From: Gemmatimonadales bacterium
GTDB taxonomy: Bacteria; Gemmatimonadota; Gemmatimonadetes; Gemmatimonadales; GWC2-71-9
Length of the DNA stretch: 64,000 bases
Direction: 5' to 3'
NCBI GenBank assembly: GCA_048499805.1
Contig: JASNZF010000004.1
Span: forward strand, 224,067 to 288,066
Position 1 is the stretch's first letter, and the number at the start of each line of letters is the position of its first letter. Both the position numbers and the translations under genes were made by a program. This document shows, piece after piece, positions 1-64,000 of the stretch. The notes below the pieces were generated by a model, which had not been told where the DNA came from, did no database searches, and was given only the letters and a program-made list of their open reading frames with translations.

Positions 1-332
1 GCTACGGCTGGCGCGCGGGCAGCCCGGAGAGCTCCGGCATCGGCGGCTTCTACGACGTGCTCGGCCCGAACAACTACGTCGTGGAGAGCGGGTCGTACGC
101 CAAGCTCCGCGAGGTGAGCCTGACCTACAAGTTCGGCAAGATCGCGGGTGTCGGCGACTGGACCCTGGGCCTGGTCGGCCGGAACATCCTCAAGTTCACC
201 AACTACTCGGGCATGGATCCGGAGGTGGGTGTCAGTGGTGGCAACACGGGCTCGGGCCTGATCAACCAGACCGACAACTTCGACATGCCGCCGCTGCGGT
301 CGTTCACCTTCTCCATTTCCACGCGCTTCTAG
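1..332 (+). CDS. SusC/RagA-family TonB-dependent outer-membrane receptor, C-terminal fragment (5' end is outside the window). Identical to the C-terminus of the susC at 3624..6983.
   Basis: In-frame with ORF 57..332. The translation matches the last ~110 aa of the 1119-aa SusC and ends ...FTFSISTRF, with the terminal aromatic residue typical of TonB-dependent receptors. It lies inside the 3043-bp perfect repeat. Confidence 0.85.
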   Translation, partial: YGWRAGSPESSGIGGFYDVLGPNNYVVESGSYAKLREVSLTYKFGKIAGVGDWTLGLVGRNILKFTNYSGMDPEVGVSGGNTGSGLINQTDNFDMPPLRSFTFSISTRF

Positions 333-344
333 GAGCCATCCAGA

Positions 345-2030
345 ATGATGCGATCCATGATCCGATGCGGGGCGCTGGCCGGAGCGGTGTTGCTCGGGGC
401 CTGCGACCTCGCGGTCGAGAACCGAACCGCGCCGGACACGTCGAAGGTGCTGGCGACGCCAGCGGACGTCGAGGCGCTCCTGGGCGGGCAGTTCCTCCGC
501 CACAACTCGTCACTGTACGGCAGCACGGCGAACGTGTGGGGCATGATGAACGTCATGTCGCACGAGAACTTCAGCAGCCTGTCGAACAACTGCCAGGGCC
601 AGCGCGTGGGCATCCCGCGCGCCAGCAATGACAACGCAGTCGGCAACGGCTGCGCCAGCGAGCAGCGCCGGGTGTACTACATCGACGGCGAAGTGGTCCG
701 GGTGAGCTCGAACATCCTGGCCAAGCTCAACACCGCGGGCTTCACCCTGGGCTCCACGGCCCAGGACCAGCGGGCGCGGGCCTTCGCCAACTTCACCCGG
801 GGCGTGGCCCTGGGCTACCTGGCGATGGTCTACGACTCGGCGGCGATCATCACCCCCGAGAGCAGCACCGAGGATCCGGGCCAACTCTCCGGCTACCAGG
901 ACGTGATGACCGCGGCGCTGGCCTCGCTGGACGCCGCCATCGCGGCGGCCCAGGCGCCGGGCACCGGGACCGGGGGCTTCCCGATCCCGAACGAGTGGTT
1001 CGCCAACACCAATGGCGCGACCACGGCGGCGGAGTTCATCAAGATCGTCCGCAGCTACAAGGCCCGGTTCCGGGCCGGCGTGGCGCGGACCCCGGCCGAG
1101 CGGGCGGCGGTCAACTGGGCGGCGGTGATCGCCGATGCCCAGAACGGGATCACGCAGGACATGAACCTCCGGACCGCCACCACCGCCGGCACCCTGAGCA
1201 ACAGCTGGGTGTCCACCTGGTACAGCTACACGACCTGGCACCAGATGGTGCCGTTCATCATCGGGATGGGCGACGTCTCGGGCAACTACGAGGCGTACAT
1301 CGCGGCCCCCCTGAACGACAAGGGCAAGGACGGCGCGTTCTTCATGGTGACGCCCGACCTGCGCTGGCCGCAGGGGGCCACCCGCGCCGCCCAGCAGGCC
1401 GACTTCTCGGTCACTTCCTGCACCGCCGCCGGTTCCATCTGCAAGCGGGACTTCCGCAACCGGCCGACGGCGAACGACCAGGCCTCGGGCCCGACCTGGG
1501 GCTACTCGAACTACGACCACACCCGGTACTACGCCTGGGACAAGAGTGGCTCGGAGCCCGGTGCGACCAACAACACCGGCCCGTTCCCGTTCATGAAGAA
1601 GGCCGAGATCGACATGCTCCAGGCCGAGGGCCTGATCCGGACCGGGAGCTTCGCGGCCGCGGCGGCGCTGATCAACAACACCCGCGTCGGGCGCGGTGGC
1701 CTGCCGGCGATCACGGCGTTCGACAACACCTCGCCGGTGCCGGGCGGGGCCAACTGCGTGCCCCGGGTGCCCAATTCATCGGGCACGGCGGTGGCCTGCG
1801 GCAACATGATGGAAGCGATGAAGTGGGAAAAGCGGATGGAAACCGCCTATACGCACTTCGGCGGGTGGTTCTTTGACCACCGCGGGTGGGGTGACCTGCC
1901 CGAGGGGACCCCGACCCACTGGGCCCCGCCGTACGAGGACCTCCTGGCGCGCGGGTATGCCAAGGAGGCCGTCTACAGCCTCGGGGGTGGCCTGCCCGGC
2001 AGCGCCGCCAAGGGGACGTACGGCTGGTGA
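345..2030 (+). CDS. SusD/RagB-family nutrient-binding outer-membrane lipoprotein (copy 1, identical to 6996..8681)
   Basis: 561 aa. Signal peptide with lipobox LLGAC. Sits 12 nt downstream of the susC stop, which is the canonical susC-susD arrangement. Size and composition fit the SusD family. Confidence 0.85.
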   Translation: MMRSMIRCGALAGAVLLGACDLAVENRTAPDTSKVLATPADVEALLGGQFLRHNSSLYGSTANVWGMMNVMSHENFSSLSNNCQGQRVGIPRASNDNAVGNGCASEQRRVYYIDGEVVRVSSNILAKLNTAGFTLGSTAQDQRARAFANFTRGVALGYLAMVYDSAAIITPESSTEDPGQLSGYQDVMTAALASLDAAIAAAQAPGTGTGGFPIPNEWFANTNGATTAAEFIKIVRSYKARFRAGVARTPAERAAVNWAAVIADAQNGITQDMNLRTATTAGTLSNSWVSTWYSYTTWHQMVPFIIGMGDVSGNYEAYIAAPLNDKGKDGAFFMVTPDLRWPQGATRAAQQADFSVTSCTAAGSICKRDFRNRPTANDQASGPTWGYSNYDHTRYYAWDKSGSEPGATNNTGPFPFMKKAEIDMLQAEGLIRTGSFAAAAALINNTRVGRGGLPAITAFDNTSPVPGGANCVPRVPNSSGTAVACGNMMEAMKWEKRMETAYTHFGGWFFDHRGWGDLPEGTPTHWAPPYEDLLARGYAKEAVYSLGGGLPGSAAKGTYGW

Positions 2031-2128
2031 TCACCGCCGACGCCGCCCGCCGGTCGCGACCGGCGGGTCGGCGCCACCCGGCCGGCCGTGCAGACGGTCC
2101 TGGCCCTTCCACTTTCATGGAGTGCGTA

Positions 2129-2977
2129 ATGCGACGCCTTTTTCGACTCTCGGCATTGGCTCTGGCCCTGGGCGCTTCGACCGCCTGCCGGCCCGAGACG
2201 ATCATCGAGACTGAAGACATCCCGACGGCGGGCATCCGGTTCGTCAATGCGGTGCCCGACACCTTCGCGCTGGACTTCCGTCCGGTGGACATCGTGGAGA
2301 ACACCCACTTCTACTCGGTGGGGTTCCGCAGCACGACGCTGCTGTACTACAAGAATGCGCGGGCCGGGCAGCGGCAGTTCAAGATCTTCCTGGCCAACCC
2401 GAGCCTGACGGCGCCGGCGGCGGAACAGCAGGCCATCGCGAGCACGGTGGTGGACGAGCTGAACCTGACGCTGGAAGCGGGGAAGAACTACACGGTCATC
2501 ATCTGGGGCTACATGCGGCCGGGCTCGACGCCGGCGAAGCGGGTGACGGTGCTGGAGGACAATCCGGCGGATCCGGGGAGCCAGGTGGCGCTGCGGATCG
2601 TCAACGCGGCCGCGGACCTGGGCGCGGTGGACGGCCGGTTCTACCCGAGCACGGGCACGGCGCCGGCCTCGCCGAACTGGGCGAACGTGGCGGCCCTGAC
2701 GGCGTCGGCGTACGTGAACACGGCGCCGGGCGCGATCAAGGCGAACGTGCGGCTGGCGGGCGGGACGACGGCGCTGTTCACCGACCCGACGCTGCCGGCC
2801 GGGATTGCGGAGACGATCGACATCGACGGCGCGCCGGGCAGCACGCGGGCGGGGACGGGGATGTCGGGGTTCGTCTTCCCGCGGTCGGTGGCGGGCAGCC
2901 GGGCGACGAACTTCACCACGCCGGGGATGTTCTGGGTGTGGGATCGGCGTCCGCCGCGGACCTGCGCGCTCTGCTAG
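2129..2977 (+). CDS. DUF4397-like surface lipoprotein (copy 1). The annotated ORF starts at 2027, but the probable start is the ATG at 2129.
   Basis: The internal Met gives MRRLFRLSALALALGASTAC, a lipoprotein signal. Repeated [IL]R[FI]VNA.PD...DF/RIVNAAADLGAVD motifs are typical of DUF4397 beta-sandwich repeats. It overlaps the susD stop, consistent with a SusE/F-like accessory position. Confidence 0.5.
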   Translation: MRRLFRLSALALALGASTACRPETIIETEDIPTAGIRFVNAVPDTFALDFRPVDIVENTHFYSVGFRSTTLLYYKNARAGQRQFKIFLANPSLTAPAAEQQAIASTVVDELNLTLEAGKNYTVIIWGYMRPGSTPAKRVTVLEDNPADPGSQVALRIVNAAADLGAVDGRFYPSTGTAPASPNWANVAALTASAYVNTAPGAIKANVRLAGGTTALFTDPTLPAGIAETIDIDGAPGSTRAGTGMSGFVFPRSVAGSRATNFTTPGMFWVWDRRPPRTCALC

Positions 2978-3573
2978 GCGGGTCGGCGATCAGCCGCAGC
3001 ACCAGTCGGGCCGCCGGGCACTCGCCCGGCGGCCCGATTGGCATTCGGGGGCTCCGGAGCGGGCCGCCGACGCCCCCCTTGCTGGTCCTCCGTTCCAGTT
3101 GGCTCGTGGCCAGGCAGCGCGACCGGGGGGCTGGACGAAACCTCGCTGGGGCTGTAGGATCAAGGTTCGGCTGAGACAGAGGGTTCTGCGGGTCGTCGCC
3201 GCGCTGGTGGACGATCGTCGGGATCCGAGTGGGGTGGTATTGCTGGGCCGGTCCACGCGGCCGCCCATGCCGGCCCTGTTGTGTGTGGCAAGCGTCCTTT
3301 TGACACAGCCGTGTACCGGGCCGCGTGTCCGTTCGTCACAACCAGAATCCTTCGCGAGCACAAGTTGTTGCTGTACAGGGACTTGCAACGCCCCCATCCG
3401 GGGCATGCTCCCTGCTGTGTTGCAGGTCACCGTATTGTCTCCGCGCCGGGTGACGGGCGCTGAGGCGGCAGGTTTCGTTTCATTGTGAAGCTCACCTCGA
3501 GCCACACGTTTCCCGCCAATTGGCGAGTTCTCCATAGGTTCCAGCGTCACTACCAGGTTTCGTTCGTCCCGGC

Positions 3574-3591
3574 ATGTCGCCGGGGCGACAT
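3574..3591. promoter_or_regulatory. Perfect 8-bp inverted repeat with a 2-nt spacer (ATGTCGCC-GG-GGCGACAT) in the susC leader, 33 nt upstream of the start codon
   Basis: Read directly from the sequence. Candidate operator or 5'-UTR hairpin for the SusC/SusD operon. Confidence 0.35.
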
Positions 3592-3623
3592 CGTTCACCC
3601 ACGAAAGAGGAACACAGGCGACT

Positions 3624-6600
3624 ATGACGACTTTTGAGCGTCCTCGCGCCATCCTCCGCGTGTTGCTGCCGGTGCTCGCGCTGTTCGGCTTCGCGGCCGA
3701 AGCGCACTCCCAGGCGACGTTCCGCGGCAGGGTGCTGACCGAGCGTGGCGAGCCGATTGCGGCCGCGGCGGTTGGCATTGCCGAGCTCGGCATCACGACC
3801 CAGTCCAACGCCCAGGGGGTCTATACCCTGATTGTCCCGGCGGCACGCGTCTCGGGGCAGCAGGTGACCCTGGCGGCCCGGGCGATCGGATACCGGGCCC
3901 GGTCCACGTCGATCGCGCTGGCGGCCGGCGAGCGGACCATCGACTTCACCCTCATCCAGGACATCAACAAGCTGGAAGAGGTGATCGTCACCGGCGTGAT
4001 GGAGGGCGTGGAGCGCTCCAAGGTGCCGTTCGCCGTGGGCCGTGTCACCGCGGAGGACATCCCGGTGGCGGCGGTGGACCCGGTGCGCGCCCTGCAGGGC
4101 AAGGTGGCCGGTGTCCGGATCGCCCAGACGACGGGCTATCCGGGCTCGACGCCGGAGATCCTGCTGCGCGGCCCGACGTCGATCAACGCGTCGGGGCGTG
4201 GCCAGGGCCCGCTGATCATCATCGACGATGTGATCATGAACGTCGGGGTGCTGACCGAGCTGGGCGGCATGGACATCGAGTCGATCGAGGTGGTGAAGGG
4301 CGCCGCGGGCGCGTCGCTGTACGGGACCCGGGCGGCGAACGGGGTCATCACGATCCGGACCAAGCGCGGGCTGACGGGCGGGAATGACGGGGTCCGGTTC
4401 AACGTGCGGACCGAGTACGGCTTCAACGACATGAACATCGACTACGGCATCCCGGTCAACCACCCGCTCGGTCTCGACGAGACGGGCAAGCGGTTCTGCG
4501 TGATCGTCTCCGGGACCCAGCCGTGCTCGCGCACCCTGGACATCAACCGCGAGATCATGCGCCGCAACGCGGTGGCCGCGGACACGATCCGGACCGGCCA
4601 GAGCGTCCTCTACGCGGCCCCGACCGGGACCGAGCTGCGGAACGTCTACCAGGCCAACATCTGGCCGGGCCAGTACTACAACCAGGTCGCCCAGCTGATG
4701 ACCCGTTCGCCCAGCATCCTGACCAACGTCGACGCGACGGGCCGGGTGGGCAACGTCTCCTTCTACGTCAGCGGCAACTACACCGACGAGGCCGGCGCCC
4801 TCACGGTCCTCAACGGGGTGCAGAACAAGCGGGCCCGCGTCAACCTGGACTACGACGCCCGCTCCGACCTCAAGATCTCGGTGAGCACCTTCGCCGACAA
4901 GCTCAACGACGACAACGACGGGTTCAACTTCGGCGGCCTGCTCCGGGGCATGCTCCCGGGCGTCGACCAGCTGATGCGGGACTCGCTGGGCCGCGCCCCG
5001 CTGGTGACCGGCGGCTCGGGCTACCGGCCGACCGGCAACGGCGGCGGCAACCTGGTGTACGGCCCGGAGAACAACATCGCCTACCGCGAGTCGACCCGGT
5101 TCCTGGGCAGCATCACCGCCCGGTACTTCCCGACCGACTGGGCCACCTTCGAGGCCACGGCCGGCTATGACACCCGGGCCCGCCAGGACGTGGACATCAC
5201 CCCGTCCGGCACGCGGTCGACGTCGATCTCGGCGGCGACGAACAAGGGCAACATGTCGATCAACAACTTCCACGACGAGTCGGTGAACGCGGCGCTGTCG
5301 GCCACGTTCCGGAGCCAGCTCGGCGAGGAGTTGAGCGGCAAGCTGAGCTTCCGCGGCCTGTACGACGAGAACAACTTCAACAGCGTCAACACCGCGGGCC
5401 AGGTGTTCACGGTCAAGGACATCAACACGCTGGGCAACACCACGACCAACAAGTCGAACAGCTCCAGCATCACCACGATCAAGAACGTGGGCCTGTTCGC
5501 CGGCGCGTCGCTGGACTACAAGGACCGCTACATCGTCGAGGGCTCGTTCCGGTACGACGGTTCCTCGCTGTTCGGCGCCGGCAACCGCTGGTCGCCGTTC
5601 GGGCGGATCTCGGCGGTCTGGAACGTGGCGCGCGAGCCGTTCTGGAACGTCGGGTTCATGGATGAGTTCCGGCTCCGCGCCAGCCGCGGCACCGCCGGCA
5701 CCACGCCGCCGTTCTCGGCGCAGTACGAGACCTACTCGGTCAGCGGCACCTCGGTGACGCTGGGCCAGGCGGGCAACCGGCTGATCAAGCCGGAGACCAC
5801 GACCGAGGTGGAGGTCGGCACCGACTTCACGCTGTTCGGGAAGGTCGGCTTCGAGGTGACCTACGCGCACGCCGTGACCCGGGACCAGATCCTGCCGGTC
5901 TCGACGGCGGCGTCGCTGGGCTTCTCGACCCAGTGGCAGAACGCGGGGACGCTGGACAACAAGACGATCGAGCTGGGCGTGAACCTGCCGATCGTCAACA
6001 GCAGCACCCTGTTCTGGCAGATGCGCGGGACCTGGGACCGCACCCGGACCCACATCACCGAGCTGTTCGTCCCCGACTTCATCTACTCGGGCGGCACCGG
6101 CCAGGGCACCGGCAGCTTCTTCTACATGACGGCCAACACCGAAGTGCAGAACGGCTTCCCGCTCAACCGGTACGGCAACATCTACGGCCGCGCCTTCTAC
6201 AAGACCTGCGGCGACCTGCCGGTCTCGGTCCAGCCGGACTGCGGCCCGGGCAAGGCGTACCAGCGGGACAGCAACGGGTGGGTGGTCTGGACCGGGGCGG
6301 GGAACAGCATCGGCGACGGCATCACCAAGAACCTGTGGAGCACCACGCTGCCGGCGAGCGAGTCGCCGTGGAACTACGCCCTGACCTGGGGCCACCCGAT
6401 CGTCGACCGTCCGCTGGCGGGCGAGCCGGGCGAGCGGGTGGGCAAGAACCAGATCATCGGCAACGTGTTCCCGGACTTCCGGTTCACGTTCACGAACGAC
6501 ATCCAGTACAAGAAGCTGACGCTGTACACCCTGCTCGATGCCACCATCGGGCACGAGATCAACAACCAGGGTGAGGGCTGGGGCCTGCTGGACCTGAGCT

Positions 6601-6983
6601 CCGCCTACTTCGACCAGGCCGACCAGACGGTCCAGACGGCCAAGCCGGTGGGCTACGGCTGGCGCGCGGGCAGCCCGGAGAGCTCCGGCATCGGCGGCTT
6701 CTACGACGTGCTCGGCCCGAACAACTACGTCGTGGAGAGCGGGTCGTACGCCAAGCTCCGCGAGGTGAGCCTGACCTACAAGTTCGGCAAGATCGCGGGT
6801 GTCGGCGACTGGACCCTGGGCCTGGTCGGCCGGAACATCCTCAAGTTCACCAACTACTCGGGCATGGATCCGGAGGTGGGTGTCAGTGGTGGCAACACGG
6901 GCTCGGGCCTGATCAACCAGACCGACAACTTCGACATGCCGCCGCTGCGGTCGTTCACCTTCTCCATTTCCACGCGCTTCTAG
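3624..6983 (+). CDS. SusC/RagA-family TonB-dependent outer-membrane receptor (full length, 1119 aa)
   Basis: Signal peptide. N-terminal carboxypeptidase-regulatory-like domain (FRGRVLTERGEPIAAAAVGIAELGITTQSNAQGVYTL). TonB box/plug (EEVIVTGV...IESIEVVKGAAGASLYGTRAANGVITIRTKRG). Long beta-barrel ending in ...STRF. It is followed 12 nt later by susD. Confidence 0.95.
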   Translation: MTTFERPRAILRVLLPVLALFGFAAEAHSQATFRGRVLTERGEPIAAAAVGIAELGITTQSNAQGVYTLIVPAARVSGQQVTLAARAIGYRARSTSIALAAGERTIDFTLIQDINKLEEVIVTGVMEGVERSKVPFAVGRVTAEDIPVAAVDPVRALQGKVAGVRIAQTTGYPGSTPEILLRGPTSINASGRGQGPLIIIDDVIMNVGVLTELGGMDIESIEVVKGAAGASLYGTRAANGVITIRTKRGLTGGNDGVRFNVRTEYGFNDMNIDYGIPVNHPLGLDETGKRFCVIVSGTQPCSRTLDINREIMRRNAVAADTIRTGQSVLYAAPTGTELRNVYQANIWPGQYYNQVAQLMTRSPSILTNVDATGRVGNVSFYVSGNYTDEAGALTVLNGVQNKRARVNLDYDARSDLKISVSTFADKLNDDNDGFNFGGLLRGMLPGVDQLMRDSLGRAPLVTGGSGYRPTGNGGGNLVYGPENNIAYRESTRFLGSITARYFPTDWATFEATAGYDTRARQDVDITPSGTRSTSISAATNKGNMSINNFHDESVNAALSATFRSQLGEELSGKLSFRGLYDENNFNSVNTAGQVFTVKDINTLGNTTTNKSNSSSITTIKNVGLFAGASLDYKDRYIVEGSFRYDGSSLFGAGNRWSPFGRISAVWNVAREPFWNVGFMDEFRLRASRGTAGTTPPFSAQYETYSVSGTSVTLGQAGNRLIKPETTTEVEVGTDFTLFGKVGFEVTYAHAVTRDQILPVSTAASLGFSTQWQNAGTLDNKTIELGVNLPIVNSSTLFWQMRGTWDRTRTHITELFVPDFIYSGGTGQGTGSFFYMTANTEVQNGFPLNRYGNIYGRAFYKTCGDLPVSVQPDCGPGKAYQRDSNGWVVWTGAGNSIGDGITKNLWSTTLPASESPWNYALTWGHPIVDRPLAGEPGERVGKNQIIGNVFPDFRFTFTNDIQYKKLTLYTLLDATIGHEINNQGEGWGLLDLSSAYFDQADQTVQTAKPVGYGWRAGSPESSGIGGFYDVLGPNNYVVESGSYAKLREVSLTYKFGKIAGVGDWTLGLVGRNILKFTNYSGMDPEVGVSGGNTGSGLINQTDNFDMPPLRSFTFSISTRF

Positions 6984-6995
6984 GAGCCATCCAGA

Positions 6996-8681
6996 ATGAT
7001 GCGATCCATGATCCGATGCGGGGCGCTGGCCGGAGCGGTGTTGCTCGGGGCCTGCGACCTCGCGGTCGAGAACCGAACCGCGCCGGACACGTCGAAGGTG
7101 CTGGCGACGCCAGCGGACGTCGAGGCGCTCCTGGGCGGGCAGTTCCTCCGCCACAACTCGTCACTGTACGGCAGCACGGCGAACGTGTGGGGCATGATGA
7201 ACGTCATGTCGCACGAGAACTTCAGCAGCCTGTCGAACAACTGCCAGGGCCAGCGCGTGGGCATCCCGCGCGCCAGCAATGACAACGCAGTCGGCAACGG
7301 CTGCGCCAGCGAGCAGCGCCGGGTGTACTACATCGACGGCGAAGTGGTCCGGGTGAGCTCGAACATCCTGGCCAAGCTCAACACCGCGGGCTTCACCCTG
7401 GGCTCCACGGCCCAGGACCAGCGGGCGCGGGCCTTCGCCAACTTCACCCGGGGCGTGGCCCTGGGCTACCTGGCGATGGTCTACGACTCGGCGGCGATCA
7501 TCACCCCCGAGAGCAGCACCGAGGATCCGGGCCAACTCTCCGGCTACCAGGACGTGATGACCGCGGCGCTGGCCTCGCTGGACGCCGCCATCGCGGCGGC
7601 CCAGGCGCCGGGCACCGGGACCGGGGGCTTCCCGATCCCGAACGAGTGGTTCGCCAACACCAATGGCGCGACCACGGCGGCGGAGTTCATCAAGATCGTC
7701 CGCAGCTACAAGGCCCGGTTCCGGGCCGGCGTGGCGCGGACCCCGGCCGAGCGGGCGGCGGTCAACTGGGCGGCGGTGATCGCCGATGCCCAGAACGGGA
7801 TCACGCAGGACATGAACCTCCGGACCGCCACCACCGCCGGCACCCTGAGCAACAGCTGGGTGTCCACCTGGTACAGCTACACGACCTGGCACCAGATGGT
7901 GCCGTTCATCATCGGGATGGGCGACGTCTCGGGCAACTACGAGGCGTACATCGCGGCCCCCCTGAACGACAAGGGCAAGGACGGCGCGTTCTTCATGGTG
8001 ACGCCCGACCTGCGCTGGCCGCAGGGGGCCACCCGCGCCGCCCAGCAGGCCGACTTCTCGGTCACTTCCTGCACCGCCGCCGGTTCCATCTGCAAGCGGG
8101 ACTTCCGCAACCGGCCGACGGCGAACGACCAGGCCTCGGGCCCGACCTGGGGCTACTCGAACTACGACCACACCCGGTACTACGCCTGGGACAAGAGTGG
8201 CTCGGAGCCCGGTGCGACCAACAACACCGGCCCGTTCCCGTTCATGAAGAAGGCCGAGATCGACATGCTCCAGGCCGAGGGCCTGATCCGGACCGGGAGC
8301 TTCGCGGCCGCGGCGGCGCTGATCAACAACACCCGCGTCGGGCGCGGTGGCCTGCCGGCGATCACGGCGTTCGACAACACCTCGCCGGTGCCGGGCGGGG
8401 CCAACTGCGTGCCCCGGGTGCCCAATTCATCGGGCACGGCGGTGGCCTGCGGCAACATGATGGAAGCGATGAAGTGGGAAAAGCGGATGGAAACCGCCTA
8501 TACGCACTTCGGCGGGTGGTTCTTTGACCACCGCGGGTGGGGTGACCTGCCCGAGGGGACCCCGACCCACTGGGCCCCGCCGTACGAGGACCTCCTGGCG
8601 CGCGGGTATGCCAAGGAGGCCGTCTACAGCCTCGGGGGTGGCCTGCCCGGCAGCGCCGCCAAGGGGACGTACGGCTGGTGA
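6996..8681 (+). CDS. SusD/RagB-family nutrient-binding outer-membrane lipoprotein (copy 2)
   Basis: Identical to 345..2030. Lipobox LLGAC. Immediately downstream of the full-length susC. Confidence 0.9.
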   Translation: MMRSMIRCGALAGAVLLGACDLAVENRTAPDTSKVLATPADVEALLGGQFLRHNSSLYGSTANVWGMMNVMSHENFSSLSNNCQGQRVGIPRASNDNAVGNGCASEQRRVYYIDGEVVRVSSNILAKLNTAGFTLGSTAQDQRARAFANFTRGVALGYLAMVYDSAAIITPESSTEDPGQLSGYQDVMTAALASLDAAIAAAQAPGTGTGGFPIPNEWFANTNGATTAAEFIKIVRSYKARFRAGVARTPAERAAVNWAAVIADAQNGITQDMNLRTATTAGTLSNSWVSTWYSYTTWHQMVPFIIGMGDVSGNYEAYIAAPLNDKGKDGAFFMVTPDLRWPQGATRAAQQADFSVTSCTAAGSICKRDFRNRPTANDQASGPTWGYSNYDHTRYYAWDKSGSEPGATNNTGPFPFMKKAEIDMLQAEGLIRTGSFAAAAALINNTRVGRGGLPAITAFDNTSPVPGGANCVPRVPNSSGTAVACGNMMEAMKWEKRMETAYTHFGGWFFDHRGWGDLPEGTPTHWAPPYEDLLARGYAKEAVYSLGGGLPGSAAKGTYGW

Positions 8682-8779
8682 TCACCGCCGACGCCGCCCG
8701 CCGGTCGCGACCGGCGGGTCGGCGCCACCCGGCCGGCCGTGCAGACGGTCCTGGCCCTTCCACTTTCATGGAGTGCGTA

Positions 8780-9628
8780 ATGCGACGCCTTTTTCGACTC
8801 TCGGCATTGGCTCTGGCCCTGGGCGCTTCGACCGCCTGCCGGCCCGAGACGATCATCGAGACTGAAGACATCCCGACGGCGGGCATCCGGTTCGTCAATG
8901 CGGTGCCCGACACCTTCGCGCTGGACTTCCGTCCGGTGGACATCGTGGAGAACACCCACTTCTACTCGGTGGGGTTCCGCAGCACGACGCTGCTGTACTA
9001 CAAGAATGCGCGGGCCGGGCAGCGGCAGTTCAAGATCTTCCTGGCCAACCCGAGCCTGACGGCGCCGGCGGCGGAACAGCAGGCCATCGCGAGCACGGTG
9101 GTGGACGAGCTGAACCTGACGCTGGAAGCGGGGAAGAACTACACGGTCATCATCTGGGGCTACATGCGGCCGGGCTCGACGCCGGCGAAGCGGGTGACGG
9201 TGCTGGAGGACAATCCGGCGGATCCGGGGAGCCAGGTGGCGCTGCGGATCGTCAACGCGGCCGCGGACCTGGGCGCGGTGGACGGCCGGTTCTACCCGAG
9301 CACGGGCACGGCGCCGGCCTCGCCGAACTGGGCGAACGTGGCGGCCCTGACGGCGTCGGCGTACGTGAACACGGCGCCGGGCGCGATCAAGGCGAACGTG
9401 CGGCTGGCGGGCGGGACGACGGCGCTGTTCACCGACCCGACGCTGCCGGCCGGGATTGCGGAGACGATCGACATCGACGGCGCGCCGGGCAGCACGCGGG
9501 CGGGGACGGGGATGTCGGGGTTCGTCTTCCCGCGGTCGGTGGCGGGCAGCCGGGCGACGAACTTCACCACGCCGGGGATGTTCTGGGTGTGGGATCGGCG
9601 TCCGCCGCGGACCTGCGCGCTCTGCTAG
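8780..9628 (+). CDS. DUF4397-like surface lipoprotein (copy 2)
   Basis: Identical to 2129..2977. Confidence 0.5.
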   Translation: MRRLFRLSALALALGASTACRPETIIETEDIPTAGIRFVNAVPDTFALDFRPVDIVENTHFYSVGFRSTTLLYYKNARAGQRQFKIFLANPSLTAPAAEQQAIASTVVDELNLTLEAGKNYTVIIWGYMRPGSTPAKRVTVLEDNPADPGSQVALRIVNAAADLGAVDGRFYPSTGTAPASPNWANVAALTASAYVNTAPGAIKANVRLAGGTTALFTDPTLPAGIAETIDIDGAPGSTRAGTGMSGFVFPRSVAGSRATNFTTPGMFWVWDRRPPRTCALC

Positions 9629-9789
9629 GCGGGTCGGCGATCAGCCGCAGCACCAGTCGGGCCGCCGGGCACTCGCCCGGCGGCCCGATTGGCGCTCAGG
9701 CCCCTGCAGGCGCAGTGCCGGCCGTCCCGCGCTCCACGCCGCGAGCTGGAACGACCGGACTCCCCACGGCGGCGACAAAGGAGTCGTCC

Positions 9790-10287
9790 ATGTCCCTGCT
9801 TCGCAAACTGGCGAAGTCGGTTCCCCTGGCGCTGGGCATCATCACCCTCGGGGCGCTCCAGGCGACCGCCCAGGACTCGCCCGCGGCTCCGGAGCCCAGC
9901 CGTGACCTGATCGTTCGTGCCGAGCTGGTGAAGGTGGCCGCCCGGTCGCCGGACCTGCTCCGGGCGGTGCGCAGCCTCCGGTCGCACATGGTGGACACGA
10001 CCCGGGGGTCCAGTCGGGGGGTGCGCTCGATGGACGTTGAGGCCCCGGGCAGGACGGCCACCGGGGCCTCGGGCGGGGTGGGGGCCACCCGCAACACCCC
10101 GGCCCCGACCCCGATCCTGTACGTGGACGGGAAGCGCATCGGGCACCTGACCCTGATGCAGGACATCCTGACGGCAGAGGTGGAGGAGGTGAAATACCTC
10201 AACCCGAACCGCGCGGCAGGGGAGCTGGGCCTGGGACACGAGGGTGGGGCCATCATGGTCAAGATGCATCGACCATCCGCACCCTAG
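9790..10287 (+). CDS. Small secreted protein resembling a stand-alone TonB-dependent-receptor plug domain (165 aa from the internal ATG at 9790)
   Basis: Signal peptide MSLLRKLAKSVPLALGIITLGALQATAQ. The segment ...LLRAVRSLRSHMV...PILYVDGKRIGH...AEVEEVKYLNPNRAAGELGLGHEGGAIMVKMHRP has the same order of motifs as the SusC plug in this window (..VRALQGKVAGVRI..PLIIIDDV..IESIEVVKGAAGASLYGTRAANGVITIRTK). A paralog follows at 10443. Confidence 0.45.
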   Translation: MSLLRKLAKSVPLALGIITLGALQATAQDSPAAPEPSRDLIVRAELVKVAARSPDLLRAVRSLRSHMVDTTRGSSRGVRSMDVEAPGRTATGASGGVGATRNTPAPTPILYVDGKRIGHLTLMQDILTAEVEEVKYLNPNRAAGELGLGHEGGAIMVKMHRPSAP

Positions 10288-10442
10288 CCGAGACGACCGC
10301 ACAGGGGGCGTCCCGGTGGGGTCAGCAGGTACCCCGGTGAAACGATTTGTCCAAGCCGGGCGTCCATCCCTTAGTGGGGACGGTCGGGGCGGGAAGGGAC
10401 TCGATGCCGGGATGACCTGAGAACGCCCAGGGAGGGATCCGA

Positions 10443-10865
10443 ATGCAGACCCGATGGTTGTGGACGACGGCGGTACTGGTTGTCACCCTTGGACCGACAC
10501 TGGCGGCCCAGGAGGAGCCGCGGCGACAGGCCCGCGACCGGGACGTGATCAGCCGGGCGGAGCTGGTGGAGTCGGCCCAGAAGAACCAGGACCTGCTCAA
10601 GGCGGTCAAGAGTCTCCGTTCGCACTTTCTTCGGCCCCCTCCCGGGGTCCGGAGCATGACGGGGAATCGGGTCGCCCCGATCCAGCTCTACGTGGATGGC
10701 ATCCGGCAGGCGGAAGTCGAGTCGCTGGTGCTGATCCAGACCATCGACGCAGAGGAAGTCCGCTATCTCGATCCGGGGAAGGCCCAGGATCTCTACGGCA
10801 TCACCCACAACGGCGGCGCGATCCAGGTCAAGCTGTACAAGGGGCCCAAGCCCACCCCGCCGTGA
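10443..10865 (+). CDS. Paralog of 9790..10287: small secreted plug-domain-like protein (140 aa)
   Basis: Signal peptide with AAQ cleavage. Shares RAELVxxAxxxxDLLKAVKSLRSH...IQLYVDGIRQ...AEEVRYLDPGKAQDLYGITHNGGAIQVKLYKGP with the neighbouring ORF at roughly 40% identity. Confidence 0.45.
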   Translation: MQTRWLWTTAVLVVTLGPTLAAQEEPRRQARDRDVISRAELVESAQKNQDLLKAVKSLRSHFLRPPPGVRSMTGNRVAPIQLYVDGIRQAEVESLVLIQTIDAEEVRYLDPGKAQDLYGITHNGGAIQVKLYKGPKPTPP

Positions 10866-10936
10866 CAGGTGGAGGGGACGCAAGCGGGGGTGCACCGACA
10901 TTGCCGTGCCCCCGCCTGAGTTGTTAATTCCGCAGG

Positions 10937-12019
10937 ATGAGCGCCCCCGCGGCCGTGCGGTCCACGCCGGCCATCCTGACCCCCGCCGTCGACCTGCTGT
11001 GCGTGGGCGGACTGTCCCTCCTGGTCCTCGTCCCCCTCCTCGTGAGCGGGATCGACCATCTTGGCTTCATTACGATTGGCGTGCTGGCCTGGGCGCAGGC
11101 GCTGCTGAACTACACCCACTTCATGGCCTCGTACCGGATCGTCTACCGCAGCCGGGAGATGATCCTGCGCCACAAGTGGGCCTCGATCGGCATTCCCGCC
11201 ATCCTGGGCGGCGCCATGGTCGCCGCCCTGCTCGAGGCGCAGGCCGGCGGGAGGATCCTGCTCACGGTGTTCTTCGCCGTGGCGAGCGGCTACCTGGCCT
11301 GGCACTACACCGGCCAGGTGTGGGGAATGATGGCCTCCTATGCCCATCTCGAAGGGGTCCCGTTCGATCGTGGTGAACGGCTGCTGGTCCGGACCGGGCT
11401 GCGGATCCTGCTGGCGTGGCACGTCCTCTGGTTCCTGAAGACCGCGCTGCAGGACCCGGGCCCCGTGGCGGCCCTCTTTCCGGTGGTCAGCGCCGGGGCG
11501 GTCCTGGCACTGGCGCTGGGTGCCGTGGGCCTCTGGAAGCTGCGGATGCGGACGGGCCGGGTGCCCCCTGGACGGGTGCTGGTGCCGTGGCTCGCGATCT
11601 TCGTCTGGTACGCGGCGCTGGCTCGGTGGGGGCTCCCGGCCCTCTTCCTGGTGCAGGCGTTCCATGCGCTCCAGTACCTGGAGTTCCCGGTGCGGGTGGA
11701 GCTCAACCGGGCGATGCGAGATGCGCCCGGACGCACCGTGGGAAGGATGACCGCGTACACCGTGGTGCTGCTCCTGGCCGCCATTGCCGCCATGCTTGTG
11801 GTGCCCGGCCCCGCGATGAGCGTCGTGGCCGACCTCCTTGGCGCCGGCCGGGAGACCCTGGTGCCGGTCCTGGTGATGTACATCATCAACATCCACCACT
11901 ACTTCACCGACGGTGTGGTCTGGAAGATCAGCAACCCGGAGGTGCGGCGCGAGCTCTTTGCGCACCTCGTCCCAGCCCCCCCGGGGCCCGGGGTCGCGAG
12001 GATCCCGAAGCGCCGGTAG
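10937..12019 (+). CDS. Polytopic integral membrane protein of unknown family (360 aa, about 8 TM segments)
   Basis: Long ORF with multiple hydrophobic helices. Conserved-looking HHYFTDGVVWK motif near the C-terminus. No family recognised. Confidence 0.5.
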   Translation: MSAPAAVRSTPAILTPAVDLLCVGGLSLLVLVPLLVSGIDHLGFITIGVLAWAQALLNYTHFMASYRIVYRSREMILRHKWASIGIPAILGGAMVAALLEAQAGGRILLTVFFAVASGYLAWHYTGQVWGMMASYAHLEGVPFDRGERLLVRTGLRILLAWHVLWFLKTALQDPGPVAALFPVVSAGAVLALALGAVGLWKLRMRTGRVPPGRVLVPWLAIFVWYAALARWGLPALFLVQAFHALQYLEFPVRVELNRAMRDAPGRTVGRMTAYTVVLLLAAIAAMLVVPGPAMSVVADLLGAGRETLVPVLVMYIINIHHYFTDGVVWKISNPEVRRELFAHLVPAPPGPGVARIPKRR

Positions 12020-12163
12020 CGGTGGTAGACGAACCCCCGCCGCGGCCCGATGACGGAGCCATGACGACCCAGGGAATGCCCGGGGCCTCCTGCTGCTGAG
12101 TGGCGGAGAAGAGACTAGATTGCCGAGGTGGTCCCTCCATTTTCACCAGACGTGAGGTGCCCG

Positions 12164-13603
12164 ATGTCCCCCCGCTTCCGGTCATTGCTCGTGGTGCAGG
12201 TCGCGCTGCTGCTCGGCGGATGTGCCCGCACGCCAGACACCGATCCCCGCATGGTATCCGAGTGGATGCACACCCTGTACGGCGTGGTGCGCAGCGAGCG
12301 CATCGGCCCTCCCGTGGCCTCGCGCCTGCTGGGCTATCTCTCGATCGCCTTGTACGAGGGCATGGCCAGTGCCACCCCGGGGATGCCCACGCTGGCGGGG
12401 GCAGTCAACGGCATCTCCGCCCTTCCCGCCGCCGACCCCGCGCAGCGGTATGATGCCACCCTGGTGGCGGTCGAGGCGGAGCGCGCCGCGCTGGACTCGT
12501 TCATGGTGGCCGCGCTGCCCTCGACTCGGGCCACGCTGGGCCGGTTGGCCGACTCGCTCATCGCCGCTCGTACCGACCTGGGGATCGACCCGGCCGTGGT
12601 GGAGCGCTCCCTCGCGCTCGGGCGGCAGATCGGCGCCGCCGTCGTGGCGGCCTCGCGGAGCGACGGCTTCGCGGAGACACGAGGGCGTCCCTACGCGCCG
12701 CCGGCCGGTCCGGGGCTCTGGTACAACGATGCGCCGGGCGCGCTCTACTCAGCCCAGAGCGTCTCGGGGGTGACCGATTTCGTCGGGCTCGACAATCCCG
12801 CCAACACGATGCGGGCCGGCGCCGCGAGTGATCGTGGCCTGGTGCTGGACCGCCCCAAGGATCCCAATGCCACACTCCCGGCCCTGAACATCGCCGGCGT
12901 CACGGAGCCCTTCTGGCGCGAGATCCGCCCCTTCTTCCTGCGCACCTGGAATGAATGCACCATCGCCGACCCGCCGGCCTACTCCACCGACACCGCGTCG
13001 GCGATGTACCGCGACGCCCGCGAGGTGTACGACATCAAGGCGGCGCTGACCCCGGAGCAGCACACCATCGCGCTCTACTGGGCGGACAATCCGGGGGAGA
13101 CGGGGACGCCCGCGGGGCACTGGATCGCCATCGCCAGCCAGATGATCAGCGAGCGGCGGCTCTCGGCCCCCGAGGCGGCCCGGCTCTTCGTGGCGACGGC
13201 GACCGCGCAGTCCGATGCCTTCGTGGCCGCCTGGGGATACAAGTTCGAGTACAACCTGATCCGGCCCCGCGCCTACATTCGCCGCGTGATCGACCCCACC
13301 TGGGAGCCCGACATCCCGACCCCGCCGTTTCCCGAGTATCCGGCCGGGCATTCCACCCAGTCCACCGCCGCCGCCGGGGTCGCAGCGGCCCTCCTCGGCG
13401 ACACCCCGTTTGCCGACAGCACGAGTGTCAGCATCGGCCACGCCGTCCGGGAGTTTCCCTCGTTCAGTGCCGCCGCCGATGAGGCGGGGATGTCCCGGCT
13501 ATATGGGGGCATCCACTTCCGGGCCGGCAACGAGGCGGGCCGGGTCCTTGGCCGCTGCATCGCCGAGCGCGTCATGGAACGTCTGCCCTCCACGACGCAG
13601 TGA
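12164..13603 (+). CDS. PAP2-superfamily vanadium-haloperoxidase/acid-phosphatase-like lipoprotein
   Basis: Lipoprotein signal MSPRFRSLLVVQVALLLGGC (the ORF track starts at 12128; 12164 is the internal Met). PAP2/vanadium-haloperoxidase motifs are present: YNLIRPR (KxxxxxxRP-like), PEYPAGHS (PSGH) and SRLYGGIHFRAGNEAG (SRxxxxxHxxxD-like). Confidence 0.7.
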   Translation: MSPRFRSLLVVQVALLLGGCARTPDTDPRMVSEWMHTLYGVVRSERIGPPVASRLLGYLSIALYEGMASATPGMPTLAGAVNGISALPAADPAQRYDATLVAVEAERAALDSFMVAALPSTRATLGRLADSLIAARTDLGIDPAVVERSLALGRQIGAAVVAASRSDGFAETRGRPYAPPAGPGLWYNDAPGALYSAQSVSGVTDFVGLDNPANTMRAGAASDRGLVLDRPKDPNATLPALNIAGVTEPFWREIRPFFLRTWNECTIADPPAYSTDTASAMYRDAREVYDIKAALTPEQHTIALYWADNPGETGTPAGHWIAIASQMISERRLSAPEAARLFVATATAQSDAFVAAWGYKFEYNLIRPRAYIRRVIDPTWEPDIPTPPFPEYPAGHSTQSTAAAGVAAALLGDTPFADSTSVSIGHAVREFPSFSAAADEAGMSRLYGGIHFRAGNEAGRVLGRCIAERVMERLPSTTQ

Positions 13604-16600
13604 GGGCCCTCGGGCGGGGTGGTCGGCGGCTGGGGTTCGGGCTGGTCCTTGTTTGGGCGGGCGCGTGCACCACCCAGGCCGGTCCCGCCGAGTGGCACGA
13701 GGCGCCGGGATACCGGTGGAGTGAGCTGCGGGTGCCAAAGGGGACCGCAGGGTTCACCGCGATGTCGGGATCCCGGCTGGGCATCGACTTCCAGAACACC
13801 GTCAGCGACAGCGTGCTGGTGGGGAACCGGATGCTGGCCCAGGGGGCCGGTACCTGCCTGGGCGACGTGGACGGTGACGGGCTGGTGGACCTCTTCCTGG
13901 CCCGGACCGAGGGCGCCAACGCGCTCTACCGCAACCTCGGTGACTGGCGTTTCGAGGAGGTGGCCGCCTCCGCCGGGGTCCAGGCCGCTGACCGATTCTC
14001 GACCGGGTGTGCCCTGGCCGACGTCGAGGGTGATGGCGACCTGGACCTGGTGCTCCTCGCGACCCTCGGTCCCAACGCCATCTTCCTCAACGATGGCACG
14101 GGGCGGTTCACCGAGCACGGCGCCGATCTTGGCCTGGACGTGACCGGCCGTGGGGGCACCACAATCGCCCTGGCCGACGTGGACGGCAACGGCACCCTCG
14201 ACCTGTACACCGCCAACTACAAGCCGTACAGCCCGGTCGACATCATCTCGCCGCAACAGCGCGCGCCGAACCAGATTGTCCAGCAGACCGGTCCCACCAC
14301 CTACGAGGTGGTTCCGGAGCACCGGCAGGACTTCAAGCTGGTGATGCGGCCGGACATGGGCGGGCTCAACCTGACCATGCGGGCCGAGCCCGATGCCTTC
14401 TACCTGAACTCGGGGGGGCGCTTCACGGCGGTGCCGATGCCCACCGACCGGTTCCGCGCCGCCGACGGGCGACCCCTTGACCCCGCTCCCGAGTCCTTTG
14501 CCCTGGGCGCCCGGTTTGCGGACCTCAATGGCGATGGCGCCCCGGATCTGTACGTCGCCAACGACTTCGAGGATCCCGACCTCTTCTGGCTCAACGATGG
14601 CCAGGGGAACTTCCGGCTGGCGGACTGGCGGGTGCAGCGGCAGATGAGCAACTCCACGATGGGCACCGACGTGGGGGACATCAACGCCGACGGCCTGCCC
14701 GACCTGTTCATGACGGACATGCTCGGCGACGACAGCCGCCGGGTCAAGACCCAGATGCCCACCCATTCGCCCCAGCCCAAGCGCCCCGGCGACGCGACGA
14801 CCCAGCTCCAGTTGCAGCGCAACACGCTCTTCCTCAACCAGGGAGACGGCAGCTTCACCGAGATCTCCACCCTGGCAGGTGTCGCGGCGAGTGGCTGGTC
14901 ATGGGGCACGATGTTCCTGGACGTGGACCTCGACGGCTGGCAGGACCTGCTGGTTGCCACGGGGCACCCGTGGGACGTGATGGACGCCGACACCCAGGAG
15001 CGGCTCCAGAACCGCCTCACCGATGTCCCCTGGCAGCGCCAGCGATGGGAGTATCCCGCGCTCCCGCTCCCCAACCGGGCCTTCCGCAACCGCGGCGACC
15101 TGACCTTCGAGGATGCCGGAGGGGACTGGGGATTCGGCACGGAGGCGGACATTTCCCACGGGATGGCCGTTGGGGACCTCGATGGCGATGGCGACCTGGA
15201 TGTCGTGATCAATCGGCTCGGGGCCCCAGCGCTGGTCCTCCGCAACAACGCTCCGGCGCCCCGCGTGGCGGTCCGCCTGGTCGGCGATGCCCCGAACACC
15301 CGCGCGGTCGGTGCGCGGATCACGGTGCGGGGAGGCGCCAGCCCGATCCAGCGGCACGAAGTGACGGCTGGGGGCCTGTACCTCTCGCACAGCGACTACC
15401 TGGCCAGCTTCGCGACCGGTGCCGCCGACAGCGTGACGATCACCGTGGACTGGCGCGATGGCCGCCGCACGGTAATCACCGACGCACGGCCGAACCGCCT
15501 GTATGAGATCACCACCGCCACCGCCACGCTGCCGACCAACCCGGACTCGGCGCCTCCTCCGGCGCTCTTCGCCGATGCGAGCGCGCTGCTGGGTGGCCAT
15601 CAGCACTCCGAGCAGCCGTATGACGACTGGGCGCGCCAGTTCCTGCTGCCCAACGCCCTCTCGCAGGGTGGGCCCGGGGTGGCATGGTTCGATTTGGACC
15701 GGGACGGCGATGAGGACCTGGTGGTTGGGGCAGGGCAGGGTGGACGCCTCACGACTTTCCTGAACCAGAACGGGCGGTTCATCCTCCAGGCCGGCCCCAC
15801 CGCGCCGGCAGACCTGACGACGGTCCTGGGCCAGGCCACCGGCGGTGGAACGCGGCTGCTGCTCGGGCTCTCCAACTGGGAGGCGCGTGCACCCGAGCTG
15901 GTCATGGAGTCACCGGCTGCCCTCAGTGTCTCGTTCACCAGTGGCCGGATGGCCGCCTCCGCGAGCCCGCTCATCCCGCCACGATCCTCGGCCACCGGGC
16001 CGATGGCGCTGGGGGATTATTCCGGCGACGGGGTCCTCGACCTCTTTGTTGGCGGCCGAGCGCTGCCCGGTCGGTATCCCGCCCCGGCCTCCTCGATGCT
16101 CTTCCGTGGCGCGGCCGGCGGCTTCGTCCCCGACTCCGCGGCCGCGCCCGACCTGGCGGAAATCGGGCTGGTGACGGCGGCGAGTTTTGCCGACATCGAT
16201 GGCGATGGCGATGCCGATCTCATCCTGGCGCGCGAGTGGGGCACCCTGGTGCTGCTCCTCAACGAGGGTGGCCGGTATGTCCGGGCTCCCGAAACCTGGG
16301 GACTGGCCCGGTGGTCGAGTCGCTGGAATGGCGTGGCCACGGGGGACCTGGATGGTGATGGCCGCCTGGACCTGGTGGCCACCAGTTGGGGCCGCAACGT
16401 GCTCCTGGCCGCCGACTCCATCGCTCCGCTGGTCCTGGCCTATGGCCGCTTCGGGCGCACCGGACAGATCGAGATGATCCCCGCGCGAGACGACCCCCGG
16501 GTGGGTGGGCTCGCGCCCCTCTCCAGCTACGCCCGCGTCCGGGTCGGGTTCCCCGACCTGGCCAATCGCATCCGGAGTTTTGGCGCCTACGCCGATGCCA

Positions 16601-17292
16601 CGCTGGCCGAGGTGCTCGGCCCCGTCGCGGCGAGTGTCCAGCAGCTCGAGGCCAACACCATGGACCAGATGGTCTTCCTGAACCGGGGCGACCATTTCGT
16701 GGCGCTGGCGATGCCCAGGGAAGCCCAGTTCGCGCCTGCCTCCCACGCCAGCGTCGCCGATTTCGACGGCGACGGCAGGGAGGACGTGTTCCTGAGCCAG
16801 AACTTCTTTCCCACCCAGGTTGGGGCGCCCCGGTACGATGCCGGGCGCGGCCTCCTGCTGCTGGGTGACGGACAGGGCGGCCTGGTGGCGCTCTCCGCGG
16901 GCCGCTCCGGCATCGCGGTCCTCGGGGACCAGCGCGGCGCCGCCCACGCCGACTTCGATGGGGACGGCCGGCTGGACCTCGTCGTGACGCAGAATGCGGC
17001 CGAGACGCGGCTGTTCCGGAACCAGGCCGCGATTCCCGGGCTGCGGGTCCGGCTGGTGGGTCCGGCCGGAAACCCGGACGGCATTGGTGCCCAGGTGCGG
17101 CTGGTCTTTGGGGACGTCATGGGGCCGGTGCGCGAGGTGCAGGCGGGTTCGGGGTACTGGTCGCAGAATGGCGCGGTGCAGGTCTTCGGGGTGCCGACAC
17201 CCCCGTCGACGGTCTGGGTACGCTGGCCCGGGGGGGCCGAGACCCGCACGCCGGTTCCCCCGGGGGCGGTCGAGGTGGTGGTGCGACCCTGA
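13600..17292 (+). CDS. CRTAC1-family protein with FG-GAP/VCBS repeats and two ASPIC/UnbV domains (1230 aa), lipoprotein
   Basis: Signal LVLVWAGAC. Many xDxDGDGxxDL motifs (VGDVDGDGLVDLFLA, LADVEGDGDLDLVLL, LADVDGNGTLDLY and others). Two ASPIC/UnbV-like segments (RVAVRLVGDAPNTRAVGARITVRGG...HEVTAGGLYLSHSD; RVRLVGPAGNPDGIGAQVRLVFGD...VQAGSGYWSQNGAVQVFG). Confidence 0.8.
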   Translation: MRALGRGGRRLGFGLVLVWAGACTTQAGPAEWHEAPGYRWSELRVPKGTAGFTAMSGSRLGIDFQNTVSDSVLVGNRMLAQGAGTCLGDVDGDGLVDLFLARTEGANALYRNLGDWRFEEVAASAGVQAADRFSTGCALADVEGDGDLDLVLLATLGPNAIFLNDGTGRFTEHGADLGLDVTGRGGTTIALADVDGNGTLDLYTANYKPYSPVDIISPQQRAPNQIVQQTGPTTYEVVPEHRQDFKLVMRPDMGGLNLTMRAEPDAFYLNSGGRFTAVPMPTDRFRAADGRPLDPAPESFALGARFADLNGDGAPDLYVANDFEDPDLFWLNDGQGNFRLADWRVQRQMSNSTMGTDVGDINADGLPDLFMTDMLGDDSRRVKTQMPTHSPQPKRPGDATTQLQLQRNTLFLNQGDGSFTEISTLAGVAASGWSWGTMFLDVDLDGWQDLLVATGHPWDVMDADTQERLQNRLTDVPWQRQRWEYPALPLPNRAFRNRGDLTFEDAGGDWGFGTEADISHGMAVGDLDGDGDLDVVINRLGAPALVLRNNAPAPRVAVRLVGDAPNTRAVGARITVRGGASPIQRHEVTAGGLYLSHSDYLASFATGAADSVTITVDWRDGRRTVITDARPNRLYEITTATATLPTNPDSAPPPALFADASALLGGHQHSEQPYDDWARQFLLPNALSQGGPGVAWFDLDRDGDEDLVVGAGQGGRLTTFLNQNGRFILQAGPTAPADLTTVLGQATGGGTRLLLGLSNWEARAPELVMESPAALSVSFTSGRMAASASPLIPPRSSATGPMALGDYSGDGVLDLFVGGRALPGRYPAPASSMLFRGAAGGFVPDSAAAPDLAEIGLVTAASFADIDGDGDADLILAREWGTLVLLLNEGGRYVRAPETWGLARWSSRWNGVATGDLDGDGRLDLVATSWGRNVLLAADSIAPLVLAYGRFGRTGQIEMIPARDDPRVGGLAPLSSYARVRVGFPDLANRIRSFGAYADATLAEVLGPVAASVQQLEANTMDQMVFLNRGDHFVALAMPREAQFAPASHASVADFDGDGREDVFLSQNFFPTQVGAPRYDAGRGLLLLGDGQGGLVALSAGRSGIAVLGDQRGAAHADFDGDGRLDLVVTQNAAETRLFRNQAAIPGLRVRLVGPAGNPDGIGAQVRLVFGDVMGPVREVQAGSGYWSQNGAVQVFGVPTPPSTVWVRWPGGAETRTPVPPGAVEVVVRP

Positions 17293-17377
17293 TAGATTAA
17301 GGGGTTCCCCGGTCCTGGCGTCCTTGCCGGAAGGTCCGGCCGCCACCCCGGTCATCCCCCTGTTCCCGAGCTGCCCC

Positions 17378-18298
17378 ATGCATCGCCTTCATCGTGCCAC
17401 GCTTCGTGTCAGTACCGTCGCCGTCCTGGCCATCGGGTGCACCCCCGCCGACCAGGACGCGCCGACTCCCGAGCCCCTGCCGGCCAACACCATCACCATC
17501 GCCGACCCGGGATTCGCCACCCCGGAGTCGATCCTGCACGACAACTACGCCGACCTCTACCTCGTCTCCAACATCAACGGCAACCCGCTCGAGGCCGATG
17601 GCAACGGGTTCATCTCCCGGGTGTCGCCGATCGGCGACGTGCAGCTCAGGTGGATCGACGGCGCCACACCAGGTGTCACCCTGAATGCGCCCAAGGGCAT
17701 GGCAACCCTCGGGGACTATCTCTACGTGGCCGACATCAACACCCTGCGCTGGTTCGACCGGAACACCGGGGAGCCCCGGGGCGCGCTCGAAGTGCCGGGG
17801 GCCACCTTCCTGAACGACGTGGTGGCCCACCCGGAAGGCGGGGTCTACTTCTCCGACACCGGGATGCGGGCAGGAGCCAACGGGTTTGAGCCGGCCGGGA
17901 CCGATGCCATCTATCGCCTCAACCCCGACATGAGCCTCGACACGCTCGCCCGCGGCGAGCAGCTCGGCCACCCGAACGGGCTGGCCCTCTCGGGGGACAG
18001 CCTCTGGGTGGTCACGTTCGGCTCGAACGAGCTCTACCGGCTGGAGAACGGGGCCAAGGTGGATGTGACCACCCTGTCCAAGGGCAGCCTCGATGGTCTC
18101 GTGATCTTCGGGCGGATGGTCTTCATCTCCAGCTGGGAGGGGTCGTCGATCTTCCGGGGCACGCTGGGCGGACCGATCCACGAGATCCTGACCGGCGTGC
18201 CATCGCCCGCCGACATCGGGCATGACGCCTTTCAGCACCGGCTGCTGATCCCCCTCTTCAGCGACAACCAACTCAAGCTCGTGCCACTGGCGTTCTAG
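17378..18298 (+). CDS. Beta-propeller lipoprotein (SMP-30/gluconolactonase/LRE-like or NHL-like)
   Basis: Internal Met with lipoprotein signal MHRLHRATLRVSTVAVLAIGCTP. Repeated hydrophobic/Gly-rich blade-like segments (YLYVADINTLRWFDRNTGEP, GGVYFSDTG, SLWVVTFGSNELYRL). Confidence 0.4.
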   Translation: MHRLHRATLRVSTVAVLAIGCTPADQDAPTPEPLPANTITIADPGFATPESILHDNYADLYLVSNINGNPLEADGNGFISRVSPIGDVQLRWIDGATPGVTLNAPKGMATLGDYLYVADINTLRWFDRNTGEPRGALEVPGATFLNDVVAHPEGGVYFSDTGMRAGANGFEPAGTDAIYRLNPDMSLDTLARGEQLGHPNGLALSGDSLWVVTFGSNELYRLENGAKVDVTTLSKGSLDGLVIFGRMVFISSWEGSSIFRGTLGGPIHEILTGVPSPADIGHDAFQHRLLIPLFSDNQLKLVPLAF

Positions 18299-18309
18299 GA
18301 CCCGGCCTC

Positions 18310-26159: not shown

Positions 26160-27338
26160 TCAGTGGGTCAGTGGGTCAGTGGGCTTGGGAGACTGGTGGG
26201 CGAACTCTACGGCGGTGGCCACGAGCACGTTCACGCAGGGTTCCAGGGAGTCGATCTCCACGTACTCATCGGCTTCGTGCAGCCCCTTGCCGGAAGGGCC
26301 ATGCGCGATGGTGGGGATGCCCCCCTCCGCCACGTAGATGTTGTTGTCCGCGATTCCCATCAGGCCGGCCAGGACGGGAGGCCGCCCGTGGACGCGGGCG
26401 TAGGCGGCCTGGAAGGCCGCCACGGCCGGGTCGGTTCGCTGCATCACGAAGGGGAGATAGGCTGGCGGCGGGGTCTCGATGGTGACGGTGGACTCCAGGC
26501 CCAGTGATTCGACCAGCTCTTCCAGCTGGGCCACCGCCAGGTCCCGGGTTTCACCGGGCACGAGCATCCGGGTCACGATCACCTCGCACCGTTCGGGCAC
26601 CACCACGGCGTACTCCCGGTAGCCCCCGTCGATCTTGAGGGTGCTGCAACCCGCGCGACCAAGGAGGGGGTGGCTGGCGAGCGGCAGTCGGGGCAGGGCC
26701 GCCACGATCCTGGCGGCGTCGTCCACCGCATTGATCCCCTTCTCCGGGTGGAGCAAGGCGTGGGTGCTGCGGCCCTGCACGAGGATGCGGTACAGGATCT
26801 TGCCGGGCTGGGCCAGCGGCACGGGGTCTTCAGCGCTCCGGCCCGAGAACGGTTCCGGCAGCAGCATCAGGGTGCTGGCGCCGAGCTCGGTGCCCAGCAG
26901 GGCCCGGGCGCCGGTGCCGAGGCCCTCCTCGTCCACGGTGGCGGCAAAGCCGATCCGCCCGAGCCGGGGGTGGAGCGTAGTGTCAGCCAGGAGCCGGCCA
27001 AAGGCCGCCAGGGCGCAGGCCACGCCGGACTTCATGTCGAGGGCACCGAGGCCGTACAGGCGCCCGTCTCGCCGGGTGGGGGTCCACGGATCCGAGGTCC
27101 AGCCGGTGGCGGCCGCGACGGTGTCGAGGTGTCCGGTGAAGGTGAGGAAGCTGTTGGCGGGTCCGACCCGGACGGCGCAGTGGACGTTGGGCCGGCCGGG
27201 TGCCACCACCTGCCAGACGGGTTCGATGCCCAGGGTGCGGATCTGGTCACCGATGACGTCTGCCAATTCCCCCTCGTGGGGGGCCACGGAGTTGATCCGG
27301 ACCATGGCCTCGGTCAGGTCGAGCGGGGACGGCGTCAT
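26160..27338 (-). CDS. M20-family metallopeptidase (ArgE/DapE/ACY1-like deacylase)
   Basis: N-terminus MTPSPLDLTEAMVRINSVAPHEGELADVI. Metal-binding region GHLDTV...WTSDPW..DGRLYGLGALDMKSG. Starting at the internal Met 27338 rather than 27407 is an inference. Confidence 0.7.
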   Translation of the reverse strand: MTPSPLDLTEAMVRINSVAPHEGELADVIGDQIRTLGIEPVWQVVAPGRPNVHCAVRVGPANSFLTFTGHLDTVAAATGWTSDPWTPTRRDGRLYGLGALDMKSGVACALAAFGRLLADTTLHPRLGRIGFAATVDEEGLGTGARALLGTELGASTLMLLPEPFSGRSAEDPVPLAQPGKILYRILVQGRSTHALLHPEKGINAVDDAARIVAALPRLPLASHPLLGRAGCSTLKIDGGYREYAVVVPERCEVIVTRMLVPGETRDLAVAQLEELVESLGLESTVTIETPPPAYLPFVMQRTDPAVAAFQAAYARVHGRPPVLAGLMGIADNNIYVAEGGIPTIAHGPSGKGLHEADEYVEIDSLEPCVNVLVATAVEFAHQSPKPTDPLTH

Positions 27339-27363
27339 GACACCCTCGATGCGGTTGGCCGGA

Positions 27364-28725
27364 TCACCTGGCAAAGAGGCGGACGGCCACTGGGGTGGGC
27401 GGGGCAAGAGACGCCGCGATCGTGAGGCGGATGCGCCGGCACGGACGCGGGCTGAATGTCGTCACCCGCTTGTACCCGATCGTCGTGCCCGAAGCGAGCG
27501 CCTCCCATCCATAGGTGCTCTCTCCTTCCAGGTGCCAGCGGGACACGACCTGGCCGGATCGCACATCTTCCATCAGAATCGCTGTCCCCACCTGCTCCGG
27601 TCTCGCCAGCGCAATGGTCCCGCTCGGCTGGCCTTCCGCGACCCAGGTCACGGTAGCGCCGTCCGCCAGGTCCTGCGCAAAGCGTTCGGTCAGCGCCTGA
27701 CGCATGCCTGCCAGGCGGGCCACGTCGGTTTCGTGGAGCAACCCTGCCGTGGTCGGGGGAACATTGAGCAGCAGCTTGGAGTTGCGGCCCACCGAGGTGT
27801 CGTAGAGCCGGACCAGGTCGTCCACGCTCCGGACGCGTGCGTCCTGCTCGGGGTGCCAGAACCACCCGGGCCGGATCGAAGTGTCCGTCTCGCCGGGGCG
27901 CCAGACGGTGCCGAACGGATCTCCCTCTTGCAGCATGCGCTCGACTTGCGGTCCCGTGGCCCCGGGGAAGGGGACCACGGCGGGATCCACGGTGCTCCAG
28001 TTGGTCTCACCAGCCACCCCACGCTCGTTGCCGATCCAGCGAAGGTCGGGGCCGGCGTCGGAGAAGATCACCGAGTCGGGCTGGAGCTGCTTCACGAGCC
28101 CCCAGTATCGGGGCCAGTCGTACACCTGGCGGCGGCCCGAGGGACCCTCGCCGTTGGCGCCATCGAACCAGACCTCGTGCACCGGCCCGTAACGGGTCAG
28201 CAGCTCGGTGAGTTGATCGCAGTAGAAGTCGGAGTACTGGTCGGAGCCGTAGACCGGGGCATTGCGATCCCAGGGCGAGAGGTAGAGCCCAAGCCGGAGG
28301 CCGTCGGCTCGGCAGGCGTCGGCCAGCTCCCGCACCACGTCGCCGTTGCCGCCGCGGAAGGGCGAGGAGGCCACGGAGTGCCGGGTGGTGGCGGTGGGCC
28401 AGAGGCAGAACCCATCGTGATGCTTGGCGGTCAGCACCACCGCCCGGAAGCCGGCGGCACGGGCGGCGCGGGTCCACTGGCGGGCGTCGAAGGCGGTGGG
28501 ATTGAAGATGGCGGGCGATTCATTGCCATCACCCCATTCCCGGTTGGTGAAGGTGTTGACCCCGAAGTGGGCAAAGAGCGCCAGTTCGTCCTGCTGCCAG
28601 AGCAACTGGGCTGCGGAGGGCACCGGCCGTCGGGAGAGCGGCAGACGACCCAGGCGGGGTCCGAGCGCGGCAAGTGCCCCAACGGCCAGGAACTCGCGTC
28701 GGCTGAAGTGGTGCCGTCGGGACAT
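27364..28725 (-). CDS. Glycoside hydrolase family 29 alpha-L-fucosidase with Tat signal
   Basis: Internal Met start MSRRHHFSRREFLAVGALAALG (twin-Arg). GH29 core ...FGVNTFTNREWGDG..WTRAARAAGFRAVVLTAKHHDGFCLWPT..YLSPWDRN..EVWFDGANGEG. Confidence 0.8.
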   Translation of the reverse strand: MSRRHHFSRREFLAVGALAALGPRLGRLPLSRRPVPSAAQLLWQQDELALFAHFGVNTFTNREWGDGNESPAIFNPTAFDARQWTRAARAAGFRAVVLTAKHHDGFCLWPTATTRHSVASSPFRGGNGDVVRELADACRADGLRLGLYLSPWDRNAPVYGSDQYSDFYCDQLTELLTRYGPVHEVWFDGANGEGPSGRRQVYDWPRYWGLVKQLQPDSVIFSDAGPDLRWIGNERGVAGETNWSTVDPAVVPFPGATGPQVERMLQEGDPFGTVWRPGETDTSIRPGWFWHPEQDARVRSVDDLVRLYDTSVGRNSKLLLNVPPTTAGLLHETDVARLAGMRQALTERFAQDLADGATVTWVAEGQPSGTIALARPEQVGTAILMEDVRSGQVVSRWHLEGESTYGWEALASGTTIGYKRVTTFSPRPCRRIRLTIAASLAPPTPVAVRLFAR

Positions 28726-28850
28726 TGGGCCCTCCTGGCGAGTGGCGTGCGATCGAGAGGGAAGGATGCGCCCGGGGACGGGAGCCCGCAACCATCCGGC
28801 AGGGATGGCGAGCATGCCGGTCGGGCACTAATCTGGAGTGGTCCCCCGCA

Positions 28851-29291
28851 ATGACCGTCCCGCCCGATGGAGCGCCCATGCCGCCACAGCAAGCCGAGCC
28901 AAGCCAGAAGAACGCGGTCATCGCCCACACGATGCTGCTCGGCGGAAGCACGGTGGTCGCCCTGGTGCTCTTCCTGGCGGGTCCCATGATCGAGGACCTT
29001 GAGGTGGTCGGCCATGCGCTGGTGGGAGTGTCCGTCATCGTCCACCTTGTGGCCTGGATGCTTCTCCGCCCGAGGGTGGCCCCACGCCCGGCCACCATGT
29101 CCGAGGCCGACTATTGGTCGGACAGGGAACGGTTCGGGCGGGCAACGATGCTGTGGGCGGTCGCGGAAGGGGGGACCTTCCTGGCGCTCGTCGGCTGGTT
29201 GTTCAGCGGCAACATTTCCGCGATGGTGGTGGCGGCGGTGGGCATCGGCATCCTGGTCATGTACCGCCCCGGTGTCCTGACGGGCCGGTAG
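28851..29291 (+). CDS. Small membrane protein of unknown function (146 aa, 3-4 TM)
   Basis: ATG at 28851 inside ORF 28725..29291. The hydrophobic segments are VIAHTMLLGGSTVVALVLFLAGPMI, GHALVGVSVIVHLVAWMLL, MLWAVAEGGTFLALVGWLF and SAMVVAAVGIGILVM. Confidence 0.4.
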   Translation: MTVPPDGAPMPPQQAEPSQKNAVIAHTMLLGGSTVVALVLFLAGPMIEDLEVVGHALVGVSVIVHLVAWMLLRPRVAPRPATMSEADYWSDRERFGRATMLWAVAEGGTFLALVGWLFSGNISAMVVAAVGIGILVMYRPGVLTGR

Positions 29292-29327
29292 GTCGGGCCC
29301 GTTGTTGGGGCCAGAAAGGAGCACGGT

Positions 29328-29762
29328 GTGCCAGACATTCTGATGGACTTCCCCGTGTCGGCTCCGCCTGCCACGGTCTTTGCAGCCATCACGACTCCGG
29401 CCGGGCTCGACCAGTGGTGGACCCTGACCTCAGCGGGAACCGCTGAGCCGGGCGCGGTCATGACCCTCGGGTTCGGCCCCGAGTACCAGTGGACGGCGCG
29501 GGTGACGCGGTGCGTGGCCGACCGGGAGTTCGAGCTGGAGTTGGTGGACGCGATGCCCGACTGGGCTGGCACGAGAGTGGGATTCCGGCTGGCGGCCACC
29601 GCGTCCGGTGGCACCCGCGTACAATTCCACCATGCCGGCTGGGCCGAGGCCGGGGATCACTTCCGGACCTCGGCGTTCTGCTGGGCGATGTACCTGCGGA
29701 TCATGAAGCTCGGCGTTGAGCAGGGGCTCCAGGTTCCCTACGAGCACCGACTGGCGGTGTAG
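29328..29762 (+). CDS. SRPBCC-superfamily protein (AHSA1/activator-of-Hsp90-ATPase-like / polyketide-cyclase-like)
   Basis: 144 aa. FPVSAPPATVFAAITTPAGLDQWW..., the typical N-terminal pattern of bacterial AHSA1-like SRPBCC proteins. Confidence 0.65.
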   Translation: MPDILMDFPVSAPPATVFAAITTPAGLDQWWTLTSAGTAEPGAVMTLGFGPEYQWTARVTRCVADREFELELVDAMPDWAGTRVGFRLAATASGGTRVQFHHAGWAEAGDHFRTSAFCWAMYLRIMKLGVEQGLQVPYEHRLAV

Positions 29763-29783
29763 CGGGAGGGGTGCCGCGGCGCC

Positions 29784-30515
29784 CTACTCCGCCGCCTTGG
29801 CAGCCTTCGTCGCGGCGCCGATGTACTCGAACAGCTTCGGGTCGATGCCGCTCTGCTCGCGGACCGTCGGCTCCTCGCGATACATCGTCATGATCGCCCG
29901 GTTGATCGCTGGATCCCCGTTCGTCATCTCGTCGACCAGCTCCATCCAGCGGCGGGCCAACCGCTGCACGCCGGGGTCGGTTGCGGGGGTGCCCCTGGCC
30001 ATCGCCGCCTGGACCTTGGCGATCAGCCCCGGCCACTCCGCCTCGACCTCCTTGATGCGTGCCTCGCCGACCGCCTCGCGGCGCGCGTCCAGCTGCTTGA
30101 GCTGGTCGGGGGTGTAGTACTTCTCGATCATGGTCATCATCTCCATCGTCTGGGTGAACTGCTCCATCGAAATCGGTCCTGCCGCCTTCAACTGCCCGGC
30201 AAGCGCCGTCAACCGGGCATGGAGACGCTCCTGTGCCTCGATCTGGTCCTTCAGCCGGGCCAGGTGCAGCTCGAGGATGGCTCCCGGCGTGAACTCGGGC
30301 ATGGACAGGCATTCCCGGATCTGCTCCAGGGTGAATCCGAGCTGGCGCAACGAGAAGACCTGGTGGAGCCGGCGAATGTCGGCCTCACCGTAGAGCCGGT
30401 ACCCCGCGCTGGTGCGTGCCGACGGGGAGAGGAGGCCGATCTGGTCGTAGTGGTGCAGGGTGCGCACCGTGATCCCTGTTTCCTTGGCCAGTGCGCCGAT
30501 TTTCCAGGTCCGCAT
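29784..30515 (-). CDS. MerR-family transcriptional regulator with C-terminal TipAS-like effector domain
   Basis: Internal Met start MRTWKIGALAKETGITVRTLHHYDQIGLL, a MerR HTH. TipAS-like C-terminus (...YTPDQLKQLDARREAVGEARIKEVEAEWPGLIAKVQAAMARGTPATDPGVQRLARRWMELV...). Confidence 0.8.
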   Translation of the reverse strand: MRTWKIGALAKETGITVRTLHHYDQIGLLSPSARTSAGYRLYGEADIRRLHQVFSLRQLGFTLEQIRECLSMPEFTPGAILELHLARLKDQIEAQERLHARLTALAGQLKAAGPISMEQFTQTMEMMTMIEKYYTPDQLKQLDARREAVGEARIKEVEAEWPGLIAKVQAAMARGTPATDPGVQRLARRWMELVDEMTNGDPAINRAIMTMYREEPTVREQSGIDPKLFEYIGAATKAAKAAE

Positions 30516-30766
30516 GGGTGGCTCCGCCGGAGGGTGAATCCCGCCGTGAACCCATCTTACACCCTGACGTTGCGTCAGGGTCAAGGGGTGCCCTGGTGCT
30601 CTGGCGACGGTTTGCGTGGCGTTCCACCCCGAACCGTCTGAAACCGTGCTGCACACCCCTCTCGTCCGGGGGGCGCGGCACGGTGGCTGGTTGCGCCGAG
30701 CCTCGCCGGGCGGCAGATTCGCGCAGCCTGGGGCACCCAACAGCCGGGCGATCCGTGGGAGGGTCC

Positions 30767-31351
30767 ATGTACGGCGTCTACCTGTTCAGCGCGGTCCTCG
30801 GCGGGGGGATGGTGCTCTTTTCCCTGCTGACCGGTGGGGATGATGGGGCCGGTGGCGACCTCGAAGTGGATGGCGCCGAGGGCCCGGGTGGTCATGGCCA
30901 CCTGGGTGGGGACCTGCTGCTCGGCCTGTTCCGGATCCGAAACCTGACCTTCCTGCTGGCGGGATTCGGCATCACGGGCGTTCTTGGCACCTGGCTTGGC
31001 GCAGGCAAGTGGGCGACGGCGCTGCTGGCCGGGGCAGTCGGCGTCACGAGCATGCTCCTGGTGCACGGGGTCTTCACCTGGCTTCGGTGGACCGACAGCG
31101 GCACGGATGTCTTCAGCGACCAGGACCTCGAGGGAACCTTCGCCCGGGTGGTCGTGCCGATGACGACCACGACGCGGGGCCGGGTGTCCTGTGTCGCGTC
31201 TGGCCGGCAGCTCTACCTGACGGCACAGCTGGACGCGGGGGGCGGGGAACGACTCGAGGTCGGCACCCCGGTGGTGATCCTGCGGATGCGGGGTGGCGTG
31301 GCCGAGGTGGCGCCCGCCCCGAGCCTGGAGCTTTCCTCTTCCTCTGATTGA
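30767..31351 (+). CDS. NfeD-like membrane protein (flotillin-associated, OB-fold C-terminus)
   Basis: Internal Met MYGVYLFSAVLGGGMVLFSLLTGG. Two or three TM helices, then a soluble C-terminal domain. Immediately upstream of, and overlapping the frame with, a flotillin gene. Confidence 0.6.
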   Translation: MYGVYLFSAVLGGGMVLFSLLTGGDDGAGGDLEVDGAEGPGGHGHLGGDLLLGLFRIRNLTFLLAGFGITGVLGTWLGAGKWATALLAGAVGVTSMLLVHGVFTWLRWTDSGTDVFSDQDLEGTFARVVVPMTTTTRGRVSCVASGRQLYLTAQLDAGGGERLEVGTPVVILRMRGGVAEVAPAPSLELSSSSD

Positions 31352-31358
31352 GGCACAC

Positions 31359-32642
31359 ATGGATCCCATCGTGATGGCGATCGCCGCGGGCATGGCCCTC
31401 CTGGTGGTGGGCGCGCTGACGCTGGTCGTGAAGTCGCTGATCGTGATCTGCCTGCCCAACGAGATGGTCGTCGTGACCGGCCGGAAGCGGATCACCAAGG
31501 ACGGCCGCGAGGTGGGTTACCGGGTGCTGCATGGCGGCCGCACCCTCCGGATCCCGATCATCGAGCGGGTCTCACGACTGGACCTGACCACCATTCCGAT
31601 CGAGGTGTCGATCAAGAACGCCTATTCCAAGGGCGGCATCCCGCTGCTGGTGCAGGGCATCGCCAACGTGAAGGTGAGCGGCCGCGACCCGGTGGCCGAC
31701 AACGCGGTGGAGCGGTTGCTGGACAAGCCGTTTGGCGAGGTGATGCAGATCGCCAAGGACACCCTCGAGGGCAACCTGCGCGGTGTCCTGGCGACGCTCA
31801 CCCCCGAGGAGGTCAACGAGGACCGGCTCAAGTTCGCGCAGCAGCTGATCGAGGAGGCCGACGAGGACCTCAAGAAGCTCGGACTGGAGCTGGACACCCT
31901 CAAGATCCAGAACGTGACCGACGAGGTGAACTACCTCGACTCGATCGGCCGTGAGAAGACCGCCCACATCCTCAAGGTGGCGCGGGCCGCCGAGGCGCAG
32001 CGCAGTTCCGAGGCGGAGCAGATCGAGGCGGCGGCCCGCCAGGCCGCCCAGGTGGCCGCCATCCAGGCCGACCTGAAGATCGCGGAGGAGAACAACCGGC
32101 TGCGGGTGCGCCGGGCCGAGCTCGAGGCGGAGGCGCTGGCGCGGGAGGCCGAGGCCAAGGTGTCCGGCGAGAAGGCCCGGGTGGTGGCGGAACAGTCGCT
32201 GCAGCAGGAGCGGATCGGGCTGGAGCAGCGGCGGCTCGAGGCCGACGTCCTCCTGCCGGCCAATGCCGACCGCGAGGCCGCCGAGCAGCGCGCCAAGGGC
32301 TCCGCCGCCAAGATCACCGAGGACGGCCGGGCCCGGCTTTTCGTGCTGGAGGAGACGATCAAGCTCTACCTCAACGCCGGTTCGCAGGCGGAGCGGATCT
32401 TCATCCTCAACATGCTGCCCGACATCATCAAGGAGATCACCGGGGCGGTGGACGGGATGTCGATCGACAAGGTGACGGTGATCGACTCCGGCGGCGGCAA
32501 AGGCGTGGCGAATGCCGCCGGCCAGCTGCCGACCGCCATCATCCAGCTCACCGAGCAGATCGAGGCGGCGACGGGCATCAACATCCTGAGCCGGCTTGGA
32601 CGGAGCGGCGCCGAGGCGGCGCCCGCCGTGACGGAGGGGTAG
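31359..32642 (+). CDS. Flotillin-like SPFH/band-7 domain protein
   Basis: N-terminal TM helix MDPIVMAIAAGMALLVVGALTLVV. SPFH core (VVVTGRKRI...RIPIIERVSRLDLTTIPIEVSIKNAYSKGGIPLLVQGIANVKV). Long Ala/Glu/Gln-rich coiled-coil region (AEAQRSSEAEQIEAAARQAAQVAAIQADLKIAEENNRLRVRRAELEAEALAREAEAK...). Confidence 0.85.
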   Translation: MDPIVMAIAAGMALLVVGALTLVVKSLIVICLPNEMVVVTGRKRITKDGREVGYRVLHGGRTLRIPIIERVSRLDLTTIPIEVSIKNAYSKGGIPLLVQGIANVKVSGRDPVADNAVERLLDKPFGEVMQIAKDTLEGNLRGVLATLTPEEVNEDRLKFAQQLIEEADEDLKKLGLELDTLKIQNVTDEVNYLDSIGREKTAHILKVARAAEAQRSSEAEQIEAAARQAAQVAAIQADLKIAEENNRLRVRRAELEAEALAREAEAKVSGEKARVVAEQSLQQERIGLEQRRLEADVLLPANADREAAEQRAKGSAAKITEDGRARLFVLEETIKLYLNAGSQAERIFILNMLPDIIKEITGAVDGMSIDKVTVIDSGGGKGVANAAGQLPTAIIQLTEQIEAATGINILSRLGRSGAEAAPAVTEG

Positions 32643-32760
32643 CCCGGAGCCCATCCGGCCGGTTGCGCGCAGCCCCGTGGCCGTCCAGATTCGAGGAATG
32701 GGGCCCGGCCGCCGCCTGGACGGCGCGCCGGGCGTCCCCTCCCAGTCCCCCAGGAGTGCC

Positions 32761-33648
32761 ATGTCCTCCCCTGAGAGCCCCGGCGGCCCGTACCCCCCCA
32801 AGCCCCGGGATACCGACCTCGATGTCTACGGGTTGACCCATCCGGGGCTGGTCCGGAAGCACAACGAGGACCATTTCATCCTCGGCTCCCTGCACCAGCG
32901 GCTGAATGTCATCTCGACCTCCCTGACGGAACCGGAGCGCCTTCCCCTCAACGGGGATCGCCTGGCGATGCTGGCGGTGGTGGCCGATGGTGTGGGCGGG
33001 GGACGGAAGGGGGAGGAGGCGAGCCGCACCGCCCTCGAGGCGATCACCGCCTATATCGCGGACAGCACCCGCGCCTTCTACCTGGCCGATGCCCGCAGCG
33101 AGGACTTTGCCCAGATCCTGCAGGACGCCGCCATCCGGGTGCACGAACGGGTCCAGGCGCTGGCCGCCGAGAACCCGGAGCGCCGCGGGATGGCGACGAC
33201 CATGACGCTGTACCTGGGGGTGTGGCCCTGGATCTACCTGCTCCAGGTGGGCGACTCCCGCTACTACATCTTCCACGATGACACCCTGACCCAGATCTCC
33301 CGGGACCAGACGATGGCCCAGGAACTGGTGGACCAGGGGGTCATGAAGCGCACCGATGCGTTCAACTCGCGCTGGGCCAACGTCCTCTCCAGCTCCATCG
33401 GTGGCCAGCAGAACGCGCCCGTGGTGACGCGGCTGCAGCAGGAGCTGGACAACGTCCACTTGATGTGCAGCGATGGCCTGACCAAGCACGTGTCCGACGA
33501 GCGCATCGCCGAGCGACTCCGCACCATGACCTCCGCCAAGCAGGTGTGCGAGGCGCTGCTGCAGGACGCCCTGGACGGGGGCGGGAGCGACAACGTCACC
33601 ATCATCGTCGGGCGTTCGGTCCGGCGGGAAGCGGGACCCGCGGCCTAG
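32761..33648 (+). CDS. PP2C-family Ser/Thr protein phosphatase
   Basis: GLTHPGLVRKHNEDHF..., ...AVVADGVGGGRKGEEASRTA..., ...MCSDGLTKHV..., ...GGGSDNVTIIV. These are the PP2C motifs. RBS caggag lies before the ATG at 32761. Confidence 0.85.
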   Translation: MSSPESPGGPYPPKPRDTDLDVYGLTHPGLVRKHNEDHFILGSLHQRLNVISTSLTEPERLPLNGDRLAMLAVVADGVGGGRKGEEASRTALEAITAYIADSTRAFYLADARSEDFAQILQDAAIRVHERVQALAAENPERRGMATTMTLYLGVWPWIYLLQVGDSRYYIFHDDTLTQISRDQTMAQELVDQGVMKRTDAFNSRWANVLSSSIGGQQNAPVVTRLQQELDNVHLMCSDGLTKHVSDERIAERLRTMTSAKQVCEALLQDALDGGGSDNVTIIVGRSVRREAGPAA

Positions 33649-33781
33649 TCATCGGCTGGTACTTCCCCTCAGGGGGTGGCGCCTCCCGCGTTTTGGCGGT
33701 CAGGCCATCACCGACGAGAACGGCCGCCCGATCTCCGACCCGGCCGAGGCGGCCAACGGGGCCCGGAAGCCCGGCGAAGGC

Positions 33782-34717
33782 GTGGGGCGCAACCACGACT
33801 TCGTGCCGGGCAGGACCGTCTGGGCGGCCACGGAGTTCACGGCCGAGCCGGTGGGCCGGTTCCCGGCCAGGCAGCTGGAGTTCGTCAGCGGCAACATGCA
33901 GGTCGTGGAGTTCGAGGGGGCCAAGGTCCTCGAGGCCACCAGCAGCAGCGTGTTCCGTGTGAAGCTGCCGGAGGCGCTGCCACAGGCGTTCACGATCGAG
34001 TTCTACCTTCGGATTCCCGCCGGCAACATGGGCACGTACCTCTTCACCAGCCCGCGCCCGACCTCGATCGCCCGGCATCCCCACGACTACGGCTACCTCT
34101 TCCACACCCCCGGCATCTACCGCGGCGACACCGAAATCTCCGGTACCCAGTCGCGGGGCATCGTGGCCAACCTGGTGCCCGTCAAGCTGCAGGTGAACGA
34201 CACCTCGGCCATCATGGAAATCGGTTCGGAGCGGGTGTCGCAGGTGCCGACGGCCAACTTCGGGCGCACCGATGCGGTGGAATTTCACGTGGCGGCGAAT
34301 GCCCGCTTTCCCGCGTATGTCTCCGACATCGTCGTGGCGGTGGGCCTCGATGAGCTGTACGAGGTGCTGAGCACCACCGGTGAGTTCACCACCCGGGGCA
34401 TCTTCTTCGACAGCGACAGCGACACGTTGCGCCCCGAGTCCACCCCGACCCTCGAGGCGCTGCGGACGGCGCTGCACGACCATGCCGACCTCAAGGTCCT
34501 CGTGGAGGGCCACACCGATGGCCAGGGCGAGGAGGACCACAACCTGGACCTCTCCCGCCGACGGGCGGCGGCCGTGGTCGCGTACCTGACCGCCAACGGC
34601 ATCGCGGCGGACTGGCTGCGCAGCGACGGCAAGGGCGAGTCGACGCCGGTCGGGGACAACGCCACAGCGGAGGGGCGGCAGCAGAATCGGCGGGTGGTGA
34701 TCCGAAAGCTGCCGTAG
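33782..34717 (+). CDS. OmpA/MotB C-terminal-domain protein (peptidoglycan-binding), GTG start, no recognisable signal peptide
   Basis: C-terminal GIFFDSDSDTLRPESTPTLEALRTALHDHADLKVLVEGHTDGQGEEDHNLDLSRRRAAAVVAYL..., the OmpA-like domain. The N-terminal 200 aa are unassigned. The first in-frame start is GTG at 33782. Confidence 0.65.
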   Translation: MGRNHDFVPGRTVWAATEFTAEPVGRFPARQLEFVSGNMQVVEFEGAKVLEATSSSVFRVKLPEALPQAFTIEFYLRIPAGNMGTYLFTSPRPTSIARHPHDYGYLFHTPGIYRGDTEISGTQSRGIVANLVPVKLQVNDTSAIMEIGSERVSQVPTANFGRTDAVEFHVAANARFPAYVSDIVVAVGLDELYEVLSTTGEFTTRGIFFDSDSDTLRPESTPTLEALRTALHDHADLKVLVEGHTDGQGEEDHNLDLSRRRAAAVVAYLTANGIAADWLRSDGKGESTPVGDNATAEGRQQNRRVVIRKLP

Positions 34718-34796
34718 CCGGTCGATCGGGGAGGGAGGGGTGGGGGGAGGTGCCCTGACGTGACCGGTGCCACGCTCCCCCCCCCGGCCCCGGCGG

Positions 34797-35345
34797 CTAT
34801 CCGTTCGCGTGCAGCTCGAGCGTCCGGGCCAGCCAGGCCTTGGCAAACTGCCAGTCGCGCTTGACGGTAGCGGTCGAGACCTCGAGGAGTGCCGCGATCT
34901 CCGGCAGCTCCAGTCCCGCGAAGAATCGCAGCTCCACCACCCGAGCCCAGCGCGGCTCGGCCGCCTCCAACTGGACCAGGGCGTCGTCCAGCTCCAGGAG
35001 GTCGAGCTCCGGCGGTGTTCCCACCGCCATGGCCTCGTCCAGCGTGATCCGCACCCCGCCATCGCGCTTGCCGGCGCGACGGGACCGGGCATGATCCACC
35101 AGGATGTGGCGCATCGCCCGCGAGGCGGCGCTGAGGAAGTGGCTCCGATCGGCGTAGGTCGCCGCGTCGCGGGAGTAGAGGCTGAGGTAGGCCTCGTGCA
35201 CCAGGGCGGTGGGCACCAGGGTGTGGTCGTGGCGCTCCCCCCGCATGTGGTGCCGGGCGATGGTGCGCAGCTCGTCGTAGACCTGGGTGAGCAGGAGGTC
35301 GGGGGCCAGGGCGTCGTCTCCGCCCGACATGCCGGTGGTGGCCAT
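34797..35345 (-). CDS. ECF-type sigma-70 factor of the kinase-associated subgroup (TIGR02999-like)
   Basis: Region 2 (LTQVYDELRTIARHHMRGERHDHTLVPTALVHEAYLSL) and region 4 (VVELRFFAGLELPEIAALLEVSTATVKRDWQFAKAWL). It is divergently adjacent to a Ser/Thr kinase gene. The start is taken at the internal Met; 35378 or 35540 are alternatives. Confidence 0.75.
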   Translation of the reverse strand: MATTGMSGGDDALAPDLLLTQVYDELRTIARHHMRGERHDHTLVPTALVHEAYLSLYSRDAATYADRSHFLSAASRAMRHILVDHARSRRAGKRDGGVRITLDEAMAVGTPPELDLLELDDALVQLEAAEPRWARVVELRFFAGLELPEIAALLEVSTATVKRDWQFAKAWLARTLELHANG

Positions 35346-35538
35346 GCGCGCTCCAGAGGGGGAATGCGTCCCAATCATGGCGCCCCGGCCGGGTGGGGGC
35401 AAGGAGCCGCGTTGACCGGGTCCGGCCCGGACGGTACCCTTCGATGGGCGTGCGCAGCCGACCCGCCCCGGCCCGATGCTCGCGCCCCCAGTGACATCGC
35501 GGGCACTCCCCCCTTGCCGGAAACCGGTTTGATCCGCC

Positions 35539-38037
35539 ATGACCTCTGAGCACCTGCGCCAGTTGCGGCGCCTCTTCGACCAGGTCCTCGATGCGCCGCC
35601 GTCCCAGCGCGAGGTGGTGCTGGACGCGCTGACGAGCGGCGACCCCGCCCTGCGGGGGGAGCTCCAGGCGCTGCTGGCCGATCAGGCCGCCGACACCCGC
35701 GGCCTGCGCGACGAGGTGGAACCCGACGGTATCCTGCTTGGCGTGGCCAACGACCTGTCGGGCGCGGTCCTGGGGGCCTACCTGCTCGAGCGGCGGATCG
35801 GCCGGGGCGGCATGGGTGAGGTCTACCTTGCCTCGCGCAGCGATGGCCAGTTCTCCCGGCGCGTCGCGGTGAAGTTGATCCGCCCGGGAATGGACTCCAT
35901 GGTCCTCCTGCGGCGGTTCCAGCAGGAGCGCCAGATCCTGGCCGCCCTCAATCATCCGGGCATCGCCACCCTGCTCGATGCCGGGGTGACGCCCGCGGGC
36001 CGCCCCTTCCTGGTCATGGAATACGTGGACGGCCAGCCGATCACGACCTGGTGCGCCGCGGCGTCGCTGCCCATGGACGCCCGCATCCAGCTGTTCCGGG
36101 AGGTCTGCGCCGCGGTCCAGTTCGCCCACCGCAACCTGGTGATCCATCGCGACCTCAAGCCCGCGAACATCCTGGTGACCGAGTCCGGTGGGGTCAAGCT
36201 GCTGGACTTCGGCATCGCCAAGCTGGTGCGCCCGCTGGAGGAAGCCGGCGAGGCCACCACCTTGAGCGGCCGCGCGATGACGCCCTCGTATGCCAGCCCC
36301 GAACAGATCCGCGGCGAACCGGTCACCACCAGCAGCGACGTCTTCTCCCTCGGCGTCATCCTCTTCGAGCTGCTGACGGGCCGGCAACCCCTCGAACTCG
36401 ACGGCATGTCGATCGCCGAGGCGATCAGCAAGGCGACCACGGAGGAGCCGCCGAGGCCCAGCGCGGTGATCACGGACGAAGCCGTCGGCACGCCGGTGGA
36501 CCGGCGGGAGTGGCAGCGGCGGCTGGTGGGGGACCTCGACAACATCGTGCTCAAGGCGATGCGCAAGGATCCGACCCAGCGGTACGGCACGGTGAGCGAG
36601 TTGGCAGACGACCTGGAGCGGTTCCTCAATCATCGACCGGTGCTGGCTCGGCCGGCCACCCTCCGCTACCGGTTCCGGAAGTTCATGGCCCGCAACCGGA
36701 CGCCGGTGATCGTGGCGGGGGCTGGCCTGCTGGCGCTGGTCCTGGGCGTGGCCGGCACGGTGAGCCAAGCCCAGCGCGCGGCGGTGGAGCGCGGCCGGGT
36801 GCTGCAGCAGATGGCGGATGTCCGGGCCACCGCGGCGGCGCTGCTGTTTGAGGTTCATGACGCCGTGGCCGAGCTGCCGGGGGCCACCGAGGCCCGCCGG
36901 ATGATCGTGGCCCAGGGGATCCAGAGCTTGGAGACGCTTTCCGCCCAGGTGGCGGGAGACCCGGACCTCGAGTGGGAACTGGCCGAGGCCTACCTGCGCA
37001 CCGGCCTGGTGCAGGGGGATCCGACGCGGGCGAGCCTGGGCGACCTCGGTGGAGCCGCCACCAGCTTCCGGCGGGCGATCGAGATCGCGGATCGGCTGGT
37101 GGCGGCCGCTCCGCGCGACATGCGCGCGCGCCGCACCCTGGCGCTTGCCCACGAGAAGCTCGGCGATGCGCTGGCCTGGGCCGGTGAAGTGGACGAGGGC
37201 GTGCGGCATTCGCGCGAGGCCCTGGATGGCTACCGCGCGATTGCCGCTACCTTCCCTGACAGCGGGCGCCACCAACTCTCCGTCGCGATCAGTCTCGTCA
37301 AGCTGGGCGACCTTTCCGGCAACCCCAACTTTCCCAACCTGGGGCAGCGGGATTCCTCGATCGCCCGGTATGAGGAGGCACGCGCGATGCTCGGTTCACC
37401 CGCCCTGGTCGAGGCCCCGACCTGGGGCACGCGGCGGTACGGGGCGCTGGTCGACGAGCGGATCGGCACCCTGCATCGGGCCGCCGAGCGGTATGCCGAG
37501 GCCCGGGCGGCATTTGAGCGATCCCTGGCGGTGCGCACGGTCCTGGCGACCGAGGATCCCGCCAACAACGACGCCCGCCGGGATGTGGGTGTCACCCAGC
37601 AGAACCTCTGCGAGGTCAACCTGGCACTGGATCGTGTCGAACCCGCGCTGGTGCTCTGCCAGGATGCGGATGCCGTCTACGGGGCCCTGCATCGGGCCGA
37701 CCCGAGCAACGCCCAGGCGGTGCGCGACGTGGCGATCGGGGCCTTTTCGCTTTCGGGAGCGCGCCGCGCCACCGGCGACAGGGCGGGCGCGCTGGAGGCG
37801 CTGGAGAAGGGTGCCGACTTCCTGCGGGATGCCCTGGCCCGGGAGCCCGCCAATGTGCCCAACCGGCTGCTCCTGGCACGGACGCTGGCACGCCACACCC
37901 TCTTCGCCCGAGAGGCGGGCCGGCCGGCGCCGTGGGCCGCCGCCGCCGTGGCGGCGCTGCGCGAACTCCAGGCCGAGGGGCATCTCGGCCCCGACGACGA
38001 GGGAACGCTGGCGCGGGTGGTGGGCCCAGGGAGGTAG
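35539..38037 (+). CDS. Ser/Thr protein kinase with one TM helix and a C-terminal TPR-like repeat domain (832 aa)
   Basis: Kinase subdomains: GRGGMGEVYLA, VAVKLIRP, HRDLKPANILV, DFGIAKL, PSYASPEQ. TM TPVIVAGAGLLALVLGVAGTV. Long helical-repeat C-terminus. Confidence 0.9.
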   Translation: MTSEHLRQLRRLFDQVLDAPPSQREVVLDALTSGDPALRGELQALLADQAADTRGLRDEVEPDGILLGVANDLSGAVLGAYLLERRIGRGGMGEVYLASRSDGQFSRRVAVKLIRPGMDSMVLLRRFQQERQILAALNHPGIATLLDAGVTPAGRPFLVMEYVDGQPITTWCAAASLPMDARIQLFREVCAAVQFAHRNLVIHRDLKPANILVTESGGVKLLDFGIAKLVRPLEEAGEATTLSGRAMTPSYASPEQIRGEPVTTSSDVFSLGVILFELLTGRQPLELDGMSIAEAISKATTEEPPRPSAVITDEAVGTPVDRREWQRRLVGDLDNIVLKAMRKDPTQRYGTVSELADDLERFLNHRPVLARPATLRYRFRKFMARNRTPVIVAGAGLLALVLGVAGTVSQAQRAAVERGRVLQQMADVRATAAALLFEVHDAVAELPGATEARRMIVAQGIQSLETLSAQVAGDPDLEWELAEAYLRTGLVQGDPTRASLGDLGGAATSFRRAIEIADRLVAAAPRDMRARRTLALAHEKLGDALAWAGEVDEGVRHSREALDGYRAIAATFPDSGRHQLSVAISLVKLGDLSGNPNFPNLGQRDSSIARYEEARAMLGSPALVEAPTWGTRRYGALVDERIGTLHRAAERYAEARAAFERSLAVRTVLATEDPANNDARRDVGVTQQNLCEVNLALDRVEPALVLCQDADAVYGALHRADPSNAQAVRDVAIGAFSLSGARRATGDRAGALEALEKGADFLRDALAREPANVPNRLLLARTLARHTLFAREAGRPAPWAAAAVAALRELQAEGHLGPDDEGTLARVVGPGR

Positions 38038-38084
38038 GTGGTTGGGACAGCCGTCCCGTCATCGCGTTTGCGTGCCCAGCGGTC

Positions 38085-39302
38085 CTAGCTGGCGTCGGCC
38101 ACGAACTCCGCCACCGCGTCCGCCGCCGCATCCACCTCCGCCTCGGTGTTGTAGTAGTGCGGGGACAGCCGCACCGCCCCTTCCACCCCCTTCTCGGCGA
38201 AATCATACCGGCCGTACTCGCGCAAGGACGCGACGGTGTTGATCCGCCGGGCCATCAGGAACTGCACCAGCTCCTGGGCGGTGCCTCGCGGCGCCGACAT
38301 GGTGACGATGGCGCATCGGGTGGCCCCGCGATCCAAAACCCGGACCCCTTCGATGTTCCCCAGTGCTTCCCGCAAGCGCGCCGCCAGGCCCCAGGCCCGG
38401 GCACTGGCGGTGTCGATCCCCACCTCCCGCGCGTAGCGCGCCGCTTCGCCCTGGCCCAGGACCAGCGCGTAGGGAAACTCCCAGTCCTCGAATCGCTGGG
38501 CACCCTCGGCCAGGGCGAATCGGTCGTCCGCCACCCAGCGCGCCCCGCGCATGTCGACCATCAGGGGGTAGGCGCCGCGAGCCAGGGCATGATCCGAGAC
38601 ATACAGGAAGCCGATGCCCCGGGGACCGCGCAGGAACTTCCGTCCCGTCGCCGAGAGGTAGTCGCACTGCAGCGCGGTGACATCAATCGGGATCTGGCCC
38701 ACTGCCTGGCAGGCGTCGACCAGGTAGGGCACCTCGAGTTCGCGACAGGCGGCGCCCACCGCCGCCACATCCTGCACCAGCCCGGAGTTGGTCGGGATCC
38801 AGGTGATCGCCACCAGCCGGCACCGCCCGCCCGCTGCGCCCACCGCTGCACGCACCCCTTCCGGGTCGACACCACCCTCGGGAAGGTCCGGGGCATGGAG
38901 GATCCGGACGCCGAGGCGCTGGCGCAGCGCCAGGTACTGCAGCTGGTTGGAGATGTAGTCGCAGCGCGAGGTGACGATCACGTCGCCGGAGGCGAAGTCG
39001 AAGCTGCTCAGCGCCCGCGCAAACGCGTCGGTGGCATTCGCCGCCACGGCGATGTTCCGTGCTGGTGCGCCGACCATCCCCCCCAGGTGGGTGTAGCTGG
39101 CCTGGATCTGGTCGGCCCGTCCATCGGAAGCTTCGTACCCGCCGGTCTCGAGCTCCAGCTCCAGGTGCTCGCGCATGACGCGGTACACGCTGTGCGGCAT
39201 CAGCGCGGCACCGGCGTTGTTCAGGTGGTTCCGGTGCTCGGTGCCCGGGGTGTCGGCGCGCCACTGCGCCAGCCGGGTCGCGTCAGGGGGGCCATCCATC
39301 AT
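38085..39302 (-). CDS. Class V aminotransferase-fold PLP enzyme (cysteine-desulfurase / isopenicillin-N-epimerase-like)
   Basis: Internal Met start MMDGPPDATRLAQWRADTPGTEHRNHLNNAGAALMP. ...LVDACQAVGQIPIDVTALQCDYLSATGRKFLRGPRGIGFLYV, with the Lys in GRKFL at the PLP-lysine position of class V enzymes. Confidence 0.75.
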   Translation of the reverse strand: MMDGPPDATRLAQWRADTPGTEHRNHLNNAGAALMPHSVYRVMREHLELELETGGYEASDGRADQIQASYTHLGGMVGAPARNIAVAANATDAFARALSSFDFASGDVIVTSRCDYISNQLQYLALRQRLGVRILHAPDLPEGGVDPEGVRAAVGAAGGRCRLVAITWIPTNSGLVQDVAAVGAACRELEVPYLVDACQAVGQIPIDVTALQCDYLSATGRKFLRGPRGIGFLYVSDHALARGAYPLMVDMRGARWVADDRFALAEGAQRFEDWEFPYALVLGQGEAARYAREVGIDTASARAWGLAARLREALGNIEGVRVLDRGATRCAIVTMSAPRGTAQELVQFLMARRINTVASLREYGRYDFAEKGVEGAVRLSPHYYNTEAEVDAAADAVAEFVADAS

Positions 39303-39876
39303 GTCGGGCGCTCCGGTGAAAGGGTGCGTGCCATCAGCCAGTCGGTTTCCACCCGCGACCCCCAGGTGAACGGTGTGCTCCCGACGATCACGAACCCGGC
39401 TCGCTCGTAGAAGCGGATGGCCCAGTGGGCCTCCTGCCACACCTGGAGCCAGGCCAGCGCCGCGCCGGCCCGGCCAGCCAGCGCGACGCAGCTGGCCATC
39501 AGGGCGTCCGCGATGCCCCGGCCATGCCAGGCGCGGTCCAGGTAGAAGCGCTGGATCTCGATGGCGGGGCGACCCCGCCATTCCGGGATGTCGAGGGGGG
39601 CATCCGGGCGGAGCTGGGCGTAGCCGATCGGACCGGCTCCGTCCGCCTCCACCAGCAACACCGCGACGATTCCCAGGCGAATGCGGTCCGCCAGGTCCGT
39701 GGGGCGGAACGCCGTGGCGAGGTAGGCGCCGAGCTCGGGCTCCGGGTGGGTTGGACCGTACGCCTGCGCGAAGAGCCGGGCTCCGAGGGACGCGATCAGT
39801 TCCGCATCGGCTTCCCCGGCGGGTCGAACGACGAGCCCGGTGGCCAGGGTCTGGGGGGAGCGCGCGTGGGACGGCA
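39299..39876 (-). CDS. GNAT-family N-acetyltransferase (192 aa)
   Basis: The C-terminal half of ORF 39299..40423 has GNAT motifs (...IGYAQL..., RGRGIADALMASCVALAGRAGAALAWLQVWQEAHWAIRFYERAGFVIVG). Start ATG is at 39876. The N-terminal half of the long ORF is antisense to a TerB gene and is rejected. Confidence 0.7.
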
Positions 39877-39964
39877 TGGTCCCAAGATAGCTCGCCGCCC
39901 GGGCACGCTGGCGCCAGGCGCGCTGTCGCGGTAGGCTACCGGGTCCCCCATTGCGGAGCACGAG

Positions 39965-40486
39965 ATGCTGGAAGCCATCCGACGGTTCGTGACCGGTCGC
40001 ATCACCCCACCCGCCGCCCCGGCGGTGGAACGGACCGCGCCGACCGTCCAGCTGGCCGCATGTGCCCTGCTGCTCGAGCTGGCCCACGCCGATGGCGAAT
40101 TCACCGCCGAGGAGCAGCGCCACATCGAGGGGGCGCTGATCCGCCACTTCGGGCTCGATGAAGCGACCGCCGGGGAACTCCTCGAGCTGGCCGAGGCGGA
40201 GCGAGGCCAGTCGGTCGACCATTTCCAGTTCACCCGCCTGATCGCCGAACAGTACGACCTGGGCCAGAAGATGGTGCTCGCCGAGCTGATGTGGGGGGTG
40301 ATCCTGGCGGACGGGAAGCTGGGGGACCACGAGGCACACCTGGTGCGGAAGATGGCGCACCTGCTGGAGCTCAAGCCGGGGTACTTGTCCGAGGCCAGGA
40401 AAGCCGCCAGTATCCTGGATCAATCCGGCTCCACCTCGGGTGCGGAGTTCCAGGCGCCGTCGGGTGACTCCGCTCCGGACCCGTGA
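39965..40486 (+). CDS. TerB-family (tellurite-resistance TerB-like) protein
   Basis: LLLELAHADGEFTAEEQRHIEGAL...LAELMWGVILADGKLGDHEAHLVRKMAHLLEL is the TerB/DjlA-N-like two-helix repeat pattern. Confidence 0.7.
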   Translation: MLEAIRRFVTGRITPPAAPAVERTAPTVQLAACALLLELAHADGEFTAEEQRHIEGALIRHFGLDEATAGELLELAEAERGQSVDHFQFTRLIAEQYDLGQKMVLAELMWGVILADGKLGDHEAHLVRKMAHLLELKPGYLSEARKAASILDQSGSTSGAEFQAPSGDSAPDP

Positions 40487-40534
40487 GTCCGACCACGTCC
40501 CCTCGCCATCTGATCAGCTGACCCTGGAGCTCCC

Positions 40535-41380
40535 ATGCGCTGGACCCGCGGCGGACGCAGCAGCAACCTCGAGGATCGTCGGGGCCAGTCGGGCGGTGGC
40601 TTTCGCGGCGGTGGGAAGCTGGGCCTGGGCGGGGTCGTGATCCTCCTCCTGCTCAGCGTGGTCTTCAAGCAGGACTTCACGGCCCTGGTGGGGGGTGCGG
40701 GTGCCCTGGGTGGAGGGGTGGAATCCGGACCGGCCACGCCGCTCAACGATCCGGCCGAGGAGGAGATGGTCGAGTTCGTCTCCTTCGTGCTCGACGACGC
40801 CCAGCAGGTCTGGGCCCAGCTCTTTGCGGAATCCGGCAGCCAATATCCTCCGGCGCAGCTGGTGCTCTTCCGGGAGGGCGTCAACTCGGCGTGTGGAACG
40901 GCCAGCTCGGCCACCGGCCCCTTCTACTGCCCGGGCGACAACAAGGTCTACATCGACCTGGGGTTCTTCGACGACCTCGACCGTCAGTTCGGCGCACCGG
41001 GAGACTTTGCCCAGGCGTATGTGCTGGCCCATGAGATCGGCCATCACGTCCAGGCCGTCGTGGGAACCGATGAGCAGATGCGCCGGGCCCAGCAACGCGA
41101 TCCCGGCCAGGCCAACGCGCTCTCGGTGCGCCTCGAACTTCAGGCCGACTGCCTGGCCGGCGTCTGGGGCTACTACGCCGCCCAGCGCAACCTGCTCGAG
41201 CGCGGCGACATGGAGGAAGGCCTGCGAGCCGCCGCCGCCATCGGGGACGACCGGCTGCAGCGCCAGGCCGGCGGCTCGGTGCGGCCCGAGAGCTTCACCC
41301 ACGGATCGTCGGCGCAGCGGGTGGAGTGGTTTCGGCGCGGCCTCGAGTCGGGCCGGATCGACGCCTGCCAGACCTTCTAG
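40535..41380 (+). CDS. Putative neutral zinc metallopeptidase (YpfJ/Zn_peptidase family)
   Basis: N-terminal TM GGVVILLLLSVVF. Conserved PAQLVLFREGVNSACGTASSATGPFYCPGDNKVYIDLGFF...AYVLAHEIGHHVQ...LQADCLAGVW with the HEIGHH zinc motif. Confidence 0.85.
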   Translation: MRWTRGGRSSNLEDRRGQSGGGFRGGGKLGLGGVVILLLLSVVFKQDFTALVGGAGALGGGVESGPATPLNDPAEEEMVEFVSFVLDDAQQVWAQLFAESGSQYPPAQLVLFREGVNSACGTASSATGPFYCPGDNKVYIDLGFFDDLDRQFGAPGDFAQAYVLAHEIGHHVQAVVGTDEQMRRAQQRDPGQANALSVRLELQADCLAGVWGYYAAQRNLLERGDMEEGLRAAAAIGDDRLQRQAGGSVRPESFTHGSSAQRVEWFRRGLESGRIDACQTF

Positions 41381-41491
41381 GGTCCGCAGCCGTCCCCGGC
41401 GCATTGCCCGACCCCGTCGCCGGCGATATCGTTCGCTGCAGCAATGGCACACCCTGCCACTGTTTTCCCCTGATCCAAGGATGACAACGCC

Positions 41492-42613
41492 ATGACCATG
41501 GAACGGCGTGCGTTCCTCAAGAGCGCGGCGCTCGGCGTCGCAGGCACCAGCGCGGTGGCCGCCTGCGGCGGCGCGGCCAACGGCCCGGCATCCGCCGGGG
41601 AGGTGGTCACGGGCCCGGAGGTCACCTGGCGCCTGGCGTCCAGCTTTCCGCGGAGCCTCGACATCATCTACGGATCGGTCGAGCGGTTCGCCGCGCGGGT
41701 TGGCCAGCTCACCGGCGGCCGTTTTACCATCCGGACCTACCCCGCCGGCGAACTGGTGCCAGGCCTGCAGGTGATGGATGCCGTCCAGCAGGGCACGGTG
41801 CACGCCGGGCACTCGGCGACCTACTACTACCTCGGCAAGAACCCCGCCCTCGCCTTTGACACCGGCGTCCCCTTCGGTCTCACCGCCCGGCAGCAGAATG
41901 CCTGGCTCGGCCAGGGCGGGGGCCGTGACGCCCTGCGGCCGATCTTCGCCGAGTTCGGGATCGTCCAGTTCGCCTGCGGCAATACCGGCACCCAGTTCGG
42001 GGGGTGGTTCCGCCAGCCGATCACCTCGGTGGCCGACCTCCGGGGGCTCCGGATGCGGATGCCGGGGCTGGGTGGGGAGGTGATGTCCAAGCTCGGCGTC
42101 TCGGTGCAGACCCTGGCGGGTGGCGAGATCTATCCCGCGCTCGAGCGCGGGGCGATCGACGCCACCGAGTGGATCGGCCCGCACGACGACGAGAAGCTCG
42201 GCTTCCACCAGATCGCCAAGAACTACTACTACCCGGGTTGGCACGAGCCGGGGGTCTCCCTGACCCTGATGGTCAACCAGGAGGCGCTTGACGCGCTGCC
42301 CGAGGTGTATCGCCATGTGGTGGAGGTGGCCGCGGCTGAGCAGAATCACGAGATGCTGGAGCGCTACGACGCGTCGAATCCACCGGCCCTGGCACGGCTC
42401 CGCGCCGCCGGGGTCGAGGTCCGCCCCTTCCCCGAGGAGGTCCTCGAGGCGGTGTGGCGGGAGAGCCAGGCGCTCCTGGACGGGTATGCCGCCCAAAGCG
42501 CCCAGTTCAAGGCGATCTACGAGCCGTGGAAGACCTACCGGCAGGAGTCCTTCCGGTATTTCAGCGGCGTCGAGCAGGCCTACGCGAACTTCGCGTTTCC
42601 CAAGGTGGGGTAG
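41492..42613 (+). CDS. dctP: TRAP transporter substrate-binding protein (DctP family) with Tat signal
   Basis: MTMERRAFLKSAALGVAGTSAVAACGG (twin-Arg). Mature region ...WRLASSFPRSLDIIYGSVERFAARVGQLTGGRFTIRTYPAGELVPGLQVMDAVQQGTVHAG... is typical of DctP-type TRAP receptors. Confidence 0.8.
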   Translation: MTMERRAFLKSAALGVAGTSAVAACGGAANGPASAGEVVTGPEVTWRLASSFPRSLDIIYGSVERFAARVGQLTGGRFTIRTYPAGELVPGLQVMDAVQQGTVHAGHSATYYYLGKNPALAFDTGVPFGLTARQQNAWLGQGGGRDALRPIFAEFGIVQFACGNTGTQFGGWFRQPITSVADLRGLRMRMPGLGGEVMSKLGVSVQTLAGGEIYPALERGAIDATEWIGPHDDEKLGFHQIAKNYYYPGWHEPGVSLTLMVNQEALDALPEVYRHVVEVAAAEQNHEMLERYDASNPPALARLRAAGVEVRPFPEEVLEAVWRESQALLDGYAAQSAQFKAIYEPWKTYRQESFRYFSGVEQAYANFAFPKVG

Positions 42614-42616
42614 GAG

Positions 42617-42800
42617 GCGGGAACTGTATAGCGCCGTGTGGGGGATGGCTCCCAGCGTGGTAAGCGGGAACTGTACGGTTCCGGGTAGGGGAGCCATCCC
42701 CCCATGGTGAGCGGGAACTGTACGGTTCCGAGTAGGGGAGCCATCCCCCCATGGTGAGCAGGAACAGCGGGACTCCAGGCGGTTCCCGCTCACCATGCTG
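42617..42800. repeat. Three tandem 47-bp units (42617, 42664, 42711) plus a distal inverted arm. Unit 1 carries the core GGGGGATGGCTCCC in inverted orientation relative to units 2 and 3 (GGGAGCCATCCCC). A 17-bp stem pairs 42702..42718 with 42782..42798.
   Basis: Read directly. Units 2 and 3 differ by 1 nt. CCATGGTGAGCGGGAAC pairs with GTTCCCGCTCACCATGC. The array fills the 273-bp gap between convergent dctP and dctM. Confidence 0.8.
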
Positions 42801-42886
42801 GGAAGCCATCTCGCCACGGGGTTGTCCAGTTCCCGCTTGCCCTGCTCGGGGTCTTCCCCGCTTCGGAGCCCGACCGTTCCCGCCGC

Positions 42887-44185
42887 TCAGAACTTGAGCA
42901 GCACCATCGCCGCCACCACCGCCACCTGGATCAGGATGAACGGCACCGCACCCCGGTAGATCGCCGTGGTCGGGATGTCCGGCGGGGTGACGCCGCGCAG
43001 GTAGAACAGGGAGAAGCCGAACGGAGGCGTCAGGAACGACGTCTGCATGTTCATCGCGAGCAGCACGCCCAGCCAGGTCAGGTCGATGCCGAGGGCCGCG
43101 GCGGGGGGGGCCACCAGCGGCACGATGATGAAGCAGATCTCGAAGAAGTCGATGAAGAATCCGAGCAGGAAGACGATCACGTTCACGGTGAGCAGGAAGC
43201 CGATGGCGCCGCCCGGGAGGTTGGTCAGCAGGTCGTGGAGCCAGAGGTCGCCGTCCAGTCCGCGGAAGACCAGTGCAAACGCCATGGAGCCGATCAGCAG
43301 GAACACCACCATGATCGTGAGTCGGGCGGTCTCGTTCATGGCCGCGGCAATGCCGGCCCGCTTGAGCTGCCGGTTGAGCGCCGCCAGGATCATCGCCCCG
43401 ACGGCCCCGAGCGCGCCCGCCTCGGTCGGGGTCGCCACCCCGGCGAAGATGCTGCCCAGGACGACCACGATCAGCAGGAGCGGTGGCAGCAGCGACCGGA
43501 AGACCAGCCGGACCACGTTGCCGGTGCCGATGTCGTAGGTCTCGCGGGGGAGCGCCGGGGCGCGCCTGGGTCGGAAGAGGGCGATGCCCGCCATGTAGAG
43601 CGCGTACATCCCGGTCAGCGCCAGCCCGGGAATGACCGCGGCCTGGAACAGTGAGCCCACCGAGACCCCCAGCTGGTCGCCCAGGACGATCAGCACGATG
43701 CTCGGCGGGATGATCTGCCCCAGGGTGCCGGCGGCGGCAATCACCCCGAGGGAGAGCTTGCGCTGGTAGCCGTACCGGAGCATCACCGGCAGCGAGATCA
43801 TCCCCATGGCGGTCACCGAGGCCCCGACCACCCCGGTGGCGGCGGCCAGCAGCGCTCCGACGAACACCACCCCGAGGCCGAGGCCGCCGCGGAACCGCCC
43901 GAAGACGATCCCGATCGACTCGAGCAGCTGCTCGGCCAGCTTCGACTTCTCGAGGGTGGCGCCCATGTAGATGAAGAACGGCACCGCCAGCAGGGTATAG
44001 TTCGACATCGTGCCGAAGGCCCGCTCGGGCATCGCCATCAGCAGGACCAGGTCGAAGTGGCCGGCCAGGGAGCCGATCCCGGCGAAGAGCAGCGCCGTGC
44101 CGCCCAGGACGAACGCCACCGGGAAGCCGCTGAAGATCAGCACCAGCGCCACCAGGAACATCGCGGGACCCCAGAGGCCGTCCAT
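42887..44185 (-). CDS. dctM: TRAP transporter large permease subunit (DctM)
   Basis: Start at the internal Met MDGLWGPAMFLVALVLIFSGFPVAFVLGGTALLF. 432 aa polytopic protein with typical DctM segments (IYMGATLEKSKLAEQLL, PPSIVLIVLGDQLGVSVGSLF). The start overlaps the dctQ stop (ATGA). Confidence 0.85.
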   Translation of the reverse strand: MDGLWGPAMFLVALVLIFSGFPVAFVLGGTALLFAGIGSLAGHFDLVLLMAMPERAFGTMSNYTLLAVPFFIYMGATLEKSKLAEQLLESIGIVFGRFRGGLGLGVVFVGALLAAATGVVGASVTAMGMISLPVMLRYGYQRKLSLGVIAAAGTLGQIIPPSIVLIVLGDQLGVSVGSLFQAAVIPGLALTGMYALYMAGIALFRPRRAPALPRETYDIGTGNVVRLVFRSLLPPLLLIVVVLGSIFAGVATPTEAGALGAVGAMILAALNRQLKRAGIAAAMNETARLTIMVVFLLIGSMAFALVFRGLDGDLWLHDLLTNLPGGAIGFLLTVNVIVFLLGFFIDFFEICFIIVPLVAPPAAALGIDLTWLGVLLAMNMQTSFLTPPFGFSLFYLRGVTPPDIPTTAIYRGAVPFILIQVAVVAAMVLLKF

Positions 44186-44751
44186 CAGGACACCTGGGCC
44201 GGGGTGGCGATCGGCTCGTCGCTGTCCGCCGTGACGCGGCCCGTCAGCACCGCTACCTTGGTGATCAGCTGGGACACGGCCTGCAGCAGCAACAGCGCAA
44301 AGCAGACCAGCAGGAGGGTCTTGATCGGGTAGCGCGCCAGCCCGCCAGGATCGGGCGACCCCTCGCGGACCGCCCACGAGTTGCGGACCGCCGGCCACGA
44401 CGTCCAGAGCATCATGAGACAGAACGGCACCACGAACAGCGCGGTGCCGACCAGGTCCACCCAGGCGCGGCCGCGCGGCCCGAAGCGCGCGTACGCCACG
44501 TCCACCCGGACATGGACCTCGCGGCGCAGCCCGTAGGCCGCCCCGAGCAGGAAGATCACGCTGAACATGTACCACTGGATGTCGAACAGTGCGTTGGACG
44601 AGATGGCGAAGCCGGTGTAGCGGGTCAGGTAGCGGGCCACGGCATTGAAGGCGCCCACGGCAATCATCGCCAGTGTGAGCCAGCGAATCCCCGCGTAGAC
44701 AGTGTCGTTCAGGCGATCAACGCCACGGGCGAATCGGAGCAGCAGGTCCAT
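44185..44751 (-). CDS. dctQ: TRAP transporter small permease subunit (DctQ)
   Basis: Internal Met MDLLLRFARGVDRLNDTVYAGIRWLTLAMIAVGAFNAVARY... About 188 aa with 4 TM. One-nt overlap with dctM. Confidence 0.75.
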   Translation of the reverse strand: MDLLLRFARGVDRLNDTVYAGIRWLTLAMIAVGAFNAVARYLTRYTGFAISSNALFDIQWYMFSVIFLLGAAYGLRREVHVRVDVAYARFGPRGRAWVDLVGTALFVVPFCLMMLWTSWPAVRNSWAVREGSPDPGGLARYPIKTLLLVCFALLLLQAVSQLITKVAVLTGRVTADSDEPIATPAQVS

Positions 44752-44872
44752 GGGGCAGGCGGCTTCCCGGGATGGGGACGCAGGGGCGGGCGAGGGGTGA
44801 CGCGCCCGAGTATACGACTGGGACCGGGGCGCGGCAAGCGGGCAGGCACGAGTTCTCACCGAGGGGTGCACG

Positions 44873-46198
44873 ATGCGACTTCCCCATCCTGTGGTCCTGA
44901 TGCTGGCGGGGGTGGCGGTCGCCGCCGCCCTGACCTGGGTCCTGCCCGCTGGCGAGTTCGATCGCCAGGTAGACCCCGCCACCGGACGGCGGGTCGTGGT
45001 GGCCGGTACCTACCATGCGGTGGAGGCCGCCCCGGTCGGTCTCATGGGCGCAGCCGTGTCGGTGCCGCGTGGCCTCGTGGCGGCTGCCGAGGTGATTGCC
45101 GTGGTCCTCCTGGTGGGAGGGGCGTGGGTGGTGGTGGAGCGGGCGGGTACCCTGGGACGGGCGGTCACGGCGCTGGTGCGGCGGTTCCGGAACCGGGGAC
45201 TCCTGGCGATCCCGGTCATTGCCTTCCTGTTCGCCCTGATGGGAGCGTTGGAGAACATGGGGGAGGAGATCATCCCCCTGGTCCCCGTCCTCCTCCTTCT
45301 GGGCGCCGGGATCGGCGTCGATGCGGTGGTGGTGGTGGCCATCAGCGTCGGGGCGGCCGCGGTCGGCAGCGCGTTCGGCCCCACCAACCCCTTCCAGGCC
45401 GGCATTGCCCTCAAGCTCGCCGAACTCCCCCCGCTCTCGGGTGGCGCCCTCCGGCTCGGCATGCTGGTGGTGGGCTTCGGGGTCTGGGTGCTGTGGACGG
45501 TCCGCTACGCCGCCCGGAACCGGGTCACCCCGGTGGATCCGCCGGTTCAGGGCCAGGGAGGGGTGACCGGACGGGATGCCCTCATCCTGACCCTGGCGAT
45601 TGCCCCGATGCTGTTCTATGTCTACGGCGCCCTGAAGCTCGACTGGGGCTTCAACGAGCTGAGCGGGGTGTTCCTGATCTCGGGCGTCGCCATCGGCCTG
45701 CTGGCGCGGCTGGGGGTCGCCGGCACGACCGAGACCTTCCTGGAGGGGATGCAAGCCATGCTCCCGGCGGCGGTGATGGTCGGGGTGGCGCGGAGCATCT
45801 CCCTGGTGCTCGAGGACGGCCGGATCATCGACACCATCCTGCACGGCCTGGCGGTTCCCCTTGGGGCAGTGCCCGCCGGGGTCGCTGCTGTACTGATGGT
45901 GCCGTTCCACTCCATCCTGCACATCCCGGTGCCCAGTGTCAGTGGTCATGCGGTGCTGACCATGCCCGTCCTGGTCCCACTCTCCGACCTGCTCGGCCTC
46001 TCCCGCCAGGTTACGGTGCTGGCCTACCAGACCGGCGCCGGGCTGATGGACATGCTGGCTCCCACGAACGGGGTATTGATGGCGGTCCTCCTGGCTGCCA
46101 AGGTGCCATACCAGCGCTGGGTTCGCTTCGCGGCGGGTGGGTGGCTGCTGCTGACCCTGGTGGGGATTGGGGGGATTCTCGTGGCCCTGTTGAGCTGA
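44873..46198 (+). CDS. YfcC-family polytopic membrane transporter (putative amino-acid/C4-dicarboxylate carrier-like)
   Basis: 441 aa with about 12 TM. N-terminus MRLPHPVVLMLAGVAVAAALTWVLPAGEFDRQVDPATGRRVVVAGTYHAVEAAPVGL and internal Gly/Ala-rich helices resemble the YfcC family. Confidence 0.5.
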   Translation: MRLPHPVVLMLAGVAVAAALTWVLPAGEFDRQVDPATGRRVVVAGTYHAVEAAPVGLMGAAVSVPRGLVAAAEVIAVVLLVGGAWVVVERAGTLGRAVTALVRRFRNRGLLAIPVIAFLFALMGALENMGEEIIPLVPVLLLLGAGIGVDAVVVVAISVGAAAVGSAFGPTNPFQAGIALKLAELPPLSGGALRLGMLVVGFGVWVLWTVRYAARNRVTPVDPPVQGQGGVTGRDALILTLAIAPMLFYVYGALKLDWGFNELSGVFLISGVAIGLLARLGVAGTTETFLEGMQAMLPAAVMVGVARSISLVLEDGRIIDTILHGLAVPLGAVPAGVAAVLMVPFHSILHIPVPSVSGHAVLTMPVLVPLSDLLGLSRQVTVLAYQTGAGLMDMLAPTNGVLMAVLLAAKVPYQRWVRFAAGGWLLLTLVGIGGILVALLS

Positions 46199-46211
46199 GG
46201 AGGAAGGCCCG

Positions 46212-47144
46212 ATGCCAATGACGCAGGTGGCCGTTGTGCAGGCCAGGGTAGCGCCGGACCTGGCCACCGGACTGACACGCACCGCCGAGCTGACTGCCGA
46301 GGCTGCCGGTGCCGGGGCCACCCTGGTGGTGTTTCCGGAGACCTGGCTCCCGGGCTATCCCGCCTGGCTCGATGTCTGTCGAGACGTCGCGCTCTGGGAT
46401 CATGGACCGGTCAAGCAGGTCTTTGCCGCGATGGCGAGCCAGAGCGTGGTGGTGGCTGGTGCCTCAGGGGCAGCGCTGGGACGAGTGGCGAGCGATGCCG
46501 GGGTGACCCTGGTGGTGGGGGTGATCGAGCGACTGGAGGCCGGACCCGGGCGTAGTACCCTCTACAACTCCCTGCTGACCTATGGTCCGGACGGCCGCCT
46601 GCTCAATCACCATCGCAAGCTGGTTCCCACCTACACGGAGCGGATGGTCTGGGGCATTGGCGATGCCGAGGGTCTCCGGGCGGTGGACACACCGGTCGGG
46701 AGGGTCGGGGGGCTGATCTGCTGGGAGCACTGGATGCCGCTGGCTCGGCAGGCGATGCATGACTCGGGGGAGGACATCCACGTGGCAGTCTGGCCCACCG
46801 CGCACGAGATGCACCAGGTGGCCAGCCGGCAGTACGCCTTCGAGGGGCGTTGCTTCGTGCTGGCCGCCGGGAGCATTTCCCACGGGAGCGACCTGCCGGC
46901 CCAGCTCCAGCCGGATCCTGTCAGGGTGGCTGGCCCGGATGCGAGGGTACTGCGCGGGGGGAGTGCCATCATCGGCCCGGACGGGAACTACCTGGCAGGG
47001 CCCGTGTACGACGAGCCGACGATTCTCTACGCCGCGCTGGACCTCGACCGGGTGCGCCAGGAGGCGATGACCCTGGACGTGAGCGGGCACTACAGCCGCC
47101 CTGATTGCCTGGCACTGTCGGTCCACCGGGCGCGGCGGACTTGA
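46212..47144 (+). CDS. Nitrilase / carbon-nitrogen hydrolase family enzyme
   Basis: Catalytic Glu-Lys-Cys triad in the conserved contexts [20 protein letters not shown] and [11 protein letters not shown]. 310 aa. Confidence 0.85.
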
Positions 47145-47620
47145 GCATCCGCTGCCCCGCCGCGCTGGCCCTGCTGGCACTACTGGCGCTCGCCGGCTGC
47201 GGCGCGCCGCCGCCGCCGAGCCGGGCACCGGCGGGCCTGGTCGGCGACTGGGTCGACGATTACGACATTCGCTACACCATCTCCGACTCGCTCTGGTTCC
47301 AGCACCCCCGGTCGGGGTACCAGATTCTCCGGTGGGACAAGGACACCGCCGGGACATTCCTCGTGGCACGCAACCGGCCGGAAAACACCGCCAATGGGGG
47401 CCTGTACACCCGGATCGACTGGGTTGCACTGCCGGAATCCCCGCCGTGGGAATGGGCGTTCTGCCTCACGACCTGGGATGCCAACAGCGCTGCGGGGGCC
47501 GCCGCGGCGCCCACGCCGGACCGGACCACCCTGCGGACCGGGTGCGGCGGCCACCCCTTCTCACGGATGCGGCGGGTTCCGGCGGACTCCCTCCTCCCTG
47601 GAGGCGGCGGGGATCCCTGA
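47141..47620 (+). CDS. Hypothetical lipoprotein. Probable TTG start at 47141 overlapping the nitrilase stop (TTGA); the ORF track starts at 47105.
   Basis: [24 protein letters not shown] is a lipoprotein signal. No recognisable domain. Confidence 0.4.
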   Translation: MSIRCPAALALLALLALAGCGAPPPPSRAPAGLVGDWVDDYDIRYTISDSLWFQHPRSGYQILRWDKDTAGTFLVARNRPENTANGGLYTRIDWVALPESPPWEWAFCLTTWDANSAAGAAAAPTPDRTTLRTGCGGHPFSRMRRVPADSLLPGGGGDP

Positions 47621-48166
47621 GGCCAGCACCTCGAGCAACCGCTCGAAGCTCAGGTCGAAGTCCACCGGGCGCCCGAAGCCATTGCCCTGCTCGAGGCTGG
47701 CAAATCCATGCAGGGCGCTCCGGACGATACGGGTCTGGTGAATCATCTCCCCCGGCGGGACTCCCATCTCGCTCAGGCACGCCACCACCGGCATGGCGAT
47801 CTCGGCCAGCCCCAGATAGAGCGTCGTGTCCCCTTCCTCAGGGGTGACAGCGTGGACCGCCTCGTACCCCCCGGGGTGCTGGCGGGCGTAGCGCAGGTAG
47901 GCCCGGCAGAGCCCCTCGAGGGCGGCAGGCCCGTAGAGCCCGCCGCGCCCTTCCCGGAGCTGCCGCGCCAGTTCCGCTGCCGCCTCGAGGCAAAGGGCTC
48001 TCTGGAGGGCTCCCAGCCCGTCGAAGTGGGCGTACAGGGAGGGGGACCGTACCCCGAGGGCCGCGGCGACCCCCGCCAGGCTGACACCGGCGAAGCCGTC
48101 CCGATCCGCGATTTCGGCAGCGGCCGCCAGTACCCGTTGGGGGGTGAGCCCGATCTTGCGCGCCAT
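47561..48166 (-). CDS. TetR/AcrR-family transcriptional regulator
   Basis: N-terminal HTH GLTPQRVLAAAAEIADRDGFAGVSLAGVAAALGVRSPSLYAHF. 201 aa. Divergent from a YceI gene, a common TetR-YceI pairing. Confidence 0.85.
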   Translation of the reverse strand: MARKIGLTPQRVLAAAAEIADRDGFAGVSLAGVAAALGVRSPSLYAHFDGLGALQRALCLEAAAELARQLREGRGGLYGPAALEGLCRAYLRYARQHPGGYEAVHAVTPEEGDTTLYLGLAEIAMPVVACLSEMGVPPGEMIHQTRIVRSALHGFASLEQGNGFGRPVDFDLSFERLLEVLASGIPAASREEGVRRNPPHP

Positions 48167-48291
48167 GGGTAGGGATTCCGGTGGTAGGCTAAGTTGCTGT
48201 TGCCAATCTGTTTAACTGGTTCCTAACGTAGATAGTTGTTGAAGCCTAAGCAAGATAGGCATGAACCGGTGGCAAGCCGTGGATCGGCTCG

Positions 48292-48326
48292 GTTGACAGC
48301 AGCCCCCAGGGAGTGGAGTATTGAGA
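48292..48326 (+). promoter_or_regulatory. Candidate sigma70-like promoter (TTGACA-N18-AGTATT) for the small ORF at 48357
   Basis: TTGACA at 48292 is a perfect -35. AGTATT/TATTGA sits about 18 nt downstream. The region is locally AT-rich. Confidence 0.3.
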
Positions 48327-48356
48327 TGGAGGGTTCCGACCACCCGAGGAGGCAGG

Positions 48357-48533
48357 ATGTCCAAGAAGGAAGACCAGCGGATCGCGGCATTGGCCCGGAA
48401 GAATGCCGCCAAGTCCAAGGCCCCCACGAAGGACCGCACCACCCAATACGACGATACGCTACGGATCCGGCCACAGGAGCAGGATCCAGAGAATCGGCGC
48501 TTCTTCAAGGAAATGAAGAAGCGAGAGTTTTAG
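48357..48533 (+). CDS. Small highly basic hypothetical protein (58 aa) inside a low-GC island
   Basis: MSKKEDQRIAALARKNAAKSKAPTKDRTTQYDDTLRIRPQEQDPENRRFFKEMKKREF. Strong RBS GAGGAGG 5 nt upstream of the ATG. Confidence 0.45.
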   Translation: MSKKEDQRIAALARKNAAKSKAPTKDRTTQYDDTLRIRPQEQDPENRRFFKEMKKREF

Positions 48534-48773
48534 TCGCCAACCCATTCCATTAGAACAACTTGGCATTTCTCGTTCATTATTGTCGAGCCGTGTCTTTCTT
48601 GTTTTATATATATGACCGGCTCATTCATGTTTACTATTCGGCAATGGACCTGCCGCCCTGTGCACCTCGCGACGCCCGGATCGTTTAACACCTGAACCTC
48701 CATTGCCGTATCTGAAACATCCGGTTGGTTCGCAGCCGGCACCGTTCACTGACCCGCGCCAACGAGAGTCGAC

Positions 48774-49427
48774 ATGAAGTTGCTTGCCCACCTGCCCTCC
48801 CAGAGCCTCGCCCTGGTCGCCCTCCTTTCCCTGCCCGCGAGTGCGGGAGCCGCAGTGCCCTCGGGCCCCGCGCTGGGGGGGCAGGCCGACACCACGCGCT
48901 ACGTCGTGGCTCCAGATGGCAACGAGGCCCGCTACCGGGTGCGGGAGCAACTGGTCGGGGTGAGCTTCCCCAACGATGCCGTGGGTGTGACCAAGGCGAT
49001 CACCGGGATGATCACCGTCGATCCCGCCGGCCGGGTGGTTCCCGGTGGTTCGGTGATCACGGTGGACCTGGTATCGATGGCGAGCGACCGGGACATGCGT
49101 GACGGGTACGTACGCCGCAACACCCTCGTGACCGAGACCTATCCCAGCGTGGTCCTCAGGCCCACCGAGCTTCGCGGGCTGCCGTGGCCCCTGCCCGCCG
49201 CGGGTTCGGTCACCTTCCAGCTGGTCGGGAACCTCACGGTTAAGGATGTCACCCGCTCCACCACCTGGGACGTGACCCTCACGGTGGCGGGGAACACCCT
49301 GTCGGGGAGCGCCAGTACGAGCTTTACCTTCGAGGAGTTCGGACTCACCAAGCCGCGGGTGGCCCGGGTGATGAGCGTGGAGGACACCATCAAGCTCGAG
49401 TACGACCTCAAGCTGGTCCGCCAGTAA
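48774..49427 (+). CDS. YceI-family periplasmic (polyisoprenoid-binding) protein
   Basis: Signal peptide MKLLAHLPSQSLALVALLSLPASAGA. YceI-like core (...ARYRVREQLVGVSFPNDAVGVTKAITGMITVD..., ...TFQLVGNLTVKDVTRSTTWDVTLT...TFEEFGL). Confidence 0.8.
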   Translation: MKLLAHLPSQSLALVALLSLPASAGAAVPSGPALGGQADTTRYVVAPDGNEARYRVREQLVGVSFPNDAVGVTKAITGMITVDPAGRVVPGGSVITVDLVSMASDRDMRDGYVRRNTLVTETYPSVVLRPTELRGLPWPLPAAGSVTFQLVGNLTVKDVTRSTTWDVTLTVAGNTLSGSASTSFTFEEFGLTKPRVARVMSVEDTIKLEYDLKLVRQ

Positions 49428-49554
49428 CCCGCGCCTCCGCTCCGCAACGCCCCCGGCGGTGCTCCTCGCACCGCCGGGGGCGTGGTGCATCGTGGCCCTC
49501 GCTGGCGCTGGCTGAAGCGCAGGGGAGGCCGTAGACTAGGGGCTGGTCCCAGCC

Positions 49555-51354
49555 TTGAACGCGCCCGCCAAGGAAGCCCCCATGCCTGGTTCCCGATCCC
49601 TGACCCTGGTGGTCCTCGGCCTGCTCGCGGGATGCACTCCTGCCGGTCCCGATGCCGACCTCCTCATCGTCAACGCCCGGATCTGGACCGGCGATTCGGC
49701 AGCGCCGTGGGCCCAGGCACTTGCCGTGCGTGGGGACCGGCTCCTCGCGGTGGGGGACCGGGCGGCCGCCAACCGGCACCGCGGGGGCCAGACCCGGGTC
49801 ATCGATGCCGCTGGGCGATTGATCACGCCGGGTTTCATCGACAACCACACCCACTTCGGACAGGCTGGCGCGCTGCTCCTGGGGGTGAACCTGCTGGACG
49901 TGGCCACCGCCGACTCCCTTGTGGCCAGGGTCCGTGGAGCGCGGGACCGGCTTCCCGATGGCGCCTGGGTGACCGGCGGCGACTGGGGCGCCTATGAGGA
50001 TTGGGAGGCCGGGAGCAGCGGGAGCGTGTCGACGACTGCTTCCGGGGAGCGGTTCAGCCCGGAGCGCAGCCTGATCGATTCGATCACCCCGGCCACCGGG
50101 GTCCTGCTGCAGCGCTGGGACCGGTCGGCGTTCCTGGCAAATGGGGTGGCGCTGGCGGCGGCGGGATTGGACTGTGGCGCCTCGGTCGAGGGGCTCGAGT
50201 GTGTGGACGGGGTGCCCACCGGACGGGTGGCAGGTGTGGCGCTGGCCCGGGTGCGGCAGGCCATGCCGGCCAAGCACGTTGAACAGCGGCTGCGTGAGGC
50301 CCGGGTGGCGCTGGCACACCTGGCCGAACTCGGTGTCACCGGCATCAATGACATCACCGGCCCGGATCAGCTGCCGGTCTACCATGCCCTGAAGGAAAGG
50401 GGCGAACTCACCGTCCGGGTATATGCGCGGCCCACCCTCGACAAATGGGACGAGCTCACGGCGGTGGGAATTCCGCACGGATTCGGCGACGCCTGGCTGC
50501 GCATCGGCGGGCTCAAGGGGTTCGTGGACGGCATTCAGGGCAACTCGACGGCCCGGTTCTACGAACCGCAGCTCCACTCCGGGCTGCGGGGCAGCTGGCG
50601 TGATTCGACCAATACCGGCGCCAGTTCGGGTCCCGGGTCGGGGATGGAGCCGGCCGGGAACATGCAACGCAACCTCCTCGGCGCGGACCGGGCCGGCCTC
50701 TGGCCGCAAGTCCATGCGATCGGGGACGAGGCCATCGACACCCTGCTCACCCTCTACGAGCAGGTGATGGAGGAGAACCCGGCCCGGGAGCGTCGCTATC
50801 GCATCATCCACTCCCAGGTCCTGCGCGGCCCCGAGGTGGCCCGGCGATACGCGCGGAACGGCATCATCGCGGAGGTGCAGCCGTACCATGCGATCGATGA
50901 CATGCGCTGGATGGAGGAGCGGATCGGGGAGCGCTCGCGCTGGGCGTATGCCTTCCGGACCCTCCATGACGCGGGCGTCCTGCTGACCTTTGGATCCGAT
51001 TGGCCGGGGACCAACGCCTCCTGGTACACGGCCAACCCGATGCAGATCCTCTACGCCGCCCTGACGCGCCAGACCCTGGACGGCGAGCCGGCCGGGGGAT
51101 GGTATCCCGAGGAACGGCTCGACCTCGAGGTGGCCCTCCGGGCCTACACCGCCAACAATGCCTGGGCCGAGGGGGCCGAAGCGGACAAGGGGCGGCTGCG
51201 GACGGGGATGCTGGCCGATTTCGTGATGCTGGACCGCAATCTCTTCGAGATCCCGCCCGAGGCGATCAAGGATGTCCGGGTGCTCCTGACGGTGGTTGGA
51301 GGCCGGATCGTGCATGCCCAGGAGGGGCTGGAGGCCAGCGACACCGTGCGATAG
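49555..51354 (+). CDS. Amidohydrolase-3-family metal-dependent hydrolase, lipoprotein
   Basis: Lipoprotein signal (MPGSRSLTLVVLGLLAGC; the alternative start is 49582). ...LIVNARIWTGD...VIDAAGRLITPGFIDNHTHF... and the C-terminal ...LTFGSDWPG...ADFVMLD... are Amidohydro_3 hallmarks. Confidence 0.8.
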   Translation: MNAPAKEAPMPGSRSLTLVVLGLLAGCTPAGPDADLLIVNARIWTGDSAAPWAQALAVRGDRLLAVGDRAAANRHRGGQTRVIDAAGRLITPGFIDNHTHFGQAGALLLGVNLLDVATADSLVARVRGARDRLPDGAWVTGGDWGAYEDWEAGSSGSVSTTASGERFSPERSLIDSITPATGVLLQRWDRSAFLANGVALAAAGLDCGASVEGLECVDGVPTGRVAGVALARVRQAMPAKHVEQRLREARVALAHLAELGVTGINDITGPDQLPVYHALKERGELTVRVYARPTLDKWDELTAVGIPHGFGDAWLRIGGLKGFVDGIQGNSTARFYEPQLHSGLRGSWRDSTNTGASSGPGSGMEPAGNMQRNLLGADRAGLWPQVHAIGDEAIDTLLTLYEQVMEENPARERRYRIIHSQVLRGPEVARRYARNGIIAEVQPYHAIDDMRWMEERIGERSRWAYAFRTLHDAGVLLTFGSDWPGTNASWYTANPMQILYAALTRQTLDGEPAGGWYPEERLDLEVALRAYTANNAWAEGAEADKGRLRTGMLADFVMLDRNLFEIPPEAIKDVRVLLTVVGGRIVHAQEGLEASDTVR

Positions 51355-51519
51355 CGCCTGGCGGGCGTGACGGGCCGCACCCAGTCGGCCAAGTCCCTGC
51401 AGCCCAAACGGTTACACGGTGTTTACCCGGCAGGGGTGGTGTCGCTCCCCGCGCTCCGCTAAACTCCCATGTTGTGAGGGAGACGCAGGTCAGGGTACCG
51501 TAACCGAAGGAGGCTTGGC

Positions 51520-51771
51520 ATGGATTGGTCAGATGTGCTGCGGGACGCAGGTCGGCAGAACCGGAGGGTCCGGATTCGTTTCTCGTATCCCGGGGCCTCG
51601 GATGGCAATGTGGAGTACGAGCGGGAGATGGAACCCTACAAGATCGAAAACGGCCAGCTGGTGGCCTATTCATATTACCGCGGCGGGTTTCGCACGGTCG
51701 ACATCGACCGGATCATCAATGTCCAGCTGCGCCCGGAATCGTTCGAGCCCCGGCGCGCGGTCGAGCTGTAG
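51520..51771 (+). CDS. Stand-alone WYL-domain protein (83 aa)
   Basis: RRVRIRFSYPGASDGNVEYEREMEPYKIENGQLVAYSYYRGGFRTVDIDRIINVQLRPESFEPR follows the WYL consensus (rrvrirY..g..teR.veP..l.....WYLvAy....g..RtFrldRI.sv.l..e.F). Strong RBS AAGGAGG 7 nt upstream. Confidence 0.65.
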   Translation: MDWSDVLRDAGRQNRRVRIRFSYPGASDGNVEYEREMEPYKIENGQLVAYSYYRGGFRTVDIDRIINVQLRPESFEPRRAVEL

Positions 51772-52279
51772 GACCGCCCTGAGCGACACCGCAGCTCCCG
51801 TCACCGTTCGTCCCGCTACGGTCGCGGACGTTCCCCAGATCCTGGCCTTCATCCGGGGGCTCGCCGAATACGAGCGGCTCCCGGACCAGGTCGTGGCCAC
51901 CGAGGCCCGGCTGCGTGCCACCCTCTTCGGGCCCACCCCGGCGGCCGAGGTGCTCCTGGCGTACCTGGGCGCCGAGCCGGCGGGCTTCGCGCTGTTCTTC
52001 CAGAACTACTCGACCTTCCTGGCCCGCCCCGGGATCTACCTCGAGGACCTCTTTGTCCTGCCGGAGTACCGGGGACGGGGCATCGGCAAGGTCCTGCTTC
52101 GCGCCCTGGCCCGCCTTGCGGTCGAGCGCGACTGTGGACGGCTGGAATGGTCGGTGCTCGACTGGAACGCCGACGCCATCGGCTTCTACCGGAAGCTCGG
52201 CGCGGTTGCGATGGATGACTGGACGGTCTTCCGGTTGACGGGCAATGCGCTGAGCGACCTGGCCGAGGAGGGTTTCTGA
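51719..52279 (+). CDS. GNAT-family N-acetyltransferase. The start is uncertain: the first in-frame ATG, at 51719, lies 53 nt inside the WYL gene.
   Basis: GNAT core VRPATVADVPQILAFIRGLAEYERL...FVLPEYRGRGIGKVLLRALARLAVERDCGRLEWSVLDWNADAIGFYRKLGA. No ATG, GTG or TTG lies between the WYL stop (51771) and the conserved GNAT N-terminus. Confidence 0.6.
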   Translation: MSSCARNRSSPGARSSCRTALSDTAAPVTVRPATVADVPQILAFIRGLAEYERLPDQVVATEARLRATLFGPTPAAEVLLAYLGAEPAGFALFFQNYSTFLARPGIYLEDLFVLPEYRGRGIGKVLLRALARLAVERDCGRLEWSVLDWNADAIGFYRKLGAVAMDDWTVFRLTGNALSDLAEEGF

Positions 52280-52572
52280 TGCGATACGAAGTCCGGCTCG
52301 AGGCCGATCCCTCGATGGCACCCGCCATCGAGGCCTACATGCGTGGCACCCACATTCCCGAGATCATGGCCACCGGCTGCTTCCAGCGGGCCCACTTCGA
52401 CCGGGCGGAATCGGGGGTGTTCCGCACCACCTACGTGGCAGCGACCCGGGCCGATTTCGACCGCTACATCGCCGAGCACTTCGCCCGGTTCCGCGAGGCG
52501 TTCCTGGTCCAGTTCCCGTCGGGCATCATTCCCGCCCGGGAGCTGTTCACTGAACTGGAAGCGTGGCCCTGA
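52279..52572 (+). CDS. DUF4286-family protein (97 aa)
   Basis: MRYEVRLEADPSMAPAIEAYMRGTHIPEIMATGCF...FRTTYVAATRADFDRYIAEHFARFREAFLVQF matches the DUF4286 pattern (MIxYxVxVxVDxxIExEWLxWMxxEHIPxVMATGxF). The start overlaps the GNAT stop (TGATG). Confidence 0.65.
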   Translation: MRYEVRLEADPSMAPAIEAYMRGTHIPEIMATGCFQRAHFDRAESGVFRTTYVAATRADFDRYIAEHFARFREAFLVQFPSGIIPARELFTELEAWP

Positions 52573-52573
52573 G

Positions 52574-53461
52574 GTGGCACGATCATCCCGGAAGGCCGCG
52601 TCCCCCACCCCCACCCACCGTTCCCCCCGGGTCCGGCGCTCGGCCGAGCCGCCGCCGCCTCGTCCGAAGCTCAAGCGCAAGGCGTACGAGCAGGAGCTGG
52701 AGCGGCTGCAGGGGGAGCTCGTCAAGCTGCAGTACTGGGTCAAGGAGACCCGGGCCAAGGTTGTGGTGGTGTTCGAGGGCCGGGACGGGGCGGGGAAAGG
52801 TGGGGTCATCAAGCGGATCCTGGAGCGGGTCAGCCCACGGGTGTTCCGGGTGGAGGCACTGCCGGCGCCCGATGAGCGTGAGCGCAGCCAGATGTACATG
52901 CAGCGGTACATCTCCCGTCTCCCTGCCGGCGGTGAGGTGGTGATCTTCGATCGCAGCTGGTACAACCGGCTGGGGGTGGAGAAGGTGATGGGGTTCTGCA
53001 CCGACCAGGAGTACCGGGCGTTCCTGCACGACTGCCCCTGGCACGAGGCGGAGATGATCGAGTCGGGGATCCACCTGGTGAAGTACTGGCTGGATGTCAG
53101 CCCCGAGGAACAGACCCGGCGGTTTCGCGAGCGGATGACCGATCCGCGCAAGATCTGGAAGCTCGGTCCGATCGACCTCGAGGCCCACCGCCGGTGGTGG
53201 GAGTACACCGCGGCCCGAGAGGCGATGTTCGCGGCCACCGACACCGAGGTCGCGCCCTGGTACGTGATCCCGAGCGACGACAAGCGCCGGGCCCGGATCG
53301 ATTGCATTGGCCACCTCCTGAGCGTGCTACCCTATGCCGACCTGACCGGGGGAAAGGTGCCCGCCCGCCTGCCGGCGCGGCGGCCCAGGCCCCGGGGAAT
53401 GCGGGAGTCGGGGCATCGGTATCGGTGGGTGCTGGGTGGGGAGGTGAGAGGTGAGAGGTGA
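52574..53461 (+). CDS. ppk2: Polyphosphate kinase 2 (PPK2 family). Probable GTG start 1 nt after the DUF4286 stop.
   Basis: PPK2 core (KLKRKAYEQELERLQGELVKLQYWVKETRAKVVVVFEGRDGAGKGGVIKRILERVSPRVFRVEALPAPDERERSQMYMQRYISRLPAGGEVVIFDRSWYNR...) with Walker A GRDGAGKGG. The ORF track begins at 52343 but is out of frame with DUF4286 there. The last 11 codons are read from the GGTRAGA repeat. Confidence 0.8.
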   Translation: MARSSRKAASPTPTHRSPRVRRSAEPPPPRPKLKRKAYEQELERLQGELVKLQYWVKETRAKVVVVFEGRDGAGKGGVIKRILERVSPRVFRVEALPAPDERERSQMYMQRYISRLPAGGEVVIFDRSWYNRLGVEKVMGFCTDQEYRAFLHDCPWHEAEMIESGIHLVKYWLDVSPEEQTRRFRERMTDPRKIWKLGPIDLEAHRRWWEYTAAREAMFAATDTEVAPWYVIPSDDKRRARIDCIGHLLSVLPYADLTGGKVPARLPARRPRPRGMRESGHRYRWVLGGEVRGER

Positions 53462-53515
53462 GGGGTGAGAGGTAAGAGGTAAGAGGTAAGAGGTAAGAAG
53501 GGAGAAGGGAGAAGT
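53430..53515 (+). repeat. Purine-rich heptamer array (GGTRAGA)n overlapping the 3' end of ppk2
   Basis: ggtggggaggtgagaggtgagaggtgaggggtgagaggtaagaggtaagaggtaagaggtaagaagggagaagggagaag. Confidence 0.8.
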
Positions 53516-53666
53516 CTGCCGTAGGCCTGGCGCGGGGGGGGGGCGTGGCGTGGTTCGGCTGGCCTTGCGGGGGGTCGGGCCGGGCGGTAGCCTCCTCGTG
53601 CGATTCGGCCGGCTCCCAGTCGCCGCCCCGCCATCGTTCCGCGCACCTGCCCCAGGGAACTCGCCC

Positions 53667-56600
53667 ATGTCCGCCGATCTCTGCGACGTCATCCGCGGCA
53701 CCCTCGGCGACTCGTACCGGGTCGGCGCGGAACTGACGGGCGGGGGGATGTCCCGGGTCTATACGGCGCAGGACCTGACTCTCGACCGGCGGATCGTCAT
53801 CAAGGTGCTCCCGCCGGAGTTGTGCGGCGTGATGAACGTCGAGCGCTTCAAGCGCGAGATCCGGGTGGCGGCCGGCCTCCAGCATCCCCACATCGTCCCG
53901 GTCCTCAGCACCGGCGAGATGGAGGGCATGCCCTACTACACCATGCCGTTCGTGGAGGGAGAGACGCTCGGGGAGCGGCTCCACCGGACGGGGCCGCTGG
54001 CCCCGCGGGAGGCGATCGGCATCCTCCGCGACGTGGCCCGGGCACTGGCCTACGCCCACGACCGGCAGATCATCCACCGGGACATCAAGCCGGACAACAT
54101 CATGCTGTCCGGGGGCAGTGCGGTGGTCACCGACTTCGGCATCGCGAAGGCGATCAGCCTGTCGCGCGACGTCTCCGGTGGCCACACCCTGACCCAGATC
54201 GGGACGGTGATGGGCACGCCGGCCTACATGGCCCCGGAGCAGGTGGCCGGCGATCCGTCGCTGGATCACCGGGCCGACATCTATGCCTTCGGCTGCCTGG
54301 CCTACGAGGTGCTGACGGGACGGCCCCCGTTCGTCGAGGCGTCGATGCACCAGATGTTCGCGGCGCACCTGTCCGCAGTCCCTGATGAGCTGGAGGCCGT
54401 GGCGCCCGGGGTGCCGGGGTCGTTCGCGGCGCTGGTGATGCAGTGCCTGGCAAAGCAGCCGGCCGAGCGTCCGCCGTCGGCCCATGTCCTCCTGGACCGG
54501 ATCGAGATGCTCACCAGCGGGGGGGAGCTCGCGCTGGCGGCCCCCGCCACGCCCGGGCGGGGAAGGGCCATCCCGGTGGGATCGGGTGCCCCGGTGGCGC
54601 TGCCCCGGATCCTGTCCACCCGGGCCGGACTGTGGGTCGTGCTGCTGCTGGTGGCGCTCGCCAACCTGGTGCAGACCACCCTCGACGAACCACTCGCCAG
54701 GCTGACCGGGGTGCTCGCCCGGCGCGACGCGGTGTCCCGGGCGATGCTGGTGCTCGAGTCGGGGGTGCCATTCGCGGGCCAGGACATGACCAGCACGCTC
54801 GGCGCCTACAGCGCGACCGTGGCGTACTTCTTCCTCTTTCCCGCGCTGCTCGTGGCGATCGGCGTGGCGCTGGCCCGGCGCCCCGCCGTGTCGGCGCTTC
54901 GCACCCTGGTGGTGGCCGTCGCCTGCAACTACGGGATCAGCCTCCTGTTCTTCCTCTTCTTCCCGGTGGCGGAGCGATGGTCGGTTCCCGAGTCGGGCGC
55001 CACCCTGCTCTCGAACCGCTGGAGTGTCCGGCTGATCGAGTGGGTGCGGCCGATGAGCGGGCTGGACAACAGCTTTCCCAGCTTCCACGTCTCGCTGATG
55101 GTGGTCGGGGTCCTGCTCTGCTTCCTGTTCGGGCTGCGGCATCGCTGGGTGGCGGCCTTCGGCGGCCTGGCGGTGATCCTGTCGACCTACCTGCTCGGCA
55201 TCCACTGGATCGCAGACATCCTCGCCGGCCTCGCCGTCGGCGTGATCAGCGTGGCGGTGGCGGCGCGGTTCGAGCGCCGGCTCGCGACGGCGGCCCCCTC
55301 GACGCCGCGGCAGGGTAACCCGGTGCGCTCCCTGGCGATCCTGGCGCTGCTGGTGCTGCCGGGACCCCTGGCCGGGCAGAACTCCCTCACCTTCTCGGCG
55401 GTGGCGCTCGACGCCGAGACCCGGCTGGCCGACGACCGCCTGCGGCGCTACCTGGAGGAGACGGCCGGGGTGGCGCTGGTGGCGGAGGATGCGGCGGAGT
55501 ACAGCCAGGTGATCAACTACCTGGCCACCCGGCGCCCGGGGGATGGCTCGTACCTCGCCCGGGTCACCCCCTACGCACTGGTGGCCGCCGAGCTCCTGGG
55601 CGCCAACGTGCAGGTGCTCGGGACCTATGTCAGCGAGGCCACCACTCGCACGACCTACCAGTCCTACTTCGTGGTGGCGCGCGACCGGTTCCCGCGACCA
55701 CCGGAGCTCCAGGACCTGGTGCGGATGCTGCGCACGGCGCCCGCGGCGATGCGCTTCGGGTACCACAGCGAATTCAGCACCTCGAGCTACTTCCTGCCGG
55801 CGCTGTTCTTCCGGGAGAACGACATCTTCGACATGGCGTCCGGCTCCGAGGAGGCGATCGCCATCCGTGCGCGGCAAGTGCCCGGGGGGAGCAGCGACCT
55901 GGTGCGGGCGGTGGCCGCCGGCGACCTGGACCTCGCGGCGGTGTGGAGCGGCACGGTGGCGGGTTTCCAGCAGACCCCGGAGCTCGCGGCGATCGCCGCC
56001 CGGGTCTACTTCGTTCCCCTTCCGGAGATGCTGCCCAATGACCTGCTGGTGGCGGCCGGCGCGCTGGATTCCACGGTCGGGGCCCGGATCCGGGCCGCGC
56101 TGACGGCGATGCCGGACGGGACGATCCGCACCGGGGACTTCCGGACCTGGAAGCACATCAACGATGCCCCGGAGGCGCGCACCGCGCTGGCGAACCTCCG
56201 GTGGCTGGCGCGCGCCGCCCCGGCTCCCGTGACCGTGGATGTCCAGCGTGCCGGTCCCGATCGGACGGCGATTCCCGACGCCTACCTCCTGGCCGTGCGG
56301 CAGGCGGTCCGCCTGACCGGGATGGAGTTCGTCAACTTCGACCGGGACTACCACCGGCAGCAGGACTATGTGCTGACCCTGGCACCATCGCATGACGGCT
56401 CGGTCATCCTGCGCACCCGGATCGTCGGCGCCGATGCGTTCGACCAGGAGTTCCCGATCAGCTTCCGGGACACCGACGGGCTGATGGCCCGGGTCGCGGA
56501 GGTGCTCCGCTCCCGGGTGCACCGGGTGCGCTACCTGTGGCCGTACCGGACCACCCCGCCGACGATCCTGCGCGACATGCCGCTCGATCTCCGGCCCGGC

Positions 56601-56939
56601 ACCACGGTCTCCGCCCGGATGATCCGGTGGCTCGACACCCGCCGGCATGCCTACACCCAGGGCGCCGAGTTCGAGGCCCAGATCGCCGCCGCCGACCACA
56701 GCAAGGTGGAGCTCTCGCCCAGCTTCGTGGAGGCGGCCGATGCCGATGGCTTCGGCTTCAACCCGATGAGCAACATCTCCTACCGGATCATCCTCCCCCG
56801 GGAAGTGGAGGAGCCGCTCCTCTTCCGGATCCTGACGGTCGCGCTGGTGGGCTGCCTGGCGCTGGCCGCGATCGCGGCAATGGTGGACCTGAGGGGAGAG
56901 GCGAGAAGTGAGAAGCAAGAAGCAAGAGGTAAGAGGTAG
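53667..56939 (+). CDS. Large transmembrane Ser/Thr protein kinase (1090 aa) with a PAP2-like membrane domain, a PhnD/SsuA-like periplasmic binding domain and a C-terminal TM anchor
   Basis: Kinase domain (GGGMSRVYTA, VIKVLPPE, HRDIKPDNIML, DFGIAKA, GTPAYMAPE). Multi-TM block with degenerate PAP2 motifs (RLIEWVRP; FPSFHVSL; STYLLGIHWIADILAG). Periplasmic region with PhnD-like pattern (...VQVLGTYVSEATTRTTYQSYFVVARD...AMRFGYHSEFSTSSYFLPALFF...AAVWSGTVAGF...YFVPLPEMLPNDLLVAAGALD). Terminal TM LLFRILTVALVGCLALAAIAAMV. Confidence 0.8.
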   Translation: MSADLCDVIRGTLGDSYRVGAELTGGGMSRVYTAQDLTLDRRIVIKVLPPELCGVMNVERFKREIRVAAGLQHPHIVPVLSTGEMEGMPYYTMPFVEGETLGERLHRTGPLAPREAIGILRDVARALAYAHDRQIIHRDIKPDNIMLSGGSAVVTDFGIAKAISLSRDVSGGHTLTQIGTVMGTPAYMAPEQVAGDPSLDHRADIYAFGCLAYEVLTGRPPFVEASMHQMFAAHLSAVPDELEAVAPGVPGSFAALVMQCLAKQPAERPPSAHVLLDRIEMLTSGGELALAAPATPGRGRAIPVGSGAPVALPRILSTRAGLWVVLLLVALANLVQTTLDEPLARLTGVLARRDAVSRAMLVLESGVPFAGQDMTSTLGAYSATVAYFFLFPALLVAIGVALARRPAVSALRTLVVAVACNYGISLLFFLFFPVAERWSVPESGATLLSNRWSVRLIEWVRPMSGLDNSFPSFHVSLMVVGVLLCFLFGLRHRWVAAFGGLAVILSTYLLGIHWIADILAGLAVGVISVAVAARFERRLATAAPSTPRQGNPVRSLAILALLVLPGPLAGQNSLTFSAVALDAETRLADDRLRRYLEETAGVALVAEDAAEYSQVINYLATRRPGDGSYLARVTPYALVAAELLGANVQVLGTYVSEATTRTTYQSYFVVARDRFPRPPELQDLVRMLRTAPAAMRFGYHSEFSTSSYFLPALFFRENDIFDMASGSEEAIAIRARQVPGGSSDLVRAVAAGDLDLAAVWSGTVAGFQQTPELAAIAARVYFVPLPEMLPNDLLVAAGALDSTVGARIRAALTAMPDGTIRTGDFRTWKHINDAPEARTALANLRWLARAAPAPVTVDVQRAGPDRTAIPDAYLLAVRQAVRLTGMEFVNFDRDYHRQQDYVLTLAPSHDGSVILRTRIVGADAFDQEFPISFRDTDGLMARVAEVLRSRVHRVRYLWPYRTTPPTILRDMPLDLRPGTTVSARMIRWLDTRRHAYTQGAEFEAQIAAADHSKVELSPSFVEAADADGFGFNPMSNISYRIILPREVEEPLLFRILTVALVGCLALAAIAAMVDLRGEARSEKQEARGKR

Positions 56940-56960
56940 GAGGGGAGGGGAGAGGCAAGA
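56886..56960 (+). repeat. Purine-rich heptamer-like array (GRRGAGA/GGTAAGA)n overlapping the 3' end of the kinase gene
   Basis: gaggggagaggcgagaagtgagaagcaagaagcaagaggtaagaggtaggaggggaggggagaggcaagagg, followed by an AT-rich putative promoter (attgttatgattatatcag). Confidence 0.7.
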
Positions 56961-57057
56961 GGATGTTGTGGCAGGAGCCCAATTCGGATATTGTTATGAT
57001 TATATCAGATCTGGCGGCGCAGGCGAGGGCCGCCCCAACGAGAGGCAGGCCGGTTCC

Positions 57058-58500
57058 ATGCAGGAAGGCACCCCAACCACCCGCCTGCCGCCGATCATCC
57101 AGGGCGGCATGGGGGTGGGGATCTCCGACTGGCGACTGGCCCGGTCGGTCGCGATGCAGGGCCAGCTGGGTGTCGTCTCCGGGACCGCCATCGACACCGT
57201 CCTGGTGCGACGACTCCAGGACGGCGATGCGGGTGGGCAGATGCGACGCGCGATGGCGGCGTTTCCGGTGCCCGGCGTGGCGGAGGACCTCCTCCGGCGC
57301 TACTTCCTTCCCGGGGGGCGCCCCCCCGGCGCCCCCTACAAACTGCTGTCGGTCTGCCGGAAGGGGATGTCCGCCCGGCGTGAGCAGGTGATCATGCTGG
57401 CGGCCTTCGTCGAGGTGTTCCTGGCCCGGGAGGGCCACGACGGCCTGGTCGGGATGAACCTGCTCACCAAGGTCCAGATCCCCAATCTTGCCACCCTGTA
57501 TGGCGCGATGCTGGCCGGGGTGGATGTCGTCCTGATGGGTGCCGGCATTCCCAGGGAGATTCCCCTTGCCCTGGACCACCTGGCAGGACACTGCAAGGCC
57601 TCGTTGCGCTTCGAGGTGGAGGGCCTGCCGAGTGGTGTCGAGGAGCGGCTCGAGTTCGATCCGTCTCGGCACTGGGCCTGGACCCCGGAACCGCTCCAGC
57701 GACCGCAGTTCCTGGCGATCATCGCCAGCAACTCCCTGGCCACCATGTTGGCGCGGAAGGCCACGAGCCGGATCGACGGCTTCGTGGTCGAGGGGCCCAC
57801 GGCCGGGGGGCACAACGCGCCGCCACGGGGCGCCACCCAGTACACCGCAGGTGGGGAACCGGTCTACGGAGAGCGGGATGTGGTCGACCTGGACGCCCTC
57901 GCGGCACTCGGGCTCCCCTTCTGGGTCGCCGGTGGGGTGGGTCGACCCGGGGCGGTGGGGACGGCGCAGGCTGCCGGCGCCGCCGGGATCCAGGTTGGGA
58001 CGCTGTTCGCCTACTGCGAGGAATCGGGCATGGCCGACGCGCTCAAGCGATCGGTGCTTGAGCATGCCCTCCGGGGCGAGGTGGAGCTGCGGACCGATCC
58101 GCGAGCCTCGCCGACGGGCTACCCCTTCAAGGTGGTCCAGTGGCCGGGCGACCCCTCGGAGGGGGTGGAGCGCGAGCGGATCTGTGACCTGGCCGGCCTC
58201 CGGGTGCCCTATTGGACACCGGAGGGGAAGATCGGCTACCGCTGTCCCGCCGAGCCGGTGGCGGCGTTCGTGGCGAAGGGGGGAGCCGAGGAGGACACGG
58301 TGGGGCGGCGCTGCCTCTGCAACGCCCTGATGGCGGACATCGGGGCGGGACAGGTGCGCGAGGGAGGCATGGTGGAGCCACCCCTGGTGACGAGCGGGGA
58401 CGACCTGCGCGACATCGGCACCTTCCTGGCGGGCCGAAGCAGCTACTCTGCCGGCGACGTCCTCGCGCATCTCCTCGCCCGCGAGCCTGTGGGGGCCTGA
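57058..58500 (+). CDS. Nitronate-monooxygenase (NMO / 2-nitropropane-dioxygenase-like) family FMN oxidoreductase
   Basis: Internal Met MQEGTPTTRLPPIIQGGMGVGISDWRLARSVAMQGQLGVVSGTAID is the NMO N-terminal signature. It continues ...GVDVVLMGAGIPREIP... and ...FVVEGPTAGGHNAP... Confidence 0.75.
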   Translation: MQEGTPTTRLPPIIQGGMGVGISDWRLARSVAMQGQLGVVSGTAIDTVLVRRLQDGDAGGQMRRAMAAFPVPGVAEDLLRRYFLPGGRPPGAPYKLLSVCRKGMSARREQVIMLAAFVEVFLAREGHDGLVGMNLLTKVQIPNLATLYGAMLAGVDVVLMGAGIPREIPLALDHLAGHCKASLRFEVEGLPSGVEERLEFDPSRHWAWTPEPLQRPQFLAIIASNSLATMLARKATSRIDGFVVEGPTAGGHNAPPRGATQYTAGGEPVYGERDVVDLDALAALGLPFWVAGGVGRPGAVGTAQAAGAAGIQVGTLFAYCEESGMADALKRSVLEHALRGEVELRTDPRASPTGYPFKVVQWPGDPSEGVERERICDLAGLRVPYWTPEGKIGYRCPAEPVAAFVAKGGAEEDTVGRRCLCNALMADIGAGQVREGGMVEPPLVTSGDDLRDIGTFLAGRSSYSAGDVLAHLLAREPVGA

Positions 58501-58701
58501 CCCGCTCGTTCGTCCCTTTCCCAGCACCCGGCAGGACAGGTTGCCCCCGGCGCCCCGACGAGCGCTCGGGGCGCTGTCGCGTCCTGCCGGCCCGGGTGGG
58601 TCGACTCACCCACCGATTCGCGATACCTTCCCGCACGGTCTGGAGGAAGGCCCCGGTCCATCGTGGCTGGTCACCTGGCACTCTTGTTGTGGGGAACACG
58701 C

Positions 58702-59907
58702 ATGCGCATCCGCCTCATCCTGTCCAGCTTCGGCACCGCCCTGGTGCTGGCCCTTCCCGCAGCGGCCCAGGGGCCGGGCGGTGCCGGCCGTACCCAGATC
58801 CAGCCCGGGGAGCAGTGTCCCCCGGGCATGACCGAGGTCCGGCCCCGGAGCTGCCAGGCACCCGAGCTTCCGGTGCCCAGCATCCTGGACTATCGCCCGC
58901 GGAATACCCTGGTGGTGCCGGTCCACCCGGTGCCGAAGGCCAAGTTCCCGGTCATCGACTTCCACGGGCACCCGACCAGCCAGCTCGGTTCGAGCGAGGG
59001 GCTCCTGGGGATGGGCGCGGAGCTCGATGCCCTCAACGTGCGGCTGATGATCGCGGCCAACAACATCTCTGGCGATGCCCTGACCCGCACCATGGCCACC
59101 GTCCAGGCGACCCCGGCCATGAAGGACCGGGTCCGGGCGCTGACCGGGATCGACTTCCGCAACGTTGGGCCGGGCTGGGCGGAGCGGGCGGTGGCGCAGC
59201 TCGAGGCCGACGCCGCGGCCGGCGCGGTGGGCATCGGCGAGATCGGGAAGGGCTTCGGCCAGACCATCCGCAAGGCCGACGGCAGCCGCCTGGCGATGGA
59301 CGATCCCGATCTCAAGCCGGTGTGGGAGGCGGCGGCACGCCTTCGCCTGCCGGTCTTCATCCACACCGCCGATCCGCCGGAGTTCTACCAGCCGCTGGAT
59401 TACAACAACGAGCGGTGGCTCGAGCTGGCGCTCTTCCCGGGGCGGAAGATTTCGCCGGACCAGCACCCGAACTTCGAGGAGCTGATGGCGGAGCGGGACA
59501 ACCTCTTCCGCAGCAACCCGCGCACGACCTTCGTGGCGGCCCACATGGGGTGGCACACCCATGACCTGGGCCGGCTGGGCCGGATGTTCGACGCGATGCC
59601 GAACCTGTACGCCGAGATGGGCGCGGTCCTGTATGACATCGGCCGGCAGCCGCGCGCCGCCCGCGACTTCTTCATCAAGTACCAGGACCGGATCCTCTTC
59701 GGCAAGGACTCGTACCAGCCGGAGGAGTACCCATATTACTGGCGGGTGTTCGAGACCCGGGACGACTACTTCGACTACTACCGGGACTACCACGCCTTCT
59801 GGAAGCTGTATGGCATCGACCTGCCGGACGAGGTCCTCAAGAAGGTGTACTTCCGGAATGCACTGACCATCGCGCCACGGCTGCCGCAGGAGGGGTGGCC
59901 GCGGTAG
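58702..59907 (+). CDS. Amidohydrolase-2 (TIM-barrel metal-dependent hydrolase) family protein, secreted
   Basis: Signal peptide MRIRLILSSFGTALVLALPAAAQG. Metal ligands (VIDFHGHP, VFIHTADP, VAAHMGWH, FGKDSY/D). Confidence 0.7.
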   Translation: MRIRLILSSFGTALVLALPAAAQGPGGAGRTQIQPGEQCPPGMTEVRPRSCQAPELPVPSILDYRPRNTLVVPVHPVPKAKFPVIDFHGHPTSQLGSSEGLLGMGAELDALNVRLMIAANNISGDALTRTMATVQATPAMKDRVRALTGIDFRNVGPGWAERAVAQLEADAAAGAVGIGEIGKGFGQTIRKADGSRLAMDDPDLKPVWEAAARLRLPVFIHTADPPEFYQPLDYNNERWLELALFPGRKISPDQHPNFEELMAERDNLFRSNPRTTFVAAHMGWHTHDLGRLGRMFDAMPNLYAEMGAVLYDIGRQPRAARDFFIKYQDRILFGKDSYQPEEYPYYWRVFETRDDYFDYYRDYHAFWKLYGIDLPDEVLKKVYFRNALTIAPRLPQEGWPR

Positions 59908-60384
59908 GGGCAGGGGCCAGCGCCGCGGCTTACACGACACGAGGCCCCCGGCAAGGATGCCGGGGGCCTCGTACGTGCCGGGCCTGCGGGAGGTCCCGCG
60001 CCCAGGGGAAGGTGATCCGCGCACCAGCTTCCGGCTGCTGCCGACGGTGTCGACGCCGTGACCGTCAACGACCGGGTCTGGCTATCGGTGTCCCGGCGTC
60101 GACGATGGTCAGGCGGAGAGGCCTGGTGCGCGCATGATCAAGGACTCGATGTCGCGAGGGGGAGCAGCGGACGTCTCGGCTGTCCGCCCATTGTGGGTGA
60201 TGGCTCCCGGATCGTCGATTGGACGGGTCAAGTGGCATCCGGCCCGTCCCTGGAGGGAGGGCGACATCGGGTCCATGAAGCCGACGGTGAAGTTTCCTTC
60301 CGGCTTGGAGGTTTCCGGATGCCGCCGTCCTATATTCGAGCGTCACCACACGCCGCCCACCTGGGCCTACCCGGAGTCCTCGTC

Positions 60385-61113
60385 ATGCGCATCCTCTCCT
60401 CCCTCCTGCTGTTCTCCACCGCCCTCGTGGGATGCGCCCCCAAGGGTCCCGCAGACGACCCGGCCCTCGGTGAGGCCGAGTCTCCCGTGGGTGCGAACCT
60501 GAGCGGGCCGGTCCTCGAGCAGGTTGCCGCATCGCCCTACCTGTACCTGCGCCTCTCGACCCCCCAGGGCGAGGTCTGGGCCGCGGTGCCCGAGGGGGAG
60601 GTCGAGGACGGGGCGGTGGTCACGGTGTCGAACCCGATGCTGATGGTCAACTTCGAGTCCAGCGCACTCCAGCGCACCTTCGATGCGATCTACTTCGGCA
60701 CGCTGGGCGCCGCAGGGGCCGATGGGGAGCTCCCCTCCGGCCACCCGGATATCGGGGTGCCCGCACCCGCCGCGCCGGTGGAGGTCGGCGTGGTGGCCAG
60801 GGCGACCGGGGCCGATGCGCGTACCGTCGCCGAGACCTGGGCACAGCACGCCGCGCTGGCGGGGAAGCCGGTGGCGGTGCGCGGGGTGGTGGTGAAGTAC
60901 ATCGAGGGTGTGATGGGGAAGAACTGGATTCACCTCCAGGATGGCAGTGGGGATGCCGCCGCCGGGACGAACGACCTCACGGTGGTCACCCTGGATGTGG
61001 CCCGGAAGGGCGAGACGATCACCATCCGGGGCACGGTGCGCACCGACGTGGATTTCGGGATGGGCTACCAGTATCCCGTGCTCGTTGAGGAAGCGCGGGT
61101 CGTGCGGCCGTAG
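60385..61113 (+). CDS. Hypothetical lipoprotein (242 aa)
   Basis: Lipoprotein signal MRILSSLLLFSTALVGCAPKG. No family recognised; the C-terminal region may be OB-fold-like. Confidence 0.4.
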   Translation: MRILSSLLLFSTALVGCAPKGPADDPALGEAESPVGANLSGPVLEQVAASPYLYLRLSTPQGEVWAAVPEGEVEDGAVVTVSNPMLMVNFESSALQRTFDAIYFGTLGAAGADGELPSGHPDIGVPAPAAPVEVGVVARATGADARTVAETWAQHAALAGKPVAVRGVVVKYIEGVMGKNWIHLQDGSGDAAAGTNDLTVVTLDVARKGETITIRGTVRTDVDFGMGYQYPVLVEEARVVRP

Positions 61114-61261
61114 GGAGGCACGGGAGTATCGACCGCCGATCCACCCTCCACTTCCCTCGGGCTGTTCCTGCCGCGTGCGGACGGTGTGGCGCCCCGGGCC
61201 AGCAGCGGCGGCCAGGGATCCTCGAGCCCAGCGGCGATCCCGACTCGGTTGTTCTCCTCGC

Positions 61262-62896
61262 CTAGCGAAACAACTCCGCCGCCAGCTGCCGGTCGTGTCC
61301 GTACAGGTCCTCGCGGAAGTTGAGCAGGCCGTCACTGGTGACCCACGCCGTGAAGTACACGATCATGACCGGCGGGCCCTCCCTGAGCTGCACAAACGTC
61401 TCCCTGCCGCTGAGCATTGCCTCGGTGATCCGCTGGCGGGTCCAGGCCGGGTCGTCCCGCAGCAGGTACTCCGCCAGGGCCCGCGGTTCCTCCAGGCGGA
61501 TGCACCCGTGGCTGAACGCCCGCTGGTCGCGGGCAAAGAACTGCCGTGCCGGCGTGTCGTGCATGTAGATGCTGTAGCTGTTGGGAAACAGGAACTTGAC
61601 CCTGCCCAGGGCGTTGTTGGGCCCCGGGCGCTGGCGGATCAACGGGCGGGTCGCCGTGCCGCCGATGATCTCCATGTTCTCCTTCCGGAGGTAATCGGGA
61701 TCACGCCGCATCGCGGGCAGGATCTCGTTCTGCGTGATCCCGGTCGGGACCGTCCAGCTGGGGCTGAAGACCACCGTGGACACCGTGTCGCTGAAGACGA
61801 CGGTACTGTTCACGGTCGTGCCCACCACCACGCGCATGCTCAGGACCACCGTGTCCGCCTCGAAGACGTGCAGCCGGAACTCCGGGATGTTCACCAGGAG
61901 CAGGTTGGCCGGCTGCCTGTCGGGGACCCAGCGGAGCCGCTCCATGTTGACCAGGATGGTGCGCAGGCGGTCCGTCGGGGTCACGTTGATCGCCTGGAGG
62001 AACCGGGGGCCGATGATTCCGTCGTCCGAGAGGCCGTGACGCGCCTGGAACTGGCGGACTGCTGCCACGAGGGTGCTGTCATGGCGGGGAGATGCATCGT
62101 CCTGGGCCAGGTCGCCGAGTTGATGCAGCCGGTGGCGGATGTCGATGATGACGTCCGCACTGTCACCAGGCGCCAGGCCGAGCCGGCGCGCGGGGAGCAC
62201 CGGGAGCGCCAGGGCTGGCCAGGGCACGGCGGCCAGGTCGTGCAGGCGCGGCAGCTGGGCCTTCAGCCGCTGATACTGCGGGTGGAGCGGTTCGTACGCC
62301 GCCAGGTCCATCGTGCCGGCGGCGAGCGAGTCCGCCAGCCGCGACAGGTCCTTCTTGGCGCGCGGGATGAACCAGCCCAGCTCGCCCAGGTCCCGCGTGA
62401 AATGCCCCCCGTACTGCCGGGCCGCGAAGCGGAAGAATTCCGCCGTGAGGTGCAGCTCGAGGTGCGCGGAGACGGTGTCGGTCGGCACGGCGGGCCGCCC
62501 GGCGTCCCGGCTGGCCGCCAGCAGAGCCCGCAGGTGCGGGCCGAGCAGGCTCGCGCCCGGGGCGGTCGAGTCGGTCAAGCCGGCGAGCGTCACGAACGCC
62601 TCGGCGCTGGCGGAGAGCGTGTTCTCCACGAACCAGGCGTACTGCCAGTCGCGTCGCTGGTAGAAGGCCAGCACCAGGGCGGAATCCTGGCGGTACTCGG
62701 GGTATTGCTCGAAGAAGCCGGCGATCTCGGCAGGATCCACGCTGCGCCGGCTGTAGGGCTCGGCGGTCTCGAAGACGGCGGCGAGCCCCAGGGCTTCATC
62801 GGTGAGGGAGGGGGCCTCGCCGGTCGGGATGCAGGCCGCCGCGAGCAGCAGGAGCAGCGTGGCGGCACTGGGCGTGAGTCGGGGCAGCACAACCAT
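61262..62896 (-). CDS. YcbB/LdtD-like L,D-transpeptidase (YkuD catalytic domain)
   Basis: Internal Met MVVLPRLTPSAATLLLLLAAACIPTG. Conserved ...NIPEFRLHVFEADTVVLSMRVVVG...PSWTVP... and the catalytic SHGCIRL. Confidence 0.8.
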   Translation of the reverse strand: MVVLPRLTPSAATLLLLLAAACIPTGEAPSLTDEALGLAAVFETAEPYSRRSVDPAEIAGFFEQYPEYRQDSALVLAFYQRRDWQYAWFVENTLSASAEAFVTLAGLTDSTAPGASLLGPHLRALLAASRDAGRPAVPTDTVSAHLELHLTAEFFRFAARQYGGHFTRDLGELGWFIPRAKKDLSRLADSLAAGTMDLAAYEPLHPQYQRLKAQLPRLHDLAAVPWPALALPVLPARRLGLAPGDSADVIIDIRHRLHQLGDLAQDDASPRHDSTLVAAVRQFQARHGLSDDGIIGPRFLQAINVTPTDRLRTILVNMERLRWVPDRQPANLLLVNIPEFRLHVFEADTVVLSMRVVVGTTVNSTVVFSDTVSTVVFSPSWTVPTGITQNEILPAMRRDPDYLRKENMEIIGGTATRPLIRQRPGPNNALGRVKFLFPNSYSIYMHDTPARQFFARDQRAFSHGCIRLEEPRALAEYLLRDDPAWTRQRITEAMLSGRETFVQLREGPPVMIVYFTAWVTSDGLLNFREDLYGHDRQLAAELFR

Positions 62897-62925
62897 CCGT
62901 GTTCCCCGGTCGGGAGGGGAGACGC

Positions 62926-63471
62926 TCACCAGGTGCGGACGCGGCCGGTATCGACGTGGACGAAATTGGAGCTCGGATAGTATCCGACGCCACCCTTGCG
63001 GAGACTGAGGGCGGCGCGCCGCAGCCGGTCGAGCGGAACGTCCGGGAGCCGGATGTCGATGGCCCGTCCCTGCATGTGGAGACTGTTGGCGGAGACCTTG
63101 GAACTCTGGCTGCGCAGCATCGCGTTGGTGGCGGGCGACCGGTAGCCGGAGATGATCTCGAAGGGCCGGCGGCTGCCGGTCGTCTGGACCAGGCCATGCA
63201 GGTAGTCGAGCAGGGCGGGGTCGATCGGGTGGACCTCGTCGGTGCGCCAGTCCCGGAGGCAGTGATTGACTTCGTCGAGCGCGCTGGGGACGTAGCCCGC
63301 ACCCGTGAAGTACTCCAGGTCGAGGAGGGTCTCGCCGGTGTGGGTATTGAGGAAATCGAGGGAACGGGGGGCGCCCCGGGCCTGAAGCGGCCTGGGCAGC
63401 AGGACCGCGGCGCCTGCAATGGCCGCCGCGGTCAGGAACTGCCGGCGAGTCGGGGGGGACGATCCAGTCAT
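62926..63471 (-). CDS. DUF882 / YcbK (MepK)-like peptidase-M15-fold protein with Tat signal
   Basis: RRQFLTAAAIAGAAVLLP (twin-Arg). ...LDFLNTHTGETL..., ...FEIISGYRSPATNAML..., ...HMQGRAIDIRLPDVPL... match DUF882. It is immediately upstream of the L,D-transpeptidase, as in ycbK-ycbB pairs. Confidence 0.8.
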   Translation of the reverse strand: MTGSSPPTRRQFLTAAAIAGAAVLLPRPLQARGAPRSLDFLNTHTGETLLDLEYFTGAGYVPSALDEVNHCLRDWRTDEVHPIDPALLDYLHGLVQTTGSRRPFEIISGYRSPATNAMLRSQSSKVSANSLHMQGRAIDIRLPDVPLDRLRRAALSLRKGGVGYYPSSNFVHVDTGRVRTW

Positions 63472-63704
63472 GGACCGGCAATCTGGGGGGCTGCCGGATG
63501 GAGGTCAACCGCACGGGAGTCAGGGTTCCTTCATGTTCCGGGGCGATGGGTGCCAGGTCCGCGGTCGGCTATGTTCCGGCGGGGAGGGCCCTGGACCTGC
63601 CGAGGGGCCCCGACCATCCCCGGCCAGCCGGCCGGCGGTCCCTCGAGCGGACGCGCGACGCCTCAATCGTGCCTCCTCCGACTGTCCCTCCACGAGGATT
63701 CGTG

Positions 63705-64000
63705 ATGACGCTCGCGCCAGTCCGCCCGATCACCCTGGACGACATTCGCGCGGCCCGCCCCCGCATTGCGGATACGATCGTGCGCACCCCGCTGGTGCGG
63801 CTGGAGCTGGGACCCGGGTACCCCGAGATCCACCTCAAGCTCGAGAACCTCCAGCCGATCAACGCCTACAAGCTGCGGGGGGCAGCAAACGCCGTGGCCC
63901 GGCTGTCGGCGGAGGATCGGGCGCGTGGGGTGTGGACGATCAGCGCTGGCAATGCGGGGCAGGGAGTGGCCTACGCCGCGCGGAAGGCCGGGGTGCCCTG
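63705..64000 (+). CDS. PLP-dependent threonine/serine dehydratase-family enzyme (PALP fold), N-terminal part; 3' end outside the window
   Basis: MTLAPVRPITLDDIRAARPRIADTIVRTPLVRLE...KLENLQPINAYKLRGAANAV...WTISAGNAGQGVAYAA contains the conserved xxxFK(L)RGA PLP-lysine motif (NAYKLRGA). Confidence 0.7.
   Translation, partial: MTLAPVRPITLDDIRAARPRIADTIVRTPLVRLELGPGYPEIHLKLENLQPINAYKLRGAANAVARLSAEDRARGVWTISAGNAGQGVAYAARKAGVP

Follow-up and report, generated by a model that had tools for sequence, protein, structure and literature searches.

The window, by which we mean the whole 64,000-nucleotide stretch analysed here, derives from an uncultured Gemmatimonadales bacterium and opens inside the first of two head-to-tail units of a SusCD-type operon. 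Each unit is made up of a spacer, a leader, susC, a susD-like gene, a DUF4397 lipoprotein gene, and a terminator hairpin, with the following features in the window:

1..332, + strand: susC of unit 1, 3' end only, truncated at the start of the window; same sequence as 6652..6983
345..2030, + strand: SusD-like lipoprotein gene of unit 1, 561 aa; identical to 6996..8681
2031..2128, + strand: small-gene deletion remnant of unit 1; same deletion as in unit 2
2129..2977, + strand: DUF4397 lipoprotein gene of unit 1, 282 aa; start at the ATG used by homologues
3002..3041, + strand: terminator-like hairpin with an 18-bp stem that closes unit 1; last base of the repeat at 3042, directly after it
3043..3290, + strand: inter-unit spacer, starting at the duplication junction 3042/3043; weakly homologous to the L042 spacer and to upstream sequence in L010 and L025
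3291..3623, + strand: susC leader and promoter region; block 3291..3435 conserved in relatives
3624..6983, + strand: susC of unit 2, 1119 aa, SusC/RagA TonB-dependent transporter (TIGR04056, TIGR04057)
6996..8681, + strand: SusD-like lipoprotein gene of unit 2, 561 aa; signal peptide, lipobox LLGAC, predicted SusD fold
8682..8779, + strand: 98-nt remnant of unit 2 at the site of the relatives' small lipoprotein gene, from comparison with relatives
8780..9628, + strand: DUF4397 lipoprotein gene of unit 2, 282 aa; Pfam DUF4397, homologue start ATG 8780
9653..9692, + strand: the same hairpin closing unit 2; last repeat base 9693, followed from 9694 by unique sequence
9790..10287 and 10443..10865, + strand: two small secreted plug-like genes, outside the repeat and just downstream of the array

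Positions 1..3042 and 6652..9693 are identical without a mismatch, a length at which chance is irrelevant. The earlier note had made the repeat 3043 bp long; the copies part at 3043 (A) and 9694 (G), placing its right end one base earlier. The left end (position 1, paired with 6652) coincides with the left end of the window and is no biological boundary, so the repeat may exceed 3042 bp and extend up to 6651 bp. The period is 6651 bp, one whole unit: the 3-kb repeat length reflects the window edge, and the unit of duplication is the entire operon. The repeats are direct, and the repeat search found no inverted arrangement at the array. The earlier description of two tandem susC–susD–lipoprotein units is upheld by the head-to-tail copies, their period, and the recurrence of the junction in two relatives (L037 and L042, below), and the annotation bears out that copy A runs into the susC leader and copy B into the small plug-like genes.

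The unit 2 susC product scored 406.6 bits against TIGR04056 (cut-off 368.25) and 47.5 bits against TIGR04057 (cut-off 46.2) in NCBIfam, and carries the Pfam domains PF13715 (residues 34-122), PF07715 (132-241), and PF00593 (469-812); it is a SusC/RagA TonB-dependent transporter. Exact look-up found no identical SusC or SusD in the collections searched, the closest SusC matches being 94% identical in amino acids over a partial match and 92% over the full length in contig scans, with a best protein-search match of 92%. A candidate second SusC at 53550..56939 was discarded, as this open reading frame encodes a kinase–PAP2 fusion protein.

The SusD-like proteins of the two copies are, as previously reported, identical over 561 aa (345..2030 and 6996..8681). 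The name SusD is sustained by fold and not by sequence, where we took a score above the family cut-off in PF07980, PF14322, or NCBIfam as the mark of SusD/RagB: the protein scored 17.1 bits against SusD_RagB PF07980 (cut-off 23.1, E 0.0045), had no NCBIfam match, and among seven relatives only three gave a Pfam SusD match at an E of 1 or better. A profile search of PDB sequences returned a sole match, 3qnk_A (E 0.003). An AlphaFold2 model built with homologue sequences (pLDDT 85.1, pTM 0.88) predicts a SusD fold: every one of the 50 matches listed by Foldseek against the PDB is either a member of the SusD/RagB family or a SusCD-type complex that includes one, with a best E of 5.8e-10, probability 1.00, and TM-scores of 0.4-0.6 among the matches listed. 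As is required of a SusD/RagB-family protein, the gene encodes a lipoprotein directly downstream of susC, its start codon lying 13 nt past the susC stop and its N-terminus reading MMRSMIRCGALAGAVLLGAC, with a lipobox cysteine. The homologues found are mostly annotated as hypothetical, and SusD partners in Gemmatimonadota have evidently diverged too far for the sequence models tried to recognise them.

The third protein, which matches Pfam DUF4397, is also identical between the copies. Its earlier length of 316 aa is that of the longest open reading frame, read from a GTG; homologues place the start at ATG 8780 (2129 in copy A), giving a 282-aa lipoprotein beginning MRRLFRLSALALALGASTAC. Between this gene and the susD-like gene, relatives carry a small lipoprotein gene of 147-159 aa at the site where both units of the window hold 98-nt remnants.

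Turning to the boundaries of the unit, the right end of the repeat lies one base past the 18-bp-stem hairpin (3002..3041 and 9653..9692). The 86-nt stretch 2975..3060 that contains it has a folding energy of -57.6 kcal/mol (z -5.3), and the hairpin is conserved in 8 loci, with compensatory changes in 10 of its 18 pairs. Within the window it occurs at the two unit ends only, and no insertion sequence or recombinase gene came to light around the array in either the annotation or the repeat search; an origin by recombination between dispersed repeats was rejected on these grounds. The 580-nt spacer and leader matched no Rfam family, and a sigma-70 promoter scan found no promoter. The window junction reads ...GATTGGC/ATTCGGGGG... 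and that of L042 reads ...GGTTGGC/GTTCGGGG..., the two spacers agreeing at 7 of their first 8 bases and having a common motif at a similar offset. Spacer 3043..3290 is homologous to the L042 spacer, weakly but beyond the level that shuffling gives (local score 29, against 19.1 +/- 2.4 for shuffles; z ~4), and likewise to the upstream regions of L010 and L025, which suggests as its source the intergenic DNA that preceded susC in the ancestor.

The same arrangement recurs in related genomes. L037 (DRR859399), a short-read contig from another sample, aligns unbroken to window 2046..3677 at 96.5% identity, crossing 3042/3043, so that its junction from the DUF4397 gene into the susC leader is that of the window. 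L042, a 103.5-kb contig of long-read style and ~90% identical to the window, holds two tandem units with a homologous junction. Gene calls in L042 are frameshifted, as in a noisy long-read assembly. The contig of L044 ends exactly at the equivalent of 9693, the repeat boundary, and L052 and L056 run from the DUF4397 gene into the downstream genes. Because of the L037 junction, the L044 end point, and the two units of L042, the tandem artefact that the earlier note had listed among its three options is effectively excluded. A single real unit, with its DUF4397-to-leader join produced by chimeric reads or a circular by-product, would fit a repeat that touches the window edge; we regard it as highly improbable, since the join is found in three assemblies from different samples (window, L037, L042), at least two assembly methods lie behind these joins, judging by contig names, and L044 stops at the very branch point.

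Relatives at 57-92% SusC identity carry a single unit, and in L027, L025, L017, and L054 a met-zincin gene (DUF4953) lies upstream of it. These more distant relatives have one unit, and the ancestral state is a single copy. The L017/L054 contig was considered as unit 1 of the window lineage: its met-zincin gene is followed by a susC N-terminus 91% identical to that of the window, with ~92% identity even past the equivalent of 4731. It is about equidistant from the window, L043, and L042, and was set aside as probably another lineage; its last 35 nt are Illumina adapter. Contigs of the L010 type end ~500 bp upstream of susC, which might have been a consequence of the duplication; their ends lie in a 21-nt tandem repeat and are therefore uninformative on copy number.

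Had a single-copy unit been tandemly duplicated or amplified in this genome very recently and independently, with gene conversion playing no role, this would account for the perfect identity, for a period of one complete transcription unit, and for the single copy in the more distant relatives, and bacterial tandem duplications are frequent and unstable. A transient amplification would be expected to have a private junction, whereas here junction and spacer are the same in L037 (96.5%) and homologous in L042 (~90%), and the two units of L042 are already ~5% diverged. The join must therefore be much older than the lack of divergence between the copies would imply, which largely refutes a recent event and renders it improbable; the earlier option of a very recent duplication is accordingly disfavoured, the junction being common to lineages 2-11% apart in DNA. 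Together, the identical junction in L037 and the homologous one in L042 place the duplication before the split of the compared genomes, the support from L042 being moderate.

The two units of L042 are closer to each other than either is to the window, as the following identities show:

susC 3' part: L042 unit 1 against unit 2, 97.1%; L042 units against the window, 92.3-92.6%
susD: L042 unit 1 against unit 2, 91.8%; L042 units against the window, 89.1-89.5%
DUF4397: L042 unit 1 against unit 2, 95.2%; L042 units against the window, 87.9-89.6%

Paralogues are thus closer than orthologues, at 100% between the window units, 91.8-97.1% between the L042 units, and 87.9-92.6% between genomes. Identity between the L042 units is a mosaic, ranging from 84 to 100% in 200-nt windows; recombination between lineages could be an alternative source of this mosaic. 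With L010 as outgroup, 112 quartet sites group L042 unit 1 with unit 2, 49 group the window with unit 1, and 22 group the window with unit 2. Within 8050..8300 the counts are 14, 2, and 2, favouring the window with unit 1; in this patch L042 unit 2 retains an L010-like allele, leaving a residual stretch that still separates the L042 units. Most likely the two copies evolve in concert, recombination between them keeping them uniform. The greater likeness of the L042 units to each other than to the window, their mosaic identity, and the residual patch make gene conversion or unequal crossing-over the best supported of the three options raised earlier.

Among ~98%-identical populations the small lipoprotein gene is present in L043, L044, L052, and L056 and absent from L045 and L047, where the deletion has the same end points as in the window; in the window, units 1 and 2 alike are of the deleted type. 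Its absence was examined as a shared derived marker of unit 1, uniting L042 unit 1 with the window, and this was rejected, as alignment showed that the deletion end points of the two differ on both sides. In L052 and L056 the form that contains the small gene is linked to the downstream flank, and for this reason its absence from unit 2 of the window is ambiguous and could reflect either true conversion or error.

This ambiguity bears on an explanation in which the tandem is real and the perfect identity is a product of assembly or polishing, the true copies being slightly different and unit 2 possibly carrying the small gene. The cause might be double use of one graph edge, extension of a contig end into a repeat that had collapsed, or consensus calling from multi-mapped reads, and reused edges or multi-mapped polishing reads give identical copies by construction. 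In keeping with such an error, there are no differences over 3042 bp compared with ~5% between the L042 units, the window and the L042 contig both begin inside unit 1, as is typical of assemblers at unresolved repeats, and in close relatives the small gene is either present and linked to the downstream flank (L052, L056) or deleted (L045, L047). Breaks in the public contigs of this lineage also fall at the equivalents of 3648/3677, 4731, 8684, 8763, and 9693. Yet a contig of at least 64 kb through a repeat of at least 3 kb is unlikely to come from short reads, so that long reads probably span the repeat, and a 400-bp indel is not removable by polishing. Moreover, at least six runs among the relatives' short-read assemblies give the 4731..8684 equivalent as one contig of 3954 bp, and the units must therefore be near-identical in those genomes too. 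On balance, we consider artefactual identity unlikely, although the assembler or the polishing may account for part of the zero divergence.

We instead favour, at a probability of about 65%, an old tandem duplication shared with relatives and homogenised by recombination, and not a fresh event. Under this model, a single duplication in an ancestor would have fused the base that follows the terminator hairpin with a site in the intergenic DNA preceding susC, and lineages now up to ~11% apart in DNA would have inherited it. Homologous recombination between the direct repeats, by gene conversion or by cycles of unequal crossing-over, would then overwrite one copy with the other. In the window genome the homogenised tract would cover no less than the final 3042 bp of the unit, including the deletion that removed the small lipoprotein gene, now gone from both copies, and would stop at 3042/9693 because homology ends there.

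The statement that the two SusC receptors differ only in their N-terminal four-fifths is unsupported, as it reflects nothing more than where the window begins. In the ~98%-identical populations, the mismatch density and the points at which contigs break suggest that any SusC difference lies upstream of the 4731 equivalent, in codons 1-369 (the N-terminal third), and amounts to at most ~5% of DNA. We predict that identity between units 1 and 2 stops at the 4731 equivalent, for a repeat of ~4963 bp, and that unit 1 upstream of this point would show ~5% divergence and the L043-type allele CTCAGCCGGACCCCGACGATCATGACCAACGTGG. More tentatively, and with considerable doubt, this could be a maintained two-receptor design, in which the 5' third of susC stays distinct (~5% of DNA, 16 amino-acid differences), the remainder is homogenised to the terminator, and one unit tends to lose the small gene. 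The distinct part, codons 1-369, would be the N-terminal extension, plug, and first barrel strands, and the homogenised part, from the 4731 equivalent to the terminator, most of the barrel, SusD, and the DUF4397 lipoprotein. If so, two SusC variants would work with one common SusD and lipoprotein sequence. Loss of the small lipoprotein gene has occurred independently in two lineages.

PULDB defines a polysaccharide utilisation locus (PUL) by the susC–susD gene tandem and already reports this tandem in Gemmatimonadetes (PMC5753385). The tandem is present here, and as in the SusC/SusD (RagA/RagB) pairs of Bacteroidota PULs a SusC/RagA transporter gene is followed 13 nt on by a gene for a lipoprotein of predicted SusD fold. 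Carbohydrate-active enzymes beside susCD, a further mark of a PUL, were absent among the neighbours tested with Pfam, namely DUF4397, the plug-like small proteins, a PAP2/VCPO-like protein, an FG-GAP/UnbV_ASPIC protein, and, upstream in relatives, the DUF4953 met-zincin; the substrate may therefore be other than a polysaccharide. The SusD-like protein differs from its Bacteroidota counterparts in belonging to a divergent clade that fails Pfam and NCBIfam cut-offs. Tandem susCD pairs inside one locus are common in Bacteroides; the pairs in the window are identical copies, in contrast to diverged paralogues with differing specificities. The two transporter copies may raise the dosage of one transporter, which is the likely function, or may provide two receptors with slightly different SusC N-terminal thirds; current understanding would stand in either case.

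Concerted evolution by gene conversion is known for duplicated bacterial genes such as tufA/tufB and the rRNA operons, which likewise show within-genome paralogues closer than orthologues and mosaic tracts. Unlike these, the window repeats are adjacent and direct and span a three-gene operon with its leader, and unequal crossing-over is therefore as likely as conversion. In the duplication–amplification model of Salmonella and E. coli, unstable tandem gene amplifications are selected for dosage; these too are head-to-tail identical copies of a complete transcription unit joined in non-coding DNA, but the join described here appears to have been inherited across lineages diverged by 2-11%, as a duplication stably kept and not transient. 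The SusC/SusD shufflons of Bacteroides fragilis, which rely on inverted repeats and a site-specific invertase, also have several susC genes with common sequence blocks permitting recombination, whereas the repeats in the window are direct, with no inverted arrangement and no recombinase gene among the annotated neighbours. Nothing specific on susCD or PUL genes evolving in concert came up in the literature searched. The mechanism is an ordinary one, of a known kind of genome evolution, and the setting is new: SusCD-type import operons in Gemmatimonadota can occur as tandem duplicates that probably evolve in concert. The array breaks short-read assemblies at fixed points, with contigs of at least 11 sequencing runs beginning at the same base, and such loci are therefore likely to be under-represented or collapsed in metagenome-assembled genomes.

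Within the window, positions 1–3042 and 6652–9693 are identical at every base, giving a repeat of 3042 bp as seen and a period of 6651 bp. The first difference between the copies is A at 3043 against G at 9694; the perfect identity claimed in the earlier note is confirmed, and its 3,043-bp length is corrected by one base. The left end of the repeat is window position 1 and the right end lies one base past a terminator-like hairpin; the apparent start of the repeat inside susC is thus a product of the window cut. BLAST of the two halves against each other returned palindromic hairpins as the sole further shared segment. The features of the repeated unit are as follows:

3624–6983: susC, SusC/RagA transporter (TIGR04056, 406.6 bits, cut-off 368.25; TIGR04057 signature, 47.5 bits, cut-off 46.2)
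6996–8681: SusD-like gene, 561 aa, lipoprotein signal peptide
ATG 8780 (unit 2) and ATG 2129 (unit 1): start of the DUF4397 gene, 282-aa lipoprotein (Pfam E 3.8e-18; homologue comparison)
3002–3041 and 9653–9692, + strand RNA: terminator-like hairpin, 18-bp stem without a T-tract, closing each unit
3291–3435: conserved non-coding block, about 190–330 nt 5' of the susC start

The susC product contains carboxypeptidase-regulatory-like, plug and barrel domains. The SusD-like protein scored under the Pfam cut-off (SusD_RagB, 17.1 bits versus 23.1) and likewise failed that of NCBIfam. For its AlphaFold2 model (48 homologues; pLDDT 85.1, pTM 0.88), each of the 50 PDB matches listed is a SusD/RagB-family protein or a SusCD-type complex that includes one (best E 5.8e-10). 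With about 2900 homologues, mostly from Gemmatimonadota, this protein forms a large clade of SusD-fold lipoproteins that lies below Pfam and NCBIfam thresholds and is mostly annotated as 'hypothetical'. For the DUF4397 gene, the 316-aa protein proposed earlier corresponds to a GTG open reading frame that is merely the longest available; homologues place the start at ATG 8780 (2129 in unit 1), giving 282 aa.

The hairpin lies in an 86-nt stretch (2975–3060) with a folding energy of -57.6 kcal/mol (z -5.3), and is kept after DUF4397 in eight loci, with compensatory changes in 10 of 18 pairs. The compensatory and G-U changes fit a + strand RNA structure. The hairpin is probably an operon terminator or a transcript-stabilizing element. 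The block at 3291–3435 is 73% identical over 146 nt to L010, a contig of a 92% relative, and matches the related locus L025 over its first 48 nt only (75%); the L025–L010 match spans 133 nt. The surrounding leader is not conserved. The block, which has neither an Rfam match nor a sigma-70-like promoter, may be a regulatory site or 5' UTR element.

All relatives found for this DNA (69% G+C) are Gemmatimonadales/Gemmatimonadota metagenome-assembled genomes or metagenome contigs. Those at 57–92% SusC identity (L003, L004, L010/L021–24, L025–26, L027–36) carry one unit each, in the order susC, susD, a 147–159-aa small lipoprotein gene, DUF4397 and one to three small plug-like genes, with a DUF5118/DUF5117/DUF4953 met-zincin gene upstream wherever upstream DNA is present. 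The ancestral state is a single unit. Homology of the susC leader to L010, L008 and L025 begins at window position 3291, and the spacer 3043–3290 has weak, above-shuffle similarity to the intergenic DNA 5' of susC in L010 (score 36, shuffles 21.8 +/- 2.8) and L025 (39, shuffles 21.5 +/- 3.0). The duplicated segment thus starts in the old intergenic region, ends just past the terminator and represents one complete transcription unit. In the 92% relative, five JGI contigs (L010, L021–L024) all stop about 450–640 bp 5' of susC; the L010 end (1–140) falls in a 21-nt tandem repeat whose translation, PVGDPTP repeats, would close an upstream ORF, and this recurrent assembly break has no relation to the duplication. 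Separately, Gemmatimonadales Fractures_MAG_09 (L001, L002) holds two susC paralogues, 88.6% identical over 3.2 kb and both cut at contig ends, one followed by susD and the other by an opposite-strand 866-aa ORF; this pair could represent a further susC duplication within the order, or a mixed bin.

Turning to the tandem join, a SusD search returned a cluster (P0121 and members) with 98% identity to the protein in the window, and the contigs carrying it were compared with the window. Contig L037 (run DRR859399) aligns to 4731–8704 and, past the small gene, continues unbroken along 2046–3677 at 96.5%, running from DUF4397 through the hairpin and across 3042/3043 into the leader and the susC start. 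The junction GATTGGC/ATTCGGGGGCTCC is the same in L037 and the window. Contig L044 ends at exactly the equivalent of 9693/3042, and in L052 and L056 DUF4397 is followed by the downstream genes. A more distant contig, L042 (ENA ERZ25039603 contig_29369, 103.5 kb, about 89% identical), reached via cluster member P0253, contains two tandem units with the downstream genes after the second: its positions 1–4711, 4946–10385 and 10824–11805 match window 4977–9700, 3288–8704 and 8727–9703, respectively. Its junction reads GGTTGGC/GTTCGGGG, and the motif GGGGGG(C)TGGACGAAA occurs at a similar offset in its 234-nt spacer and in that of the window (score 29, shuffles 19.1 +/- 2.4). Since the join occurs in three assemblies from different samples, wholesale misassembly and a duplication private to the source genome are both very unlikely. 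The interpretation in the earlier note is supported in part: among its options, gene conversion (here together with unequal crossing-over) is best supported.

Assembly of the source contig (at least 64 kb) through a repeat of at least 3 kb probably drew on long reads, which argues that the structure is real. The perfect identity itself can arise from polishing with multi-mapped reads, or from a contig end extended into a collapsed repeat; the window begins inside unit 1, and the L042 contig likewise begins inside its own. Gene calls in L042 are frameshifted, as in a noisy long-read assembly; its inter-unit substitutions (roughly 5%) are too many for consensus errors. Illumina adapter was seen at two public metagenome contig ends, L008 1–70 (Nextera/P5) and L054 6245–6279 (TruSeq read-through), the latter introducing a spurious stop into the susC gene call.

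Identity between the two L042 units is 97.1% in the 3' part of susC, 91.8% in susD and 95.2% in DUF4397, against 92.3–92.6%, 89.1–89.5% and 87.9–89.6%, respectively, between these units and the window; along the unit it varies from 84% to 100%. With L010 as outgroup, 112 informative sites unite the two L042 units, 49 unite the window with L042 unit 1, and 22 unite it with unit 2. At 8050–8300 the informative sites instead favor the window with L042 unit 1 (14:2:2): here the L010-like allele survives in L042 unit 2, and the derived allele is common to the window, L042 unit 1 and L043, a contig of a population about 98% identical to the window. The greater likeness of paralogues than orthologues, the shared junction and this residual unconverted patch together indicate that the duplication is old and that its copies exchange sequence. 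Exchange has gone furthest in the window, where the copies are 100% identical.

In every single-copy relative, susD and DUF4397 are separated by the small lipoprotein gene (L021 5625–6068), which has the lipobox LGGC and matches nothing in Pfam; this gene is deleted in both window units (8682–8779, 2031–2128). Among the ~98%-identical populations it is present in L043, L044, L052 and L056, and deleted with the window's exact end points in L045 and L047, a distribution in line with exchange between copies. Its loss was considered as a marker shared by L042 unit 1 and the window and rejected, the deletion in L042 unit 1 (3706–3724, compared with 10363–10818 in unit 2) having different end points; the gene has thus been lost from one unit in two lineages independently.

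The probable make-up of unit 1 upstream of the window edge can be gauged from the ~98% population, in which short-read contigs share their break points. Eleven runs yielded contigs (L037–39, L044, L047–49, L052–53, L057–58) that begin exactly at the equivalent of 4731, and for many contigs the end is at 8684 or 8763. The start of L043 and L045 at 3648 and the end of L037 at 3677 leave a 30-nt overlap, consistent with a k-mer graph node (k = 31). Two alleles occur directly 5' of 4731. Divergence of L043 from the window is about 5% in 3700–4800 and only about 0.7% in 4800–7800; the N-terminal third of susC is 95.3% identical and the 3' part 99.3%, with 16 mostly conservative amino-acid differences in SusC residues 9–369. 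A strain mixture could underlie the fixed breaks. The simplest reading, an indirect one, is that the susC copies in these genomes differ 5' of 4731 and are homogenized 3' of it; if the same holds in the source genome, the repeat would be about 4963 bp.

In bacteria, susCD pairs arranged in tandem are known, as is the concerted evolution of duplicated genes. A susCD tandem in Gemmatimonadetes was previously reported (PMC5753385); the literature searches turned up no description of SusCD operons evolving in concert. The join has no adjoining insertion sequence or long repeat, the hairpin is confined to unit ends in the window, and in L042 both continuations past the hairpin have four further bases in common (GTTC). 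We propose that the original illegitimate join may have used a short microhomology beside the strong hairpin, as GTTC hints, and that direct-repeat recombination, through gene conversion or unequal crossing-over, is the homogenizing force. The locus is predicted to encode a SusCD-type importer and a DUF4397 surface lipoprotein, and its duplication could provide higher dosage or two slightly different receptors. The neighbors tested yielded no glycoside hydrolase, and relatives have a met-zincin upstream; speculatively, the substrate could be peptides rather than glycans.

Just 3' of the array are genes for paralogous small secreted proteins of 165 aa (9790–10287) and 140 aa (10443–10865), one of which matches the Plug domain weakly (E 0.0031). 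The copy number of these plug-like genes, one to three in relatives, thus changes quickly at the site. The ORF at 53550–56939 (1129 aa), similar in size to susC, was ruled out as such by its Ser/Thr protein kinase, PAP2 phosphatase and phosphonate-binding periplasmic domains. Elsewhere, purine-rich heptamer arrays, (GGTAAGA)n or (GAGGTAA)n in 8–9 copies, occupy three gene boundaries (20031–20096, 53441–53498 and about 56891–56968), and a 47-nt unit is repeated 3.2 times at 42617–42765.

Follow-up and report, generated by a model that had tools for sequence, protein, structure and literature searches.

The plug domain of TonB-dependent transporters (PF07715), as found in SusC/RagA, BtuB, FepA/PfeA and FhuA, is usually seen as inseparable from the receptor barrel into which it is inserted. 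In SusC, the N-terminus combines a CarboxypepD_reg domain ('NTE'), a TonB box and the plug. Plugs without a barrel are represented by the isolated FepA N-domain (Usher et al., 2001) and the FhuA cork, both of which are laboratory truncations. For the isolated FepA plug, PMC11658791 describes the behaviour of an unfolded protein and, citing Usher et al. (2001), weak ligand binding at ~5 uM.

Here we describe two consecutive genes, ORF1 (9790..10287) and ORF2 (10443..10865), in a 64,000-nucleotide stretch of genomic DNA (hereafter the window). Their products show the same motif order as receptor plugs, end to end on the 107-position Plug profile, but are separate polypeptides predicted to be exported instead of the N-terminus of a 22-strand barrel, and they lack a TonB box. 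In their family, a near-invariant L-R-(S/P)-H takes the place of the 'PGV' motif of receptor plugs, and the similarity to PF07715 is so low that both proteins miss the Pfam threshold. Unlike the laboratory truncations, they are natural conserved genes. We are confident that ORF1 and ORF2 encode conserved, exported plug-fold proteins that have neither barrel nor TonB box and are tied to an operon of the SusCD type. What is new here is the free-standing exported Plug family, the domain itself being already known. We found no account of this family in a literature search that covered stand-alone plug proteins, SusC/SusD in Gemmatimonadota, and DUF4397. The initial annotation of this DNA knew of no described function for such proteins.

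Two short genes under purifying selection

ORF1, the 'long' type (165 aa), and ORF2, the 'short' type (140 aa), follow each other on the forward strand with a gap of 155 nt, and the next gene starts 71 nt after ORF2 (stop codons are included in both sets of coordinates). Each ATG is preceded at 7-8 nt by a Shine-Dalgarno-like motif (AAAGGAG for ORF1, GGGAGGG for ORF2). Third-position GC is 0.89 in ORF1 and 0.86 in ORF2, compared to ~0.70 in the overlapping antisense ORFs, and fits coding sequence at the 69% GC of the window. A promoter and terminator scan of 8600-12200 found none, and an Rfam scan of the whole window returned nothing.

Read by eye, both proteins start with a basic n-region and a hydrophobic h-region followed by an AxA-type site, which agrees with the signal peptides that the initial annotation had given them. 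More specifically, the signal peptide of ORF1 (9790..9870, forward strand) reads MSLLRKLAKSVPLALGIITLGALQATA, with predicted cleavage after ATA and before QD, and that of ORF2 (10443..10508, forward strand) reads MQTRWLWTTAVLVVTLGPTLAA, with the AxA-type site between LAA and QE. The N-terminal region is variable across the family alignments, yet always hydrophobic. The predicted mature forms are basic, hydrophilic and Cys-free proteins of 13-15 kDa (~138 aa and pI 9.7 for ORF1; ~118 aa and pI 9.3 for ORF2). The two ORFs share 39% identity over 152 columns (BLASTP E=1e-25), a measured value close to the ~40% initially proposed. ORF1 carries an insertion that is absent from ORF2 (10000..10104, forward strand), made of ~25-35 Gly/Ser/Thr/Ala/Pro-rich residues between 'GVRSM' and 'LYVDG'; it is predicted to be disordered, because residues 71-100 of the ORF1 model have a pLDDT of 55-61.

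ORF1 and ORF2 are real genes, and purifying selection acts on them. The 29 close homologues all measure 139-178 aa and have ends and stops at equivalent positions; dN/dS is 0.15-0.23 where dS is unsaturated, and ORF2 is 100% identical at the protein level to its counterpart in one strain at a dS of 0.15, with 0 non-synonymous changes. This result bears out the earlier view that the pair are maintained genes and not fresh fragments. Neither protein matches PF00593 or TIGR04056 (the receptor barrel and SusC profiles), and gaps of just 155 and 71 nt leave no room for a barrel 3' of either gene, so that the absence of a beta-barrel, also claimed initially, stands. The contrary reading, in which the ORFs are 5' fragments of disrupted receptor genes, has nothing but the domain homology in its favour. 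It is refuted by the equivalent stop positions across dozens of 139-178-aa homologues, by hundreds of short clusters in the wider family, by purifying selection, by the absence of both space and barrel-like sequence downstream, and by an identity of just 19% to the plug of the adjacent SusC. The fragment test that had been suggested with the initial annotation was carried out, and no full-length receptor orthologue was found among the homologues; we consider the probability of a pseudogene origin negligible.

Homology and fold of the plug-like domain

The identification of both proteins as plug domains, made in the initial annotation together with the suggestion of a Plug HMM search, holds with a qualification. 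In that search, ORF2 scores 18.4 bits (E=0.0031) against Pfam Plug PF07715, under the 23.9-bit gathering threshold, with residues 28-125 aligned end to end to profile positions 4-106 of 107, and ORF1 has no match in the single-sequence scan. An NCBIfam scan of ORF1 and ORF2 gave no match, and no Pfam or NCBIfam model matches either protein above its cut-off. Because the single-protein Pfam matches are below threshold or absent, the plug homology of ORF1 and ORF2 rests on family-level profiles and on fold.

At the family level, 10 of 64 diverse members match Plug at E<0.01, the best of them (P0088; E=1.9e-7, 32 bits) above the cut-off, and another member, P0008, has a precomputed PF07715 match. 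When a broad family profile (A2) was compared to all PDB sequences, 25 of the 27 matches were TonB-dependent transporters, aligned in the plug region with E-values of 1e-3 to 0.2; a narrow profile (A1) gave no matches to PDB sequences. Using hhalign, the broader family alignment matched the plug of three SusC orthologues with 83% probability (E=8.7e-6), and the comparison of the narrow A1 alignment to a single SusC plug sequence was non-significant (E=0.14). The family profile also matches the SusC plug of a further locus, L004 (E=2.6e-4). Taken together, these comparisons support profile-level sequence homology of the family to the plug regions of receptors.

The structure check suggested initially was also run. 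In the AlphaFold2 (AF2) models, ORF1 and ORF2 are predicted to adopt a plug fold, with a mixed beta-sheet core and flanking helices superposable on receptor plugs. Mean pLDDT is 81.8 and 78.7 for the two models, with cores >90, and among the Foldseek matches listed the best 50 are all TonB-dependent transporters. Confidence in these models could partly reflect receptor structures learned by AF2.

The ordered plug motifs previously noticed in both proteins turn out to be conserved family columns, namely (in ORF2 numbering) R33, I36, E40, L58, R59, G68, R70, Y83, E105 and V106, together with G119, H122, G124-G125-A126 and V129. In the alignment to the plug of the neighbouring SusC, the first strand pairs RDVISRAEL with VGRVTAEDI and the last strand pairs GGAIQVKLYK with NGVITIRTKR. 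Identity to this adjacent plug is ~19%, and ORF1 and ORF2 are therefore not recent copies of it.

A conserved SusC/SusD cassette and a large family

Upstream of ORF1 and on the same strand, the window encodes a complete SusC/RagA-type TonB-dependent transporter (3624..6983; TIGR04056, 2.8e-121) that has, besides its barrel, an N-terminal CarboxypepD_reg domain, the TonB box LEEVIVTG and a Plug of its own. A SusD-like lipoprotein with a weak Pfam match (6996..8681, forward strand) comes next, directly after SusC in all orthologous loci, followed by a DUF4397 lipoprotein (8780..9628, forward strand; PF14344, 3.8e-18) that in every case directly precedes the one or two plug-like genes. The DUF4397 lipoprotein (MRRLFRLSALALALGASTAC) ends in a C-terminal WDRRPPRTC-x-x-C motif that is also found in its L001 and L004 orthologues. 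On the 3' side lies TM360, a multi-pass membrane protein (10937..12019, forward strand) that occupies this position in most orthologous loci and is missing from it or displaced in L004, L015 and L021. TM360 has no match in Pfam, NCBIfam or PDB sequences; it displays conserved His/Tyr motifs (HFMASYR, AWHYTGQ, FHALQYLEF, IHHYFTDG) and is also found near a distant plug-like paralogue in L022. A PAP2/vanadium-chloroperoxidase-like (vanadium-haloperoxidase-like) protein (12128..13603) and a large FG-GAP/ASPIC-UnbV protein (13600..17292) are conserved downstream of the cassette, as judged in the orthologous loci long enough to cover that region. In appearance the SusCD locus is unlike a classic glycan-utilisation locus, and the PAP2/vanadium-haloperoxidase-like and FG-GAP/ASPIC genes may give a hint of what it imports. 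Further along the window, a 1129-aa ORF (53550..56939) was considered as a second SusC and rejected; in its product, a Ser/Thr protein kinase is fused to a PAP2 phosphatase-like membrane domain and to a phosphonate-type periplasmic binding domain.

The proposed synteny check was carried out on related genomes, and the SusC/SusD neighbourhood pointed out in the initial annotation proved to be conserved across them. The order SusC, SusD, small lipoprotein, DUF4397 and one or two plug-like genes is found in L001-L006, L014-L019 and L021, and persists at protein identities down to ~38-48%. There is a single plug-like copy in L001-L003, L014, L015, L017, L019 and L021, and two copies in the window, L004-L010, L016 and L018. 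ORF1 is dispensable in some close relatives (L001-L003 and L014), since these have only the ORF2 type. In a neighbour-joining tree, first-position (long) and second-position (short) genes form separate clades common to distant genomes, which implies an old duplication and lineage-specific loss, plus an independent duplication in L018; the tree was built from unevenly trimmed sequences, and its support for distinct 'a' and 'b' orthologue groups is only rough.

The small lipoprotein located between SusD and DUF4397 is 124-159 aa long. Strain L005 is 97.5% identical to the window; relative to it, 407 bp (L005:3975-4381) are absent from the window at ~8697..8704, with an 8-bp junction overlap, and this deletion removes the 159-aa small lipoprotein gene, which is present in every other orthologous locus. 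The window also contains a perfect (100%) direct repeat, 1..3042 and 6652..9693, with a spacing of 6651 bp; it places the C-terminal part of SusC, SusD and DUF4397 twice in tandem and ends 97 nt before ORF1. The same 407-bp deletion occurs in both repeat copies (the other junction is at ~2046..2053). Two contigs assembled from short reads of other samples begin just inside the repeat at its right end, by 106 nt in L007 and by 31 nt in L008. Such starts look like breakage of assemblies at a genuine branch point and not like an artefact of this assembly alone.

Beyond this orthologue group, sequence comparisons point to a large family, with many members far from receptor genes and about one-fifth of them predicted lipoproteins, all of which the initial annotation had missed. 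A HMMER scan of 1.84 billion cluster representatives (clusters at 50% identity) gave 2925 matches at E<=1e-3 and at least 609 at E<=1e-10, and nearly all of the top 150 cluster matches are 100-200 aa long. 'Hypothetical protein' is the only source-given name among the retrieved homologues. A regular-expression survey detected an export signal in 190 of 202 collected members, 146 with a hydrophobic Sec-type N-terminus and 44 (~22%) with a lipobox, indicating that the family is exported in soluble or lipid-anchored form. Several members can occur per genome, with two loci each in assemblies JBGPLG01 and CAYNNS01. In a collection of species-representative genomes, scanned with the narrow alignment A1 and two peptide patterns, 17 of the 18 confirmed loci (all the named ones) belong to Gemmatimonadota/Gemmatimonadales/Gemmatimonadaceae/Gemmatimonas. 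From these sequences the family appears restricted to Gemmatimonadota; the taxonomic range obtained from the scan is a lower bound, because the scan depends on the two peptide patterns.

Next to distant paralogues lie peptidase, amidase, amidohydrolase, NPP phosphodiesterase and HEAT-cyclophilin genes, and receptor genes are absent from their vicinity. In L024, L028 and L031 the plug-like gene has a HEAT-repeat cyclophilin on its upstream side, and in L030 it is followed by an M28 peptidase. In L023 and L025 an NPP-type phosphodiesterase comes before plug-like genes (two matches each), and the ORF upstream of the plug-like genes in L029 equals the L025 NPP in size, a resemblance judged by size. 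Other neighbours belong to amidohydrolase or M20 peptidase clusters. Given such receptor-free contexts, the general role of the family need not be tied to a TonB-dependent transporter.

A few relatives mirror the N-terminus of SusC without its barrel. P0143 (258 aa) joins a CarboxypepD_reg domain to a plug-like domain, and a 447-aa protein in L011 has two CarboxypepD_reg domains and a plug-like domain. In P0201 (L032:8001-9587) and P0085, a CarboxypepD_reg domain is followed by a TonB-box-like motif (LEAVVVEG or LREVVVAG), a ~250-aa domain and a proline-rich linker that leads to one or two plug-like domains. ORF1 and ORF2, in comparison, have no CarboxypepD_reg domain.

Proposed role and alternative explanations

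Periplasmic location, autonomous folding and a partner or hand-off role are properties that we infer for ORF1 and ORF2. We lean towards the reading that the two genes are old tandem paralogues and provide an autonomous periplasmic plug-fold partner of the SusCD-type uptake system. After Sec export, both would be small, basic, hydrophilic periplasmic proteins, some relatives being lipid-anchored instead. The free plug domain would then act on the periplasmic side of the SusC uptake route, where it may bind the ligand once imported, or else attach to SusC at its periplasmic mouth. Binding would involve the same ligand-binding loops that plugs use inside receptors, and the cargo would be passed on towards the inner-membrane protein encoded next, TM360. 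This specific hand-off mechanism is a tentative proposal, with a precedent in the weak ligand binding that the isolated FepA plug retains. Autonomous folding of ORF1 and ORF2 is not a given, because the isolated FepA plug is unfolded in vitro according to PMC11658791; in contrast to that truncation, both are predicted by AF2 to be compact on their own, with core pLDDT >90.

The recurrence of distant paralogues beside exported-type enzymes (HEAT-cyclophilin, M28, NPP, amidohydrolase, M20), in a very large family with several members per genome, would also be expected of a general envelope module apart from transport, for example a small protein that scaffolds, chaperones or regulates exported hydrolases; the position after SusCD would then be one of many contexts. 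We consider this rather unlikely, as the orthologue group of the window keeps its exact place after SusC-SusD-DUF4397 down to ~38% identity, and a fixed place across such deep divergence would be difficult to account for if the genes had no functional link with the cassette. It is improbable that the proteins act as a plug in trans, which would insert into or cap a barrel from the periplasm (a SusC with a displaced plug, or a plug-less barrel elsewhere) and thereby gate or regulate the pore. The neighbouring SusC has its own plug, a search of the 64-kb window and of every retrieved locus found no plug-less barrel partner, many paralogues lie away from any receptor, and the 22% of members that are predicted lipoproteins would be tethered. 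In favour of a plug in trans, the domain spans the whole SusC-type plug core and has counterparts of TEE, IRG (with its Arg invariant), LIDG and GGxI, both mature proteins have a basic pI (9.3-9.7), and separately exported FhuA cork and barrel reportedly reassemble in vivo.

The initial annotation had raised the idea of a TonB-interacting decoy, in which the proteins would act as decoys or regulators competing with receptors for TonB. Homology to a TonB-coupled domain and the operon position are all that this idea can call upon. By inspection, the mature N-termini (QDSPAAPEPSRD and QEEPRRQARDRD) consist of ~10-13 charged or proline-rich residues and run directly into the first plug strand. No TonB box is seen in either protein, whereas the neighbouring SusC carries LEEVIVTG N-terminal to its first plug strand, and the N-terminal residues are unconserved across the family except for R-D-R-D. 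Because the mature proteins have no TonB box, the decoy idea is unsupported, and we give it very little credence.

The partner role favoured here makes the plug-like proteins candidates for a new periplasmic component of SusCD-type uptake in Gemmatimonadota, a phylum whose envelope biology is, to our knowledge, almost unstudied. On a broader and more speculative level, which we hold to be unlikely, the plug would exist as an autonomously folding, free exported protein throughout a whole Gemmatimonadota family, whose members might be relics or a model of the ancestral pre-fusion plug, or else trans-acting partners that dock in or under barrels or shuttle cargo. If that were true, the barrel-less relatives combining CarboxypepD_reg, TonB-box-like and plug-like elements would be soluble proteins pulled on by TonB. 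Since current profiles miss the plug-like family, it merits a curated profile of its own. A natural family of barrel-less plugs may furthermore offer a tractable test of the autonomy of the plug fold, and a handle on the origin of the plug-plus-barrel architecture.

Follow-up and report, generated by a model that had tools for sequence, protein, structure and literature searches.

A candidate CTG start, putatively coupled to termination of a stand-alone WYL gene, for an acetyltransferase gene of Gemmatimonadales

How is a gene translated if it has no clean start codon of its own? The question is raised by a locus of Gemmatimonadales, bacteria of soil and sludge, in which a gene for a very short WYL-domain protein is followed by the gene for a GNAT acetyltransferase, and further on by genes for a DUF4286 protein and a PPK2. 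We analyzed this locus in a stretch of 64,000 nucleotides from one such bacterium, referred to here as the window, and compared the orthologous locus in 13 lineages, all Gemmatimonadota. The main features are collected in Table 1. The tight packing of the genes, pointed out in an earlier sequence-only reading of the window, is evident from the coordinates: the stop codon of the GNAT gene and the start codon of the DUF4286 gene have one base in common within a TGATG (52277-52281), and the GTG of the PPK2 gene (52574) lies 1 nt past the DUF4286 TGA (52570-52572). Most likely, WYL, GNAT, DUF4286 and PPK2 make up a single, closely spaced operon in one clade of Gemmatimonadales. Scanning of the 51200-53700 interval yielded no promoter-like site and three terminator-like matches, all of them within the WYL ORF and close in number to the expectation from shuffled sequence.

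Table 1. Features of the WYL-GNAT locus (positions in the window)
Feature	Coordinates	Strand	Remarks
AAGGAGG Shine-Dalgarno of WYL gene	51507..51513	+	6 nt 5' of WYL ATG
Mini-WYL, 83 aa (NCBI MCL4864466.1)	51520..51771	+	Pfam WYL; TAG stop at 51769-51771
ATG within WYL gene, in GNAT frame	51719..51721	+	GNAT start in NCBI annotation (186 aa)
CTG, candidate GNAT initiation codon	51779..51781	+	conserved, in frame, 7 nt 3' of WYL stop
GNAT acetyltransferase, 166 aa if started at CTG	51779..52279	+	Acetyltransf_1; conserved core from 51806
DUF4286 protein, 97 aa	52279..52572	+	Pfam DUF4286; ATG shares one base with GNAT TGA
PPK2, class I (single-domain)	52574..53461	+	Pfam PPK2, TIGR03707; GTG start

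The product of the first gene is a genuine WYL protein, scoring 26.8 bits against the Pfam WYL profile (PF13280; gathering threshold 21.8). Its ribosome binding site is as strong as had been surmised, with a duplex energy between AAGGAGG and the anti-Shine-Dalgarno sequence of -10.7 kcal/mol, and equivalent sites of the GGAGG type stand ahead of the WYL ATG in 12/12 lineages tested. The homologues of the protein form 21 clusters, nearly all of 82-83 aa, with conservation reaching the last residue and a PF13280 match in every one. In the AF2 model (pLDDT 89.7), one helix and a barrel fill the whole chain, and the best Foldseek matches in the PDB are BrxR, PafBC, CapW and DriD (TMq 0.68-0.74); the Sm/SH3-like beta-barrel typical of the WYL fold is thus present in the model. 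This barrel is what the protein has in common with the WYL regulators BrxR, CapW, PafBC and DriD (TM ~0.73). Regulators of the HTH-WYL-WCX type (BrxR, CapW, PafBC, YafY) possess, in addition, a winged-HTH and a WCX dimerization domain, whereas the 83-aa mini-WYL has neither, WYL being the only domain detected in it by Pfam. It belongs to a family of stand-alone WYL proteins of 76-112 aa, devoid of DNA-binding domains, which the present analysis delimits. Since it carries no DNA-binding domain, one may speculate that the 83-aa protein acts as a ligand-sensing partner of the acetyltransferase encoded next to it.

The acetyltransferase assignment is equally sound (Acetyltransf_1, E 6.5e-21). Homology spans the full length of the protein (residues 3-161), the region that binds acetyl-CoA included, both to Pseudomonas aeruginosa 2fe7 and to the thialysine acetyltransferase 12jc (E ~1e-49), and extends to human SSAT1/2 (E 1e-24 to 1e-29); by these sequence matches, the GNAT is classed in the SSAT / thialysine-diamine acetyltransferase family. 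SSAT-type proteins number more than 8000 members, with identities of up to ~70%, across phyla. Unlike the GNAT of the window, these homologues have a normal Met 1-5 residues before the I/L-R-x-A motif, and those that were checked do not adjoin WYL, DUF4286 or PPK2 genes. The DUF4286 protein (PF14114) is likewise what it had been taken for (43.8 bits against a gathering score of 25.8, E 3e-11). Its AF2 model (pLDDT 86.7) predicts a dimeric ferredoxin-like barrel of the ABM type, with PA0709 and NE2512 as closest relatives; no fusions were seen among 10 DUF4286 homologues, and the gene is missing from two lineages (L002 and L024). The PPK2 consists of a single domain (residues 33-256, Pfam PPK2 E 3e-96). 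It was assigned to class I by its score of 346 bits against TIGR03707, the NCBIfam model of the PA0141 type (cut-off 301.8), and it falls below the cut-offs of the class II and class III models.

The sequence-only reading had placed the GNAT gene in the +1 frame relative to WYL and had found it to be without a clean start. Both statements hold in the window. The stretch from the WYL stop to the conserved N-terminus of the GNAT contains no ATG, GTG or TTG, and an ATG within the WYL gene, at 51719-51721, is the nearest canonical start in the GNAT frame. The spacing given at the time needs a small correction: the V-R-P-A-T motif does begin shortly after the WYL gene, at 51806, 34 nt past the stop, but this amounts to 11 codons plus 1 nt rather than exactly 12 codons. 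The one codon between the WYL stop and V-R-P-A-T that genetic code table 11 lists as a start is the CTG at 51779-51781. It lies 60 nt downstream from the 51719 ATG and is preceded at a short distance by TAGGA, a weak Shine-Dalgarno sequence only (-3.9 kcal/mol).

Comparison of the lineages showed that the order WYL-GNAT-(DUF4286)-PPK2 is present at every locus with a WYL protein at least 66% identical to that of the window. PPK2 follows GNAT or DUF4286 wherever the contig extends and the next gene has a Pfam record; in L008 and L009-L013 that gene is cut by the contig end and has no such record. Relative to WYL, the GNAT frame differs by lineage and can be 0, +1 or +2. The +1 frame and the spacing of the window recur in L008, L009-L014, L015/L017, L021, L024/L025, L027 and L016, the last with a TAA stop and a GNAT equipped with its own GGAGG and GTG. 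The samples behind L009-L014 are activated sludge and soil. In four lineages (L020, L006, L002, L001), GNAT shares the frame of WYL, from which a single TAG separates it, and frames 0 and +1 occur mixed within one WYL subgroup. L026 has a TGA stop, frame +2 and a TTG start. The lack of a canonical start is shared by L021, L027, L020, L006 and L002, where the GNAT-frame ORF contains no ATG, GTG or TTG upstream of I/V-R-P-A-T; in L008 and L024, canonical starts in this frame are found only at least 66 codons upstream. A usable GTG or TTG lies near the GNAT N-terminus in L009, L001, L016, L026 and the lineages in which the protein is called as M-T-I-R, and these may simply use it. Shine-Dalgarno pairing is not strong before GNAT (-2.2 to -5.1 kcal/mol) as compared to that before WYL (-8.4 to -10.7 kcal/mol). 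The GNAT gene is nonetheless intact and of full length in all lineages, and the first 45 codons, with a pN/pS of 0.13-0.60 in comparisons of the lineages with the window, are under purifying selection.

The element that best accounts for these data is the CTG. A CTG in the GNAT frame is found 3, 6 or 7 nt past the WYL stop in 11 of the 12 lineages whose WYL gene ends in TAG or TAA. Where present, it is never replaced by another codon, such as CTC or TTG, and it is always in the frame of GNAT, whereas the positions flanking it are 36-91% conserved. Among columns of invariant Leu from the same genes and lineages, only 1/18 is CTG throughout and 2/18 keep any single codon, so that codon invariance of this kind has an empirical p of ~0.06-0.11. 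The chance of encountering such a CTG is ~7% per independent lineage, a figure to be read with the kinship of the lineages in mind, since it makes the CTG statistics overstate independence. The distance from the stop to the CTG varies by non-multiples of three (3, 6, 7 nt), whereas that from the CTG to the I/V residue is 8 or 9 codons. Length changes thus break the frame upstream of the CTG and preserve it downstream, implying that the constraint on the reading frame begins at the CTG and not at the stop. Other candidate codons drift, the one two positions before the Arg being GTG, GTC, GTA, CTC, ATC or CTG and that for I/V being GTT, GTC, GTG, ATT or ATC; this is ordinary synonymous change and speaks against a fixed start at either place.

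From these comparisons we infer that the GNAT is a separate protein whose synthesis starts at the CTG and is coupled to termination of WYL translation, a proposal whose chances of being right or wrong we consider evenly balanced, both steps taken together. Ribosomes finishing WYL at the TAG would restart at the CTG, with the AGG of TAGG possibly serving as a minimal Shine-Dalgarno sequence. Production of the GNAT would then require translation of WYL and would reach a small fraction of the WYL level only, and DUF4286 and PPK2 would follow in turn through the 1-nt overlap and the 1-nt gap. Reinitiation is efficient when the start lies -8 to +10 nt from the stop and is lost by ~20-38 nt (PMC10666635); a CTG 3-7 nt past the stop falls in the favorable range, and the SD-like sequence upstream of it is weak. 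Several facts count against the proposal. CUG is a poor initiator in Escherichia coli, working at ~1-2% of the AUG level (bioRxiv 10.1101/063800), the host in our case being a member of the Gemmatimonadota. One lineage (L002-L005) has lost the CTG and kept an intact GNAT gene, its only near-cognate start (among CTG, ATT, ATC and ATA) being an ATC at the I/V position. The availability of a canonical ATG 60 nt upstream in the window, and of GTG or TTG codons near the N-terminus in several lineages, also weighs on the negative side.

The upstream ATG deserves to be considered in its own right. Were it the start, as in the NCBI annotation, the first ~20 residues of the GNAT would come from translation of the 3' end of WYL in its +1 frame. 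This ATG is the only canonical start within ~160 nt, it is used in public annotation (P0022), and the same ATG is shared by L015/L017, L016 and the lineage of P0025. However, L008, the closest relative (96% WYL identity), has AAC in its place, as has L009, and an internal start of this kind is impossible in the four frame-0 lineages as well as in L021 and L027, both devoid of canonical starts. The T-ending Asn/Asp codon of WYL that creates the ATG is also found in frame-0 L020, where it is irrelevant to GNAT, and such codons are not enriched in +1 over frame-0 lineages, so that nothing points to selection for the internal ATG. The ATG is, moreover, preceded by no Shine-Dalgarno sequence and embedded in a strongly translated ORF. 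On balance, we regard a start at this position as unlikely, if the most serious of the alternatives. It is clearly less probable still that initiation bypasses the CTG altogether, either through a restart near the stop that uses no start codon or at the ATC, ATT or GTN of I/V-R-P-A-T. Unrecycled ribosomes can resume reading just past a stop codon (PMC9955659), which would fit the former possibility, and the latter draws on AUC and AUU belonging with CUG to one class of near-cognates: L002 has the ATC alone, and seven more lineages have ATC or ATT at the I/V position. But this position is occupied by GTT or GTC in the window, L008 and L001, and lies 27-34 nt from the stop, a range of weak coupling, without a Shine-Dalgarno sequence; the x-T-I/V residues ahead of it show conservation and agree with the N-termini that normal homologues have (MSALTIR, MITIR). 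Restart independent of a start codon has been described for cells deficient in ribosome recycling, not as an ordinary pathway. Any such mechanism would also leave the invariance of the CTG unexplained.

A different solution, suggested in the sequence-only reading, is a frameshift that would fuse WYL to GNAT. The data do not support it, given the variation of the frame between 0, +1 and +2 by lineage, and natural fusions were not found: WYL domains are absent from all 120 GNAT relatives listed, a search of 1.84 billion representative proteins gave 60 WYL relatives of which none combines a fusion-like length with the corresponding position of WYL, and a Pfam scan detected no GNAT domain in 10 of the larger WYL relatives. 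In its general form, the idea is that recoding at the WYL stop generates the fusion, through a +1 shift at CTG-TAG-G in the clade of the window and through reading of the TAG as sense in those clades where the two genes share a frame. Such a scheme would make sense of the in-frame GNATs that follow a single TAG with no start of their own (L020, L006, L002) or with only a GTG (L001), of the G that follows the stop in every +1 lineage, and of the fact that all lineages lacking a canonical start in the 40 codons that precede the conserved N-terminus have TAG. Yet the mechanism would need to differ between sister lineages, and L016 and L026, with the starts described above, plainly encode separate proteins. 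Likeness to prfB (RF2), where a +1 frameshift takes place at CUU-UGA-C, is limited to the +1 position of the downstream frame and to the stop being followed by a purine or C. The locus of the window lacks a slippery P-site codon, the Leu/Phe codons found there before UAG/UAA-G (CUG, CUC, UUG, UUC) being unable to re-pair in +1; an SD stimulator at the 3-nt distance required is missing, as is a frame conserved among orthologues, and the GNAT product has no need of the part encoded upstream. Nor is there conserved structure: RNAalifold gave -9.3 kcal/mol at the junction, with a positive covariation term and an unstructured linker, and Rfam returned no match at E up to 1. Read-through is at odds with the +1 frame of the window, an objection that does not apply to the four other lineages that are in frame. 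TAG is an ordinary stop that ends 17/38 long ORFs in the window, which rules out its reassignment, and no tRNA that might act as a suppressor was found within the window. All in all, recoding strikes us as very improbable. A somewhat broader notion, also improbable if slightly less so, is that mini-WYL and acetyltransferase are obligatorily co-produced, be it as a fusion recoded in lineage-specific ways, by +1 shift or TAG read-through, or as a complex in which a WYL sensor, perhaps binding a nucleic acid or nucleotide, would control an SSAT-type enzyme whose expression is set by CUG reinitiation. Finally, the arrangement might be an artifact or a gene in decay, a concern prompted by the origin of the window in a metagenome-assembled genome. 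We find this scarcely credible. Identical frame and spacing recur in numerous assemblies made independently from separate samples, ruling out a sequencing or assembly error, the exact WYL protein is present on 29 contigs, and an intact GNAT gene under purifying selection in all lineages is not what a pseudogene would look like.

The linkage of the four genes had been offered as a possible sign of a defense or signaling module. Linkage is indeed conserved, but within the clade only. None of the four loci of GNAT relatives checked (in Longimicrobium, Bryobacterales and other Gemmatimonadales) has WYL, DUF4286 or PPK2 nearby, and mini-WYL genes of greater distance (52-56% identity) have different genes downstream. 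The four-gene linkage is thus confined to one clade, for which shared ancestry could be the reason. The suggestion of a defense or signaling module found no support: PADLOC matched WYL with generic accessory models only and did not match GNAT, DUF4286 or PPK2. The neighbors of the locus are metabolic or regulatory, comprising a transporter, hydrolases, a TetR regulator, YceI and a Ser/Thr kinase, and a role in anti-phage defense was dismissed.

Initiation at the CTG, as proposed here, has precedents in part. Like the GNAT of the window, downstream cistrons translated by termination-reinitiation, such as those of trpB-trpA, the coat-lysis pair of RNA phages and the E. coli pairs (PMC10666635), have no effective Shine-Dalgarno sequence, and their start lies -8 to +10 nt from the stop, an interval that includes the putative GNAT start. 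The 1-nt overlap (TGATG) that is classic for coupled genes is itself found in the rest of the window operon. In contrast, restart in those systems is at ATG, GTG or TTG rather than at a CTG, and their start overlaps the stop, whereas that proposed for GNAT is 3-7 nt downstream and its coupling is deduced. A different kind of parallel is provided by infC and pcnB, whose weak near-cognate AUU starts are kept across species; the level of such genes may need to stay low. Conservation of a weak near-cognate start is the common trait, the codon being AUU in one case and, as deduced purely from comparative data, CTG in the other; for the CTG of GNAT, we know of no counterpart to a regulatory logic of the IF3 autoregulation type.

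To our knowledge, few bacterial genes that depend on a CUG and on upstream termination have been documented. If our interpretation is correct, the GNAT gene would be a naturally conserved bacterial gene whose translation needs both a CUG codon and termination of the upstream gene, in a phylum, the Gemmatimonadota, whose translation has received little study. A practical corollary concerns annotation. Gene callers mis-annotate GNAT in every lineage with no canonical start near its conserved N-terminus: missing canonical starts cause the protein to be truncated to 108-132 aa, while other orthologues are called with a start inside D-V-P-L-I-L or are extended into WYL.

The genes for an 83-aa WYL-domain protein, a GNAT acetyltransferase, a DUF4286 protein and a polyphosphate kinase (PPK2) appear, from comparison of related loci, to form an operon that is confined to one clade and translationally coupled, and in which a GNAT of housekeeping type repeatedly lacks a canonical start codon and most likely uses a conserved CTG instead. 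All four ORFs named in the sequence-only reading are real by profile matches, and the PPK2, left unclassified there, falls in class I (see table). Its account of the junctions also holds. No ATG, GTG or TTG lies between the WYL stop and the V-R-P-A-T motif of the conserved GNAT N-terminus, an ATG is present within the WYL gene, the end of GNAT and the beginning of DUF4286 share the sequence TGATG, and the PPK2 GTG comes 1 nt past the DUF4286 stop. An AAGGAGG site precedes the WYL ATG by 6 nt. The WYL protein is identical to NCBI MCL4864466.1, and the GNAT to a 186-aa NCBI entry, "GNAT family N-acetyltransferase". The window derives from a Gemmatimonadales metagenome-assembled genome (MAG), and the genome loci closest to it come from Gemmatimonadota MAGs.

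Features of the WYL-GNAT-DUF4286-PPK2 block (window coordinates)
Feature	Position	Remarks
WYL protein, 83 aa	51520-51771	Pfam WYL 26.8 bits (threshold 21.8)
ATG within WYL gene	51719	
WYL stop, TAG	51769-51771	
GNAT-frame CTG	51779-51781	
GNAT	V-R-P-A-T from 51806	frame +1 behind WYL
DUF4286 protein	52279-52572	
PPK2, class I, single-domain	52574-53461	TIGR03707 346 bits (cut-off 301.8)

Thirteen distinct lineages were recovered for the locus comparison (handles L001-L031 denote loci of relatives, grouped handles one lineage). The +1 frame is common to the window and the independent assemblies L008, L009-L014, L015/L017, L021, L024/L025, L027 and L016, which rules out an assembly or sequencing error at the window junction. 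The frame relation itself differs between lineages: L001, L002-L005, L006/L007 and L020 are in frame 0 with a single TAG between WYL and GNAT, and L026 is in frame +2 behind a TGA stop, with a TTG available as GNAT start. L016 has a TAA stop and its own GGAGG and GTG for GNAT, and GTG codons occur close to the GNAT N-terminus in L009 and L001. No ATG, GTG or TTG was found in the whole GNAT-frame ORF 5' of I/V-R-P-A-T in L021, L027, L020, L006 and L002, and in L008 and L024 the nearest canonical start lies at least 66 codons 5'. Gene callers accordingly cut GNAT to 108-132 aa, start it inside the D-V-P-L-I-L motif, or extend it into WYL. GNAT is nevertheless full length in all lineages and its first 45 codons show pN/pS of 0.13-0.60 (at pS 0.18-0.63); the N-terminus is therefore translated.

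A GNAT-frame CTG stands 3, 6 or 7 nt past the stop in 11 of the 12 lineages whose WYL gene ends in TAG or TAA. Between that stop and the conserved N-terminus, the window and L008 contain no other table-11 start codon. An in-frame CTG within the first three codons would be expected by chance in about 7% of cases and the flanking positions are 36-91% conserved, although these statistics are soft in that the compared lineages are related to each other. Drift of the CTG to CTC or TTG was never seen, whereas these lineages have 18 invariant-Leu columns in WYL and GNAT, of which only two keep a single codon and only one is CTG throughout. Position -2 and the I/V codon, both sometimes taken as starts by gene callers, vary as ordinary sense codons do (GTG, GTC, GTA, GTT, CTC, ATC, ATT). 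Length changes between stop and CTG are not multiples of three, and the distance from CTG to I/V is always 8 or 9 codons; since such changes break the frame 5' of the CTG and keep it 3', the frame constraint starts at the CTG. The next codon specifies Ser, Thr, Ala or Glu, and the x-T-I/V residues before the Arg resemble the N-termini of normal homologues (MSALTIR, MITIR). GNAT has no real Shine-Dalgarno sequence, its best site (TAGGA) scoring -3.9 kcal/mol against -10.7 kcal/mol for WYL.

In E. coli and Haloferax, termination-reinitiation operates over spacings of -8 to +10 nt and has disappeared by ~20-38 nt (PMC10666635); CUG, like three other near-cognate codons, initiates in E. coli at ~1-2% of AUG (bioRxiv 10.1101/063800). 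Together with the CTG conservation, the frame pattern and the weak Shine-Dalgarno site, these properties make CTG initiation coupled to WYL termination the most economical and most likely model. Straight after terminating on WYL, ribosomes would initiate GNAT at the CTG, and GNAT synthesis would be tied to WYL translation and held at a low ratio. A weak point is L002-L005, the only TAG/TAA-stop lineage without the CTG: ATC alone is left there, yet GNAT is intact. One could envision that unrecycled ribosomes may restart independently of a start codon (PMC9955659).

The sequence-only reading had noted that a single-base frameshift would fuse WYL to GNAT. Such a recoding fusion is not supported, as it would need a different mechanism in sister lineages, TAG read-through in some and a +1 shift in others, and none of the codons that precede the stop (CUG, CUC, UUG, UUC) is able to re-pair in +1. 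Neither a conserved RNA structure nor an Rfam element was found at the junction, TAG is an ordinary stop here (it terminates 17 of 38 long ORFs), and no fused protein occurs among the relatives listed by two protein searches, one for GNAT and one for WYL. Alternatively, GNAT might start at the ATG inside the WYL gene; the window itself carries this codon, but its closest relatives L008 and L009 read AAC there, and the ATG bears no sign of selection. Initiation at the CTG would be a variant of two known phenomena, non-canonical initiation and termination-reinitiation; the case is relevant to gene annotation and easily testable.

The WYL protein has a confident AlphaFold model (pLDDT 89.7), whose fold matches the WYL domains of BrxR, PafBC, CapW and DriD (TM ~0.73). 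It shares the WYL barrel with these regulators but lacks their HTH and WCX domains. Among 1.84 billion representative proteins, a profile search picked out 60 WYL relatives, the majority stand-alone and 76-112 aa long. Because subunits of complexes are over-represented among tightly coupled gene pairs (PMC10666635) and the WYL protein lacks a DNA-binding domain, a putative WYL-GNAT complex is a reasonable idea. GNAT belongs to the very large SSAT/thialysine-diamine acetyltransferase family (PDB 2fe7 and 12jc match at E ~1e-49), with more than 8000 homologues across phyla at up to ~70% identity. DUF4286 has a predicted dimeric ferredoxin-like (ABM-type) fold, its nearest solved structures being PA0709 and NE2512. 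Family membership would make GNAT a probable acetyltransferase of the diamine/thialysine type, DUF4286 a small ABM-like protein and PPK2 an NDP kinase dependent on polyphosphate.

WYL homologues fall in 21 clusters (52-96% identity), nearly all of 82-83 aa and conserved up to the final residue. The four-gene linkage raised in the sequence-only reading stands in part: GNAT directly follows WYL in every locus with WYL identity of at least 66%, but DUF4286 is missing from two lineages (L002-L005 and L024/L025, with GNAT-PPK2 gaps of 95-110 nt). PPK2 comes next in L001, L002-L004, L006/L007 and L024/L025; in L008 and L009-L013 the gene past DUF4286 runs off the contig end and carries no Pfam record. 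Genes flanking the block vary somewhat between lineages. GNAT relatives in Longimicrobium, Bryobacterales and other Gemmatimonadales (71-74% identity) have normal Met starts, and neither WYL, DUF4286 nor PPK2 was found near them; conservation is thus confined to one clade, within which shared ancestry and functional linkage appear inseparable on the present comparison. The distant mini-WYL genes L022 and L023 (52-56% identity) precede unrelated genes, a small Cys-rich (CxxC...CxxC) protein in L022 (mini-WYL at about 776-1063) and a membrane protein in L023 (downstream of 3177), neither with a GNAT, so the partners of stand-alone WYL proteins are variable. In L031 (GCA_011390885.1, 2362-4519) a GNAT orthologue of 73% identity with a normal start and no WYL lies 46 nt behind an Amidohydro_3 gene. 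In the window these two families lie on either side of the WYL gene, which suggests that the mini-WYL was inserted between them.

The defence-related role once proposed for the module is unsupported: PADLOC matched generic WYL models alone, and the window neighbours (DcuC transporter, CN-hydrolase, TetR, YceI, amidohydrolase, Ser/Thr kinase, NMO-type enzyme) give no sign of a defence island. A CN-hydrolase gene lies a few genes 5' of the acetyltransferase in the window (46212-47141) and likewise in L001 (1008-2796), there with a DDAH/arginine-deiminase-type enzyme; these neighbours may point to a metabolism of polyamines or arginine derivatives. Adjoining the PPK2 gene, 53550-56939 encodes a 1129-aa protein of unusual architecture that combines Ser/Thr kinase, PAP2 phosphatase-like membrane and phosphonate-binding periplasmic domains. 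Much of the gap before it is occupied by tandem 7-nt units (53441-53514; ~8 copies of GAGGTGA/GAGGTAA, then ~3 of AGAAGGG), which start in the last PPK2 codons and include its TGA. At the other end of the window, positions 1-3042 recur perfectly at 6652-9693 as a 3,042-bp direct repeat (spacing 6,651 bp) that doubles a 565-codon ORF (333-2030 = 6984-8681); either recent tandem duplication or faulty assembly could account for the repeat.

Follow-up and report, generated by a model that had tools for sequence, protein, structure and literature searches.

The gene under study occupies positions 53667..56939 (stop codon included) of the window, the 64,000-nucleotide stretch of Gemmatimonadales DNA that was analysed; it lies on the + strand, as do all features given below. 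The open reading frame 53550-56939 holds an ATG at 53667, from which a 1090-aa product is read that is identical to the database protein P0001. From N- to C-terminus, the fusion protein is made of a kinase, a PAP2-like module, a solute-binding protein (SBP)-like domain, a new domain and a transmembrane anchor. The original prediction had proposed such an architecture from the nucleotide sequence, and the Pfam scan bore it out, the Pkinase, PAP2, PAP2_3 and Phosphonate-bd matches each scoring above the gathering cut-off. The AlphaFold2 model has a mean pLDDT of 88.4. Eight hydrophobic segments were detected by hydropathy analysis, TM1 at about aa 320-336 and the others at aa 383-403, 412-433, 472-490, 494-513, 515-534, 552-571 (weaker) and 1050-1074. 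In the resulting predicted topology, the kinase and a basic tail are placed inside, the PAP2 motifs and the SBP-like region outside; the PhnD-like region is thus assigned, as had been supposed, to the outer side and not to the cytoplasm. It is therefore confirmed, at the level of the sequence, that one gene encodes a predicted active Ser/Thr kinase together with a membrane domain like that of lipid phosphatases and a periplasmic domain resembling phosphonate-binding proteins. No description of a kinase/PAP2/SBP-like architecture was found in the literature.

The Hanks-type Ser/Thr kinase domain (aa 18-275, 53718..54491) is cytoplasmic and matches Pkinase (PF00069) over aa 18-275 with an E-value of 2.5e-43 and 148.8 bits (cut-off 31.7). 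All the catalytic residues could be read in the sequence: K46, E64, H137-R138-D139, K141, N144, D156-F157-G158 and A189-P190-E191. Among these, the beta3 lysine K46, the alphaC glutamate E64, the HRD aspartate D139, the catalytic-loop asparagine N144, the DFG aspartate D156 and the APE motif at 189-191 are kept in 32-33 of the 33 family kinases examined. The kinase is, as judged from profile score and residues, PknB-like and catalytically complete, in agreement with the complete catalytic domain announced earlier. The PknB/Stk1 PASTA kinase model NF033483 (PknB_PASTA_kin) gave 276.8 bits against a full-length cut-off of 450 and covered aa 12-286 only, and no PASTA repeat was matched in the fusion protein by the Pfam scan. 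The protein resembles PknB/PrkC-type receptor kinases in its full set of catalytic residues, juxtamembrane linker, membrane span and extracytoplasmic sensor, whereas in place of PASTA repeats its sensor comprises the PAP2-like domain of six helices, then the PhnD-like fold and the new domain, and lastly a second anchor. The juxtamembrane linker (aa 286-318, 54522..54620) is modelled with low confidence (pLDDT <50 at aa 291-311) and, in the alignments, ends in a conserved 'LLxTRxGL' stub ahead of TM1.

The PAP2-like six-helix membrane module (aa 319-540, 54621..55286) was delimited from Pfam matches, AlphaFold2 helices, hydropathy and homologue fusions. PAP2 (PF01569) matches aa 464-536 with 38.1 bits (cut-off 27.2) and PAP2_3 (PF14378) aa 383-530 with 33.2 bits (cut-off 27), and the six-helix core is visible in the model. 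Solved PAP2 enzymes are only marginally similar in sequence (best profile E-value 7.7e-4), and a weak NCBIfam similarity to PgpB, undecaprenyl-diphosphatase and LpxE was found. The three PAP2 motifs were assigned by alignment to the solved PgpB/YodM, PhoN and LpxE structures. Motif C1 (canonically KxxxxxxRP) is a remnant, R461-P462 (55047..55052): in the alignment to B. subtilis PgpB/YodM (5jki), the Arg-Pro pair is kept and the lysine seven residues upstream is missing, the position of the YodM lysine being occupied by Val in the fusion protein and by Ser in the family consensus. Motif C2 (PSGH) is present as P471-S472-F473-H474 (55077..55088), with P, S and H found in 69/69 modules and the Gly replaced. 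Motif C3 (SRxxxxxHxxxD) reads S506-T507-x5-H513-x3-D517 (55182..55217); the Arg is replaced by Thr507 in all members, and H513 and D517 are found in 61/69 modules, their loss being limited to 8 Opitutaceae loci. The PSGH-like and C3-like motifs had both been foreseen, with a third motif described as degenerate; the latter statement has to be restricted, since only the Arg to Thr change is observed. The third motif is, according to these alignments, only partly degenerate, and the His474/His513/Asp517 triad is intact. Residues E364, E436, R437, W438, R461, P471, S472, H474 and W514 are invariant in the 69 modules.

The module is followed by a hydrophobic segment (TM7, aa 552-571, 55320..55379), ending in ...LAILALLVLPGPLAG/QNS, that looks like a signal peptide. 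It is only moderately hydrophobic (hydropathy 1.5-1.6) and modelled with low confidence (pLDDT <50). In related loci in which the SBP-like protein stands alone, N-terminal signal peptides ending in AxA/Q-type motifs are found, and TM7 is homologous to this cleavable-looking signal peptide.

The segment aa 572-848 (55380..56210), predicted to be periplasmic, has a PhnD/AioX-like class II solute-binding fold, on the basis of Pfam and of hhalign and hmmsearch comparisons with E. coli PhnD. Phosphonate-bd (PF12974) is matched at aa 591-844 with 49.2 bits (cut-off 27); the TIGR01098 subfamily model gave 31.4 bits (cut-off 112), and the PDB search returned no sequence match to PhnD-family structures. 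In PhnD, the oxyanion pocket is formed by Tyr47, Tyr93 and Ser127-Thr128-Ser129, whose roles have been described, and an Asp contacts the amine of 2-aminoethylphosphonate (PMC5908839). The corresponding residues of the fusion protein are Y636, Y664, S704-T705-S706 and D792. In the hhalign and hmmsearch comparisons, Y664, S704-T705-S706 and D792 align with PhnD Y93, S127-S129 and D205, while the match of Y636 to Tyr47 is one of local motif similarity only. Conservation among 75 sequences is high (Y636 and Y664, 67/75; S704, 75/75; T705, 74/75; S706, 73/75; D792, 75/75). The PhnD-like periplasmic segment of the original prediction is upheld by this pocket and by the Pfam score, and the organophosphonate or oxyanion ligand proposed with it is plausible from the conserved Tyr, Tyr, Ser-Thr-Ser and Asp residues of the PhnD/AioX type.

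Residues 849-1048 (56211..56810) constitute a separate periplasmic domain, well folded in the model (pLDDT 88, pTM 0.85), in which a TolB-N/PelC-like alpha/beta half precedes a half rich in beta structure. They gave no Pfam or NCBIfam match and no strong PDB fold match, and this 200-aa C-domain is previously undescribed. Residues D892, H896, D900, R953, R955, W958 and W988 are invariant in it. The domain was missing from the original prediction. The predicted C-terminal anchor was recovered at aa 1050-1074 (56814..56888; hydropathy 2.68, model helix 1051-1089) and is present in 48 of 49 stand-alone SBP partners. A short basic tail, read directly from the sequence, closes the protein on the cytoplasmic side (aa 1075-1090, 56889..56936), and the stand-alone partners show a similar one.

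The search for the same architecture in other phyla revealed a two-part system. The PAP2-like 6-TM module and the SBP/new domain/TM module co-occur, fused or as adjacent genes in either order, in 71/77 species-representative loci, and five of the six exceptions sit at contig ends. The pair was found in five phyla, in Gemmatimonadota, Acidobacteriota, Verrucomicrobiota, Nitrospinota and Methylococcaceae, all members being MAGs. The fused single gene is found in a minority of cases, the system mostly being made of two genes, a point absent from the original prediction. At least 17 independent full-length fusions, from different assemblies, were counted; chance or an assembly or gene-calling artefact as the origin of the fusion is effectively ruled out by them. 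The cytoplasmic domains carried by the pair are Ser/Thr kinase (32), TIR (21), CHAT (5), caspase C14 (3), SARP/BTAD (2) and a 280-aa domain of unknown type (n = 6). They are attached N- or C-terminally to the PAP2 module or to the SBP protein; since outputs attach at all three places, the two ends of the PAP2 module, as well as the tail of the SBP protein, have to lie in the cytoplasm. The PAP2-like module accordingly is predicted to have both ends in the cytoplasm and its motifs in the periplasm. Divergence of the PAP2 and SBP/C-domain parts is tightly correlated (r = 0.89 and 0.86, compared with 0.94 for two domains of one chain), a correlation that could be explained by shared vertical descent alone. 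In one Opitutaceae clade, the PAP2 site and the SBP pocket are altered together and the TIR-bearing system is retained; this coupled change is a single lineage event.

The neighbours of the gene in the window code for amidohydrolases, a GNAT protein, PPK2, an NMO-like protein and an L,D-transpeptidase. It had been suggested that the downstream nitronate-monooxygenase and amidohydrolase genes may belong to a regulon of the kinase. This was not borne out: the NMO-like and amidohydrolase genes are conserved beside 0/84 related loci and the upstream PPK2 gene beside none of them, nor was a third conserved gene found across phyla, so that synteny lends the regulon no support. No ABC permease or ATPase gene of the phnC/phnE type was found in the window neighbourhood or beside related loci.

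We consider it fairly probable that the fusion protein is a receptor-type Hanks (PknB-like) kinase whose bipartite membrane/periplasmic module acts as sensor of a phosphoryl- or phosphonyl-bearing ligand. The idea of a sensor coupled to a kinase output was already put forward in the original prediction and gains from the related loci, where the same module is borne by TIR, CHAT, caspase and SARP proteins; the kinase would be one of several interchangeable outputs. The first part of the sensor would be the PAP2-like six-helix domain with its His474/His513/Asp517 site facing the periplasm, the second the PhnD/AioX-like fold and the 200-aa domain, held at the membrane by the C-terminal helix, and what was once the second protein's signal peptide would now join the two. 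The module would bind its ligand on the outer side of the cytoplasmic membrane and, in most lineages, probably turn it over as well; the candidate ligands are lipid head groups and small oxyanions or phosphonates. If, as we assume, the SBP/C-domain part contacts the periplasmic face of the PAP2 domain, the ligand event could change the association state of the membrane module and bring the cytoplasmic domains together, resulting in activation; in the fusion protein, the kinase would trans-autophosphorylate and then phosphorylate further substrates. To our knowledge, induced proximity is the sole activation route common to PknB-type kinases, TIR NADases, caspase/CHAT proteases and ToxR/SARP-like membrane-bound activators.

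The intact catalytic triad, as aligned, fits a true enzyme as well as a sensor. The protein might then be a regulated envelope enzyme, in which the PAP2-like domain is a lipid-phosphate phosphatase or phospho-head-group transferase, the SBP-like domain delivers or accepts a polar substrate or product and the cytoplasmic domain regulates the enzyme or is merely anchored by it. Its substrates could be undecaprenyl diphosphate, phosphatidylglycerophosphate, lipid A or a phosphoethanolamine/phosphonolipid head group. Several observations speak for such an enzyme: a triad and a C1 Arg kept in 61/69 modules, the alignment of the motifs to the solved PgpB, PhoN and LpxE phosphatases, the weak NCBIfam similarities mentioned above and an SBP pocket retaining the phosphonate-binding residues and the amine-contacting Asp of PhnD. 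We nevertheless regard it as unlikely, as one metabolic enzyme could hardly account for the alternate coupling to kinase, TIR, CHAT/caspase and SARP domains, the 8 Opitutaceae loci have lost the nucleophilic His and the Asp and yet keep the system with its TIR, and the phosphate-holding C1 Lys and C3 Arg of PAP2 enzymes are missing in all members. Compared with the PAP2 phosphatases (PgpB/YodM, BcrC, LpxE, PhoN) and PAP2_3 proteins, the family shares the six-helix core, the outer-face active site and the aligned C2 His, C3 His and Asp and C1 Arg-Pro; it differs from them not only by the lost C1 Lys and C3 Arg and the replaced C2 Gly, but also by family-specific invariants (E364, E436-R437-W438, D467-N468 and W514) and by the constant presence of an SBP-like partner and the connection to signalling or effector domains.

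Slightly less probable still is a membrane-embedded immune or programmed-cell-death system, in which an envelope sign of phage or another antagonist would set off a TIR NADase, a caspase-like protease or a kinase as effector; the window gene would represent the version with a kinase. It shares its mechanism with the sensor explanation and differs in biological role. The TIR, CHAT, caspase C14 and Ser/Thr kinase outputs match the repertoire of known defence systems, the PADLOC models for the PD-T4-6 and mad6 kinases, SAVED-TIR, ThsB and SAVED-CHAT match the respective output domains, and the TIR domains inspected have the conserved Glu of the 'WxxxE' stretch, which we take to be catalytic. However, for the six family proteins submitted to PADLOC-DB 2.0, only generic kinase, TIR and CHAT domains were matched, and none of the PAP2, SBP or C-domain parts. 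The SARP/BTAD variants point away from suicide and towards transcriptional control, the window neighbours are ordinary metabolic or cell-wall genes, and synteny holds steady within lineages, which sets the loci apart from mobile defence islands. The loci examined had neither phage nor mobile-element genes beside them. An ordinary transport-type phosphonate/phosphate binding protein accidentally joined to a kinase, as might be suggested by the Phosphonate-bd match and by entries annotated at source, for instance, as 'ABC-type phosphate/phosphonate transport system substrate-binding protein', is effectively refuted by the independent fusions, by a TIGR01098 score (31 bits) far under its cut-off, by the lack of an ABC permease or ATPase gene beside any locus and by a binding domain that always bears the C-domain and the membrane anchor.

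The sensor explanation has partial precedents. AioX, of the Phosphonate-bd family, is a dedicated signalling binding protein, and the AioX/ArxX/ArrX-AioS systems likewise employ a periplasmic PhnD fold with a conserved Tyr/Tyr/Ser/Ser oxyanion pocket for signalling and not for transport (PMC5908839). However, AioX is free in the periplasm and signals to a histidine kinase, whereas the fold described here is held in the membrane by an anchor, continues into a new domain, has a PAP2-like membrane protein as its partner and is connected to Ser/Thr kinase, TIR, caspase or SARP outputs. The actinobacterial GlnH/GlnX/PknG system, in which a Ser/Thr kinase is stimulated by an SBP, also forms one sensing chain that runs from a periplasmic binding protein through a polytopic membrane protein to the kinase (PMC8050422). 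GlnH, however, belongs to SBP_bac_3 and binds amino acids, the periplasmic domains of GlnX are four-helix bundles instead of a PAP2 fold, the kinase PknG is soluble, and no sequence relationship to the fusion protein goes beyond the kinase fold. Like ToxR/CadC-type activators, the SARP/BTAD variants tether a cytoplasmic DNA-binding domain to a periplasmic sensor; the fold matches, however, are partial and weak, the DNA-binding domain is of SARP type, and no homology to LysP, CadC or ToxR is evident. Co-sensing by membrane proteins that resemble enzymes or transporters is an established concept, for example in LysP-CadC.

The presence of the module with different outputs in five phyla suggests, from sequence comparison, an undescribed envelope sensor. 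More tentatively, the PAP2-like proteins and the anchored PhnD-like/C-domain proteins may form a new class of transmembrane receptors, pattern or stress sensors derived from enzymes, that would read a phosphorylated envelope or periplasmic molecule and, by induced proximity, switch on immune-type effectors (TIR NADase, caspase/CHAT), a kinase or a SARP activator tethered to the membrane; the fusion gene would be its single-chain kinase version, possibly cut by signal peptidase at G571/Q572 into two chains. If so, bacteria would have in this class a functional equivalent of surface sensing in the style of receptor kinases or TLRs.

The signal is known for few bacterial Ser/Thr kinases, and GlnH/GlnX/PknG is the one characterised binding-protein-stimulated system in the review (PMC8050422). 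The proposed sensor is compact and self-contained, encoded by one or two genes, with a clearly defined predicted pocket and enzyme-like site that can be mutated. As it is naturally wired to five or six outputs, the identification of one ligand would give, across five phyla whose members are mostly uncultured, the signal for the kinases, TIR proteins, caspase-like proteases and SARP regulators. The same finding would establish the PAP2 fold in signalling and give the PhnD family a second branch used for signalling, next to AioX. Should the TIR and caspase versions turn out to serve defence or cell death, they would exemplify the control of these effector types from outside the cytoplasm.

The kinase gene of the window (53667-56939, forward strand) starts with an ATG at position 53667 inside the ORF 53550-56939 and encodes, from that start, a protein of 1090 residues. 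A database protein search retrieved an identical entry (P0001, to which residue numbers refer), and the members of its 90% cluster are named as proteins of Gemmatimonadales bacterium MAGs. The G+C content of the window is about 70%. A promoter scan at the gene revealed no promoter-like sites, and two terminator-like matches, both located within coding sequence, were judged to be due to chance. Four Pfam matches exceeded the curated cut-offs: Pkinase (residues 18-275, E = 2.5e-43), PAP2 (464-536, 38.1 bits), PAP2_3 (383-530, 33.2 bits) and Phosphonate-bd (591-844, 49.2 bits). The combination of kinase, PAP2 and phosphonate-binding domains proposed from the DNA is therefore real, and the kinase is intact.

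Eight hydrophobic segments were found by hydropathy analysis: a first one after the kinase (about residues 320-336), five in the PAP2 region (383-534), a weaker one resembling a signal peptide (552-571) and a strong C-terminal helix (1050-1074) that leads into a basic tail. The original prediction placed the PhnD/AioX-like binding domain (SBP, 572-848) in the periplasm, and three independent lines bear this out. The charge distribution of the protein is positive-inside; stand-alone SBP homologues start with classical signal peptides ending in AxA/Q-type sites; and, among relatives, the output domain (the attached cytoplasmic domain) is joined to either terminus of the PAP2 module, which requires both ends of this module to be cytoplasmic. 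At the C-terminus, 48 of 49 stand-alone SBP homologues carry a TM helix with a basic tail. The AlphaFold2 model, calculated from a 66-sequence alignment, had a mean pLDDT of 88.4 and a pTM of 0.67; confidence dropped under 50 in three places only, namely the activation loop, the juxtamembrane linker and residues 541-571. In this model the PAP2 part forms six long helices, H474 opening the fourth and H513 immediately preceding the sixth, the arrangement known from canonical PAP2 enzymes. PDB sequence searches with the SBP and the following periplasmic C-domain (849-1048) gave nothing useful.

With residues 300-1090 as query, 107 proteins were matched, comprising kinase-, SARP/BTAD- and TIR-PAP2-SBP fusions, stand-alone SBP proteins (about 550 residues), kinase-, BTAD- or CHAT-PAP2 proteins (also about 550 residues) and TIR-SBP proteins. 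Gene context showed that the genes of the split forms are adjacent, frequently overlapping, and arranged in either order. A pattern-based scan of one genome per species, which may be incomplete, gave 77 family loci, every one from a MAG, in Gemmatimonadota, Acidobacteriota (Thermoanaerobaculia, Sulfomarinibacteraceae, Vicinamibacterales and Terriglobia), Verrucomicrobiota (Opitutales), Nitrospinota and Methylococcaceae. According to family-built HMMs, the PAP2 module is fused or adjoining in 71 of them; five of the other six lie at contig ends and the last, L026, is apparently a real exception. The output domain is a Ser/Thr kinase at 32 loci, TIR at 21, CHAT at five, caspase C14 at three, BTAD at two, an unknown domain of about 280 residues beyond the anchor of the SBP protein at six, and undetermined at three; these entries total 72 for 71 loci, L085 having both CHAT and the ~280-residue domain. 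An identical repertoire was seen in 55 PAP2-module representatives that had been sampled independently. The 368 proteins at E <= 1e-30 obtained with profile A4 in the representative library are not a family size; this profile has mixed N-terminal columns, its matches past about rank 95 are plain kinases, and only the top matches at the PAP2 position were used. Alignment A3 was checked motif by motif. By sequence reading, a WxxxE-type Glu was present in six of seven TIR domains inspected, the seventh having the Glu without the Trp.

The ~280-residue cytoplasmic domain follows the SBP, C-domain and TM anchor in Acidobacteriota (L041:3959-6397, L057:3860-6520, L061:3887-6547, L063:3851-6328, L065:3881-6547, L085:3734-6343 and L004:3494-5995). 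Its copies, 26-64% identical to one another, accompany a bare PAP2 protein or stand beside a CHAT-PAP2 protein. Searches against Pfam, NCBIfam and PDB sequences gave no match for this domain, and it is probably another output domain of unknown kind.

Single-chain fusions like the window gene occur at three of the 71 species-representative loci, and the fused form is a minority. At seven split Gemmatimonadota loci (L015, stop at 2803-2805; L017, stop at 3896-3898; L018, L020, L021, L062 and L076), the kinase-PAP2 and SBP ORFs share one frame, and all that lies between them is one stop codon (TGA in six cases, TAA in one), about ten codons ahead of the signal-peptide Met. Fusion or fission thus takes one point change only, and a single stop loss would explain fused genes such as that of the window. 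An AxA-like site is kept after the internal signal-like segment (LAG/Q, 569-572), where signal peptidase might split the fusion into the two ancestral chains.

The family PAP2 profile matched solved phosphatases, B. subtilis PgpB/YodM (E = 7.7e-4) as well as E. coli PgpB, PhoN and LpxE, and motif correspondences were fixed by aligning it to these proteins. Throughout 69 modules, E364, E436-R437-W438, R461, P471, S472, H474 and W514 are invariant, and 61 of the modules have H513 and D517. Motif C1 keeps Arg-Pro without the Lys, C2 reads PSFH and C3 reads ST-x5-H-x3-D without the Arg. In PAP2 enzymes the nucleophile is the C3 His; the C2 His donates the proton and the C3 Asp acts as relay. This triad is intact in the window protein, and the third motif, originally described as degenerate, is so in its missing Arg but not in its His and Asp. 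By profile and triad, the membrane domain is a member of the PAP2 superfamily, but it lacks two defining residues out of the set of three cationic phosphate ligands; R437 might act as a stand-in for them.

Alignment of the SBP with E. coli PhnD (hhalign and hmmsearch) equated S704-T705-S706 with S127-T128-S129, Y664 with Y93 and D792 with D205, and TPY636A resembles PDY47A of PhnD at the motif level only. In both PhnD and AioX, the oxyanion is bound by these two Tyr and two Ser together with a His, and Glu177 and Asp205 of PhnD contact the amine of 2-aminoethylphosphonate (PMC5908839). Conservation of the predicted pocket positions Y636, Y664, S704-S706 and D792 ranges from 89 to 100% over 75 family sequences, and the C-domain displays an invariant cluster (D892, H896, D900, R953, R955, W958 and W988).

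An Opitutaceae clade of eight loci (L064, L067, L070, L071, L073, L074, L077 and L083) carries H513T/N and D517G in C3 together with Y636F, Y654A, T662R, Y664R, S707G and T763V in the binding domain, two of these six positions (Y636 and Y664) being mapped pocket residues; the C-terminal TIR domain is retained. Although they amount to a single lineage event, these coupled changes suggest that the PAP2 site and the SBP pocket serve one ligand-related function, that turnover is dispensable for the system and that the Opitutaceae form is a pseudo-enzyme whose ligand specificity has changed. Between pairs of loci, identity in the PAP2 module goes along with identity in the SBP (r = 0.89) and in the C-domain (r = 0.86), compared with r = 0.94 for two domains on one chain. 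These values fit co-inheritance as a unit, but are in part due to shared phylogeny.

The downstream NMO-like and amidohydrolase (Amidohydro_2) genes had been put forward as possible members of the regulon of the kinase. These genes and the PPK2 (polyphosphate kinase 2) gene adjoin none of the 84 related loci, and a regulon or operon link with any of the three was rejected since the adjacency is not conserved. PPK2 (52343-53461) lies directly upstream on the same strand, which makes a link to a phosphate-related signal tempting. A heptamer tandem repeat at 53441-53514, (GAGGTAA) x 8.3 then (AGAAGGG) x 2.7, covers the PPK2 3' end and the start of the 205-bp spacer before the kinase gene. No other gene was kept across phyla as a third conserved component. 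Elsewhere in the window, positions 1-3042 and 6652-9693 form a perfect direct repeat (3,042 bp, 100% identity), each copy holding the final 332 nt of an ORF for a TonB-dependent receptor, a SusD-like ORF with a weak SusD_RagB match and a DUF4397 ORF; a full receptor gene (3489-6983; Plug, beta-barrel and CarboxypepD_reg) lies between the copies. Either a SusC/SusD-like cassette has recently undergone tandem duplication or gene conversion, or the repeat is an artefact of assembly.

The window protein can be likened to receptor Ser/Thr kinases of the PknB kind, but it falls outside the PASTA kinases; PknB-type NCBIfam models aligned with its kinase domain only. At the Pfam level, its binding domain belongs to the PhnD family, but it does not qualify as a transporter binding protein and resembles AioX in being given over to signalling. 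PMC8050422 lists a single characterised system in which a binding protein stimulates a Ser/Thr kinase, GlnH/GlnX/PknG, whose parts are unrelated to those of the window protein. Full-text literature searches yielded no description of a PAP2/PhnD-like pairing, or of such a pair linked to TIR, caspase or kinase domains.

We propose that the PAP2 and SBP/C-domain pair would be an extracytoplasmic sensor of a phosphoryl- or phosphonyl-bearing ligand, which may be small (an oxyanion or a phosphonate) or else the head group of a lipid, and would regulate whichever cytoplasmic domain is attached. PknB-type kinases, TIR NADases, caspase/CHAT proteases and membrane-tethered activators are all activated by induced proximity or oligomerisation. 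Transduction by this route would be the most economical mechanism, and fits better than a rigid conformational relay because the output domain occurs on either terminus of either protein. The repertoire of TIR, caspase, CHAT and kinase domains and the domain-level PADLOC matches suggest an immune or cell-death role, but PADLOC did not match any part of the sensor, the SARP versions favour a function in gene regulation, and the genes around the loci are ordinary ones whose arrangement stays constant within lineages. A true lipid-phosphate enzyme with a regulatory appendage, although compatible with the intact triad, fits poorly with output swapping and with the pseudo-enzyme clade. A transport-type binding protein or an artefactual fusion is excluded, the TIGR01098 (NCBIfam) score of 31 bits being far under the 112-bit cut-off and transporter genes being absent from the family loci.

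The finding is more interesting than earlier described: as judged from its sequence, the window protein would be a transmembrane receptor whose two-part sensor is novel and conserved and, more tentatively, the family may constitute a new class of receptors that sense at the cell surface, for signalling or for immunity.
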